64,000 bases of DNA from Heterodontus francisci. Taxonomy: Eukaryota. Location of the stretch: positions 7,294,304 through 7,358,303 of the forward strand of contig NC_090418.1 of NCBI RefSeq assembly GCF_036365525.1, written 5' to 3'. Under the pieces are notes generated by a model that was given only the letters and a program-made list of their open reading frames with translations, was not told the DNA's origin and searched no databases. Position numbers and translations under genes: made by a program. Positions 1 to 64,000 of this stretch are shown piece after piece; the first letter of the stretch is position 1; each line of letters starts with the position of its first letter.

Positions 1-1668
1 TGGGATTGATGCAGGGCTATGGGGAGAGCGCGCGGCAGTGGGATTAGTTTGGGATTGATACAGGGCTATGGGGAGAGAGTGGGGTGTGGGATTAGTTTGG
101 GATTGATGCAGGACTATGGGGAGAGAGTGGGGTGTGTAATTAGTTTGGGCTTGATACAGGACTATGGGGAGAGCGTGGAGCAGTGGGATTAGTTTGGGCT
201 TGATACAGGGCTATGGGGAGAGCGCGCGGCAGTGGGATTAGTTTGGGATTGATACAGGGCTATGGGGAGAGAGTGGGGTGTGGGATTAGTTTGGGATTGA
301 TGCAGGACTATGGGGAGAGAGTGGGGTGTGTAATTAGTTTGGGCTTGATACAGGACTATGGGGAGAGAGTGGGGCAGTGGGATTAGTTTGGGATTGATAC
401 AGGACTATAGGGAGAGAGCAGGGCAGTGGGATTTGTTTGGGATTGATAGTGGGGAGAGAGCAGGGCAGTGGGATTAGTTTGGGATTGATGCAGGGCTGTG
501 GGGAGAGAGTGGAGCAGTGGGATTAGTTTGGAATTGATACAGGGCTATAGGGAGAGAGCAGGGCAGTGGGATTTGTTTGGGATTGATACAGGGCTATGGG
601 GAGAGAGTGGGGGAGTGGGATTAGTTTTCGATTGTTACAGGGCTATGGGGAGAGAGTGGGGGAATGGGATTAGTTTGGGATTGATACAGGGCTATGGGGA
701 GAGAGTGGGGGAGTGGGATTAGTTTGGGATTGATACAGGGCTTTGGGGAGAGAGTGGGGCAGTGGGATTTGTTTGGGATTGATACAGGGCTATGGGGAGA
801 GAGTGGGGGAGTGGGATTAGTTTGGGATTGATACAGGGCTTTGGGGAGAGAGTGGGGCAGTGGGATTTGTTTGGGATTGATACAGGGCTGTGGGGAGAGA
901 GCGGGGCAGTGGGATTAGTTTGGGATTGATAGTGGGGAGAGAGTGGAGCAGTGGGATTAGTTTGGGATTGATACAGGACTATGGGGAGAGAGCGGGGGAA
1001 TGGGATTAGTTTGGGATTGATACAGGGCTATGGGGAGAGAGTGGGGGAGTGGGATTAGTTTGGGATTGCTACAGGGCTATGGGGGAGAGAGTGGGGGAGT
1101 GGGATTAGTTTGGGATTGCTACAGGGCTATGGGGGAGAGAGTGGGGGAGTGGGATTAGTTTGGGGATTGATACAGGGCTGTGGGGAGAGAGTGGGGCAAT
1201 GGAATTAGTTTGGGATTGATACAGGGCTGTGGGGAGAGAGTGGGGCAATGGAATTAGTTTGGGATTGATACAGGGCTATGGGGAGAGAGCGGGGGAATGG
1301 GATTAGTTTGGGATTGATACAGGGCTATGGGGAGAGAGCGGGGGAATGGGATTAGTTTGGGATTGATGCAGGGCTATGGGGAGAGAGCGGGGGAATGGGA
1401 TTAGTTTGGGATTGATGCAGGGCGGTGGGGAGAGAGCGGGGGAATGGGATTAGTTTGGGATTGATACAGGGCTGTGGGGAGAGTGTGGGGCAATGGAATT
1501 AGTTTGGGATTGATACAGGCCTATGGGGAAAGAGTGGGGGACTGGGATTAGTTTGGGATTGATACAGGACTATGGGGAGAGTGTTGCGCAGTGTGATTAG
1601 TTTGGGATTGATGCAGGCCTGTGGGGACAGAGTGGGGGAGTGGGATTAGTTTAGGATTGATACAGGGC
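1..1668 (+). repeat. Minisatellite, unit about 49 bp (GGGATTAGTTTGGGATTGATACAGGGCTATGGGGAGAGAGTGGGGCAGT), running off the left edge
   Basis: More than 30 imperfect tandem units read directly. The unit contains CAGGGCTATGGGGAGAG, also seen at a CR1 3' end in this window (about 16796). Confidence 0.95.
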
Positions 1669-1893
1669 CCCTAACAGCTCTGGTGATTTCCTGTTCTGTT
1701 GAGCATTTGATAACTATTTGGACAGGAGAGTACCGGGATTCTTTGTTTCCTGAGCTATTGACGTTGGGTTTAGTGTGATGTGTGTTGTATCTATCAGCCA
1801 GGCTCCAGCTCATGGCCCTCATTTCCCTCTTCCCTTTACTTTTACGAGGTTCTCTGTCATTTCGTAACCAAAGAAGTGTTTACAAGAACTTAC

Positions 1894-1947
1894 CAGTTAG
1901 AACTGCAACCATTTTGGACTCATGTGTATCTGAATATTTCACATTAC
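1894..1947 (-). CDS. Stalk micro-exon 2 of the minus-strand V receptor (GNVKYSDTHESKMVAVLT)
   Basis: Acceptor ctttttacctctcAG, donor GTAAGT, 54 nt, phase 1-1, open frame. Paralogous to the exon at 2082-2135. Confidence 0.7.
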
Positions 1948-2081
1948 CTGAGAGGTAAAAAGAAAGAAGCCAGCTTTATATAGCACCTTGCACATCCCCC
2001 AGAATGTTCCAAAGTAATTCACCGTGAGCCTACGTACAGAGCTACGGTGACAAAACAGGGAAGAATCCTGAAAGAACTTAC

Positions 2082-2135
2082 CGGACAAATCCGCGATGAC
2101 TTTGGACTCATTTGTTCCTTGATGTGTCGCATTAC
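2082..2135 (-). CDS. Stalk micro-exon 1 of the minus-strand V receptor (GNATHQGTNESKVIADLS)
   Basis: Acceptor ccttatctcgcAG, donor GTAAGT, 54 nt, phase 1-1 matching the upstream V exon. Carries NAT and NES N-glycosylation sequons. Confidence 0.7.
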
Positions 2136-2149
2136 CTGCGAGATAAGGA

Positions 2150-2580
2150 GGAATAACTTGCCTTTAATAGCGCCTTTCACATCCCCCAGAATGCCCTAAG
2201 GCATTCACAATTGCTAACTGTGCCAATGTGAAAACCAATTGACGCACAGCAAGATCCCACACTGAGCAAATGAGAGGGATGATTAAGCAATCTGGTTTTC
2301 TTTACCTGGCGTCGCTTCAGGGAGGAATGTTGGCCAGGACATCGGGCAGACATCTATACCCTTTGGCAAGTTGTGCCATGGAATCTTTTACTTATACCTG
2401 AACAGGCAGGCGGGGCCTCACTTTAATATTACATCTGGAGGATGGAAACTCTGTCAGCAAAGCATTCCCTCAGGACAGCACAGGAGTGTCAGCCTAACAA
2501 TTGTTCTCAAGTCCTGAAGTAGGGATTGAACCTGCAACCTTACAGCTCAGACATGAATTTGCTAGCACCGAGCCGAACTT
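2150..2580 (-). mobile_element. Degenerate Deu-type (SacSINE1/AmnSINE1-like) SINE
   Basis: GCACAGCAAGATCCCAC core shared with many copies in the window. Confidence 0.55.
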
Positions 2581-3469
2581 GTACTATTGCACTGCTTCAT
2601 AGTCTCATTTCTTTATAAACTTTCATCTGCAAATAAATCTGAGGGAGCATTTTAGCCTGCATGCATTGCTGCAGGGATATGTTAATCACCACTTGAAACC
2701 AATGGGAGAGTGACATATTCTCCTGCGAGTGCTATACCGTGATGCAGGAGCAATTGGTTAACTTGGGATCTTTAACCCTCTCACTGTGGGGCTTTGAGGC
2801 TTAGTTTGGATTGCTCCAGCTCCAGTACACACACGACGGGTTGAATGTCCTCATTCTGTACTGGAATCTTAAGTGGTTCTGATAGGGGCCCTAAAAGGCG
2901 CAGGTGTCAGCAGCATTGATTGCTGAGCCTTTAAAGGAGGACAATAGAAAGAACTGCATTTATAAAGCGCCTTTCACATCCTCAGGCTATCCCAAAGTCA
3001 TCCATAATGAATTCCTCTCTGTGTGACTGATGAACTTCTTTTGTGTTTGGATTTTGACAGTAACTCTCAGAATCTCTCTGCGTTGAAGCTCTCCCCTACA
3101 GTTTGGCTGACAAGCTTGTGTGAAGTTATCCCACAGTCTTTTTAACCAGACATGGACCAGTTCAACAGCGAACTGGAGGAGCTGGATATGGAGGTGGAGG
3201 CTTCCCAGCATGCAGAGCAATACTGCAAGCCTCCTATTAAAATGATAGGCCTTGTCATTTTTAATAGAGGCCTTTCACTATCGCTTAGGATGCTGGGAGA
3301 GCCCAACCACCATAGCTGGCCCTTACTATCTCTCACTGTCAAGTGCAGCCTAACCTGTTCTTCAATTAGATCTCGGTTAATCAGTATCTTAACTCCATCT
3401 ACCCACCTTGGTTCCATATCCCTTAATCCTCTGTGGTTGAGAAGGCATATGGAATCCTTTCCTTTATTA

Positions 3470-3785
3470 GCTGATGTATAGAATACAAGAGCAGGGAGGT
3501 TATGCTGAAACTGTATAAATCATTGGTTAGGCCACAACTTGAGTGCTGTGTGCAGTTCTGGTCACCTCATTACAGAAAGGATGTAATTGCACAAAAGAGG
3601 GTAGAGAGGAGATTTACAAGGATGTTGCCGGGACTGGAAAACTGCAGCTATGAGGAAAGATTGGATCGGCTGGGGTTGTTCTCCTTGGAACGGAGAAGGC
3701 TGAGGGGAGATCGGATTGAAATGTACAAAATGTTGAATAGAGTGAAGGTGAAGGGTCTAATCACCTTAGCAGAGAGGTCAGTGAC
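3470..3785 (+). mobile_element. CR1 LINE ORF2 3' fragment
   Basis: LYKSLVRPQLECCVQFWSPHYRKD...YEERLDRLGLFSLERRRLRGD. Confidence 0.9.
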
Positions 3786-4109
3786 AATAAACAATACAGA
3801 ACTTTGGACATCTGGAGAAGCTGTCTACAAAGAAGTGACAGGTCAAGATTGATGGAGGTCAAAAGGTTGACTTCCTGTTGTCGGTTTTACTTATGAATTC
3901 TTTTGAGTTGGGGTTGAGCTGTATAAACAGGGAGAGAACTTCCAAGGACAGGATAGAATTTCCAAGGAAGTAGTGAAGACCATAACCCAGTTCAGCTTTC
4001 CAGCACCTCTCTAAAAGACCCTGAGAAGTCCATTGTGTCAACTCATCTCATCTCCTGTCTTTGAAGAAAAGCCTGCTAAATTAATTTTCAACACCAGTGA
4101 CTCCTTCTT

Positions 4110-4550
4110 AAATAAAAGCAAAATACTGCGGATTCTGGAAATCTGAAATAAAAACAAGAAATGCTGGAATCACTCAGCAGGTCTGGCAGCATCTGCGGAA
4201 CGAGAAGCAGAGTGAACATTTCAGGTCGATGACCTTTCGGCAGAACTGGGATAAGTTAGCAATGTCATAGGTTTTAAGCAAGTGAAGGGGGGAGGGTGGA
4301 AAAAGAACAAAAGAGAAGGTATATGATAGTTTGGAAGACAGGAGAGATGAAAAGACAAAAGGACTGGTGGTGCACAGCCAAAGGGATCGGTAATGGGGAC
4401 TACCTTATCCCTCATTCTGCTCAAAGTTCTCCCAGGTGGACATTTAAGAAGGAGTAAAAACAAGAAATGCTGGAATCACTCAGCAGGTCTGGCAGCATCT
4501 GTGGAAAGAGAAGCAGAGTTAACGTTTCGGGTCAGTGACCCTTCTGAAGG
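4110..4550 (-). mobile_element. Penelope-like element terminal (pLTR) fragments, internally duplicated
   Basis: AAACAAGAAATGCTGGAATCACTCAGCAGGTCTGGCAGCATCTG occurs twice here. It also occurs at about 43140, next to a GIY-YIG-type C-terminal ORF. Confidence 0.6.
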
Positions 4551-5204
4551 GAGGGGGCAATGCACAAGCTGCCAGGGTGAGAAGAATGGAGGGCCAGATG
4601 GTCGATGGAAGCTACAAGGAATAGGGAGATGGCAAGGACATCTAGTTTAAGCCGAGTGAAGCTTGGAGATAATTGGAATAGTCAAGTCTGGAGGTGACAA
4701 ACACGAGGATGGGGGTTTGTGTGGCAGATGGGCTGAGGTAGGCGGCGGAGACAAGGTGCTGTGATGGATGTAGAAGTCGGCGGTCTTTGTAACAGAGAGG
4801 CTATGGGGTCAGAAGCCCAGCTGAGGGGTGATAGCACACTGAGGTTGTATACAGTCTGGCTCAGCCTGGGATAATGGTTGGGGAAGGGGGATGGATTTAA
4901 TGCTATGGTTTTGGCCTTCCTAGTGCAAGGTCAAGAGAGGTGGTGGAGAGATAGAGCTGGGTGTCATCTGAGGGCAAAGCATTGGAAAAGCATGGTCTTT
5001 CGACCCTGTCAAAGATCGCGGAGAGGTCAAGAAAGATGGGGAGGGACACAGTGGGACCACATGAGGGCAGTCCGAACCAGCTAGTTAACAGAGGAGAGGC
5101 TTTGGAGGAGGATTATGTGGCCAACATTATCAAAGACTGAGGGGGACTAAGGAGGGATGGTCACAGTGGTAACTCCTAGTACCAGCATGGTCAAGAGAGA
5201 ACCA

Positions 5205-5700
5205 CATGGGCATGAGAACAGGAGGAGGCCATTAAGCCCCTCGAGCTAGTTCTGCCATTCAATTAGATCATGGCTGATCTATATCCTAACTCCATTTACC
5301 CATCACCCTTAATACCAGTGGTTAACAAAAAATCTACCAATCGCAGATTTAAAATTAACAATTGATGTATCATCAATTGTCATTTTGCGGCAGGAGTTCC
5401 GATTTTCCACCATGCTTTGCTTGTCGAAGTGTTTCTTAATTTCACTCCTGAAAGATCTGGATCTAATTTTTACGCTATACTCCCTCGTCCGAGCCTCCCC
5501 AACCAGCGAAATTAGTTTCTCTCTATCTGTTACATTTAATATCCTGAAAGCTTTAATCAAATTGCCCTTAACCTTTTAAATTCCAGGGAATTCTACTCCA
5601 GTTTGCGTAATCGCTCCTCGTAATTTAACCCTTGGAGTCCAGGTATCATCCTGGTAAATCTACGCTGCGCTGCCCCCCCCCAAGCCCACTATATCCTTCC
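5205..5700 (-). mobile_element. CR1 LINE 3' fragment
   Basis: Degenerate ORF (IKAFRILNVTDREKLISLVGEARTR) plus a CR1-type tail. Confidence 0.75.
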
Positions 5701-5742
5701 TAAGGAAGGGAAGGGGTGGGTGAAGGAGGCTTGAATCTGTAC

Positions 5743-6099
5743 CTTGTATGATTCGAAGCTGGGTCCCATTTCCCTTCATCTGAATAATGGGCAAAGGTTC
5801 CAGAATCTGGATGACACACATGTAACGGCCGCTGTCGCTGGCACTGGCCATTCTGATACGCAGCGTGGTGCTCCGCGTCTGCAGGTCCGCATTGAGAGTC
5901 AGCCTCCGGCTGGTCCTGCCCATTGTCTTGCTGCCTGGCACTAGTCTGTACACCTCCCCCTCGGGCAGATCCCATTGGAATGTTACCAGCTGCGGCACCT
6001 TCCTGGGCGCATCGAAGTGGCAGTTCAAATCCACAGTGGCACCTTCCTCGGCCTCGAGCGAGGCTGGCGACTGATGGACCCCACCTCGGACCGTGCCCC
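5743..6099 (-). CDS. V-set Ig exon (V and J-like G strand in one exon) of a CD28-family-like receptor
   Basis: 357 nt, phase 1-1, acceptor tcttttcacAG, donor GTACAG. Translation VHQSPASLEAEEGATVDLNC...FQW...TTLRI...DSGRYMC VIQILEPLPIIQMKGNGTQLRI shows the canonical Cys/Trp/Cys, DxGxYxC, a proline-rich FG loop and a GNGT bulge. Confidence 0.9.
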
Positions 6100-6124
6100 C
6101 TGTGAAAAGACCAAGCATCGGAGT

Positions 6125-7025
6125 TAGGGCAAAGTGTCAGCACTGGCTCAAGGGGTAACACTCTCACCTCTGAGTCGGGACGTCATGAGTTCGACTTACT
6201 CCAGGGCAGTCATAAAAAGACTGACTTGCATTGATATAGAACCTTCCACTATCTCAGGATGTCTCAAACTGTTTTACAGCCAATGAAGTGCGGTCACTGT
6301 CGTAATGTCGGAAACGTGGCAACGAGTTTCTGCACAGCAAGATCCCACACACAGCAATGTGACAATGACCCAGATCATCAGCTTTAACGTTATTGGTTGA
6401 TGGTTAAATATCGGCCCCGGAAGCGAGGGATCACTCCCCTGCTCTTCCTGGGAACGTTGTCATGGGATCTTTTATGTCCACCTGAGAGAGCAGACGGTGC
6501 TTTCTGCAAGACGGCACCTCCAACAGTGCAGCACACCCTCAGTACAGGCACTGGGAGCTTCAGCCCAGATTTTTGTGCTCAAGTCTCTCATAGAGGGACT
6601 TAACCCCACAATCTTCTGACTCAGGGGTGGGAGTGCTGCACACAGAGCCACTGCTAACAATCTAGGCTGATAGTCCAGTGCAGTCACTGCGGGAGTGCTG
6701 CACTGTTGGAGGATAAGACATTAAACTGAGGCCTCGTCTGCCCTCTCGGGCGGATGTAAAGGATATTGGGTCACTATTGGAAGAAGAGCAGGGGCAAACT
6801 GCCAACTGTCCTGTCCAGTATTTAACCGTCAATCAACACCATAAAAAAAACACAGGTTATCGGGTTGTTTATCTCATTGCTGTTTGTGGGCCCTTGCAGT
6901 GTGAAAATTGCCTGCTGGTCCCCCATGTTACATCAGGCATCACACATCAAAATGTATTTAATTGGCTGCAAAGCTCTTTTAGATGTCCTGAAAGGAGCTA
7001 CATAAATGCAGGTCTTTTTCTTTCT
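6125..7025. mobile_element. Cluster of Deu-type SINE copies in both orientations
   Basis: CCACCTGAGAG..CAGACGG..GCACCTCC..CAGTGCAGCAC motifs and their reverse complement. Confidence 0.6.
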
Positions 7026-7074
7026 GAATTACAACGGAGGAATTGAAATCTGAAATAAAAACGGAGGGTGGGGA

Positions 7075-9005
7075 GGGAACTGAACAAATCGTTGGAGCTG
7101 CGGGCTGACAAGTCCCCAGGTCCTGATGGACTTCATCCTAGGGTGTTAAAAGAAGTGGTTAGTGAGGTAGTTGATGCATTCGTTTTAATTTTCCAAAATT
7201 CCCTAGATTCGGGGGAGGTTCCATTAGATTGGAAAATAGCGAATTTAACTCCTTTATTCAAAAAGGGAGGGAGACAGAAAACAGGAAACTCCAGGCCAGT
7301 TAGCTTAACATCTGTCTTAGGGAAAATGTTAGAAGCTATTATTAAAGATGTTTTAGCAGGCATTTAGAAAAATTCAAGGTAATCAGGCAGGATCAGCATG
7401 GTTTTGTGAAAGGGAAATCATGCTTAAACAATTTATTGGAGTTCTTTGAGGGAGTTTCATGTGCTGTGGATAAAGGGGAACCGGTGGATGTATTGTACTT
7501 AGATTTCCAGAAGGCATTTGATAAGGTGCACATCAAAGGTTATTGCAGAAATTAAAAGCTCATGGTGTAGGGGGTAACATATTGGCATGGATAGAAGATT
7601 GGCTAGCTAACAGGAAACAGAGAGTAGGCATAAATGGATCATTTTCTGGTTGGCAAGATGTAACGAGTGGTGTGCCACAGGGAGCTGTGCTGGGGCCTCA
7701 ACTTTTTTACAATTTGTATAAATGACTTAGATGAAGGGACCAAAGGCGTGGTTGCTAAATTGGCTGATGACACAAAGATAAGTCAGATTGACGGCGGCAC
7801 AGTGGCGCAGTGGTTAGCACCGCAGCCTCACAGCTCCAGGGACCCGGGTTCAATTCTAGGTACTGTCTGTGTGGAGTTTGCAAGTTCTCCCTGTGTCTGC
7901 GTGGGTTTCCTCCGGGTGCTCCGGTTTCCTCCCACCGCCAAAGACTTGCAGATGATAGGTAAATTGGCTGTTATAAATTGCCCCTAGTGCAGGTAGGTGG
8001 TAGGGCAGATGGGATTACTGTAGGGTTAGTATAAATGGGTGGTTGTTGGTCGGCACAGACTCGGTGGGCCGAAGGGCCTGTTTCAGTGCTGTATCTCTAA
8101 ATAAATAAAAATAAATAAGTAACTTGTGAATAGAACGTAAGGGGACTACAAAGGAATATAGATAGGTTAAGTGAATGGACAAAGACCTGGCAAATGGAGT
8201 ATAATGTGGGAAAGTGGGAAATTGTCCACTTTGGCAGGAAGAACAAAAAAGAAGCATATTACCTAAATGATGAAAGCTTGCAGAGCTCTGAGATGCAGAG
8301 GGTTCTGGGTGTCCTCGTGCATGAATCGCAAAAGGTTAGTATGCAGGTACAGCAGGTAATTAGGAAAGCTAATAGAATGTTATTGTTTATCGTGAGGGGA
8401 ATTGAATAAAAAAGTAGGGAGGTTATGCTTCAGCCAAACGGGGCATTGGTGAGACCACATCTGGAGTACTGTGTACAGTACTGGTCTCCTTATTTATGGA
8501 AGGATGTAAATGCCTTGGAAGCAGTTCAGAGAAGGTTTACTAGACTAATACCTGGAATGGGCGGGTTGTCTTACGAGGAAAGATTGGACAGGCTAGGCTT
8601 GTATCTGCTGGAATTTAGAAGAGTAAGAGGCGTCTTGATTGAAACATATAAGATCCTGAGGGGTCTTGACAGGGTGGGTATGGAAAGGATGTTTCCCCTT
8701 GTGGGAGAATCTAGAACTAGGGGTCACTGTTTAAAAATAAGGGGTCGCCCATTTAAGACAGAGATGAGGAGAAATTTTTTCTCTCAGAGGGTCGTGAGCC
8801 TTTGGAATTCTCTTCCTCAAAAGGCGGTGGAAGCCGAGTCTTTGAATATTTTTAAGGCAGAGGTAGATAGATTCTTGATAAGCAAGGGAGCGGAAGGTTA
8901 TCGGGGGTAGGTGGAAATGTGGAGTAATCAGTTCAGCCATGAACTTATTGAATGGCTCGAAGGGCCGAGTGGACTACTCCTGCTCCTAATTCGTATGTTC
9001 GTATG
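7075..9005 (+). mobile_element. 5'-truncated CR1 LINE (RT through 3' end), frameshifted, with a nested SINE
   Basis: KSPGPDGLHPRVLKE, VPLDWKIAN, SGVPQG.VLGP, LADDTK, LVRPHLEYCVQYWSP, and a (TATGTTCG) tail. Confidence 0.95.
7793..8118 (+). mobile_element. tRNA-derived SINE (HE1-like) nested in the CR1
   Basis: A-box TGGCGCAGTGG, B-box GGTTCAATTCT, CR1-like tail ending in (TAAA)n. It interrupts the CR1 just after ADDTK. Confidence 0.85.
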
Positions 9006-10472
9006 TCTCAGAGAGCCAGTGTGGTTTCGGAGCAAACAGAGGCACAACTGACATCGTATTTGCACTCAGACAATTACAAGAAAAGTGTCCTGAGCAAATC
9101 AAAGGTCTGTACGTCACTTTCGCAGACCTCACCAAGGCATTTGACACTCTGAGCGGAGATGGACTTTGGAAAATCCTTGTAAAACTTGGATGCCCACCCA
9201 GGTTCCTGGCCATGGTGAAGCAGTTTCATGAAAATCAGCATGGACAAGGCATCAAAACAGCGACCTCTTGAGTCCCTTCCGTATCTCCAATGGTGTGTAG
9301 CAGGGTTGTGTGCTGGCCTCGACCCTATTCACCATCTTTTTCAGCATGATGCTGCAGAAGGCAACGGAAGACCTTGAGGATGGAGTTTACGTTCACTGAC
9401 GGACTGATGAGACCTTTCCAACCTCAGGCGTCTTCAGGCTCACACAAAGACACAAGAAAAACTCATCCACGAACTTCTTTTCGCTGATGACTGTGCTCTC
9501 CTGGCCCACAGGCAGTCAGATCTGCAACGTATAACAACACGTTTTTCCGAGGCGGCACAAGTGTTTGGATTAAAAATCAGTGTAAAGAAAACTGAAGACC
9601 TGCGTCAGCCTGCACCCCAAGAAGAATATAGACCACCGAGCATGGTCAGCGAGGGAACCGAGCTGAATACTGTCAAGTAATTTACTTATTTGGGGAGTGT
9701 CATCTCGTTTGATGCCACCATAGACAAGTAAAACCATAGACAAGTCAAAAGTAAACAGTACATTCGGCAGACTATACCAATGTGTGTGGAGCAACCACAG
9801 CCTCAGAGCAAAGACCAAATTCAAAGTGTACAAACTCAAAGTCCTCACCACCCTTCTGTATGGCACCAAGTCATGGGTCCTAAACCGCCATCATGTACGC
9901 CTTCTAGAGCTCTTCCATCAGTGCTGCGTCCACAGCATCCTCAAGATCCGCTGGCAGGACCACATCATAAACATTGAAGTCCTGGAAACAGCCAATATCA
10001 CCAGCATCGAGGCCATCCTCCTGCAAAGCCAACTGTGTTGGGTGGGTCACGTTACCCGGATGGACGACAGTCGCCTGCCCAAGATCGTGTTGTATGGAGA
10101 GCTGACCACGGGTAAAAGGAACAAAAGGGCCCCATGCAAACGTTTCAAGGACTCCCTGAAGAAGTCCCTCTCTGTGTGCCACATCGACCATCGCCAGTGG
10201 GAAGTGCAGGCCACAGATCGTGATGCCTGGAGATGCCACATCAGGAGGGCTACAGATACCTTGGAGACTGAGCGAAGAACCAGCATGAAAGAGAAAAGGA
10301 GGAGAAGGATAGATCCAATTACCCCCAGCAGAGACTACACCTTCACTTTGTACCCACTGTGGGAGAATCTGCCGGTCACGGATAGGCCTGACTAGCCACC
10401 AGCAGGCCTGCAACCGATGACTACAACCTTCCCAAAATCTTTGTCAGCAAAGAAATGACAAGAAGATGTTTT
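9006..10472 (+). mobile_element. Degenerate RTE-clade LINE inserted in the CR1 tail
   Basis: ELLFADD at about 9470, WVGHVTRMDDSRLPKIVLYGEL. Flanking repeat TATGTTCGTATG at 8994-9005 and 10473-10484 is a candidate TSD. Confidence 0.85.
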
Positions 10473-10484
10473 TATGTTCGTATG

Positions 10485-11352
10485 CTCCTTCTACACTGTC
10501 CCCATCAAACACTCCCAGGACAGGAACAGCACGGGTTAGATACAGAGTAAAGCTCCCTCAACACTGTCCCCCATCAAACACTCCCAGGGCAGGTACAGCA
10601 TGGGGGTTAGATATAGAGTAAAGCTCCCTCTACACTGTCCCCATCAAACACTCCCAGGACAGGTACAGTACGGGGTTAGATACAGAGTAAAGCTCCCTCT
10701 ACACTGTCCCTTTACAGTGGAAGGGAAAGGCTCAGTTGCTTTGAATCCACCAAGCCCAGAGTTGAAAGGTCAGTGCTGTAACCAATCCACGCTGCCTTAA
10801 AAAACAGGGTTAGATACAGAGTAAAGCTCCCGCTACACTGTCCCATCAAAAAAAAAGAAAAAAAAAAAAAAACGGGTTAGATACAGAGTAAAGCTCCTTC
10901 TACACTGTCCCCATCAAACACTCCCAGGGCAGGTACAGCATGGGGGTTAGATATAGAGTAAAACTCCCTCTACACTGTCCCCATCAAAAAGAAAAAAGAA
11001 AAAAAAAACGGGGTTAGAAATAGAGTAAAGCTCCCTCTACACTGTCCCCATCAAACACTCCCAAGGCAGGTACAGCATGGGGGTTAGATACAGAGTAAAG
11101 CTCCCTCTACACTGTCCCCATCAAACGCTCCCAGGACAGGTACAGCATGGGGGTTAGATACAGAGTAAAGCTCCCTCTACACTGTCCCCATCAAACACTC
11201 CCAGGACAGGTACAGCACGGGGGTTAGATGCAGAGTAAAACTCCCTCTACACTGTCCCCATCAAAAAGAAAAAAGAAAAAAAAAAAACGGGGTTAGATGC
11301 AGAGTAAAGCTCCCTCTACACTGTCCCCATCAAACACTCCCAGGGCAGGTAC
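10485..11352 (+). repeat. Minisatellite, unit about 68-70 bp (GGTTAGATACAGAGTAAAGCTCCCTCTACACTGTCCCCATCAAACACTCCCAGGACAGGTACAGCAC)
   Basis: About 11 units, some with poly-A replacing half the unit. The same unit occurs at 34890-34922, 37199-37250 and 54194-54300. Confidence 0.9.
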
Positions 11353-12012
11353 ATCACCTGTTAGAGAGATAGCTAAATACTTTTGTGTTTTTCTTATCTC
11401 TGCTTATTCATTGAAACCCAGGACGTATTTTTGCACCTAATTGCCTGACTGAGGATGTAGTCAGTGTCATGAAACCTGGAGGCTGGAGGAGAATTTTTTC
11501 AGGCAGTCCTTGTTAATGTCGCACAGGAGAGGCAGGGTGTTTACAGAGCACCCTCCTCCCTTAGATACCGAGGACACATTCCGCTTTATATATCACATGT
11601 TTAGACGCTTCGAAAATAAGTCACTTGTTCTACAAGCTTCACTTGCATCAAGTCTTAGCACTAGGAAGAATTTTGTGAAGAGATCGCAAACAGAACATAA
11701 AACAGGGACGCAGAAAGGAGAAACAGATGCACATTGGAGAAGCAGCTAGAGAAATAGTGAGAGACAGAGAAAGAGATGGACAGCTTGATAGATAGATATA
11801 TATAGAGAGAGAGAGATCGCCAGACATATATTGAGAATATATAGAGAGAAATAGATACAGAGATAGATATATAGAGATGGAACATGAGAGAACTGTGGAT
11901 AGATGGATACTTAGATCGAGATATAGTGCAAAATATATAGAGAGAAAACACAAAGACTTGTCTTTGTGTAACACATTTCACAACATCAGGGAACCTAAAG
12001 TGCTTTACAACC

Positions 12013-12144
12013 NNNNNNNNNNNNNNNNNNNNNNNNNNNNNNNNNNNNNNNNNNNNNNNNNNNNNNNNNNNNNNNNNNNNNNNNNNNNNNNNNNNNNNNN
12101 NNNNNNNNNNNNNNNNNNNNNNNNNNNNNNNNNNNNNNNNNNNN
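12013..12144. other. Assembly gap (N run)
   Basis: N bases. Confidence 1.
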
Positions 12145-12195
12145 AGGTGTAGAATACAGCAGAGGATCTGCTCTGTTGATGTTCTACTCACGTAC

Positions 12196-12253
12196 CTTGA
12201 ATTAATAACAGCCAGATGCTGATCAGGAGGACACTGGGGAGCTTCAAGTCCAT
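12196..12253 (-). CDS. Leader (signal peptide) exon of the minus-strand V receptor, MDLKLPSVLLISIWLLLIQ(G)
   Basis: 58 nt, ATG at 12253, hydrophobic core, donor G|GTACGT, phase 1. Splices in frame to 6099 giving ...LIQGGTVRG-GVHQSP, a plausible cleavage site. Confidence 0.8.
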
Positions 12254-12819
12254 ATCTGTACCACTCGCTGTTGAATAACCTTCGACTTGAAGAAGCTTTA
12301 CAACTTTGGATATCTCACGTTAGATAGCCATTAACGTATCACCTTCATGAGAGCAGACTGCAGCCGAGCCCTGTGCAGGGAGATCTCAACTCATAGCCCA
12401 TCAGAACGCAAGCTGGACAAGTGTCTTTTGTAATCCCATCTCGACAAGACAGGAATTAGTTTTGCCAGGCGTGTGGAGGTCATCGGAGTCTGGGGAAGTT
12501 TTATTCTGACTCAGTCTCTCTCAGCCCTGTCGCCACACTGCAAGATTCAACTTTCACACTCACTCATTTCCCTCTCTGGCTCCAGGGTAGATTGTGTAAT
12601 CGCTAAGACCCTTCAGTACCAGATGACAACTAAGACTTGTTCTTGTATTTCACCGTTAATGCTCATCCAGGACTCTCCTATCCCGCACAATCTCACCATC
12701 GAGTTCTTTGCTGAATCCATTGGGAAACTGTTCCCAGTGCGAGAACTTCATATCCGAATTCCCATCTCCTCGGTATTCCATTCCCTTCAACCTAGTGCAC
12801 CTCCGAGACCTCCTTCAGC

Positions 12820-13110
12820 CCTAAATCCCAGCTCTACATCTCAACCCTACATCCCAAACTTACAACCCAATCGTATATCCCAATGCTCCATCCCAACCCT
12901 ACATCCCATCACTCCATCCCAACCCTTCATCCCAATGCTCCATCCCAACTCGCCAATCCAATGCTCCATCCCAACGCTACATCCCAATCCGACATCCCAA
13001 CACTCCATGACAACATTCCATCCCAACCCTCCATTTGATTTCTACATTCAATCTCTACATCCCAGCTCTATATCCCACCTCTATATCCCAATCCTTTGCC
13101 CCAGCTCTAC
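12820..13110 (+). repeat. Degenerate (CATCCCA-core) short tandem repeat, inverse copy at 33000-33385
   Basis: Repeated CATCCCAA motifs with a period of about 18-20 bp. Confidence 0.8.
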
Positions 13111-15179
13111 ACTTGGAGTCTTTATCTCAGTTAGATTGTATTTATCAGTCAAAGTCAGGAGAGAACAAAAAGGGAGGACTGGAGAGAAGCCGAGAGAGAT
13201 TTTTAAGGAAGATTGTAGAGGTTCTCGATTGGGAGGAGGATCAGTTCTGCAATAGGGTTGAGGGCAAAGACTGTCGAACTCTCTACTCAAAACCACACAG
13301 GAAACAGGCACAGAAAGCAGAAATGAAGGAAGAAGAAAGCAGTTGCCTCGCTAAATCCTCTTTTCAGTATCGCAGTGAGGATGTCTCATGTGTCATTGAC
13401 CTCTCACCCCACGTTCGGCTTTCCTTCCCCCTCACTTTCTCCTGTGATGACCCTCCTCTGACATCCATCCCCATGCAAACTCGCACATGAGCTGAGGATC
13501 TCAGACCATGGGGTCACGACATGCCTTGAGTCAGGGTCCGGCAGGTGAGCACTCGAAGGGGTAACAAGGGGATGAGGACGGGGGAGAAGGGCAAGTGACT
13601 GGGGGGGGTCGGAGTCACGAGCTGCTCTCACGGTGATGTTTATTATTAACCGAGCGTCTGATCCTTGTTGGAGACCCGGGGGGCAATGAGCTCGAAACGA
13701 CCTGTCAATCAGGACGTGGAGAGAAGGAGAAGGAGGGGATCGAGCAGGAAGCGGGAATTGGTTGACATGCAAACTTGTGTTTTGAAAGCCTGAGGACTGC
13801 AGGAGGGAGGAGATACTAAGGAAGGTGAAGAGTCTCACACTGGCCCCAGGAAAGAATGGCTGAGAATGAGAGATGGGTCTTGGATCCCGCGCGGGGTGAG
13901 CAGAGTGAGCTTAACAGTGCATTTGCAGTCTTAGAGAAAATGAAGACATTGAAAGGAGCAATTGCTCTCCATAATATGGAGAGACAAGGATGTGATGAAG
14001 AGATTCGGAAGCTGGTGGTGAGCATGCGGCCTCTCTGATGACAAGCGTTTCCTTCTATCCTGTTTGGGTGTTGCCAAGGTGTGGGTGCCATGGGCCGTGC
14101 TGGGTGTGGGACAGTGCTGCAGATCAAGGGCTGGGTTTTCCCAGAGCTTCAGGAAGTCATCCTCCGCGTGGATCGTTGGGGCTCTGAGGGGGTCGTTTGA
14201 TGCTCCGATTGTCCCCTCCCCACTCCCCATCCCAGCCTGCCACAGAGAGGCTGCCTCCATCAAGCTGGCAGTCTCCGCACACGCCAGCGGGGCGGGAATA
14301 TGTCTCCTAATTGGGGCCTTAAGTACGTAAATTGGTCGAGCGCCTCCTGGGGAATGTTCCCGGTGGCGGGAATGTGTCAGGGAGCCGTCCGGATGCGCCC
14401 CCCACCAATGTTCCCAGCTCCCAAACCCTCCAAGCACAAAGCCACGGGGCGGGAACATTCAGCCCCCAGACTCAGACTCAGGCATCAGTAACATCAACGA
14501 GAAAGAGCCGTGTTCACAGAGGGATCGATTTATTCTTTTAATTTATCATTTACACATTCAAAGTACGAAACAGCAGCATCAGTGTTGTTAGTAACTGAGG
14601 GCAGGAGGTGGAGGTGGGTGGAGGGGTTTCCCAGTTGGTTATTGGGGAGCAGGGGCTTCTTAGGATAGGAGCTGGGGGGGCACATGGGACCCAGACCACC
14701 ACCACACCCTCCACCCCCATCTCCTCTGACCATCGGCACGGCTTCTACTCCATGTGGCTGGGTCTCGATTCCCGCATGGTCCAGTCAGACGATGTCGCGC
14801 TCTCTCCTTGTTCCAGCTGCAAGTGAGCAGCGGGCGTGCCTGGTGGGGCCTAGTTAGTCAGGCTTCCGCACGACAAGCCAAGGAGCCGACTGCAGTAGGA
14901 GGTGGTTGTGAAGTTGGCCGGGCGTTCAGGCTGACCAGTCCATTTGGGACGTCTCAGTGGCACACAGGGGGGTGCAGTTGATGATGACTGTTGCAACTCT
15001 GACTGGGTAATCGCCCTCCCTGTCATAAAGGTGTTGATGCCAAGTCGACTGCCCGACCCTGTCACTCGCTGAGATTGGTTTAGAGCATGGAGGTAGGGAT
15101 CAGAGCCGGGCCCATCCAGGTCTGTGTGACTCAGGACCTCACCAGGCATGACCAACACCAACTTTATTCTGTGCTTTCA

Positions 15180-15560
15180 CAGGATGTGGGCGTCTCACGC
15201 AAGTCCAGCATTTGCTGCCCATCCCTAATTGCCTTTGACAACTGACTGGCTTGCTAGACCCTTTCGGAGGGCAATTCAGAGTCAACCACATGGCTGTGGG
15301 TCTGGATTCACTTGTAGGCCAGACCGAGTAAGGAGGGCAGATTGCCTTCCCTAAAGGAAATTAGTGAAACAAATGGGTTTTTACGACAATCGATGATAGT
15401 TTCCTGGCACCATTAGTGAGACGAGATTTCAATCCCAGATTTTCACTAATTAATTGAATTTAAATTCAGCTGCTGTGGTGGGATTTGAACCGTCTCCCCC
15501 CAGGGCATTAGCCTGGGCCTCTGGCCTACTAGCTCAGTGACATTACCACTTCGCCACTAA
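15180..15560 (-). mobile_element. tRNA-headed SINE sharing its 3' tail with the CR1-like LINE family at 20880-21553
   Basis: Reverse-strand B-box GGTTCAAATCCC and tail AGGATGTGGGCGTC...GCCCATCCCTAATTGCC. Related copies at 25290-25570 and 52490-52890. Confidence 0.6.
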
Positions 15561-15678
15561 CTCACCCGAAACACTGAGAGGGACCCAGACTTTCCACCAG
15601 GGGTTACTTTCAAATTTCCCACTGCCCTCACACCCCCGCCCATCCTCCATCATTGATGCTGAGTCCCATTGAGTGGGT

Positions 15679-15684
15679 TTTAAT
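15679..15684 (-). promoter_or_regulatory. Candidate LECT2 polyadenylation signal ATTAAA
   Basis: ATTAAA on the minus strand about 70 nt after the LECT2 stop. Confidence 0.5.
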
Positions 15685-15753
15685 TAGGTAAGAATTTCAC
15701 GTGAATTTGGTGGGTTTCAGCGCGTGGCGGATACGGATTTCCTTCACCCGGAG

Positions 15754-15923
15754 TTACAGGTAAGATGTAGGGTTTGTGGAGGTGTCACACATCTGGATGT
15801 GGACATGTGAGGTTATCCCGGGGTAAACACTTTGCATGTTCAGCAACGTCCCGATCCTCTCACCTTTTGAAACAGACCCACTGTAACGATCTGGTGAGAT
15901 GTAGAATATCTTAACGCAGTAAC
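15754..15923 (-). CDS. LECT2: LECT2 exon 4 ([14 protein letters not shown]...[23 protein letters not shown])
   Basis: Acceptor ctccAG, phase 1, 170 nt. Strong match to the LECT2 C-terminus (CVKxFYIxP, YPGIxSHVHI, PTxYL). Confidence 0.95.
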
Positions 15924-16194
15924 CTGGAGTTAGAGAGATTATATTAAGCGAAACCAGATCCCACAACACAGGGGCTACAAGCGGAATACCAATCTCACCC
16001 ACAGTCTATTACTGCAATGGTGAGCACACACGGAAGGGTCTATTACTGTAGTACTCAGTCTGTGCATCTGACAATGCAGAACTCACCCGATATTTCACTG
16101 TACCCTCGATCCAGATTATGTGTTTAAGGGCTGGAAGGGGTTTTGAACCAATCATCATCCTGACTCATATACAAGACAGTAAATGAACCAAGTC

Positions 16195-16905
16195 GGTGCA
16201 GGAGCAGAGGGACCCTGGAGTATATGTGCACAAATAGTTGACAGTGGCAGGGCAGTTTGAGAAAGTAGTTAAAAGGCATACGGGATTCTGTGCTTTATAA
16301 ATAGAGGCAAAAAGTATTAAAAACAAGGAAGTTATGATAAACCTTTATAAAACACTGGTTCAGCCTCAACTGGGGTCTTGTGTCCGATTCTGGGCACCGC
16401 ACTTTAGGAAAGATGTGAAGACAGACGAGAGGGTGCAGAGAAGGTTTATGAAAATGGTTCCAGGGATGAGGAACTTCAGTTCCATGGATAGATTGGAGAA
16501 GCTGGGGCTGTTCTCCTTAGAGAAGGAAAGGTTGAGAGGAGACTTGATGGAGGTGTTCAAAATCATGAGGGGTCGGGACAGCGTAGATCGGGAGAAACTG
16601 TTCCCATTGGTGGACGGATCAAGAAGCGGAGGACACAGGTTTAAGGTGATTGGGCAAAAGGCAATGCGAGGAAATATTATTTTACACAGCGAGTGGTTAG
16701 GATCTGGGATGCACTGCCTGAGAGTGTGGTGGAGGCAGGTTCAATCCGGAATTTCAAAAGGGAATTGGACAAAAGCCTGAAGGGAAAAGATTTTCAGGGC
16801 TATGGGGAGAGGGACCAACTGAGTGAATCTTGCAGAGAGCCGACAGGGACACGATGGGCCGAATGGCCTCTTTCTGTGCTGTAACCATTCAATGATTCAA
16901 TGATT
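16195..16905 (+). mobile_element. CR1 LINE 3' fragment in LECT2 intron 3
   Basis: LYKTLVQPQLGSCVRFWAPHFRKD...LEKLGLFSLE, with an (ATTCAATG) tail. Confidence 0.9.
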
Positions 16906-17519
16906 CCAAGGCGGCCTGAGGCCCTGGTTTAGGCTCCTCCTACCCTGGGCAAGGAGTGGAGCAGAATTTCTCACGGAAAGAGCAATGGTGATTTTATTCT
17001 ATCCTGGGAGTGGGGTCACTGCTACGGCCACTCCTCAGAGATCTAGCCACCTGATCAGGGATCAAATTTGGCATCTCTTGCTCTACGTAGCCCAGTAACA
17101 TGCCACACAAGTGGGTGCCCGACACACAAAACCATCAGACAGACGGAGTTCCGGTTCGACGCAGTTACTTGAGCCAGTTAGTCATTGCAGAGGCTTCCAC
17201 TTAATCACAGCTGGATTGGCAAAGGCGAGAGGCACAGGACAAGAGACTTTCTTGTGAGTCTATCTCCTGGCATCCATTATCACTTTGCCAAGCACTCCCC
17301 CCCCCCTCCCCCCCCTCCACCCATCATGGGCCAGAAAGTTGGCTGAGAATCCCACACCAAGTCTTGACACTAAAGGTTGCACTGAGCGAGTGCAGCATGG
17401 TTGACAGTGCCACCCTTCAGATGAGACAACAGACAGAAGGTGCCCGGGATCACCCTGTGCAGGCAAAGAGACAGTTTCCCATGCCGTTATTGAAATAAGA
17501 GGAAGGGCAGATCCTCCTT

Positions 17520-18015
17520 CAAGTCAGCACCACTGGCAAGGCCAGCATTTATTGCCCATCTCTAATTGCCCTTGAGCAGGTCGTGGTGAGCTGCCTTCTT
17601 GAACCGCTGCAGTCCATGTGGGGTAGGTACACCCACAGTGCTGTTAGGGAGGGAGCTCCAGGATTTAAACCCAGTGGCAGTGAAGGAACAGTGATATAGT
17701 TCCAAGTCAGGATGGTGTGTGACTTGGAGGGGAACTTGCAGGTGCTGGTGTTCCCAAGCATCTGCTGCCCTTGTCCTTCTAGGTGGCAGAGGTCGCAGGT
17801 TTGGGCGGTGCTGTCAAGGGAGCCTTGGTGAGTTGCTGCAGTGCATCGTGTAGATGGTACACACTGCTGCCACTGTGCGTCGGTGGTGGAGGGAGTGAAT
17901 GTTTCTCGATGGGGTGCCAATCAAGCGGGCTGCTTTGTCCTGGATGGTGTCGAGCTTCTTCAGTGTTTTTGGAGCCGCACTCATCCAGGCAAGTGGAGAG
18001 TATTCCATCACAAGC
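17520..18015 (-). mobile_element. CR1-superfamily LINE 3' fragment
   Basis: MEYSPLAWMSAAPKTLKKLDTIQDKAARLIG, same family as 20880-21553 and 49765-50428. Confidence 0.85.
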
Positions 18016-18298
18016 CTGGTCATATTATTGCTGCCAGTGGGATCTTACTGTGCACAAAATGGCCACTGTGCTTCCACAATCAAAACTCATTCATTTAAGT
18101 AATTCATGAGGTTTCTGAAAGATGGTGAATACAGATCGATCTCAATCCATGTATATTGAAAGGACTTAGGAAACAAAAGTTGATGAGCCCCAATCTGGGG
18201 AAGGACTTACACCAGCTCCTAGTTACATTGTAAAATCTGACTTTACAGATATATTTTCATAGATTTCAGCTCTACATCCATAGTCGGAGATCATCACC

Positions 18299-18647
18299 CA
18301 CAGTGGCGCAGTGGTTAGCACCGCAGCCTCACAGCTCCAGCGACCTGGGTTCAATTCTGGGTACTGCCTGTGTGCAGTTTGCAAGTTCTCCCTGTGTCTG
18401 TGTGGGTTGCCTCCGGGTGCTCCGGTTTCCTCCCACATGCCAAAGACTTGCAGGTTGATAGGTTAATTGGCCATTATAAATTGCCCCTAGTATAGGTAGG
18501 TGGTAGGGAAATATAGGGAAGGTGGGGATATGGTAGGAATATGGAATTAGTGTAGGATTAGTATAAATGGGTGGTTGATGGTCGGCACAGACTCGGTGGG
18601 CCGAAGGGCCTGTTTCAGTGCTGTATCTCTAAACTAAACTAAACTAA
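18299..18647 (+). mobile_element. HE1-like tRNA-derived SINE, present only in the left arm
   Basis: A and B boxes, (CTAAA)n tail. The empty site reads CTTGTTCACTTGTGGGTGATG at about 31933-31953. Confidence 0.85.
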
Positions 18648-18888
18648 AGTGAACAAGCCCAGTAGCTCAGTAAGTCAATACTGGGCAGTGATTTCTGTTT
18701 GAATCATAGCATGAGGTAGCCAGGAAGGAGGCCATTCTGTCCATCGTACCTGTACTATTGCTCCCTACACCCCCTTGGAAGCTGTAAATTTTAAAAACTC
18801 TGACAATTCCTGCATTGCTGAAGTGGCTGAGGCTTTGTGGGGAGATGTGGGTTAACAAGAAGCTGCCGGGAATCGAACCCTCTCTCAC

Positions 18889-19034
18889 CTGATCCCTCCA
18901 ACAACACTCCATTATTAATCGCATTGTTATTCCTATAAGGGTTCGCCCGCCTCACCAGTGTGCCGCGGAAGGGGGCGTAAACTGTCGATCCGTCGCTGCA
19001 AACCACGTCGACTCCCAGGTGTTTGCGACTGCCC
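18889..19034 (-). CDS. LECT2: LECT2 exon 3 (GSRKHLGVDVVCSDGSTVYAPF...NAINNGVLLEGS)
   Basis: 146 nt, acceptor gtgtccAG, donor GTGAGA, phases 2 and 1. Has the HxxxD zinc motif and the GSTVYAPF and NAINNGV signatures. Confidence 0.95.
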
Positions 19035-19988
19035 CTGGACACAACAGAACACAGTCAACCCCGAACACGATCATCTCGCCAATCCACTCCCCCCCATGTC
19101 TGGTGGATCCACCCATTATTGCACCCAACATTTACACAGCCCCCTCAGACCGGAGAAGCTCACACTGACCCATTATTGTGATCCCACATTGGAAAGGTAC
19201 CAGTGAATCTCCCGTGGCATTGCTCACCGTTCGAGTGTGACATCTTACTTGTGACAACTAAAGTGCGACAGGAAACGAGGGTGACACTTACAGAAAGTGC
19301 GCCCTACGAGGCATATACGTTATTGATTATAAAAACAGATGGCCCGTTGTCCCCTGTTGTAGAATTAATGAAAATGAGCTCCTTCAGTGTGCTTGACCAT
19401 GAAAGCTATACTGCAGGCTCTGAGGATGCCACCAATGCCCCATGGAACGGGCACACGAGGTGGTCAAAACAAATAGTGGGGGTGGGACGGGGGTAGGGGG
19501 TGGGTGGGTTCCTCGGATACTCCAACCCCCTCTGTGCCCGCTGGCCAAAATTGTCTCCCGGTTAAACAATGCCTCGACTTTAAAATTCTTATCCTTTTTT
19601 TCTAATTCCTCCGTGGCCTCACACCCTCCCCATCTCGGTAACCCTACAAACCCTCCGAGATCTCTGCCCTCCTCCAATTCTGGCCTCTTACGCATCTTGG
19701 ATTTCATCGCTCCACCATTGGCGGCCGTGCCTTCAGCTGCCTGGGGCCCCAAGCTCCGCAATTCCCTCCCGAAACCTCTCTTTCCTCCTCTAAGATGCTC
19801 CTTAAAAACCAACCTCTCTCGAACCTCATCCAACCGAATATGTGGCTCGGTGCCAAATTGTAGTTTGATAATCGCTCTCGTGAAGCACCTTGAGGCATTT
19901 TGCTTTATTAAAGGTGCTATATAAATGCAAGTGGTCCTTGTTGAAGGAAGGCAAAAAACTGCATCGAGAACGACAACGTGACGATTAC

Positions 19989-20085
19989 CTGGGAGCACCG
20001 TAAGCTCCACTGCCGTAGCTATCTATCCCTCTCACATTGTTGGTTGGATTGCCAGCGCACAGTTTCCCCCAGCTCCCAGCCGTAA
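19989..20085 (-). CDS. LECT2: LECT2 exon 2 (VTAGSWGKLCAGNPTNNVRGIDSYGSGAYGAPR)
   Basis: 97 nt, acceptor tctcacacAG, donor GTAATC, phases 1 and 2. Aligns to the LECT2 mature N-terminus. Confidence 0.9.
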
Positions 20086-20879
20086 CTGTGTGAGACAGAA
20101 TGTAACACAGGAAAGGGAATCATTAAATTACTGTTGTCGGTACAAATTCTCAGGCCCAGATCTTGCGGTCCCAACAAAGGCGAACGCAACCTCCGGTGAC
20201 CAACTTACCGCCAAAACCCGGATGTTGTGATGCCAACCGGCTGTGTGGAGTTTAACCAGCTAAACCTGCAGAGGCCTCAGCAGGCGCCGCAGAAACTCAC
20301 ACTGACCCATTATTGCGAGTACTTTGCATATTTGCCCACAACTAACGTGGACGTTTACATGCAGATATCAGGGCTCAGAAGCTTGGCTGCAAGTCAGCAA
20401 AGAGGTAAGGGTAGTTGAAGGCTGCCAATGTTGAAATTAGCAATAACAATGTTCTTCATGATTCTCCCAGCTGCTCTGACTCTCCTTCCCCTCCCCCATC
20501 TTCGCTGCCCATTCCCCCATCCTTCTCCTCAGTCCCGTCCAACACTGCCAGAGGGACTGACTGATGTTGGGGATGGACGCTGGTGGCAGAGCTGGTATGG
20601 GGTGGAACCGGGCACTGGTGCCCAAAGGGTGTCAGGGGAATTGGGGGAGAGGGCTTGGCGGGGGGGGGGGGGGAACTGTAATTCAAACTTTACACAGCTA
20701 CGTTGCTGCCTAAAAATTGGGAACTGTTCAGATATTCCAAATAAATGCATCAAATTAATCCTCTGGTGCGGCATTCCCTTTTGTTCTTTGCAGTGAGCGA
20801 GGTCAGAATGCGGATTCCCTGTCACAAACCAATGGGAAAGCACAGCCTGCAAATTCCTTACAATGGGAATTAATAGAGC

Positions 20880-21553
20880 GCCAACATCCTGGGGGTTACC
20901 ATTGACCAGAAACTGAACTGGAGTAGCCATATAAATACCATGGCTACAAGAGCAGGTCAGAGGCTAGGAATCCTGAGGCGAGTAACTCACCTCCTGACTC
21001 CCCAAAGCCTGTCCACCATCTACAAGGCACAAGTCAGGAGTGCGATGGAATACTCTCCACTTGCCTGGATGGGTGCAGCTCCAACAACACTCAAGAGGCT
21101 CGACACCATCCAGGACAAAGCAGCCCGCTTGATTGGCACCCCATCGACAAACATTCACTCCCTCCACCACCGACGCACAGTGGCAGCAGTGTGTACCATC
21201 TACAAGATGCACTGCCGCAACTCACAAAGGCTACTTCTACAGCATCTTCCAAACCCACGAACTCTACCACGTAGAAGGAGAAGGGCACCAGATGCATGGG
21301 AACACCACCACCTGCAAGTTCCCCTCCAAGTCACACACCATCCTGACTCAGAACTATATCGCCGTTCCTTCACTGTCGCTGGGTCAAAATCCTGGAACTC
21401 CCTCCCTAACAGCACTGTGGGTGTACCTACCCCACATGGACTGCAGCGGTTCAAGAAGGCGGCTCACCACCACCTTCTCAAGGGCAATTAGAGATGGGCA
21501 ATAAATGTTGGTCTTGCCAGCGATGCCCACTTCCCACGAATGAATAAAAAAAA
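20880..21553 (+). mobile_element. CR1-superfamily LINE 3' fragment with A-rich tail, in LECT2 intron 1
   Basis: 183-aa ORF ATRAGQRLGILRRVTHLL...IYKAQVRSAMEYSPLAW...WNSLP, ending in GAATGAATAAAAAAAA. Confidence 0.9.
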
Positions 21554-21559
21554 TTAAAG

Positions 21560-22309
21560 TGGGAATAGATTAGGTGGAATATTAAAGGGGAGTGAGGGGG
21601 AGAGTGGGATTATATTGGAGGATATGGGGACTAGGGCAGCGAGCAGCCCCCACTCGGCTCCAGAGAAGGAAATGTCCGACTGTGTAGGGGGCTCCCAGAT
21701 GGGGAAACAGTGGGTAGATTACTGACCCTCTGCAGGTTTAGCTGATTCTCTCCACACAGCCGGCTGGCCCTGAGCTTGGTTCGGACGGACTGTGTCCCTG
21801 CTCTCTGCTTCAGTGTTCATCTCTATTTGAGAGATGGTCCCCTCCAGAACAGTCACACAAACCTCCCTCGGTCTGTGGCTGTCAGGAATTTGATTTGGAG
21901 AATCTCTGACCTGCGGATGGCGATTCTGGATGCGTCACACAACGGCTGTTCATCAACTTGCAGCTATTGGAATGAGAGTGCATATAAGACTTGCATTTAT
22001 ATAGCACCTGTCACCACCATTGGACATCCCAAAGCAGTTACAGCCAATGAAGCACTTTTGAGTGTCGCCATTATTGAAGTGCAGGAAACCTGGCAGCCGA
22101 TTTGTGCACAGCAAGCTCCCACAAGCATCAATGTGATGTTGAGGCATAAATATTAGTCCAGGACACTGGGGAGAACTCCCCTGCTCTTCTTTGAAACAGT
22201 GGCCACGGGAGCTTTTACATCCACCTGAGAGGGCAAATGGGGCCTCGGTTTAACGTCCCATCCGAAGACGGCACCTCTGACCATGCAGCACTCCCTCAGT
22301 AGTGGCACT
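21560..22309 (+). repeat. Inverted duplication, left arm segment C (pairs with about 28019-28770), includes a Deu-type SINE
   Basis: Near-identical reverse complement. Mirrored ORFs at 21776(+) and 28172(-). Confidence 0.95.
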
Positions 22310-22643
22310 GGGAGTATCTGCCTGGATTCTGGTGCTCAGATCCTGGAGTGGGTCTTGAACCCAGAACCTTGTGAGTCAGGGGGCGAGAGGGCTACCAACC
22401 GAGCTACAATAGAAGGGCCGAAGGGCACATTAAATGACTCAGAAAGACGTCCCGGAGAAAACTCTGGTAAACAACTGACTGGACATGATTGGGAAAGAGA
22501 AATCCTCTTGTTTCAGGTCGTGCATACTGGCCATTCCGAAATTTGAAATGCTTCGTCAAACATTTTGAACAATGAACCAGTTTGCAAATCCCAAATAATT
22601 CGAAAGCGTCATCTCTACTCACACTGAGCGCGTGCAGACTTAC

Positions 22644-22683
22644 CCTGAGTGAATAGAATGAAGAAGACGAGTTCCCTCAACAT
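22644..22683 (-). CDS. LECT2: LECT2 exon 1, signal peptide MLRELVFFILFTQ
   Basis: ATG at 22683, donor G|GTAAGT, 40 nt, phase 1. Exons total 40+97+146+170 = 453 nt, giving 150 aa plus stop with no disruption. A TATTTAA element lies about 70 nt upstream. Confidence 0.85.
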
Positions 22684-23964
22684 GATGACGTCTCGGAAAT
22701 TCTGAGGAGAAAGTTGCAACTATTATTGCATTCGCCTCAACTCAAACCTTCTTAAATATTCGGCAAACATCAATCTAGCTGTAACTTTAATTCTGTTCAG
22801 CGAGCAGTTAAAGGGGCCATTCTGCCCTCCTGCTACCACATAGAATCTTGCAGGACCCCAGGAGACCACTCGGCCCATTCTGTCTGTGCTGGCTCTTTGA
22901 AGGAGCCGAAAAAATAGTCCCATTGATCCTGGTCTTCCCCCACAGGCCTGCAATTTCTTTTGCTTTTCAAGTATTTATCCTATTTTCTTTTGAAAGTTAC
23001 TATTGAATATGCTTCCGCCGCCCTTTCAGGCAGCGCGTTCCGGATCACAACAACTTAGATGATTAAAAAAAATTCTCCTCCTCTACCCCCCTCTGCATCT
23101 ATTGCCAATTATCATAAATCTATGTCCCTCTGGTGACTGACCCTCCTGCCACTGGAAACGGTTTCCCCTTATTTACTGTATCGAGACCTGTCAAGAGTTT
23201 GCAGGCCTCTGTCGAACCTCCCCTTTAGCTTCTCGACTCGTGGGAGAACTCACTGCAGAATCCCGAGTCAATGCACTGAAGTCGGGGGTGGAAAATCCGG
23301 CAATTGTATTTCACTGACAAGGGGCTGGAGGGAGGAGGAGCATGTCAGACCCTATCTGGCCAATTAAAGCAGCTGAACGTCATGTTTTGCCCCTTCCCAG
23401 TGTACTCTGCTCTACATCCTTACGTCATTTACCCGAAGGCTCTTCAAATCTGCCCCGCATTCCTATTTACCGGAGTTTACTATTGACCGAAAGGTCATGA
23501 GGAGGCAGTGAAGCAGGTTTGGGTAATGTTGGGAAATGAATGAGTACACAGGGACATGTAAGGACATCCAATGTCTGATAAGCCCATGACCTCAGTCTCT
23601 TGCCACAGCTTAACGCTTATCAAGGTCACTGCCGAGGTGATCATTAACCACCAGTGGCCCAACTTTGGCTCTAACTCTTGGTTGACTTCCCTTCGATGTT
23701 TAATCCCTGGCGGCTGGAACGCGAGTCCTGAGGAGTGTGACGGCATGTCGCTGGGTTAACCAGAATGCCCGAGAACAAGGTTTGAGTGCTTCAGTTAGAT
23801 GGTTCCTCCTTTCTCAGATGACAGTAGACCGCGCACACACACACGCACACGCACACACACACACACGTTGCCCGTTTGTATGGTCCCAGTTTCTGTCTCC
23901 CTCGAAGAGGGAGCTGGGTAAGTTCCTTGCTAAGGTGGAGGGTGCGGTCTTCAAGAGGTAGATA

Positions 23965-24830
23965 TCAGCATAGGAACATAGGAGCAGGAGTAGGCCATTC
24001 AGCCCATCGGGCCTGCTCCACCATTCAATACAATCATGGCTGATCATTCACTTCAATGCCTTTTCCCCACACTATCTCCATATCCCTTTATGTCATTGAT
24101 ATTTAGAAATCTGTCAATCTCTGCTTTAAACATGCTCAATGACTGAGCTTCCACAGCCCTCTGGGGTAGAGAATCTCCAAAGATTCACAACCATCTGAGT
24201 AAAGAAATTTCTCCTCATCTCTGTCCTCAGTGGCTTCTCCCTTATTTTGAAATTGTGTCTCCTGGTTCTAGACTCCCCAACCAGGGGAAACATCTTACCT
24301 GCATCTACCCTGTCTACCCCTTTAAGTATTTTGTAGGTTTCAATGAAATCACCTCTCTTCGAAACTGTAGAGAATACAGGTCCAGTTTCCCCAATCTCTC
24401 TTCATAGTACAGTCCCGCCATCCCGGGAACAAGTCTGGTGAACCTTTGTTGCACTCCCTCTATGGCAATAATATCCTTCCTAAAGTAAGGGAACAAAACT
24501 TCGCACAGTATTCCAGGTGCAGTCTAACCAATTGAAGCAAGACTTTGCTACTCCTGTACTCAAATCCTCTGACAATAAAGGCTAACATACCATTAGCCTT
24601 CCTAATTGCTTGCTGCACCTGCATGTTAGCTTTCAGAGACTAATTGATGAGGACACCCAGGTCCTCTTTGTACATCTACACTTTCTAATCACTTACCATT
24701 TAAGAAATACTCTGCACATCTGTTCCTCCTACCAAAGTGGATAACCTCAAGTTTTTCCACATTATCTTCCATCTGCCATGTTCTTGCCCACTCACTAAGT
24801 CCGTCCAAATCCCCCTTGAAACTGCATTTA
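23965..24830 (-). mobile_element. CR1 LINE 3' fragment
   Basis: PYFRKDIIAIEGVQQRFTRLVPGMAGLYYEERLGKL, with a tail at 23965-23980. Confidence 0.85.
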
Positions 24831-25150
24831 TTTATTTTCATTTAGAGATACAGCACTGAAACAGGCCCTTCGGCCCACCAGGTCTGTGCTGCCCAAGAAC
24901 CACCCATTTTATACTAACCCTGCAGTAATCCCATATTCTGTACCACCTACCTACACTAGGGGCAATTTATAATGATCAATTTACCTATCACCTGCAAGTC
25001 TTTGGCTGTGGGAGGAAACCAATGCACCCGGTCAAAACCCACGCAGTCGCAGGGAGAACTTACAAACTCCGCACAGGCAGTACCCAGAATTGAACTTGGG
25101 TCCCTGGAGCTGTGAGGCTGTGGTGCTAACCACTGCGCCACTGTGCCACC
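24830..25150 (-). mobile_element. HE1-like SINE
   Basis: Reverse complement of the SINE at 7793. Confidence 0.85.
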
Positions 25151-26379
25151 CTGTATCAAGTGATACAAATCATAGAATAGCGTGGTTACAACACAGAAGA
25201 TCATTCGGCCCATCATATCTTTGCCAGATCTCTCATGGCCAATCTGGACTAGTTTTGATCGCACTGGGGCAATGGAGAGGAGTTTACTACAGCATTTATG
25301 ACTCATCCCTAATCACCCTTGTCAGCTTTTCCGTAGCAGCTGGGTAGAACCGAGTGGCTCGCTTGGCCATTTCAGAGGGCAGTTAAGAGCCAACCACATC
25401 GCTGTGGATCTGGAGTCACATGTAGGCCAGACCGAGTAAGGATGGCAGATTTCCCTCCGTAAAGGACATTCGTGAACCTGATTGGTTGTTATGACAATTC
25501 AGTAGTGTCGTGGTTATGATTGATGCGACCAGCATTTTATTCCAGATTTATTATTTAATTGAATCTAAGATGCAAACGCCTCTGCCTCATTCACTCACTG
25601 TCGTAAAGCATTCCACACTCCAACGTGTTTCCTTGCCCCCTAAACCTCTTGCCTCAGCCTCTTATCTAGAATCTACAGCACAGAAACAGGCCATTCGGCC
25701 CAACTGCTATGTGCTGGTGTTTATGCCCCACATGAGCCTCCTCCCACCCCTCTTCACATCATCTGATCATCATATCATCCATCCCTTTCTCCCTCACTGG
25801 TAACGCCCCAGTTGGATATTTCCTTTTCCAAACAACAGGGGCACTGAGGCCTATTCCTGGAATCCTGACTCTTGCTAACTCAGCAGGGATGGCAGTTCTC
25901 AGCCTGTTTGTGCAGGCCACACTCGCTGAGCCCATTGACCTTCAGGACATGGAGCGATAATCATTAATCGCAGGCAACTGAACGGGAGTCCTTCACCTTT
26001 TCGGCTCTGTTCCCGACAGTGACAATTCTGCTGGGGGAGCTGCAGGGTGGGGGGGGGTGTCCGTGGGAGGATAATAATGAGCATGTGCCAGAGCGGGGAA
26101 GCACTGTCAGCACCACTGGAGTCAGAGGTCAACTAGTTCAGGCGGTAAGCAGCCAAGGCCTTCCAGATCGTTGACCCCTCAGGGTAGTTCCTTGGCCACT
26201 GCTGATTTTAGCTGCTCTCGGCTTTGGTTGCAGTCCATGGTCTCAGGGCCCCTGACGTGGACAGGTTTCTGCTACATTGTCCAGTGACTGCCACAGATCA
26301 CAGGCTGAGGTGAGGACAGATTCAGACTCAGGTCAAATCTCCAGCTGACAGCCAATGTTTGGTCTTGTTAATGACGGGC

Positions 26380-27037
26380 TAATGGAAGAAAGAAGCGGAG
26401 GGACCGGTAACCTTTGAGTTGTGCGCATAATGCTCCTGATCACTCACGTCATCCTGACGGTATTAATCCGCGCATGTGTGCCCTGACATCAACGCACGCA
26501 TTGACGTCACAACGGGAAGAGCGAGCGAGTGAACGAGCATCTGCGGCGGACGCCAAGGGAGTGGCGAATGGGGAGGGCCGAGCGGAGAGTGCGGCAACGC
26601 CAGGGGAGCAAGCAAGCAAGGGGAGGTCCAAGTAGGGAGGGAGCGCTGAGCGGGGTGCCCAAAGGCGAGGGAGAGGGTGCCAAGCGGCAGGCAGGGGAGC
26701 GAGTGACAAATGGCTAGTGTTCATTCAATCGGCGAGCGGGGGTAGTGAGCACCAAGCAAAGGGGGAAACAAACAGTGACTGGCTAGGGCAGGGGGGTGGG
26801 GGTGGGGGTGGGGGCAGCAAGCAGGCTGGAGTCGGGGGGGCAGGGGGTTGGGGGGCGGGGGGTAGCAAGCAGGCTGGAGTCGGGGGGGGGGAGGCGAAGA
26901 GTAGTTGCTGTTGGGGGAAGGGCATTTTGTGACAAATTGAGCAGCGCCATCTTTATTACTGGCAGACGTTGCAGTCGATTGGGCATGCGCGAGTAGTGGA
27001 CCACCTAGTGGTGGCGTTGTCAGCAAGCGTCTTCTAT
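26380..27037 (-). repeat. CpG-rich dispersed repeat carrying CTCF-like and YY1-like motifs, with an inverted relative at 37290-37700
   Basis: GCAGCGCCATCTTTATTACTGGCAG and CCACCTAGTGGTGGC match the reverse complement of 37315-37440. Confidence 0.6.
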
Positions 27038-28018
27038 TGTAATAGCTGAGCATTTTGTTACACTGCCTCTCTGCTGCCCTCTCTGTTGGGGAGGTGTAAA
27101 TAAAGTTTGTTCAGGAATGGCTGCTCGCTGGGAATCCGTACGTCACTCTTAGTGAAATAGACAACAGAAAGATGACGACGAGATGGGTTTGAATTTTTTT
27201 TTTTACATTTCATTCAAGAAATTACGGCCTGAAGAACATTGTGGCACACTTTTTGGAACTCCCAAATTTGATTTTGAGGACGTTTGGGGCAATTTGAAAG
27301 ATTGCCCCCTATGTGTGCACATTGTGTTCGGGTGCAACTCATTGAGTCAGCACAGTGTGTAATTGATAAAAATGGCACTGAAGACATGTTTTGGGACAAT
27401 AGGGGAATTCAGCCCAAACAAAGATGACTGGTGCAATTACGAAAGGAAATTTGCCTGAAAGCTAATGAAATAGGACATGAGGATAAAGTACATGTATTCC
27501 TTACCATGATGGATCCAGATGCTTTTGAGGTTGTATCTAATCAATGTTGCCCCAAGCCCCATGTACTATGGACTGTTCTGAAATTATTGAGATTCCAGTC
27601 TCATATTATGGCACAACTAAGAATGAAATTGCACTGAGAGTTGCATTCATGAATGGAAGCAGTTGTCAAGTGAGACTATTGTCGATTATATTCTTGAATT
27701 TAAAAAACTCTCTTCTCACTGGGTACGGCACTAACTTAGAAGTCAACCTCAGAGACATGTTCATTGGAGGTCTAAAGAACAGTAAAGTCCAGGCCAAGCT
27801 TTTGAGTTAAAGTCAATAACCCGATGTGGAAGGCGGTCCGCGATGAGGCCGCAGCCATGGAAATGGCAGGAAGAGAAAGTTGCAAATTGCAAGGAAGGCC
27901 TATCCTGAGCCGGCAGGGGACGCCCACTGGATTTCAGCGTCAACCAGGCCACGGCAGCCAAGTTCTCAGAGCCAGAAATTTAGATGCCATCGTTGCCTTG
28001 GTAGCCACCAACGATCTA
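27038..28018 (+). mobile_element. Gypsy-type LTR retrotransposon remnant (LTR piece, PBS-like site, decayed gag)
   Basis: TGT...AATAAA...ACA, then TGACGACGAG (degenerate TGGCGACGAG PBS). Gag-like pieces KANEIGHEDKVHVFLTMM and NLRDMFIGGLKNSKVQAKLLS. Confidence 0.65.
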
Positions 28019-28719
28019 AGTGCCACTACTGAGGGAGTGCTGCATGGTCAGAGGTGCCGTCTTCAGATGGGATGTTAAACCGAGGCCCCATTTGCCCTCT
28101 CAGGTGGATGTAAAAGATCCCATGGCCACTGTTTCAAAGAAGAGCAGGGGAGTTCTCCCCAGTGTCCTGGACTAATATTTATCCCTCAACATCACATTGA
28201 TGCTTGTGGGAGCTTGCTGTGCACAAATTGGCTGCCATGTTTCCTGCACTTCAACAATGGCGACACTCAAAAGTGCTTCATTGGCTGTAACTGCTTTGGG
28301 ATGTCCAATGGTGGTGACAGGTGCTATATAAATGCAAGTCTTATATGCACTCTCATTCCAATAGCTGCAAGTTGATGAACAGCCGTTGTGTGACGCGTCC
28401 AGAATCGCCATCTGCAGGTCAGAGATTCTCCAAATCAAATTCCTGACAGCCACAGACCGAAGGAGGTTTGTGTGACTGTTCTGGAGGGGACCATCTCTCA
28501 AATAGAGATGAACACTGAACCAGAGAGCAGGGACACAGTCCGTCCGAACCAAGCTCAGGGCCAACCGGCTGTGTGGAGAGAATCAGCTAAACCTGCAGAG
28601 GGTCAGTAATCTACCCACTGTTTCCCTATCTGGGAGCCCCCTGCACAGTCGGACATTTCCTTCTCTGGAGCCGAGTGGGGGCTACTCGCTGCCCTAGTCC
28701 CCATATCCTCCAATATAAT

Positions 28720-29440
28720 CCCACTCTCCCCCTCAGTCCCCATACCCTTTAATATCCCACCCAATCTAAACTCCCCCTCACTCCCCACGCCCTTTGATAT
28801 CCCACCCGGTCTAATCCCACTCTCCCTCTCACTCCCCACGCCCTTTAATGTCTAATCTCACTCTCCCTCTCACTCCCTGTACCCTGCGATATCTCGCCCA
28901 GTCTAATACCACTCTCCAACTCACTCCCCACGCCCTTTAATGTCTAATCTCACTCTCCCTCTCACTCCCTGTACCCTGCGATATCTCGCCCAGTCTAATA
29001 CCACTCTCCAACTCACTCCCCACACCCTTTAATGTCTAATCCCACTCTCCCTCTCACTCCCCACGCCCTTTAATGTCTAATCTCACTCTCCCTCTCACTC
29101 CCTGTACCCTGCGATATTTCGCCCAGTCTAATACCACTCTCCAACTCACTCCCCACACCCTTTAATGTCTAATACCACTCTCCCTCTCACTCCCTGCACG
29201 CTTTGATATCCCACTCAGTCTATTCCCACATTCAGCCTCACCCCCCCACACTCTTTAATATCCCACCCAGTCCACTCCCATTCTCCCTCTCACTCCTCGC
29301 ACCCTTCAATATCCCAACCAGTCTAATCCCACTCTCCCTCTCACACCCCACGCCCTTTAATATCCCACACAGTCTAATCCCACTCTCCCTCTCACCCCCG
29401 CCCGCCCCCCCCCCCCGCACCCTTTAATATCCCACCCAGT
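28720..29440 (+). repeat. Minisatellite (TCTAATCCCACTCTCCCTCTCACTCCCCACGCCCTTTAATATCCCAC-like, about 39-49 bp units)
   Basis: About 15 imperfect units read directly. Confidence 0.9.
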
Positions 29441-29696
29441 CTGAGTTGTGGGAAAATAAGCAAACGTCTCGCACTAATGGTCCCCATCGCTTTAAGAATC
29501 GGAACAGCAGGGATCATCAGTGTGAGTTTCTCCAGGGCACATTGAGGCACACCGCAACGTCCCAGTTTTGGCGGTAAGTTGGTTGTCGGAGGTTGCGTTC
29601 GCTGTTGTTGGGACCACAAGAGCCGGGCCTTAGAAATTGTACCAACAAAAGTAATTTAATGATTCCCTTTCCTGTGTTAAATTCTGTCTCACACAA

Positions 29697-31710
29697 TTAT
29701 GGCTGGGAGCTGGGACAACTGTGTACTGGAAATCCAAACAACACAATCAGAGGGACAGATGACTACGGCAGTGGAGCGTACAGTGCTCCCAGGTAATTGT
29801 CACGTTGTCGTTCTCGATGCAGTTTTTGCCTTCCTTCAACAAGAATCATTTGCATTTATATAGCACCTTTAATAAAGCAAAATGTCTCAAGGTGCTTCAC
29901 AAGAGCGATTATCAAACTACAATTTGGCACCGAGTCGCAAATTCGGATGGATGAGGTTAGAGCGGTAGGTTTTAAGGAGCATCTTAGAGGAAAGAGAGGT
30001 TTCGGGAGGGAATTGCAGAGTTTGGGGCCCAGGCAGCTGAAGGCATGGCCGCCAATGGGGGAGTGATGAAATCCGAGATACGTAAGAGGCCAGAATTGGA
30101 GGAGCGCAGAGATTACCGAGATGGGGAGGGTGTGAGGCCACGGAGGGAATAGAAACCCGGGCTCCCAACTGCCAAAACTGAGGCACATTAATTTTGTCAT
30201 GAATATTGATTTTAAAATGTTGCTGGAGCAAGGAAATGACTTGTTAAACAGATCAGCCATGGCTGGAAAAGACATTTGCATATTAACAGACAGTGCTTGG
30301 AAGGACAAAGGACCATTCCCTGACACATTCAACCCACTTTGGATGTTGATCATCAGATATTGTGTGCAAGAGGAGCATTCCAGGAACTGCTAAGGTGATA
30401 CAATCCAGGACTGGTTATACCAGTTAGTCACATGACTAACTGGCTGTTCCAGGTCTTTTGAGCTAGCCACAGAGAGTTTGAACTCAAAAAGATTGTTTGC
30501 TCCTGGACTGAGAAGATCTCTCCTGTCTGCTCCCGTCTCTTTCTCACAAGCCTCCAAATCCATTGAAGAACACATGAACCCCAAGAGAGAAATGTCTCCT
30601 ACAGCAAACAAGGTTTAAGAAGAATACTAGGCCCCAAAGCAAGAACTACCTACAATTAAGGACTCAACAGTGAGCTCGAAGAACCGTGACAAAACCTCTT
30701 CAGATGTTGCCTCAAACTTTTCCACTTTATTTTTTTCTTCTGCTCTTTTCTGTCTCTATTTGCATGTGTGTATCAAGTATGTATGCTAGCGTGGGCATGT
30801 CATGGATCCGTAGGCATCAACCGAATTAAAGCTTAAGTTTAAGTTTAATAAATTTCAACTTTTCTTCTTGAAACCTAAGATAACCTGTTTGAGCTCATTT
30901 CTTTGCCTGATAATTAGAAAGCTGTGAACAAGGATTCACCGAGGGGGAGCTAAAAACACGGTGTGTTTAAAATTATACCCTGTTACGGTTAGACCAAGTA
31001 AAGGCTGAGGGGGACTCCTAGACACCTTTCTCACCTGGTCGTAACAAAAAGAAATTTAAAGTTGAGGCATTGTTTAACTGGGAGACAATTTTGGCCCGCG
31101 AGCACAGAGGAGGTTGGAGTATCCGAGGAGAGAACCCACCAACCCCCTCCCCCCATCCCATCCCCACTATTTGCCCTGACCACATTGTGTGCCTCTTCCA
31201 TGAGATATTGGTGGCATCCCCAGAGCCTGCAGTATAACCTACATGGTCAAACACACTGAAGGAGAACATTTTCATCAATTCTACAACAGGGGACAACGGG
31301 CCATCTATTTTTATAATCAATAATGTACGCTTGTACAGCGCACTTCCTGTAAGTGTCACCCTCATTTCCTGTCACACTTTAGTCGTCACAAGTAAGACGT
31401 CACACTTGAACGGTGAGCAATGCCACGGGAGATTCACTGGTACCTTTCCAATGTAGGATCACAGGCCTGAGGGGGCTGTGTAAATGGGCGAGTCCATCAG
31501 ACATGGGGAGAGTGGATTGGAGAGATGATCGTATTCGGCGCTAACTGTGTTCTGTTGTCCCCAGGAATGGTCGCGCACACCCAGGAGTCGACGTGGTTTG
31601 CAGCAACGGATCGACAGTTTACACCCCCTTCGGCAGCATACTGGTGAGGCGGGTGAACCCTTCTAGGAAAAACAATGCGATTAATAATGGAGTGTTGTTG
31701 GCGGGACCAG
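29697..31710 (+). pseudogene. LECT2: LECT2 pseudogene (exon 2 at 29697-29792, exon 3 at 31565-31710)
   Basis: Exon 2 acceptor mutated (cacacAG to cacacAA) and exon 2 is 96 rather than 97 nt (frameshift). Exon 3 is open (HPGVDVVCSNGSTVYTPF...NAINNGV). No exon 1 or exon 4 found. Confidence 0.9.
30150..31046 (+). mobile_element. Solo-LTR-like element (5' truncated), present only in the pseudogene intron
   Basis: Homologous to 56080-56956, contains AATAAA, ends GGTCGTAACA. Absent at the equivalent site near 19600. Confidence 0.75.
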
Positions 31711-33953
31711 GTGAGAGAGGGTTCGATTCCCAGCAGCTTCTTGTTAACCCACATCTCCCCGCAAAGCTTCAGCCACTTCAGCAATGCAGGAATAGTCAGA
31801 GATTTAAAATTTACAGCTTCCGAGGGGGTATAGGGAGCAGTAGTACAGGTACGATGGACAGAATGGCCTCCTTCCTGGCTACCTCATGCTGTGATTTAAA
31901 CAGGAATCATTGCCCTGTATTGAGCTACTGGGCTTGTTCACTTGTGGGTGATGATCTCCGACTATGGATGTCGAGCTGAAATCGATGAAAATATATCTGT
32001 AAAGTGATATTTTACAATGCAACTAGGAGCTGATGCAAGTCATAGAGAGATACAGCACTGAAACAGGTGGCGTGTGCGGAGGCTGCCAGCTTGATGGAGG
32101 CAGCCTCTTTGTGGCAGGCTGGGATGGGGAGTGGGGAGGGGACAATCGGAGCATCAAAGGACCCCCTCAGAGCCCCAACGATCCACGCGGAGGATGACTT
32201 CCTGAAGCCCTGGGAAAACCCAGCCCTTGATCTGCAGCACTGTCCCACACCCAGCATGGCCCATGGCACCGACACCTTGGCAACACCCAAACAGGATAGA
32301 AGGAAACGCTTGTCATCAGAGAGGCCCCATGCTCACCACCAGCTTCCGAATCTCTTCATCACATCCTTGTCTCTCCACATTATGGAGAACAATTGCTCCG
32401 TTCAATGTCTTCATTTTCTCTAAGACTGCAAACGCACTGTTAAACTCACTCTGCTCACCCCGCGCGGGATCCAAGACCCATCTCTCATTCTAAGCCATTC
32501 TTTCCTGGGGCCAGTGTGAGACTCTTCACCTCCCTCAGTATCTCCTCCCTCCTGCAGTCCTCAGGCTTTCAAAACACAAGTTTGCGTGTCAACCAATTCC
32601 CGCTTCCTGCTCGATCCCCTCCTTCTCCTTCTCTCCACGTCCTGATTGACAGGTCGTTTCGAGCTCATTGCCCCCCGGGTCTCCAACAAGGATCAGACGC
32701 TCGGTTAATAATAAACATCACCGTGAGAGCAGCTCATGACTCCGACCCCCCCAGTCACTGCGCCAGTCAAAGCTCATGTGCTCATTTGCCCTTCTCCCCC
32801 CTCCTCATCCCCTTGTTACCCCTTCGAGTGCTCACCTGCCGGACCCTGACTCAAGGCAGGTCGCGACCCCGTGGCCTGAGATCCTCAGCTCGTGTGCCAG
32901 TTTGCCTGGGGATGGATGTCAGAGGAGGGTCATCACAGGAGAAAGTGAGGGGGAAGGAAACCCAAGTGTGGGGTGAAAGGTCAATCACACATGAGACCTC
33001 GGGATGGAGCATTAATTTGCAGGGTTGGGATGCAGCATTGGGATGGAAGGTTCGGATGTCGGATTAGGATGTAGTGTTGGGATTTTGCATTAGGATGGAG
33101 TGTTGGGATGGGCCATTGGGATCTCGGGTTGGGATGGAATGTCGACATGGAGGGTTGGGATGTAGAGTTCAGATGGAGCATTGGGATGGAATGTTGGGAT
33201 GGTGCTTTGAGATGGAAGGTTTGGATGGAGAGTTGGGGTGTAGGATTCGGATCTGGTGCTGGGATGCATCATTGGGATGGAGCACTGGGATGGAGAGTTG
33301 GGATGAACTGTTGGGATGATGGATTGGGATGGAGTGTTGGGATGATGGGTTGGGATGGAGTGTTGGGATGATGGGTTGGAATTTGGGGCTGAAGGAGGTC
33401 TCGGAGGTGCACTAGGTTGAAGGGAATGGAATACCGAGGAGATGGGAATTCGGATATGAAGTTCTCGCACTGGGAACAGTTTCCCAATGGATTCAGCAAA
33501 GAACTCGATGGTGAGATTGTGCGGGATAGGAGAGTCCTGGATGAGCATTAACGGTGAAATACAAGAACAAGTCTTAGTTGTCATCTGGTACTGAAGGGTC
33601 TTAGCGATTACACAATCTACCCTGGAGACAGAGAGGGAAGTGAGTGAGTGTGAAAGTTGAATCTTGCAGTGTGGCGACAGGGCTGAGAGAGACTGAGTCA
33701 GAATAAAACTTCCCCAAAATCCGATGACCTCCACACGCCTGGTAAAACTAATTCCTGTCTTGTCGAGATGGGATTACAAAAGACACTTGTCCAGCTTGCT
33801 TTCTGATGGGCTATGAGTTGAGATCTCCCTGCACAGGGCTCGGCTGCAGTCTGCTCTCATGAAGGTGATACGTTAATGGCTATCTAACGTGAGATATCCA
33901 AAGTTGCGAAGCTTCTTCAAGTCGAAGGTTATTCAACAGCGAGTGGTACAGAT

Positions 33954-34011
33954 ATGGACTTGAAGCTCCCCAGTGTCCTCCTGATCAGCATCTGGCTGTT
34001 TTTAATTCAAG
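33954..34011 (+). CDS. Duplicated leader exon MDLKLPSVLLISIWLFLIQ(G), with no V exon of its own
   Basis: Intact ATG and G|GTACGT donor, phase 1, one amino-acid difference from 12196-12253. Whether it is used is unknown. Confidence 0.5.
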
Positions 34012-34075
34012 GTACGTGAGTAGAACATCAACAGAGCAGATCCTCTGCTGTATTCTACACCTGACTATCTGACTG

Positions 34076-34219
34076 NNNNNNNNNNNNNNNNNNNNNNNNN
34101 NNNNNNNNNNNNNNNNNNNNNNNNNNNNNNNNNNNNNNNNNNNNNNNNNNNNNNNNNNNNNNNNNNNNNNNNNNNNNNNNNNNNNNNNNNNNNNNNNNNN
34201 NNNNNNNNNNNNNNNNNNN
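34076..34219. other. Assembly gap (N run)
   Basis: N bases. Confidence 1.
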
Positions 34220-34922
34220 TGCAAAGCACTTTAGGAAACCCTGAAGTTGTGAAAGGTATTATATAAAGACAAGTCTTTGTTTTTCTGTTGCTCTATATAT
34301 TTTACACTATATCTATCTCTCTATCAGATATCCATCTATCCAGATTTCTTGAATGTTCCATCTCTGTATCTATCACTGTATCTATCTCTCTCTCTTTTAT
34401 ATATATATATATTGATATATGTCTGGTGATCTCTCTCTCTCTCTATTTGTATATATATCTATCTCGCTGTCCATCTCTTTTTCTCTCTCTCACTATTTCC
34501 CACACATCTGTTTCTCCTTTCTGTGTCCCTATTTTATGCTCTGTTTGCGATCTCTTCACACAATTCTCCATAATTCGAAGACTTCATGCAAGTGAAGATT
34601 GTGGAACAAGTAACTTATTTTCGAAGCATTTAAAAATGAGATGTATAAAGCGGAATGTCTCCTCGGTGTCTAAGGGAAGAGGGTTCTCGGGAAACTCCCT
34701 GCCTCTCCTGTGCTACATTAACATATAACAAGGACTGCCTGGGAAAATTCTCCTCCAGCCTCCAGGTTTCATGGCACTGATGACATCCTTAGTCATGCAA
34801 TCAGGTTCAAAAATACGTCCTGGGCTTCAATGAGTAAGCAGCGATAAAGGAAACGCAAAAGTATTTAGCTGTTTTTCTAACAGGTGATATATCTGTCCTG
34901 GGAGTGTTTGATGGGGACAGTG

Positions 34923-37198
34923 GCCTCCTTGTCTCGGGAGACAATGGGTAAGCGTCTGGAGGTGGTCAGTGGTTTGTGGAGCAGCGCCTGGAGTGGCTAT
35001 AAAGGCCAATTCTAGACTGACAGACTCTTCCACAGGTGCTGCAGAAAAAATTAGTTGTCGGGGCTGTTACACAGTTGGCTCTCTCCTTGCGCTTCTGTCT
35101 TTTTTCCTGCCAACTGCTAAGTCTCTTCGACTCGCCACACTTTAGCCCCGCCTTTATGGCTGCCCGCCAGCTCTGGCGATCGCTGGCAACTGACTCCCAC
35201 GACTTGTGATCAATGTCACAGGACTTCATGTCGCATTTGCAGACGTCTTTAAAGTGGAGACATGGACGGCCGGTGGGTCTGATACCAGTGGCGAGCTCGC
35301 TGTACAATGTGTCCTTGGGGATCCTGCCATCTTCCATACGGCTCACATGGCCAAGCCATCTCAAGCGCCGCTGACTCAGTAGGGTGTATAAGCTGGGGAT
35401 GTAGGCCGCCTCGAGGATTTCTGTGTTGGAGATATGGTCCTGCCACCTGATGCGAAGGATTCTCCGGAGGCAGCGAAGATGGAATGAATTGAGATGTCGC
35501 TCTTGGCTGACATACGTTGACCAGGCCTCGCTGCCGTATAGCAAGGTACTGAGGACACAGGACTCGGACACTCGGACTTTTGTGTTCCGTGTCAGTGCGC
35601 CATTTTCCCACACTCTCTTGGCCAGTCTGGACGTAGCAGTGGAAGCCTTTCCCATGCGCTTGTTGATTTCTGCATCGAGAGACAGGTTACTGGTGATAGT
35701 TGAGCCTAGGTAGGTGAACTCTTGAACCACTTCCAGAGCGTAGTTGCCGATATTGATGGATGGAGCATTTCTGACATCCTGTCCCATGATGTTCGTTTTC
35801 TTGAGGCTGATGGTTAGGCCAAATTCGTTGCTGGCAGCCACAATCCTGTCGATGAGTCTCTGCAGACACTCTTCAGTGTGAGATGTTAATGCAGCATCGT
35901 CAGCAAAGAGGAGTTCCCTGATGAGGACTTTCCGTACTTTGGTCTTCTCTCTTAGACGGGCAAGGTTGAACAACCTGCCACCTGATCTTGTGTGGAGGAA
36001 AATTCCTTCTTCTGAAGACTTGAACGTGTGTGAGAGCAGCAGGGAGAAGGAAATCCCAAACAGTGTGGGTGCGAGAACACAGCCCTGTTTCACGCCACTC
36101 AGGATCGGAAAGGGGTCTGATGAGGCGCCGCTGTGCTGAATTGTGCCTTTCATATTGTCATGGAATGAGGTGATGATACTTAGTAGCTTTGGTGGATATC
36201 CGATCTTTGCTAGTAGTCTGAAGAGACCACGTCTGCTGATGAGGTCAAAGGCTTTGGTAAGATCAATGGAAGCAATGTAGAGGGGCATCTGTTGTTCACG
36301 GCATTTCTCCTGTAGCTGACGAAGGGAGAACAGCCTGTCAATGGTCGATCTCTCTGCTCGAAAGCCACACTGTGCCTCAGGGTAGACGCACTCGGCCAGA
36401 TTCTGGAGCCTGTTTAAAGCGACTTGAGCGAAGACTTTCCCCACTATGCTGAGCAGGGAGATTCCACGGTAGTTGTTGCAGTCACCGCGGTCACCTTTGT
36501 TTTTAAAGAGGGTGATGATATTGGCATCGCGCATGTCCTGTGGTACTGCTCCCTCGTCCCAGCACAGGCAAAGCAGTTCGTAGAGTGCTGAGAGTATGGC
36601 AGGCTTAGCACTCTTGATTATTTCAGGGGTAATGCCGTCCTTCCCAGGGGCTTTTCCACTGGCTAGAGAATCAATGGCATTACTGAGTTCCGATTTTGTT
36701 GGCTGTTCGTCCAGCTCATCCATGACTGGCAGAGACTGGGCTGCATTAAGGGCGGTCTCAGTGACAACATTCTCCCTGGAGTACAGTTCTAGGTAGTGTT
36801 CCACCCAGCGGTCCATTTGCTTGCGTTGGTCAGTGATTGTGTCCCCTGATTTAGATTTGAGGGGGGGGGCGATCATCTTGATGGTTGGCCCAAGAGCTCT
36901 CTTAATGCCATCATACATTCCTCTGATGTTTCCGGTGTCTGAGGCCAGCCTGAATATGACTGCATAGGTGTTGCCAGTGGTCATTTGCGCAGCGCCTGGC
37001 TGTTCTTTGTGCAGCGCTTCTGGCTGCTTTAAGTGCTACGGATGTTAACTCGCTGGGGGGCTTTCTTGTAGTTCAGCAGTGCAATGCGCTTAGCGGCTAT
37101 GACAGGTTCCAGCTCTTCAAAATGAGATTGAAATCAGTCTGCTTTCCGCTTCACACGTTTGCCGTAGGTGGTCATGGCTGACTGATAGATGGCGTCTC
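34923..37198 (-). mobile_element. Young 5'-truncated RTE-clade LINE with a 672-aa open RT ORF (34966-36984)
   Basis: KAPGKDGI, NYRGISLLS, QCGFR, DLTKAFD, GVKQGCVLAP, LLFADD and C-terminal CxxC...HxxxC. 14-bp TSD TGATGGGGACAGTG at 34909-34922 and 37199-37212. Confidence 0.97.
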
Positions 37199-37289
37199 TG
37201 ATGGGGACAGTGTAGAGGGAGCTTTACTCTGTGTATAACCCATGCTGTAGCTGTATTGTAATGTATATATATAATCTATGCTGCTATAT

Positions 37290-37700
37290 TGTAATGAATG
37301 CCTTTGCCCACTATGCCACCACTAGGTGGCGGTATTCTCACACGGGTACAAATGACTGAAATGTCTACGGTGACTGAGGCAGCTGCCAGTAATAAAGATG
37401 GCGCTGCTTATTTTGGCACAAAAGGCCCTTTTCCCCCTATAGCCAGTTCTCTTGGCTCCCCCGGCATTCGCCGTGGGGCCCCCTGCTCGCTGCGCCCTCG
37501 GTGCTCGCCGCTGGCCCCACCGCCACCTCTGCCCGCTCGCTCTCCCCGTTGTGGCATCAGTACGCGGTGACGCCGATGCGCATGTGCGGATTAACACAGG
37601 CAGGAGCACACGAGCAATCAGCAGCATTGTGCAAGCTGCTTCAAAGGCCAACACAAGCCACCAGTAGCTCGTGATCAACGTGTTGGCGGCCCCTAGTTAA
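37290..37700 (+). repeat. CpG-rich dispersed repeat with CTCF-like (37319-37332) and YY1-like (37395-37403) motifs
   Basis: CCACTAGGTGGCGG and AAGATGGCG. Inverted relative of 26380-27037. Confidence 0.6.
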
Positions 37701-38405
37701 GCCCATTCGGTCCCTCGAGCCGGCTCCACCATTCAGTAAGATCATGGGTTGATCTGATCATGGCCTTAACTCACTTTCCTGCCTGCCCCCCCCATAACAC
37801 TTGACTCCCTTGTAGATCAACAATCACAGCCTTGAATATATTCAATGACCCAGCCTCTACTGCTCTAACTTGAAACTGTGCCCCCTCGTTCTAGATTGCC
37901 CCACGAGGGGAAACATCCTCTCAGCACCCACCCTGTCAAGCCCTGTCAGACTCTTACGCTTCGATAAGATCACCTCTCGTTCTTCTCAACTCAATGAGTA
38001 TAGGCCCAACCTGCTCAACCTTTCCTCAATAAGACAACTCTTTCATCCTGAGAGTTATAGGAGGGGATTTGATGCATAAATGCAGGGAAGCTGTTTTTAC
38101 TGCAGGAGCCAGGCAACCTGAAGACACAAATTTATGACAATTGGCAAAAGAACTGGGGTGGGGGGGGGGGGTTCGAGATGAGGGGAATTTTTTTTTACGC
38201 AGCGAGTTTTTGTGATCTGGAATGCACTGACTGAAAGGGCGGTGGAAGCAGATTCAAAAGGGGAATTGGATAAATACTTGAAGGAGGAAAAAAACTGCAG
38301 GGCTATCGGGAAAGAGCAAGGGGGGGCTCATTGGATAGCTCTTTCAAGGAGCCAGTATGGGTGGGATGGGCTGAATGGCCTCCTTCTGTTGCTTATGATT
38401 CAAGG
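37700..38405. mobile_element. Two CR1 3' fragments in opposite orientations
   Basis: Minus fragment about 37700-38050. Plus fragment reads WNALTERAVEADS. Confidence 0.7.
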
Positions 38406-38587
38406 ATAAATGCTGAGTGACAAGAGACGCTGGTGAATGAGCCCCAGTAACAGAGTTGAGGTGACTAAATAATTGGACACAGCTTCTACTCCAATCCTTT
38501 CTTAACTCTTCAATGATTAATCTCGATGGATTGAGCCTTGAGCCAGGACAATACAGAATAGTTGTTTGGTAGTACAGAACTTGAGAA

Positions 38588-39398
38588 TTGCTGAAAACAG
38601 AAACACTTTGTCGAAACTTTTTGTCTTGCACTCATCAGGACAATTCACTGGAATACCAATGTAAGGGAAAGCAACAAAGTTATACTGTACGAGAAGAGAG
38701 TGCTGATTTGTTGGCAAGTGGGCTCTGATTGGTAGAGACGTTGCCATGGGGAATGTACAAGTTTATGGTGACTGACAGTTAACTGCCAAGCTTGTTTGAA
38801 ATTTAAACCATGCAGCTGACCCTTCCATTGCTCGCAACAGGCAAGGTACAGGCCGTACCCAACCAGACCGTGCTTGCAAAATGCAAAACGACAGTGTCCA
38901 ACATTAGATGTGATCCCGCGAATGGACATTTGCTAAATAATCCTCAGTGTGCTCAGAATCACGCTGACAACCAACTGAAGATTGTCAGTCGGACTTGCAG
39001 TGTGGCGCATTTGCGCGTACTGGAAGTTACACATATTAATACGCAGGGCCCTGTTCTTTTCAGACAGAAACAACATGTACACACATTGCGCCTGTTTCAG
39101 CTGAACAAAATAAGTGGCAGCCAATCGCTGGTTCATTCCTCAGAGCAATGCCTTGACCAATCAAAGTCAAGCTGCCTGGTTTAAACGTCAAACAAGCTTG
39201 GCAGTTAACTGTCAGTCACCATAAACCGCTGCATTCTCCATGGCAACGCCTCTACCAATCAGAGTTCACTTGCCAACCAATCAGCACTCTCTTCTCATAC
39301 AGTGTAAATTTGTTGCTTTCCCTTACATTGGTATTCTTGCGAATTGTCCTGATGAGTGTAGGATGAAAAGCTGCAACAAAATGTTTCTGTTTTCAGCA
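38588..39398 (+). mobile_element. Penelope-like element 3' end with inverted pLTR copies
   Basis: About 220-bp inverted repeats (38588-38810 and 39175-39398) flank GHLLNNPQCA...LKIVSR...LRVLE.THI...PVLFRQK, resembling a GIY-YIG C-terminus. Confidence 0.75.
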
Positions 39399-39789
39399 TT
39401 ACACAATCGAGAATCTCAGAGTGATGGTGCGCTGTTAATAACACACAACAATCATTTGATATCAGTTTACATCCACTGAGGAAATCTCAGACAATGAAGA
39501 ACTGGTAGGTAGCATCACGGTTGAAACTCCTCTTGTTCTCCTCCCCTGGAATTCCTGGGGTTCAGGTGCATTTGGCCTTGTTGGTTTATAGCCGTGACCA
39601 AATGGTCCAGCCTAGGCATGATGGGTTGAATAGCCTCCTTCTGTGCTTTGTCATTCCCTGGTTCTATAAAAACGTAGGATTTAACAGGACAAAACTTGTT
39701 TCAGGATTATTTTAATGAAATCCAGTCCAGCTTCAAACCAAATGGTACCAAATGGCCTACAGTCCAGAGTCACATCAAAACAAAAAAAA

Positions 39790-40225
39790 AGGGCCTGCAT
39801 TTATATAGTGCCTTTCAGAACATCCCAAAGTGCTTCACAGCAAATTAAATACTTTAGAAGTGTAGTCTCCATTGCAATGTAGGAAACGTGCCAGCCAATT
39901 TGTGCACAGCAAGCTCCCACACACAGCAATGTGATAATGACCAGATAAGCTGTTTATTTTTTCTTCAACAATGTTGATTGAGGAATAAACATTGGCCCGG
40001 GACGTCTACCCCACTCTTCCATCCAAATAGTGGCCATGGGATCTTCGCCATCCACCTGAGAGGGTAGGCAGGGCCTTAGTCTAGCATCGCATCCAAAAGT
40101 CAGCACCTCTGACAGTGCTGCACGCCCACAGACATCCAAGGTTTTGTACTGAACTCCCTGGAATAGGGTGTGAGCCCACAGCCTTCTGACTCAGAGACAA
40201 GTTTGCGATCCACTGGGCCACAGCT
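39790..40225 (-). mobile_element. Deu-type SINE
   Basis: GCACAGCAAGCTCCCAC and CCACCTGAGAGGG core. Confidence 0.65.
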
Positions 40226-40586
40226 GGAGGGGACTTTAGAGATGAGCGAGGAAAGCACAATGAGCACTGACTATAATGTCGTTGATAAAATAAAATGAGA
40301 ACTAAGCATGTGAGAGAGACAGAGAGAGAAAGGTTGGAGGAGGATCGGAAGAGAAGCGTTTCCTTAATGCTTCCCCAGAAGATAGAGACAGTTTGAAGAG
40401 ACTTCTCAGATTTGGAAGCAGTCTTCAAGTCTTCGATGGACTGATCTGCTTAAGAGTTGAGAATTCCTCCTAATGATATATTGCGTTGCTCCACTCCCTC
40501 GCTCCGAAGACCTTTAACACTCAACTGAGCTCCTCGCTTGGTTCTACGTTAATTCCTAACAAAATAAACTCAAAGCAAATGATAAT

Positions 40587-41290
40587 TACGAACATACGAA
40601 TTAGGAGCAGGAGCAGGCCACTCGGCCCCTCAAACCTGCTCTGCCATTCAACAAGATCGCGGCTGATCTGATTGCAACCTCAACTCCACATTCCCACCTA
40701 CCCCCGATAACCTTTCACCCCCTCGCTTATCAAGAATCTATCTACCTCTGCCTTAAAAATATTCAAAGACTCTGCTTCCACTGCCTTTTGAGGAAGAGAA
40801 TTCCAAAGACTCACGACCCTCTGATAGAAAAAATTTCTCCTCATCTCTGTCTTAAATGGGCGACCCCTTATTTTTAAACAGTGACCCCTCATTCTAGATT
40901 CTCCCACAAAGGGAAACATCCTTTCCACATCCACCCTGTCAAGACCCCTCAGAATCTTATATGTTTCAATCAAGTCGCCTCTTACTCTTCTAAACTCCAG
41001 CGGATACAAGCCTAGCCTGACCAACCCTTCCTCATAAGACAACCCGCACATTCCAAGTATTAGTCTAGTAAACCTTCTCTGAACTGCTTTCAATGCATTT
41101 ACATCCTTCCTTGAATAAGGAGACCATTACTGTACACAGCACTCCAGATGTGGTCTCACCAATGTCCCGTATAACTGAAGCATAATCTCCCTACTTTTGT
41201 ATTCAATTGCAATAAATGATAACATTCTATGAGCTTTCCTAATTACATACTGTACCTGCGTACGAACCTTTTGCGATTCATGCACTAGGA
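40587..41290 (-). mobile_element. CR1 LINE 3' fragment, same subfamily as 7075-9005
   Basis: 131-aa ORF nearly identical to 8425-8910. Confidence 0.92.
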
Positions 41291-41979
41291 ATAATTATGG
41301 ATGAGCGAGGCCATTCAGCCCATCTGAACTCATTCCATCCAGAGAGGCACTGATCTGGAACATGCTGCCTGTAGGGGCGGTGGAAGTAGGTTCAATAGTA
41401 ACTTTCAAAAGGGATAAATACTGGAAGATTTTAAAAAATGGCAGGGCAGTGGGGAAAGATCAAGGGGGTGGGATTATTTAGATCACTCTTCCAAAGAGCC
41501 ATCACAGGCACGATGGGTTGAAAGGCCTCCTTCCCTCCTGTGACTTTCGATGATTCTATTAGCCCCCACAATCCCACCCTGTCATTATCGCCTCCAAATA
41601 GCCCATCAATGATTGCAGGATTTTGGACTGACCTACTCTATCTAGCAATTCATTCCAAATATTGGATCATTCTTTGTGTGAAGACCTTCCTCAGATCAGT
41701 TCCAAATTTGCCTCTCACCAACCTGGACCCGTGCTCCCCTGTTCTACTCTGGCAATTTCCTGTGAGGTGTCATGTAGCTACCAGGAAGGCAGAGAGGGGA
41801 TCTAGATGACTCTTGGGTCTCTTTTCCAATTCTATCCAGAAATTTCCGAAGTAATTTTCTGGATGAAATCGTTTCCTGCCCATTGCGATCTACGTCCCTC
41901 GATAAGGTCATCTCCCTCCAGAGCCTCAAAGCCCAAGACTCCCCAGTCTTTCCTCATCCGACCCCTAACACTGGGGATT

Positions 41980-42350
41980 CACCTTTTAAAATCCTCATCC
42001 TGGTTTCTCAAATCCCTCCAGGGTCTTGTCCTCCCTCCCTCTCTCTGTAACCTCCTCCACAACCCTCCGAGATCTCTGCCCTCCTCTAATTCCGGCCTCT
42101 TGAGCATCCCCCGATTTCCATCGCTCCACCATTGGCGGCCGTGCCTTCAGCTGCCCGGGGCCCCGAGCTCTGGAATTCCCTCCCTAAACCTCTCCGCCTC
42201 TCTCTCTCTCCTCCTTAAAACCTACCTCTTTGACCGAGCTTTCGGTCACCTGTCCTAATATCTCCTCACGTGGCTTGGTGTCAGATTTTTGTTTGTGAAG
42301 CGCCTTGGGACATTTAGGGTGCGGTAGAAATGTAGATTGCTGTTGTTGCC
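41980..42350 (+). mobile_element. L2/CR1-group LINE 3' fragment (relatives at about 19600-19940, 29830-30140 and 44800-45180)
   Basis: HNPPRSLPSSNSGLL peptide and the shared AACCCTCCGAGATCTCTGC motif. Confidence 0.65.
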
Positions 42351-43099
42351 ATGTACTGCAAAAATTATCTTGAGGAACCAGCTGAAGTTATAGTCAGCTG
42401 CAAGATTTGTGGTTTCGGAGATGCCTTATTTTGCATTGTAATTTATTTGACTCACAACAGTGTCTTTTTCTGAGTGTCTGCTTATACAGGTCTCACTGTC
42501 CTTTATATTCCTGCACTAATTTCATCTGTTATTAATTTACAGCCCCCAACATTGTTCTGTGAGCCACATACTATAGTTCCTGGGCTACCCCCCTTCGATT
42601 CCGCTGCCCCCCTTTTGAGTTTTGTACCATTCACAAGTACTATACTTAAGACTTCCCTCTGTGATGTGAGGCAATGCATAACCCACTTAACAAGTGACAG
42701 GAAGCCTGAGGTTTCGAAGCTTGACGTATCGATCACAAGCTAAGCCCTCTCTACAGAGAAAAAGCTCAAGTCTGGGACACTGTCTGTGAGTTATTTAGAA
42801 ACAGTGACCATGGATAACGGAAAGGACACGGGGATGAAGCAAGCCAGCACTTAACAGGAGCTCTTTAAATACCATATGACATTGTCACGATTATTAGTGT
42901 CAGAATTAATGGTGTCAACCAGTCAGTTGCCCATTGAACAAATGAACATACAAATTAGGAGCAGAGCGAGGCCATTCAGCCCCTCGAGCCTGCTCCGCCA
43001 ATCAATGACATCATAGCTGATCAATTTGTGTCTCAAATTCCACACTCCCATCTACTCCCAACAACCTTTGATTTTCTTGCCTAACAAGAATATATCTAA

Positions 43100-43945
43100 T
43101 ATAAAAGCAAAATACTGCGGATGCTGGAAATCTGAAACAAAAACAAGAAATGCTGGATTCACTCAGCAGGTCTGGCAGCATCTGTGGAAAGAGAAGCAGA
43201 GTTAACGTTTCGGGTCAGCGACCCTTCTTTGGAACTGACAAATATTAGAAAAGTCACAGATTATAAACAAATGAGGTGGGGGTTGGGCAAGAGATAACAA
43301 AGGAGAAGGTGCAGATTGGACCAGGCCACATAGCTGACCAAAAGGTCACGGAGCAAAGGCAAACAATATGTTAATGGTGTGTTGAAAGACAAAGCATTAG
43401 TACAGATTAGGTGTGAATATACTGAATATTGAACAGCAGCAAGTGCAAACCTGAAGAAAAACAACCTGAAAAAAACAGTGGGTAAGCAAACTGAACAAAC
43501 TAAGATGAAGTGAAATAAATGCAAAAAAAGGATTGTAAAAAATGTAAAAAGGAATGTAAAAGAAAAAGGAAGAAAAAATAACAAAAAATGACTAAAAATG
43601 AAAGTAAAGTGGGGGGCTGTCATGCTCTGAAATTATTGAACTCAATGTTCAGTCCGGCAGGCTGTAGTGTGCCTAATCGGTAGATGAGATGCTGTTCCTC
43701 GAGCTTGCGTTGATGTTCAGTGGAACACTGCAGCAATCCCAGGACAGAGATGTGAGCATGAGAGCAGGGGGGGAGTGTTGAAATGGCAAGCAACCGGAAG
43801 CTCAGGGTCCTGCTTGCGGACTGAGCGGAGATGTTCCGCAAAGCGGTCACCCAGTCTGCGCTTGGTCTCCCCAATGTAGAGGAGACCACACTGCGAGCAG
43901 CGAATACAGTATACTACATTGAAAGAAGTACAAGTAAATCGCTGC
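43100..43945 (-). mobile_element. Penelope-like element 3' end
   Basis: HISVLGLLQC...RKLEEQHLIYRLGTLQPAGLNIEF (GIY-YIG C-terminus) followed by the pLTR. Confidence 0.85.
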
Positions 43946-45230
43946 CTTAAAAATATTTAATGACCCCGCCTCCACCACCTTCTGAAGCAGAGAGTTCCAA
44001 AGTCGCACAACCCTCTGAGAGAAAAAATTTCTCCTCATCTCAGTCCTAAATGTCCGACCCCTAATTTTAAAACCGTTCCCCCTAGTTCTGGACTCACCCA
44101 CAAGAGGAAACATTCTTTCCACATCCACCTTGTCAGTGAGGGGACACACTGAGAGGAGATATTTTCCAGAGTGAAGTTGGAAATTTGCTGCACGTGGTAA
44201 ATTCTCATAAGCTTTTTTCAAGCTTAAATTTTAGATTAAGAATCCGGCTTTAAAATCTCCTGGTTGGGTAAATAGCCTTGTTAAACAAGAAGCAGCCAGC
44301 AGTGACAGTTATCTGTCAATCAGCTGAAAGTAGTTTGGTTCAATAGGTGCTAATTATTGTAGCAGAAAGCTGAGCTAGTGAGTCATCAGAATCTCTATAC
44401 AAAGATAGCTCCAAGAATGTGCGTGAATTGCCCAGGTTACTCAACCCAATTTAAACTATTATCAAATCGTGTTTGAGCAAAGTCTGGGTGCATACAGAGA
44501 GAGGCTAGGTGGAGACAGATAGGGTTTGGGCTGAAACGGGCAGAGACTGGGCAAAGACAGGCAGGTGGACACTCAGGGGGACTGGGTGGGATATTAAAGC
44601 ATGTGGAAGGGGCAGGAGACAGAGATTCGACTGGGTCGTTCACATGGAGGGAAACAGCAGCACGGACTTGATGGCACAAATAGCCTGACTCTGTACTCAG
44701 CCATTAGGGGAGATGGTGGTGTAGTGGTAATGTTACTGCATTAGTAATTTAGAGGCCCAGGTTAATGCCCTGGGGACACAGGTTCTGACCGACACTGGAT
44801 CCCAGTTGAGCCACATCTTAAATTTAAAAATTCTCATGCTGATGTTCAAATCCCTCCATGTCTTCTCCCCTCCCTATCTCTGTAACCTCCTCCAGCTCCA
44901 CAACCCTCCGAGATCTCTGCGCTCCTCCAATTCTGGCCTCTTGCACATCCCCGATTTTAATTGCTGCACGGCTGGCTGTCGTGCGTTGAGTTTCCTGGGC
45001 ACTAAGCTCTGGGATTCTCTCCCTGACCCTCTCCGCCTCTCACTTCTCCTTTAAGATGCTGCTCTTTGAACAATTTTTTGGTCGTGTCTCCTGTAAGACT
45101 TATATGGTAAGGTGTACAATTTTGTTGATAATTGCTCCTGTAAAGCACTACATAAAGGCACTACATAAATGCAAGATGTTGTGATACATACAGCAGCCTC
45201 AGTGCGCTGCCCCAGGAAACCTCCCGACAC

Positions 45231-45330
45231 CAGATGTGTGATGAGTATTTTAAGGAAGTAAATGTGGTTTACAACTGCCACTGCAGGAGCAGTTATATTG
45301 TGGTCAGATGTGGACAGGGAAACATAAAGA
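45231..45330 (+). promoter_or_regulatory. Candidate proximal promoter of the three-V receptor
   Basis: ETS AGGAAGT 45253-45259, RUNX TGTGGTT 45263-45269 and TGTGGTC 45299-45305, E-boxes CAGATG at 45231 and 45305. All lie within 145 nt of the ATG. Confidence 0.5.
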
Positions 45331-45371
45331 ATTCTCACCCAAGTAAAGGCAACATAAATCAGCCTTTGTCC

Positions 45372-45435
45372 ATGATGCTGAAAGCCCTCAATCCTCTCTG
45401 TACCTGGACATGCTGCATTACTCTACTTGCTACAG
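45372..45435 (+). CDS. Leader exon of the three-V inhibitory receptor, MMLKALNPLCTWTCCITLLAT
   Basis: 64 nt, strong donor CAG|GTAAGG, phase 1. In frame with all three V exons. Confidence 0.8.
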
Positions 45436-47020
45436 GTAAGGTGGGTTCGGCCGTGATCCCTACTGCTATTTAAAATTCTCCATTTGCACCGTCTAGAGAG
45501 CCAGCCTGTGAACAGCGGTGATTCAAGATTCAGGAGATTAACTCAGGAGAGTTTAGAAACCTTCCTGGTGATCAGAATAGTCTATAGGGATGTGGGTCTC
45601 AAAGGGGCACAGTGATCGTCAGAAACTGGTGGGGAGTGAGCACAGAGAAGGGAGCAAGAGAAAGAGATAGGGGAAGAGAATGAGAGGGAAGGAGAGAGGG
45701 AACGCAGAGAAAGAGAGAGGAAGGAGGAAAGGGAAAGAAGGGAGACAGTGAAAGAGAGTAGAGAACAAAAGAGAAAGACAGTGAAAGAGAGAAGAGACAG
45801 CCAACGACAGAGAAGAGAGAGAGAAACAGACCAATTGGGAACAAGACAGAAAGAGGAAAGTGAGAGAGAGAGACACACACACAAATGAAAGAGCAAGTTC
45901 CCTCAATGACAGCACAGAGAACAGTTTGTTATCTTTAGGGCTGTCACTGAGTTGCTTTGTAGAATAGAACAGAGCTTCCATTTGGATGGTAAAGGTTTCT
46001 TCGGAGAAGGGCTGGGTAGCAATCTATGGAAGGAATGCACTTGGCCTGACGTACAGTCTGGGCTGAGTGTTTCCAACTCTTGAATAGGTTCTTGTTAACA
46101 CTTAATAATTACAGGGCAAGGAGCAAGCCACTTCTGTGGTAGTGTTCCTGTCTGTGCATCGGAAGGCAACAAGTTTGAGCCCTAGTCCAGACAATACTGG
46201 AAGATGAAGACTAGAATAGAGTCCCTGAAACTCAATGGGTGCGGATCTACTGATTGGTTGCCTTGTGACATTTTCCATCATATGTCATAGAATCTGTATA
46301 AAGACACAATGTTGCTGCTACTGTGTTTCATATGCCCTGCATTTTTGCTTCTGTATATAATTGAAGTGTAAATAAATTTAATTAGTTTTACTTAACCTGT
46401 ATGGTTATGCTATTCCTCATCATTGAACAACAAAATTTTGTATTTATGAAGCATCTCTAACAGAATAAAACATCCCAAGGCGCTTCACAGGAGCGTTATG
46501 AAACAAGATATGACATCAAGCTACATAAGGAGATATTAGGTCAAATAGTCAAAAGCTTGGTCAAAGAGGTAGGTTTTAAGGACTGTCTGAAGAAGGCACA
46601 GGCACCAATGGTGGAGCAATTAAAATCCCAGCGAGGAGGAGAGGGTGGTTCACTGGATTGTGCTCAGAGACTAATAATCTGGCTCATTTTACTCGTTGAA
46701 GGATTAAGAACTCTGAGCATAATTGTCATCTCAGTGCCCCTCCCACTCTCCCCAGTGCCTGCCCTCTCTGCCCTCCTGCATTTCCTGAGATTGGGTTACT
46801 CGGTACCAAACGGCCCTAATCTGGAAGCCTCTGGTTTGCATGTCTCAGTATCACACAAGGTTATTGGTTCTCCTCTGGTATTTGATTAGTCAGTGGTGGT
46901 AATATCTCCCAGAGCCGTTAACAGTTCTTAACTCCAGATCAGTGTTCACTCATGTTAGTTAAGTCAGTTCCACATTCTTTGACCTGGCACTTTAATGAGT
47001 CTTGTGTCCCTTTTATCCAG

Positions 47021-47389
47021 CATTGGGAGGGATGAAAAGCAAGGTCTCCCAGTCCCCGTCCTCTCTCTGGGTAACAGAAGGCGAGGCCGTCAATCTGATC
47101 TGCACCTTACAGACAGCAATCACAGACACGAAGGAACTCAGCTTCTGCTGGACCTGGGATCGTACTGAGGTCATCTGTCCTGCAGAAGTCAATTTTTCTG
47201 AATCATCGCCGTGTGATAGTCCTGATCCAAGAGTCTTCATCATCGCTCATTTAGCAAATAAATCCTCCGTCCTAACCATCACCCGAACATATCTAAACTA
47301 TAGTGGCATCTACAGGTGTCAGGTCACGATTTTGAATCCCATCCCGATTGAGACATTTCATAGCAATGGCTCTGTTGTGTTGGTACAAG
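47021..47389 (+). CDS. V-set Ig exon V1 (CD28/CTLA4/PD-1-family-like)
   Basis: 369 nt, phase 1-1, acceptor cccttttatccAG, donor GTGGGT. VSQSPSSL...LIC...WTW...VIC...SPC...SGIYRC QVTILNPIPIETFHSNGS gives canonical Cys plus a second Cys pair. Confidence 0.92.
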
Positions 47390-47939
47390 GTGGGTACTGT
47401 TTAAGTTATATCTCCATTCTTTATCTTGCTTTTCAAAATAAAATGTCACTTTTTATTCAGTACTAAACTGTATCTGCCACATATCTGCCCATTTTCCCCA
47501 TGTCTGTTCATGTCCTCTGGTTGTTTCTTCCTGATAGTTTGCAAGTTGTGTTTAAGGCCCAACTACTGCCTGGCTTCAGGTGGTGGGAGGGGTCTGGGAG
47601 GGGGGAGGTTGGTGGTTAGGGGAGGGAGATGGTTTAGGGAGCTGTCCCATCCACTCCCAGCTACCTGCACCACTTCAGACAGAAGAGAAGGAGAAGGTTC
47701 CCTCATTGGCAAGATAGAGTACAGTTTTATATAGTATTCACAGCAGAGAAACAGGCCATTCGGCCCAGCAGGTCCATGCTGGTGTTTATGCTCAACACCA
47801 ACATCTTGCCACCCGTCTCCATCTTAGTCCATCAGCATTTCCTTCTTTTTCTTTCTCCCTCATGTGTTTATCCAGCTTCTCCTTAAATGTATTTACACTA
47901 TTCACCTCAACCACTCCTTGTGGTAGCCAAAGTCAGTGG

Positions 47940-48660
47940 TGATCCCGTCTCCATCTGACCTGGGAAACCGGACCGCATTTTACAGTCCCCAGGCCTTTCA
48001 TTGGTCTGATGCGGGACTTCCATCTCATTGAGGAAGGATGTCCCACCAAATGGAGCTGCCGGCCAATCAGCGGCCGGCAGCTCTTAATCCCAGCAATTCC
48101 ACCGGGAATGGTGGCCACTGCTGGGACAGCAACCCAGCATCAACAAGAAAAGGAAGGTCGCCATGGGAAAAGGTGAGCTTTTGGGGCCTCGTCGGGGATA
48201 ATCGGTTGGGCCCTGGGGAGGCAAGGGTGGTTGATTGGGGAAACGGGGGGCATGTTGGGTGCTGAGGGTGGTTGGGGCATTAGGAGAGGCCCTCTGTCAT
48301 GCACAGGGTGCCTGACTAGGTGCCCCCCCCCACCACCACACCACCCCCAGGCCGTCAGAAAGCTGCCTGCTTTTGTCAGGCGGCTTTTCTCAGGCCTGGC
48401 CACCCAACCGGCCAAGGGTAAAATCTGCAATGTGGCGGGCGGAGACCCTTAAGTGGCTGTTAACCGGCCACTTAAGAGCCGTGATTGGCCTTGGGCAGCA
48501 GGCCATTTTGTGCTGCTGCAGCCCCGCAGAAATTGCGGTGGAGGCGGGAGCGGATTGGGAAGGGCCTTCTGAGCCTCCTATTCCATTTTACGCACGCCCT
48601 CCCCCCCATCCCCCCGCCACCAAACCGCTCTTTGGGGAGGGCGGAATTTCCGGCCATAAT
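47940..48660. mobile_element. GC-rich non-autonomous DNA-transposon-like (MITE) remnant
   Basis: Resembles 14060-14465 (CCTTAAGT...GGCGGGAA.ATTC.GCC end). Class is uncertain. Confidence 0.3.
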
Positions 48661-48940
48661 CTTAAAGACCTCGATCAAGCTCACCCTCAGCCTTCTCGTT
48701 TCCAGAGGAACCAGCCTCGGCCTATTCAATATTTCCTGATAGGTGTAACCCAGAGTCCGCTGGAAGCTGGGTTTATATTCTGTGGGACCCCACCATAGTG
48801 ACTCTTCCCTTCTCCGTGGCTCCGGAATTTTTTGTGCGGGATTGAATTGCCTTCTTCAAAATTGTTTGAATGTTTGTTCATTCTGAAATGCTGGCTACCC
48901 CCAGTAACCATTCCCTGAGTCTTGTGTCCCTTTTATCCAG

Positions 48941-49306
48941 CGCCCGGACAGATGGTAAGCAACGTCTCCCAGTCCCCCTCCTCTCTCTCGGTAGCAGAAG
49001 GAGAAGCCGTCACTCTGAACTGCACCTTACGGACAGCAGCCATAGACCCAGAAGTGCTCAACTTCACCTGGACCTGGGAGAGGACTGAGGCGTCCTGCCA
49101 TGTAGAGGCCAGTGTTTCTGAATCGCTGCAGTGTCATGCCCCTGATCCGAGAGTCTCCATCACAGCTCATTTACCAACGAAATCTTCAGTCTTAAGGATC
49201 AGCCAATCAGCTCTGAAGGACAGTGGTACCTATCAGTGTCACGTTATGATCCTCAAACCTCTGCTCGGGAAATTTCATGGCAATGTCTCTGTGGTGCTGG
49301 TACAGG
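48941..49306 (+). CDS. V-set Ig exon V2
   Basis: 366 nt, phase 1-1, same acceptor as V1, donor GTAGGT. LNC...WTW...SC...QC...DSGTYQC, open frame. Confidence 0.92.
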
Positions 49307-49764
49307 GTAGGTACCCCGTCAGGTATATCTTCATTCTTTATTGTCTTTCTAAAAATGTATTGGCACATTTTTCTGCATTAAACTGTAGCTGCCACTTATC
49401 TGCCCATTTCTTGCATGCCTTTTTAATATCCTCTTCCTGATTGTTTGCAAGTTAGATTTTCGATCCAGCTACTGCCCGATTTCAGGTTGCAATGTGGTTG
49501 TGAGGTTGGGGGTGTCAGGGTGTCAGGTTGAGGGAGGGCACTTAGAGGAGGAAGATGGTTTAGAACGCTATCCCACCCACTCTCAGCCAACTGCCCCACT
49601 TCTAGATGAAGAGAAAGAGAAAGTGCAGTCCGTGAAAGTTGGATATATGTCGGGCTATCACTGAGTCTCTTGGTTGATTTTGGGAAAGGCTGGAGAGTAA
49701 CCAGTAGAGGAATGGGTTTGACTTGACTGAAGGCCTATTCAGATTGCTGCCAACTCTCTGTTTT

Positions 49765-50428
49765 ATTCTTTCATAGGATGTGGGCGTCGCTGGTAAGACC
49801 AGCATTTGTTGCCCATTCCTAATTGCCCTTGAGAAGGTGGTGGCAAGCTGCATTCTTGAATGGCTGCAGTTCGTATGGTGTAGGTACTCCCACAGTGCTG
49901 TTCAGGAGGGAATTCCAGGAGTTTCACCCAGCAACAGGGAAGGAACGGTGATATAGTTCCAAGTCAGGATGGTGTGTGACTTGGAGGGGAACATGAAGGT
50001 GGTGGTGTTCCCATGCATCTGCTGCCCTTGTCCTTCTAGTTGGTAGAGGTCGCAGGTTTGGAAGGTGCTGTCGAAGGAGCCTTGATGTGTTGCTGCAGTG
50101 CATCTTGTAGATGTTACACACTGCTGCCACTGTGCGTCGGTGGTGGAGGGAGTGAATGTTTGTGGATCGGGTGCCAATCAAGCGGGCTGCTTTGTCCTGG
50201 ACGGTGTCGAGCTTCTTGAGTGTTGTTGGAGCTGCACCCATCCAGGCAAGTGGAGAGTATTCCATCACATTCCTGACTTGTGCCTTGTAGATGGTGGACA
50301 GGCTTTGGGGAGTCAGGAGGTGAGTTACTCGCCGCAGGATTCCCAGCCTCTGACCTGCTCTTGTAGCCACAGTATTTATATGGCTGGTCCAGTTCAGTTT
50401 CTGGTCAATGGTAACCCCCAGGATGTTG
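49765..50428 (-). mobile_element. CR1-superfamily LINE 3' fragment between V2 and V3
   Basis: 148-aa ORF nearly identical to the ORF at 20940. Confidence 0.9.
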
Positions 50429-50766
50429 AACTCTTGAACTGGTGGTTGTTATTGCTCAATTCATTGCTGGACAGGGAGTGAGCCTTCAGTCCAGTGGTGG
50501 GTGTGGACCCAATGGTGTCCCCACAACCCCCACCATCCTCCTAAAGTGTAGTTGGTGCTCTTTAGCATTGTTTGCAGCCCCTCTGAATATAAACCTGTGA
50601 GGAGGCAGTGGAATCCCAACATAGTGACTCTTCCCTTCGCTGTGACTCAGGAAGCTTACGTTTGAGACTGATTTTCCCTCTTCATTGTTGTTTGAATGTT
50701 TGTTCATTCTGAAGTGGTGGCTACCCCCAGTAACCATTCCCTGAGTCTTGTGTCCCTTTTATCCAG

Positions 50767-51132
50767 CGCCCGGACGGATGGTAAGCAACGTCTCCCAGTC
50801 CCCCTCATCTCTCGCGGTAGCGGAAGGAGAAGTCATCACTCTGAACTGCACCTTATGGACAGCAGCCATGGTCCCAAAACAGCTCAACTTCACCTGGACC
50901 TGGGAGAGGACTGAGGTGTCCTGCCATGTAGAGGCCAATGTTTCTGAATCGTCACAGTGCGATAGTCCTGATTCAAGAGTCTCCATCACAGCTCACTTAG
51001 CAACTAAATCATCAGTCTTAAAGATCAATCAATCAGCTCTGAAGGACAGTGATACCTATAGGTGTCAGGTTAAGATCCTCAAACCTCTCTCCAGAGCACT
51101 TCATGGAAATGGTTCTGTTCTGCTTGTACAGG
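50767..51132 (+). CDS. V-set Ig exon V3
   Basis: 366 nt, phase 1-1, donor GTAGGT. DSDTYRC QVKILKPLSRALHGNGS. 28 of 122 residues differ from V2 by manual count. Confidence 0.92.
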
Positions 51133-51529
51133 GTAGGTACAGTTTAAAGTATATTTCCATTCACTATCTTTCTTACCAAATACAAAATTTTTCTGCATTA
51201 AACTGCATTTGCCACTGATCTGCCCATTTGCACCTTGCCTGTTTAAATCCTCTTGTCATCTCCTTCATTCTCTCTGACAATTTGCACGCTGTAATTTCCG
51301 CCCAATTGCTACCCGATGTCAGGTGGTGAGGGTGGGAGGGGGCATGGGGGATGGTTGAGGGAGGGATAAGAGTTCGGCTGCTGTCCCACCCACTCCCCGA
51401 CATCTGCATCATGTAGGATTGCCAGCTGGACGTGACAGTAAACAGCGAACATGTTGCCCACATTTATGTCTCTACCAATGCCTCATCTTCCATCTCCTCT
51501 AATTTTCTCCTCCAATCACTGACGCAGTT

Positions 51530-51990
51530 TAGCCAGGGTGGTTCAGTTGGTAACATTCTTGTTTCTGAGTCACAAGGTTCTGGATTCAGGTCCAATGCTA
51601 GAACTTAAACACAAAAATCAAGACTGACACTGCAGTGCATTACTGCATTGTCAGTGTTGCTGTATTTTGGATGAGATGTTAAACTGAGGCCCCGTCTGCC
51701 CTCTCAGGTGGACATAAAAGATCCCATGGCTACTTTTTCGAAGAAGAGTAGGGGAGTTCTCCCCGGTGTCCTGGGGCCAATATTTACCCCTCAATCAACA
51801 TCACCGAAACAGATTACCTGTTCATTATCACATTGCAGTTTGTGGGAGCTTGCTGTGTGCAAATTAGCTACCGGGTTTCCTACATTGCAACGGTGATGAC
51901 TCTTCAAAAATATTTCATTGGCTGTAAAGCTCTTTGAGATGTCCGGTGTTCATGAAAGGCACTATATAAATGCAAGTCTTTCTTTCTCTA
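51530..51990 (+). mobile_element. Near full-length Deu-type SINE
   Basis: tRNA-like head GTGGTTCAGTTGGT...GGATTCAGGTCC, core, and TATAAATGCAAGTCTTTC tail. Confidence 0.7.
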
Positions 51991-53916
51991 GTTTCTGGTA
52001 GGCTATGGAGATTCCACCTTCTACACCCCTCCCTTCACACTTCCAAGTTGACTGTCCCCAATCAGTTCATGTCCTTCTCGGATTCATTCATTTTATTTGC
52101 AATGAAGATCTCGAGTAATTTCCCTGTTGCTGACGTTATGTGGACCAGTCGATAACTGCCTGGTTAATTCCTTTCCTCCGAGCTTCAGAAAAGTGTAATA
52201 TTTGTCACTCTGCAGTCCACAAATACCAGTCTCATCTTGGAAGACTTCAATCCGATGGACTCTTCCTACAAACCTCTTTGATACTCTGGGGCACAATCCA
52301 TCTGAGATTCACAAGGAAGGTAGCAATACTGACTGGGCACAACTATCAGGAAGGACTGGAAAGGATGGGACTCTTTTCTCTAAAGTAGAGAACTTTCTCC
52401 TGAACTTTCTCCACTGGGTTTTATTAGTGACTGTCTTATATTAATGGCCTCTGGTTTTGGTCTCCCACACAAGTTGTTTGTATTTGTTCATAGGATGTGG
52501 GTGTCACTGGCTAGGCCAGCATTTATTGAAGGTGGTGGTGCGATGCATTCTTAAACCACTGCAGTCCCTGGGGTGGAAGTACACCCACAGTACTGGCGGT
52601 TCGATACGACTGAATCTCTTGCTAGGCCATTTCAGAGTCACATGTAGGTCAGACCAGGTAAGGACAGCAGATTTCCTTCCCTAAAGGACATTAGTGAACC
52701 AGATGGGTTTTTACAACAATCGACAATGGTTTCATGGTCACCACCAGACTCGCTTTTTAATTCCAGATTTATCAATTGAATTCAAATTTCACAATTTGTC
52801 ATGGTGAGATTCGAACCCATGAGCATTAGAGCATTAGTCTGGGCGCTGGATTACTAGTCCAGTGACGTTGCCACTACGTCACCACCTCCCCCACGTCTTC
52901 TCTACATCGGCACTACCAAAGCCCATTGTGAGCTTAAAAAAAAAGCTTGTCTTTAAAAGTGGTCCGTATGGGCAGGGTTGAGTTGTAAGACTGCAGAAGC
53001 ATGGATGTTGGAACTTAGAAATGTGGTGCCTGAGAGCTGGTCTTCGAGAGTTAGGCAAGGCAACAAACAACAGGGAAAAGAAAACTCTCAAACGTGTCTT
53101 CCAACTGAACTCCAACGTTTAGGCAAGGGGGTCGAAGTAGAAATAGGTGAGTCTGGGGCTGATGTCTCCCGAGCTTTGGTTCATTGTTGGAAGGGAGTGT
53201 GGGTAGGGAAATGAGTGTAAAACCCTCAGAGTAAATGAAGAGGCAGTTGGAATCAGTCTCAGGGACTGTGTGATTCTTTAGATCGAGGGGTTAATGGGCC
53301 TTGACCTCCCATCTTGGTCAACGTTTAGTTGGCTGGCTCCATGCAGAATCATAGAATGGTTCCAGCACAGAAAGGAGACCGTTCAGCCCGTCATCTCTGT
53401 GCCTGCTCTCTGCCGGTAGACTGCTGGTAGGAGCCCGCGAATTGGCCTCAGTGCCTCTAAAGGCGAGGGAAAGGAAGCAGACTTAACACTTGACCCCACT
53501 TGCGGTTGCTTATCTGGATTTGACCTGAGTGCTTTAGCTGCGACCCGGACAAGGTCAGGAGAGGAAGGGGCAAAACATCAAGGCGGAAGGGAAAGAAAGG
53601 GGACAGCGTTGACTGCCTGAAGATCGAACAGGCTCCATAGAAAACAAACCACACTGACCTCCCACCTCACCTCACCTCCCCCCACCCAGTCCCTTCTATT
53701 AGCAGGGAGCAAAATAAGTCAGGAGGAGAAATGGGAGAGTGTAACGAACCCAGACTAACCCTAACCCTAACGCAGCCCTGTCTCCTGATCCGCCTGTACC
53801 GCCTTCCCATTCCCAGGATCCATGAATAAAGCAACCCCTCTCTGCCTGGAGCTGACTGGGCTCCCAATACCACATGTTCATTTCACAAAGTACGGATAAT
53901 GGAACTTCTCTTTCAG

Positions 53917-54033
53917 GGACAATCTTCTCACCACTTCCTGTCTTGTACCAGACAATAGCTGGAGTTTCTGTCATCCTGTTAATCTCCGCAGCGGCGTGTT
54001 TGATCCATTTCTTCATCAAGAGACATAAAAAGG
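53917..54033 (+). CDS. Transmembrane exon GTIFSPLPVLYQTIAGVSVILLISAAACLIHFFIKRHKK
   Basis: 117 nt, acceptor ttctctttcAG, donor G|GTAAAT, phase 1-1. Hydrophobic span with no Arg, Lys, Asp or Glu, then a basic stop-transfer KRHKK. Confidence 0.88.
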
Positions 54034-54193
54034 GTAAATCGACACTCACTTTACTTACATTGCTGAGAATATTTTGCATTTTTTTAAAATATATCTTTTT
54101 GCAGTGAATTCTGTGCTCGTTAAAGGTGATGGATAGAGATGGTGGAACTGAATCTCATTCTCGATTCAACCACCCAGAGTCTGTCAGTTCAGT

Positions 54194-54300
54194 TACAGCA
54201 CGGGGTTAGATACAGAGTAAAGCTCCCTCTACACTGTCCCCATCAAACACTCCCAGGACAGGTACAGCACGGGGGTTAGATACAGAGTAAAGCTCCCTCT
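54194..54300 (+). repeat. About 1.5 units of the 68-70 bp minisatellite
   Basis: Same unit as 10485-11352. Confidence 0.85.
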
Positions 54301-54653
54301 CACACACTTCCAGGAACGGAAATTGCAGAGTGGGAGAGTCTATGATAGATTAACGTGTACATGGGGTATGGAAGGAGAGTAAGTGAGTGGGTAGAGCCCA
54401 TGCTATGGCAGGATGGGCATGGGCTGTCGATCGGAGATAAAATGCGTGGGTTGTGCCCATGACAAGATAGGGGTACAGTGGAAGGAATGCGATTGGTGGG
54501 CCCATTTCCTCTTGCCACACGTTTATGGCCCGTGCGATACCCAACTCAGAGACCCTTCAGATGTAGTAATAACCCAGAGATCTATAATCCATGAGCTGTT
54601 CACAAGCTCTGATTCCTCAGGGCAGCCCATGGCAGACAGATTTCTTTGCTCAT

Positions 54654-54763
54654 TGTGGTTGGTTGCTCACTTCCTGGTTACTGAGAGCTGGAAGCTCAGT
54701 TTCACTTCCTGTTCCGTTTTTCCTGCACTGCTCGGTCTCCAGATGTGTCCATCATTCCAGGAA
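54654..54763. promoter_or_regulatory. Candidate intronic immune enhancer
   Basis: RUNX 54654-54660, ETS ACTTCCTG 54669-54676, ETS-IRF composite AGGAAGTGAAACTG (minus, 54697-54710), E-box CAGATG about 54740, STAT site TTCCAGGAA 54755-54763. Confidence 0.5.
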
Positions 54764-54969
54764 TTTGGGCTTTAAAATAGCGACAAGAAGATGACAGAGC
54801 TGAAATGCTTTCAGCTGCCTGGACTCTAAGCTTCAGAAATCCCCCCCATCAACCTCTCTGCCTCTCTCTCTGCCTCCTTTAATTCACTCCTTAAAACTGA
54901 TGTCTTTGACCCAGCTCTTTGATCACCTGTCCTACTGTCACCGCAGTGTCAAATTTTGTCTGACTCATC

Positions 54970-55385
54970 TCACAGAAAAAATGTTGGAAACACTCAGCAG
55001 GCCTGGCAGCATTGGTGGAGAGAGAAACGGAGTTAACATTTCAGGTCGATGGCCTTTCATCAGAACTGGTAAAAAGTTCTAGATGTGACAGGTTTTAAGC
55101 AAGTACAGTGGGGCGGGGGCGGGGGGGGAATGCCGAGAGGGGAGGAAAGAATAAAAGGGAAGGTCTGTGATGGTGTGGCAGGTAGGAGAGATTAGATAAC
55201 AAATGGGCTGATAGTGCGAGACAAAAGGAGATGTAATGGGACAAGTTAATAAGCAAAAGATGGGTCTAGCGGAGGTGTAAATGGCAACAGCAGAATCATT
55301 AGCAACAGATGCTGTCCAAAGAAAATGGGACCAGTGGTTACGATCTGAAAGTGTTCAACTCAATGTTGAGGCCGGGAGGCTGTAT
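54970..55385 (-). mobile_element. Penelope-like pLTR fragment with a hammerhead-like core
   Basis: Homologous to 43100-43670. Minus strand reads CTGATGA-AAGGCCATCGACCT-GAAA. Confidence 0.6.
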
Positions 55386-55991
55386 TAATGCTCCTGTGAA
55401 GCACCAAGGGATGGTTGGCTTCCTTAAAGGTGCTAAATAAATTCAACTGTTCACATTGGAAGGTCGTGGGTTCAACTCCCCCTCCAGAGACTTGAGCACA
55501 AAAAAATCTCGGCCGACATACCCAGTGCAGTACCGAGGGAGTGCTGCACTGTCGGAGGTATTTTTCACACGAGGCATTAAATCGTGACATCGTCTGCCGC
55601 CTCAGGTGCACTATTTTGAGGCAGAGCACGGGTGTTTTCCTGGTGTCCTGGGTCGAGTTCTATCCCTTAATCACTAAAACAGATGATCAGGTCATTATCA
55701 CATTGTGGGAGCTTGCTGTGCACAATTTTACTGCTGTGCTTCCTATGTTACAACAGTGACTGCACTTCAAAAAGTACTTCATTGGTACTTTATGAATGCA
55801 AATCTTTCTTTTTTGACTTATCTATAATTAAATGCAGCTATCGTACAAACAGATCGACAATGGGAAATACCCACTCTGCCTCACTCTCAGACAGCAGACA
55901 GCACCTCCGACAGTGCAGCACTCCCTCAGTGCTGCACCAGAAGTGTCAGCCTAGATTTTTGCATTTAAAGTTCTGGAGTAGGACTCTGAAC

Positions 55992-57744
55992 TGTTACGAC
56001 CGAGGTGGGAGGAGTGCACTGTCTTTCTGTAGTTCCACTTCCCCACAGGTCACAACATATACTTAAATGTTGTCATGCTAGGCCCCCACCTGCCAAGAAT
56101 GAGGCACATTAATTTTGTCATGAACATTGATTTTAAACTGTTACTGGAGTGAAGAAAGGACTTGTTAAACAGATCAGCCATGGCTGGTAAAGCTATTTGC
56201 AGATTAACAGATAGTGTTTGGAAGGACAAAGGACCATTCCTTGACACATTCAACCCACAATGGACTTTTGATCACCAGACATTGAAGGTGGGGGAGCTCA
56301 CATTCCAGGTTGACTGCTAAGATGGCCGAATACATGAACAGACATGGTCAAACCGGCTAGTCACATCATTAACCTCTGGGCAACTTCAGATTTTTGAATT
56401 TGAACAAACAGTTTGGGCAGAAAATCTGAGAAGATCTCTCTCCTGTCTGCTCCCATCTCTTTCTCACAAGCCTCTGAGTCCACTGAAGACACATGAACCC
56501 CAAGACAGAAAAGTCTCCTACAGTGAACAAGGTTTAAGAAGAATACTGGGCCCCAATGAAAAGCAAGATCTATCTACAATCAAGGACTCTACAGTGAGCT
56601 CGAAGAACCGTAACAACAAACTCCTCAGATATTGTCTCAAACTTTTCCACTTTATTTCTTCTGCTCTGTTCTGTCTCTATCTGCACGTGTGTATCACGTA
56701 TGCATGCTACCGTGAGCGCACCGTATATCCGTAGGCGTCAACGAATTAGAGTTTTACGCTTAGTTTAATAAAGTTCTACTTTTCTTCTTTACACCTAAGA
56801 AAGCCTGTTTGTGCTGGTGTCTTTGCCTTATAATTGGAAAGCGGTGAACAAGGATTCACCAAGGGGGGGCTAAAAACACAGTGTGTTTAAAAATTCAACC
56901 CTGTTACGGTAAGGCTGAAAGGGAACCCTAGACCTCGTTCTCACCTGGTCATAACAATGTGTACCCAGTTACTGCTGTGGCCAATTATATATTCTATCTA
57001 TTTTAATTTCAGAATAAAATCAACCCACCAGGTTTCTTTAATAAACAACAAAAGTACTAATTTATTTTAAAATAAGATTTAGTCAATAAAGATGAAAAGC
57101 TTCGAAATATGACAGGAAATATATATATTCCCTTCTAAATACCCAACACACACAAACACACGCACCAGTTAAAGGAAGAATAGAGATGCTTTGGCCAATG
57201 TACTTGCTAATTCTTGAAGAAAAAGGGTAAGATATGTTATGTTCCAGATGGCGTATAGTCTGGCATCCGAGTACATGTAGACAGGTCACTGGGATCTTTT
57301 CAGAAGCAGTTCATTCAGGAGTTGTCAAGAGGAAGTCTTCCAAAAGCTTCTCTCAGGAGAAATGGGGCATCAGGTGTTTATAGCTATCACACACTGGGCT
57401 TTTTTTGTGCAGGGTTTCTCAGAGAGGTGGAGAAAAGATGAGCTGGGTGATTCTTTCAGCAGGCTACAAACCCAATTGACTCAAAACAGTGTTCAAAAAT
57501 GAAACCCACTCCTGAGCACCATAAACCTTGACATGTCACTTCGCTTGTAAACAGCCAGAAGGCACCTGTTGTTTATTTAGCTGAAGACATGTGACATCCA
57601 GTAAATGTTGTTGTTAAGCTGAGTCCTGCCAGTGACCCTTTACAAAAAAGTCCAGCATCTATGACATCACTTCAGTCCTCCAATGAATCCATCTCCACAA
57701 TTTTAAAACACGAGTCCTCAAAAAATGGAAGCACTTTCATAACA
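55992..57744. mobile_element. LTR-like composite: solo LTR 55992-56956 (TGTTACGACC...GGTCATAACA) plus a second segment ending TTCATAACA, inserted in a SINE
   Basis: TG..CA ends with short inverted termini. GAAC repeated at 55988-55991 and 57745-57748, after which the interrupted SINE resumes. Confidence 0.7.
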
Positions 57745-59147
57745 GAACCTGTGACCGTCTGTCACAGAGGCATGCGTGTTATCCACTGAGTTACAGACAA
57801 CACAAGGGGGACTGTCAGAGAGAGGAGGGGGAGAGACAGAGACAAAGAGAGAGTAAAATGAGACACAACATCATCTTCATTTTGTGATTTTCCAAAATGA
57901 AACGGCGACGAGAGGGCAGCTGTTTGCTTTTTGCATCTCACGCACCATACCCTGTTTGTATAAGTTCGGCTGGAATCTCTCACCGAGAAATGGGAGGTGG
58001 CAACCTGACAAACATTTTGATTTCATTCTCTTTCTCTCCAGTCGTTCTGGCTCTTTCGTTTGCCCCAGTGCCAACCCACGCGGGCGCCTCTCACATGCCA
58101 AGCCTTCAGTGTTGACTTTCAGGCCGGCTATTCGACCGTGTGAGCCTGATCCCGTTCTTGCTTTGTGTATGCTGTGAAGGTCCAGGTTGGCTGCTTTTCC
58201 CCCACACCCACCCCCTTCCCCCACCCCATTCCCTGGTGAGAGCATTCCAACTTCTGCGAAACTCGCTGAGACACGAAAGCCCGCTTTGGCACATTGAAAG
58301 GGAACTCAGTGCTTGGCAACGGTTCGGAAGACGGCAGCATCAGAAACGGGAGCATAAGGGCTGCCTTGGTCCTACCCATGCCGGAACAAACTGCTGCCCT
58401 TCGTGTGTTATGTGCCGCACAGGTTACGCAGCATCAGGTGGCGAGGTAGTGGGCCAAAGTGTGCCAACGTTCACCCCATCTGTCGGGTGATAGGGACACG
58501 GAGTCTGGGACTGCCAGACTGGCAGACGCTGGTTGCATTGACAGAGCCAGCATGTTGCGGTCGGAGTCAGTTAGAAATGAGAAATTGTAATTAAATGGAC
58601 TCAGCTCTGAAACAGAGACCGAGAGGATGAAAATGAACAGCAACCAGAGAGAGAGGGAGGAGAGATTCCAGCAGATGCCAGTTAATGTACTGAACGATTG
58701 TGAAAGGTTCTGGGTTCCAGCCCCACGCCGGAGACCCGAGTAGAGACTCTAAGCCAAAACTCCAGCGCAGTACCGACGGAGCACTGCACTGCCGGAGGCC
58801 CCGTCTTTCAGATGAGACGTTAAACCAAGGTCCCCGTCTGCTGTCTCAGGTGCGCGCGAAAGATCCCGCGGGTCGCTGTTTTGAACAAGAGCGGGGGAGG
58901 GGTGGGAGGGTGGTGGGTGGAGTTCTCCCCAGTGTCGTGGGGCCAACATTTATCCCTCAACTGACATCACTAAAAATGAAAGGATCTGGGCGTCACCACG
59001 TTGCTGTATGTGGGATCTTGCTGTGCGCAGCTTGGTTTCCTGAACCGACAGCAGTTGACGACCTTTCCGTAAAGTGCGGTCTTGTGTTTCTCCAGCATTG
59101 CGTGTGTTTAAATACTCCAGGCTTACTGCTGTAATCTCACTCCTCAG

Positions 59148-59215
59148 GCCATGCTCGGAGTAAGGCACCTCAACAAGCCGGAGGGAACCCGAGGGACAGT
59201 GAAACTGACGCTCAG
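59148..59215 (+). CDS. Short cytoplasmic exon GHARSKAPQQAGGNPRDSETDAQ
   Basis: 68 nt, acceptor ctcctcAG, donor CAG|GTGCGT. Phase 1 to 0 exactly bridges the TM exon and the last exon. Confidence 0.75.
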
Positions 59216-59294
59216 GTGCGTGTATCCCAGTCTCTGAAGCAGCCACCAAGGCCCAGTCAATAGGCCTGTGGGGCACTGAGCTCCTCAGAGCAGC

Positions 59295-59660
59295 AAGGGG
59301 ATGAGGGACTTCAGTTAATGTGGAGAGACTGGAGAAGCTGGGATTGTTCTCCTTAGAGCAGAGCAGGTTAAGGGGAGATTTAGTCGAGGCGTTCAAAATT
59401 ATGAAGGGTTTTGATAGAGTAAATAAGGTGAAACTGTCTCCACTGGCAGGAGGGTTGGTAACCACAGGGCACAGATTTAAGATAATTGGCAAAAAAAAAC
59501 AGGAGGGGAGATGCGGAGAACCTTTTTTTAACGCAGCGAGTTATTGTGATCTGGAACGCGCTGCCTGAAAAGGCAGTGGAAGCAGATTCAATCGTAACTT
59601 TCAAAAGGGAAATTGGAGAAATACTTGAAGGGGAAAAATTTGCAGGGCGTTGGGGAAAAA
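59295..59660 (+). mobile_element. CR1 LINE 3' fragment
   Basis: ERLEKLGLFSLEQSRLRGDLVEAFKIMKGFD. Confidence 0.88.
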
Positions 59661-59667
59661 GCTAACT

Positions 59668-60555
59668 CGTGTCTCTCAGTCCCCCTCTCTCAGGGTGATA
59701 TCTGTACACTGACTGGTGTCTCAAAGTCCCTCTCTCTCAGGGTGATATCGGTACACTGACTGGTGTCTCTCAGTCCCTCTCTCTCAGGGTGATATCTGTA
59801 CACTGACTGGTGTCTCTCAGTCCCTCTCTCTCAGGGTGATATCTGTACACTGACTGGTGTCTCTCAGTCCCTCTCTCTCAGGGTGATATCGGTACATTGA
59901 CTGGTGTCTCTCAGTCCCTCTCTCTCAGGGTGATATCTGTACACTGACTGGTGTCTCTCAGTCCCTCTCTCTCAGGGTGATATCTGTACACTGACTGGTG
60001 TCTCTCAGTCCCTCTCTCTCAGGGTAATATCTGTACACTGACTGGTGTCTCAAAGTCCCTCTCTCTCAGGGTGATATCTGTACACTGACTGGTGTCTCTC
60101 AGTCCCTCTCTCTCAGGGTGATATCTGTACACTGACTGGTGTCTCTCAGTCCCTCTCTCTCAGGGTGATATCTGTACACTGACTGGTGTCTCTCAGTCCC
60201 TCTCTCTCAGGGTAATATCTGTACACTGACTGGTGTCTCAAAGTCCCTCTCTCTCAGGGTGATATCTGTACACTGACTGGTGTCTCTCAGTCCCTCTCTC
60301 TCAGGGTGATATCTGTACACTGACTGGAGTCTCACAGTCCCTCTCTCTCAGGGTAATATCTGTACACTAATTGGTGTCTCAAAGTCCCTCTCTCTCAGGG
60401 TGATATCTGTACACTGACTGGTGTCTCACAGTCCCTCCCTCTCAGGGTGATATCTGTACACTGACTGGTGTCTCAAAGTCCCTCTCTCTCAGGGTGATAT
60501 CGGTACACTGACCGGAGTCTCTCAGTCCCTCTCTCTCAGGGAGATATCTGTACAC
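59668..60555 (+). repeat. 47-bp minisatellite (GTCTCTCAGTCCCTCTCTCTCAGGGTGATATCTGTACACTGACTGGT), about 19 copies
   Basis: Period 47 measured between 59761 and 59808. Highly homogeneous. Confidence 0.97.
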
Positions 60556-60623
60556 ATTAACTTTCTGCTTTTTCTATGCACAGAAGGCTTATTTACCTCC
60601 AATGTCTTTTCTCCCTGGTTCAG

Positions 60624-60782
60624 CGCTCAGCAGAGGTGTTGTATGCAGTGCTGCAGACTCCTGCTTCAGTTCTTCAGGCCCAGCAGAGTGAGGAAACAGC
60701 GTACGCAGAAATCAGACTCTTCGAGCCAGGTCGTCCCCCTGGGGACGGGGTCAGGTCAGTCTACACTGTCGTGCATCAATGA
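60624..60782 (+). CDS. Terminal exon with ITIM (VLYAVL), ITSM (TAYAEI) and ITIM-like (SVYTVV) motifs
   Basis: Acceptor ttttctccctggttcAG, phase 0, 52 aa then TGA. Confidence 0.88.
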   Translation, partial: RSAEVLYAVLQTPASVLQAQQSEETAYAEIRLFEPGRPPGDGVRSVYTVVHQ

Positions 60783-60944
60783 CGGATCAGGAAACCAGGC
60801 CGACACCTGGCATCGACGTCTGAGGATCCAAGTCTGAGGAGAGTCCACACCCAGAGCTGCTCAAAAACCAGCCATCGATCGAAAGGAGAGTTTGCGAGAG
60901 AATTACAGCAGATGAACTGAGCTCCCCCAGGAAACAATCAAGAC

Positions 60945-61250
60945 CCTTGCATTTGTATCGCACCATTCACGACCTCAGTGCACCCCAAAGTGCTTTACAG
61001 CCACTGAAGTACTTTTTGAAGTGTAGTCACTGTTGTCATGTAGCAAACCCAGCAGCCAATCTGCGCACAGCAAGATCCCACAAGCAGCAAAGCCAATCTG
61101 ACAAGATCCCCTGTTTCAGTGATGTTGGTTGAGGGATTAAATATTGGCCCAGGACACAGGGGAGATCTTCCCTGCTCTTCTTCCAAATATTGGCCATGGG
61201 ATCGTTTACACCCACCTGAGAGGGCAGACGGGGCCTCGGTTCTGACGTCT
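60945..61250 (-). mobile_element. Deu-type SINE fragment
   Basis: GCACAGCAAGATCCCAC and CCACCTGAGAGGGCAGACGGGGCCTCGG. Confidence 0.7.
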
Positions 61251-61359
61251 GAGGGGGGAGAAGCTCTCGGCGCAGGAAGGAGACCATCTCCCCACAACCA
61301 CCCCACCAACAACTCTTCATTTTATCTTTACTCTAATCGAGTGACCAAGGCTTTCTAAA

Positions 61360-64000
61360 CATCACACTAACCATCACCGACCGTTACACTGACCATCACT
61401 GACCATCACACTGGCCATCACTGACTATTACTGACCATCACACTGACCATCACTGACCATCACACTGGCCATCACTGACAATGACTGACCATCACACTGA
61501 CCATCACTGACCATCACACTGGCCATCACTGACTATTACTGACCATCACACTGACCATCACTGACCATCACACTGGCCATCACTGACAATGACTGACCAT
61601 CACACTGACCATGACTGACCATCACACTGGCCATCACTGACTATTACTGACCATCACACTGACCATCACTGACCATCACACTGGCCATCACTGACAATGA
61701 CTGACCATCACACTGACCATGACTGACCATCACACTGGCCATCACTGACTATTACTGACCATCACACTGGCCATCACTGACCATCACCCTGACCATCACA
61801 CTGACCATCACTGACCATCACCCTGACCATCACACTGACCATCACCCTGACCATCACACTGACCATCACTGACCATCACACTGACCATGACTGACCATCA
61901 CACTGGCCATCACTGACTATTACTAACCATCACACTGGCCATCACTGACCATCACCCTGACCATCACACTGACCATCACCCTGACCATCACACTGACCAT
62001 CACTGACAATCACACTGGCAATCACACTGACCATCGCACTGTCCATCGCACAGATCATCATACTGACCATCACACTGACCAACACCCTGACTGTCACACT
62101 GACCATCACTGACCATTACACTGACCATCGCTGACCATCACACTGCCCATCACCCTGACCGTCACCCTGACTATCACACTGACCATCACTGACCATCGCC
62201 CTGACCGTCACTGACGATCACACTGACGATCACACTGACCGTCACATTGACCATCACACTGACCGTCACACTGACCATCACACTGACCGTCACATTGACC
62301 ATCACACTGACCGTCACACTGACCATCACACTGACCATCACTGACGATCACACTGACCGTAACTCTGACCATCACATTGACCATCACACTGACTGTCACA
62401 CTGTCCGTCACATTGACCATCACACTGACCATCACCCTGACCGTCACCCTGACCATCACTGACGATCATCCTGACCATCACATTGACCATCACACTGACT
62501 GTCACACTGACCGTCACATTGACCATCACACTGACCATCACCCTGACCATCACTGACGATCATCATGACCATCACACTGACCGTCACATTGACCATCACA
62601 CTGACCATCACCCTGATCATCACTGACGATCATCCTGACCATCACACTGACCGTAACTCTGACCATCACATTGACCATCACACTGACTGTCACACTGGCC
62701 GTTACATTGACCATCACACTGACCATCACCCTGACCGTCACCCTGACCATCACACTGACCATCACTGACCATCGCCCTGACCGTCACTGACGATCACACT
62801 GACGATCACACTGACCGTCACATTGACCATCACACTGACCATCACCCTGATCATCACTGACGATCATCCTGACCATCACACTGACCGTAACTCTGACCAT
62901 CACATTGACCATCACACTGACTGTCACACTGGCCGTTACATTGACCATCACACTGACCATCACCCTGACCGTCACCCTGACCATCACACTGACCATCACT
63001 GACCATCGCCCTGACCGTCACTGACGATCACACTGACGATCACACTGACCGTCACATTGACCATCACACTGACCATCACACTGACCATCACACTGACCAT
63101 CACTGACAATCACACTGACCGTCACACTGACCATCACACTGACCATCACTGACCATCACACTGACCGTCACACTGACCATCACTGACAATCACACTGACC
63201 ATCACACTGACCGTCACACTGACCATCACTGACAATCACACTGACCATCACACTGACCATCACACTGACCATCATCCTGACCATCACACTGACAATCACA
63301 CTGACCTTCACACTGACCATCACTGACAATCACACTGACCGTCACACTGACCATCACACTGACCATCACACTGACCGTCACACTGACCATCACTGACCAT
63401 CTCCCTGACTGTCACCCTGACCATCACACTGACCATCACACTGACCATCACTGACTATCTCCCTGACTGTCACCCTGACCATCACACTGACCATCACCTT
63501 GACCATCACACTGACCATCACACTGACCGTCACACTGACCATCACTGACAATCACACTGACCGTCACACTGACCATCACACTGACCATCACTGACAATCA
63601 CATTGACCATCACACTGACCATCACACTGACCATCACCCTGACCGTCAGACTGACCATCACACTGACCGTCACACTGACCATCACTGACAATCACACTGA
63701 CCATCACACTGACCATCACTGACAATCACATTGACCATCACACTGACCATCACCCTGACCATCACCCTGACCATCACACTGACCTCCACCCTGACCATCA
63801 CCTTGACCATCACACTGACCATCACTGACCATCTCCCTGACTGTCACCCTGACCATCACACTGACCATCATCCTGACCATCACACTGACCGTCACACTGA
63901 CCATCACACTGACCATCACTGACAATCACACTGACCGTCACACTGATCATCACTGACAATCACACTGACCGTCACACTGACCATCACCCTGACCGTCACA
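61360..64000 (+). repeat. Satellite of mixed 10- and 12-mers (CTGACCATCA / CTGACCATCACA), running off the right edge
   Basis: Continuous array, with a higher-order repeat around 62550-63020. Confidence 0.98.

Follow-up and report, generated by a model that had tools for sequence, protein, structure and literature searches.

A horn shark receptor gene with three tandem V domains, CD28-like loop motifs and a putative inhibitory tail

[quoted passage not shown] At a locus of the horn shark Heterodontus francisci, CD28-like V domains occur together with an ITIM/ITSM tail in a gene laid out like that of PD-1, but the main transcript contains three V domains; the orthologues in other sharks have two. 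This raises the question whether the three domains form one receptor or are exchanged for each other on a fixed tail, two readings between which the preliminary description of the locus had not decided. We analyzed the window, i.e. the whole 64-kb stretch of contig NC_090418.1, and reached an explanation to which we assign, as a whole, a probability of roughly three in four: one horn shark gene encodes a 502-aa inhibitory-type receptor with three V domains, the third V domain arose by duplication of the proximal V exon, and the receptor belongs to an undescribed CD28-like set.

The seven exons proposed in the preliminary description are read on the + strand and sum to 1509 nt (Table 1); AG acceptor and GT donor borders fit throughout, and the exons are compatible in phase (1,1,1,1,1,0). 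The reading frame is open in each of the three V exons, which, as claimed before, have a common acceptor: the 25 nt preceding each of them are identical, and the homology of V1 to V2 and V3 starts exactly at this block. With V1 otherwise ~73–76% identical to V2/V3 at the nucleotide level, 25/25 identity has a chance probability of ~4e-4 to 1e-3. Pfam recognized a V-set in V1, V2 and V3 (E-values 4.7e-9, 3.9e-14 and 3.5e-12, respectively), and the AlphaFold2 model of V1 reached a pLDDT of 93.5. Searches of the 64-kb window with blastn and tblastn found no second copy of the leader, transmembrane (TM) or tail exons, in agreement with the earlier statement that a single leader and TM exon serve all V exons. 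The translation of the TM exon contains neither a charged TM residue nor a stalk cysteine. Besides this gene, only a paralogous V receptor and exons resembling LECT2 lie in the window.

Table 1. Exons and splice-site features of the three-V receptor gene (window positions).
Feature	Position	Strand	Description
Candidate alternative first exon	33954..34011	+	Leader of the adjacent 'type B' receptor (phase 1, MDLKLPSVLLISIWLFLIQ), directed at V1
Leader exon (L)	45372..45435	+	64 nt, ends in phase 1, MMLKALNPLCTWTCCITLLAT; ATG and GT donor
Acceptor block before V1	46996..47020	+	25 nt, TGAGTCTTGTGTCCCTTTTATCCAG; identical copies at 48916-48940 and 50742-50766
V1 exon	47021..47389	+	369 nt, phase 1-1; membrane-distal V-set by translation
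V2 exon	48941..49306	+	366 nt, phase 1-1; derived from the ancestral second V domain; groups with the second domains of sharks in the tree
V3 exon	50767..51132	+	366 nt, phase 1-1; derived from the ancestral second V domain; nearer than V2 to the second domain of other sharks
Stalk and TM exon	53917..54033	+	117 nt; identical in RefSeq XP_067879862.1
Cyt1, short cytoplasmic exon	59148..59215	+	68 nt, phase 1 to 0; residues 490-515 of XP_067879862.1
Cyt2, last coding exon	60624..60782	+	159 nt including stop; VLYAVL, TAYAEI, SVYTVV

Evidence on splicing came from assembled contigs of four runs (X1–X4) of one sample; the RNA nature of these contigs was inferred from exon-only coverage and splice joints, and rare isoforms are dropped in contigs. 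The V1–V2 and V2–V3 joints, with GT..AG ends, were present in spliced contigs of all four runs, and the leader–V1 joint (45435/47021) was present in X2, so that the L-V1, V1-V2 and V2-V3 junctions are confirmed for this sample. V1, V2 and V3 were covered at similar depth, with introns near zero outside repeats, and the contigs depart from the genome at the V3 donor (51132/51133). No joint from the leader to V2 or V3, or from V1 to V3, was among the joints listed for the four runs. Because of these joints and the similar exon depths, and with skipping joints absent among those listed, the conclusion is supported that the main mRNA joins all three V exons and encodes a three-domain receptor, an unusual architecture with which the two-V orthologues of other sharks agree, and that the V exons are not alternatives.

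The suggested cassette system, in which splicing would place one V domain or varying subsets on the fixed leader, TM and tail and thereby swap ligand specificity, found no support. Any combination of V exons would stay in frame, since all are phase 1-1 behind an identical acceptor, V2 and V3 differ most in their loops, and a basking shark RefSeq isoform, X3 (P0163), reads L-V1-TM-tail with the second V skipped. We nevertheless regard such a system as very improbable, because both inter-V joints occur at exon depth in 4/4 runs, the only horn shark RefSeq model returned contains all three V exons, and two-V tandem proteins are the rule in other sharks. Minor skipping of V exons is possible, given the basking shark isoform model. 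The short segments before strand A (APGQMVS etc.), previously likened to the end of a signal peptide, are conserved linkers between domains in the orthologues and not signal-peptide ends in use; the signal-peptide-like start of each V exon is probably a relic of duplication that now serves as an inter-domain linker.

RefSeq already models exactly V1-V2-V3-TM-Cyt1-Cyt2 as one protein, XP_067879862.1. Its name, 'PTGFRN-like', is a misnomer, and its LECT2-like N-terminus is probably wrong or chimeric. Residues 6–94 map to 26212–26319 and 31563–31733, i.e. to LECT2-like exons that were joined to V1. If the model were right, read-through of the upstream LECT2-like gene would fuse this N-terminus to V1–V3 without a signal peptide, which would agree with the mapped segments and with the contigs of X1, X3 and X4, whose letters 5' of V1 are not those of the leader at 45372. 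We consider this improbable, however, as the 45372 leader is spliced to V1 in X2 and has orthologous leaders in four other sharks (of its 21 residues, 9–10 are shared with the orthologues of basking shark, great white and sawshark), the fusion would leave a TM protein bearing Ig domains without signal peptide, and there is a further candidate first exon at 33954. The latter lies within an inverted duplication, and 10 of its 19 residues are identical to the type-B leader of the basking shark. Since the letters 5' of V1 lie off the 45372 leader in three of the four runs, it is uncertain whether this leader is the main first exon. The misleading name and the probably chimeric N-terminus of the RefSeq entry are hereby corrected.

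The number of V exons at the orthologous genes indicates how the third domain arose. The orthologues found in Cetorhinus, Carcharodon, Mustelus and Pristiophorus have two V domains, with leader, TM and tail as in the horn shark. In the phylogenetic tree, horn shark V2 and V3 fall together into the clade of shark second domains (support 97/93 for galeomorphs and 89/85 with the sawshark), and by this placement both are copies of the second V domain of other sharks. The ancestral shark gene would have had one distal and one proximal V domain, and the third V domain of the horn shark would have originated from tandem duplication of the proximal V exon with its flanking intron; the duplication unit comprises only these two elements.

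That this was a neutral, lineage-specific duplication, included by default through the copied strong acceptor and adding length without new function, seems rather unlikely to us. It would fit the two-V state of the other sampled sharks, and the AU test does not reject a pairing of V2 with V3 in the horn shark only (p 0.39). The exons of V2 and V3 are 87% identical, hardly more than their flanking intron (76–86%), and constraint on both V2 and V3 is therefore weakly shown; a dN/dS of 0.59 would likewise fit neutrality. For our own explanation count the dN/dS values of 0.41–0.59 and the open state of all copies. Against neutrality, open frames and all four cysteines were kept at dS 0.22, as was GNG, though V2 reads GNV, and the differences between V2 and V3 concentrate in the BC and FG loops (11/22 versus 17/99, p 0.004, with loop windows set after the data had been seen). 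In the best tree, V3 is nearer to the second domain of other sharks than it is to V2, a hint that the duplication may be older, and a Pristis protein (P0164) also has a repeated proximal V domain. As these two loops are where V2 and V3 diverge most, the two domains may add binding surfaces and not length alone. By these two loops the BC and FG loops are meant.

A motif scan of the tail identified an ITIM (VLYAVL), an ITSM (TAYAEI) and a third tyrosine motif (SVYTVV), all of which are conserved in four further galeomorphs (basking shark, great white, Mustelus and whale shark), as expected for the inhibitory-type tail proposed earlier. The patterns of the ITIM/ITSM receptor class, [S/I/V/L]xYxx[I/V/L] and TxYxx[V/I], are present together with an uncharged TM segment, and a tyrosine-based tail motif is also a trait of the CD28 family. 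SHP-1/SHP-2 are reported to have conserved binding sites for ITIM/ITSM across representative species, which according to the title of that paper range from sharks to humans (PMC12151841). In our preferred reading, the main mRNA leader-V1-V2-V3-TM-Cyt1-Cyt2 would be translated into a type I membrane protein of 502 aa with three tandem V-sets, an uncharged TM segment and the three tail motifs. A ligand, probably B7-like, would bind the ectodomain, and phosphorylation of the tail tyrosines would recruit SHP-1/SHP-2 and dampen leukocyte activation, making the protein a putative inhibitory receptor that acts through its ITIM/ITSM tail. Constructs of V1 alone and of V1–V3 are offered for ligand searches against nearby B7-like genes.

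The resemblance to the CD28 family pointed out earlier is real at the level of motifs, while no sequence or fold search linked the V domains to a named member. The FG loop of V1, like that of V1 and V2 of the basking shark, reads YxC-x6-P-x-P-x5-GNG, which is the spacing of CTLA-4 and shark CD28H (tables of PMC11599192), and thereby has the proline-bearing CDR3/FG motif followed by GxG that characterizes the family; a second cysteine pair lies in the C'-D region. In V2 and V3 of the horn shark the loop deviates, being one residue shorter and lacking the second proline (KPLLG, KPLSR), and GNG is replaced by GNV in V2. Three V domains here, and two in other sharks, also depart from the single V domain of the family. 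Sequence searches retrieved no named CD28-family protein, and Pfam returned the generic V-set only. The V domains are CD28-like in their motifs and candidate members of the family.

An alternative that we take seriously, though we give it less than even odds, is an inhibitory IgSF receptor of generic VJ type, of the NITR, SIRP or Siglec-like kind, that lies outside the CD28 family and has a convergent CD28-like loop. In profile and fold searches of the PDB, which returned generic V domains, TCR V-alpha came first, and Siglec-15 and MPZ scored as high as CD28 (Z 12.7 over 113 residues) or higher; together with the missing family match and the three V domains this argues for the generic assignment. 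Against it stand the FG loop, with its length and its proline and GNG positions as in CTLA-4 and shark CD28H, the second cysteine pair, the Foldseek result with CTLA-4 as the first match other than rearranging antigen receptors (rank 23), and the feature search of the Atlas, where the nearest clusters were 'PD-1 family' (0.95) and CTLA-4 (0.93).

We favor V domains of a non-rearranging VJ-type with a CD28/CTLA-4-like FG loop, which would belong to a gene set of cartilaginous fish with amphibian relatives. The receptor family is annotated yet undescribed, and its sequences are absent from the tables of the 2024 CD28-family survey (PMC11599192). If the kinship holds, the early repertoire of the family had greater structural variety than has been reported, with an inhibitory member in a group thought to lack CD28HL3. 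More tentatively, and on balance doubtful, cartilaginous fish, with remnants in amphibians, may have retained a branch of the CD28 superfamily, so far undescribed, with one to four tandem V domains, in which V exons were duplicated and shuffled between neighbouring inhibitory (ITIM/ITSM) and non-inhibitory paralogues and regulated skipping of the proximal V, as in isoform X3 of the basking shark, tunes reach or ligand choice. Such a branch would run counter to the rule of one V domain per checkpoint receptor.

Among named systems, CD28HL3 comes near. It has one V domain with YxCxxxxx[I/A/V/L]P in CDR3, a tail with [I/V]xYxxL-(x)n-VTYxxV and the synteny markers prkab1b, pla2g1b and tmem233, and it was not found in cartilaginous fish (PMC11599192). 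With CD28HL3, CD28H/TMIGD2 and CD28HL1-2 the horn shark receptor shares a non-rearranging V domain with YxC, a proline-bearing FG loop and then GxG, and with CD28HL3 also an ITIM followed by an ITSM-like motif. Its loop, YxCxVxIL(K/N)P(L/I)PI-x4-GNG, and its tail, VLYAVL-x16-TAYAEI, come close to the CD28HL3 patterns but match neither consensus exactly: the residue before the proline is K/N and not I/A/V/L, the spacing between ITIM and ITSM is shorter, and there are three V domains (two in other sharks) instead of one. The PDCD1 gene is laid out as leader, V, TM, short cytoplasmic exon and last exon. The earlier observation that the present gene has the same layout stands, and an ITIM plus ITSM tail and the nearest Atlas cluster are further points of likeness to PD-1, whereas the third tyrosine motif and the second cysteine pair are differences. 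The P-x-P in the V1 FG loop and the three V domains argue against a PD-1 orthologue, since PD-1 has a single V domain and a CDR3 loop without conserved prolines. In Chondrichthyes, PD-1 is linked to muc4/tnk2/rtp (PMC11599192).

The FG spacing C-x6-P-P/L-P-x5-G-N-G is shared with CTLA-4, CD28 and three chondrichthyan CD28/CTLA4 homologues. In the C'-D region, CTLA-4 and CD28 have a further pair of cysteines, and so do the horn shark V domains. Unlike CTLA-4 and CD28, the horn shark gene encodes neither a triple proline of the MYPPPY type nor a YxxxxT motif in the TM segment; its stalk lacks a cysteine for disulfide dimerization, and its tail lacks YxNM/YVKM. It has three V domains and the tail logic of ITIM/ITSM receptors. 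Multi-V receptors of the IgSF that arose by exon duplication include pIgR, EWI/PTGFRN/IGSF3 and skate MDIR. The tandem V-sets, each encoded by one phase 1-1 exon, resemble these, whereas the VJ-type V domains with GNG are CD28-like and not CD300/pIgR-like or EWI-like, the tail contains ITIM/ITSM motifs, and EWI proteins are far longer. The automatic names given to relatives of the horn shark receptor ('PTGFRN-like', 'IGSF3-like') reflect the tandem V-set layout.

The exons of the putative inhibitory receptor were read from the sequence, and their borders were then checked by script. All exons are bounded by AG acceptors and GT donors and join in compatible phases, to a total of 1509 nt that encodes 502 aa. 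V1, V2 and V3 are stop-free on translation and match the Pfam V-set model with E-values of 4.7e-9, 3.9e-14 and 3.5e-12, respectively. Every V domain contains the canonical cysteine pair and a second pair at positions 52/64, to which V1 adds one further, unpaired cysteine. On reading the sequence, the TM segment is uncharged and the stalk contains no cysteine; the cytoplasmic part carries the motifs VLYAVL (ITIM), TAYAEI (ITSM) and SVYTVV. Borders, translations and Pfam matches thereby bear out every detail of the seven-exon gene with compatible phases and three open V exons that had been proposed in the preliminary description. The acceptor described there as common to the V exons is indeed the same in all three, with 25/25 bases preceding each exon alike. 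Since V1 is only ~73–76% identical to V2/V3 at the nucleotide level outside this acceptor, the chance probability of such a match is ~4e-4 to 1e-3. As already stated for the region between the V exons, no further copy of a leader, TM or tail exon was found in the window with blastn and tblastn. Two tandem repeats accompany the 3' part of the gene: a 47-nt minisatellite (19 copies, 94% matches, window 59665-60555) within the Cyt1-Cyt2 intron, and a 2.6-kb array of ~230 copies of the 12-nt unit CATCACACTGAC, which runs from directly past the 3' end of the gene to the end of the window (61360-64000).

Exons of the three-V receptor gene, in window positions
Feature	Position	Strand	Length
Leader exon	45372-45435	+	64 nt
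V1 exon	47021-47389	+	369 nt
V2 exon	48941-49306	+	366 nt
V3 exon	50767-51132	+	366 nt
TM exon	53917-54033	+	117 nt
Cyt1 exon	59148-59215	+	68 nt
Cyt2 exon	60624-60782	+	159 nt incl. stop

Contigs from four sequencing runs of one sample (X1 to X4), flagged 'RNA?', were aligned to window 45240-51235. Exons were covered, introns were near zero outside repeats and GT..AG joints were present, indicating that the contigs behave as RNA. The V1-V2 joint (47389/48941) was found in all four runs with depths of 256, 132, 71 and 8, as was the V2-V3 joint (49306/50767; 268, 141, 81 and 9). Together with the similar depths of the three V exons, these joints indicate that the dominant transcript carries V1-V2-V3 in tandem. 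The main mRNA is the product of one gene with three V domains. The contigs depart from the genome at the V3 donor in all four runs, and one of them extends 588 letters beyond this point. The alternative offered in the preliminary description, a cassette system in which splicing swaps V exons on a fixed leader, TM segment and tail, is not supported by the splice joints: no joint from the leader to V2 or V3 or from V1 to V3 was among those listed for the contigs of the four runs, although the listing omits 20 joints, assembled contigs lose rare variants and a single sample is behind all joint data. Apart from a leader-V1 joint in run X2 (see below), the remaining joints listed lie inside or between intronic repeats. 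The only hint towards interchangeable V exons is a basking shark isoform model (P0163) that consists of leader, V1, TM and tail without a second V, indicating that some exon skipping may occur. The gene was seen correctly at first reading, and of the two interpretations offered there only the three-domain receptor stands. Intronic repeats at window 49640-50440, 46440-46640 and 47640-48040 showed RNA-like contig depths of up to ~3e5 and many internal joints; they are expressed repeat families outside the mRNA of this gene.

The V exons found their closest counterpart among database proteins in the horn shark (Heterodontus francisci) RefSeq model XP_067879862.1 (P0001, 567 aa), annotated as 'prostaglandin F2 receptor negative regulator-like', which contains V1-V2-V3-TM-Cyt1-Cyt2 exactly as first proposed. 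A check of existing annotation thus finds the gene model already known, though its name misleads and its N-terminus is open to doubt. The first 86 residues of this model map to LECT2-like exons (26212-26319 and 31563-31733, both +) and contain no signal peptide, and the join of LECT2-like exons to V1 probably reflects a chimeric model or read-through. A further LECT2-like exon lies at window 18866-19036 (-). The leader at 45372 agrees at 9-10 of 21 residues with those of the basking shark, great white and sawshark proteins; it is the orthologous leader and is also spliced to V1 (45435/47021) in run X2 only, with a depth of 132. In X1, X3 and X4, 39 to 114 contig letters 5' of V1 could not be placed on this leader, indicating that an additional first exon is also in use. 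The two candidates are the LECT2-like exons and, at 33954-34011 (+), a phase-1 leader that resembles the leader of the neighbouring paralogous (type-B) receptor. This leader points at V1 from 13 kb upstream, and no V exon that could be its own lies in the interval. It is located within an inverted duplication (window 12200-22313 and 28015-34006, tblastx 76-97% identity) that comprises LECT2-like exons and the exon for a receptor leader. Both copies stop beside an assembly gap (12013-12144 and 34076-34219), and the duplication is therefore a true palindrome or else a fault in the assembly.

In a self-comparison, the similarity between V2 and V3 extended past the exon by ~160 nt on the 5' side and ~130 nt on the 3' side, with 84% identity overall, and the homology of V1 to V2/V3 covered upstream only the 25-nt acceptor and downstream ~300 nt at 72-73%. 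By this pattern, the V exons are products of exon duplication. An origin from decayed whole genes was rejected, as the repeated unit is an exon with little intron. Protein identity is 59% for V1/V2, 61% for V1/V3 and 77% for V2/V3; given the latter value, and the presence of both copies within one spliced contig chain, an assembly artefact was rejected for V2/V3. dN/dS was 0.51 for V1/V2, 0.41 for V1/V3 and 0.59 for V2/V3, with a dS of 0.22 between V2 and V3. Of 121 residues, 28 differ between these two domains, and the 22 positions of the BC and FG loops account for 11 of them (p 0.004, with loop windows picked post hoc). This enrichment fits with an added V domain that may present its own surface; alternatively, the added domain may be a neutral spacer.

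Exons were used singly as search queries, and the database protein P0001 represented the joined form. An exhaustive HMMER search with V2 and two word-indexed searches recovered family members only as 'uncharacterized' or misnamed proteins from cartilaginous fish and a few amphibians. Orthologues in Cetorhinus (P0151), Carcharodon (P0162) and Mustelus (P0165), which agree in leader, TM and ITIM/ITSM tail, have two V domains. The Pristiophorus model (P0003) likewise combines this leader with two V domains but shows no tail motif, and a single V domain is present in the whale shark model (P0007). Counting V exons in other species, as had been suggested, thus gave mostly two in the protein models of sharks, and two to four in related genes of rays and sawfish. 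In trees, horn shark V2 and V3 fell within the clade of the second domain of other sharks (support 97/93 for galeomorphs, 89/85 with sawshark). V3 was the nearest horn shark domain to this second domain, and a duplication restricted to horn shark was not rejected (AU p 0.39). The two-V orthologues and the placement of V2 and V3 indicate that a two-V receptor is old in sharks and that the third domain of horn shark is a copied proximal V. Among the ray and sawfish models (P0004, P0006, P0164, P0166, P0171), some join a type-B V and V domains of the V1-V3 family (type A) to a type-B TM without ITIM. In isoform models of Pristis pectinata LOC127586538 (P0164/P0166), the type-B TM follows a type-B V joined to type-A V domains, two or three in number, and one isoform contains a near-exact repeat of the proximal V, in parallel to the V2/V3 duplication of horn shark. 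A fourth related V exon in the window (5750-6097, -; ~29-33% identical to V1-V3, loop LEPLPIIQMKGNGT) is part of the type-B receptor P0055, which has a TM segment and no ITIM and whose orthologues occur in sharks, rays, chimaera and amphibians.

The ITIM/ITSM motifs are conserved across five galeomorph sharks. Receptors with such motifs bind ligand, after which tyrosines are phosphorylated and SHP-1/SHP-2 are recruited. By analogy, ligand engagement of the horn shark receptor would lead to phosphorylation of the tail tyrosines and SHP-1/SHP-2 recruitment. SH2 binding sites of SHP-1/SHP-2 were reported to be conserved in representative species, in a study that ranges from sharks to humans (PMC12151841).

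We file the receptor as CD28-like, with membership of the CD28 family unproven. An AlphaFold2 model of V1 predicts a confident V-set fold (pLDDT 93.5). PDB searches with profiles, Foldseek and wide VIA-align returned generic VJ-type V domains with TCR V-alpha on top; CTLA-4 was the first non-rearranging Foldseek match at rank 23, and CD28 reached Z 12.7 over 113 residues in VIA-align, level with many other matches. The predicted fold does not settle the family assignment. Pfam assigned only the generic V-set to 18 family members, with a single match to the ICOS V-set model (E 0.13). A profile search of 5.8 billion proteins retrieved only uncharacterised proteins of cartilaginous fish and a few Siglec/pIgR-like matches from fish, and no named CD28-family protein. 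In the feature-based Atlas search, the top cluster was labelled 'PD-1 family' (0.95) and a CTLA-4 cluster scored 0.93, a proximity that we treat as a lead only. The strongest link is at the level of motifs, namely the FG region YxC-x6-P-x-P-x5-GNG of V1 and the basking shark domains, which agrees in length and in proline and GNG positions with CTLA-4 and shark CD28H (tables of PMC11599192). The CD28-family traits listed in the preliminary description stand in part: the second cysteine pair and, in V1, the proline-bearing FG loop with GNG are present, whereas the FG loop of V2 and V3 is one residue shorter and has lost the second proline, and the three V domains of the main mRNA do not fit the single V domain by which the family is defined (PMC11599192). 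PD-1 is described with a loop without prolines (PMC11599192), a difference that speaks against orthology with PD-1. The tail is similar to the CD28HL3 tail; Quiniou et al. (2024; PMC11599192) did not find CD28HL3, an ITIM/ITSM member, in cartilaginous fish. The loop motifs of the family are absent from the supplements of that survey, and nothing relevant was found in later literature on CD28HL/CD28X. The receptor family and its multi-V build are thus absent from the literature searched. In zebrafish, the CD28HL1-like model XP_073791869.1 (P0117, Danio rerio) has two near-identical tandem V domains with the loop DIPVLEKKNGTG, indicating that multi-V forms may exist elsewhere in the wider family.
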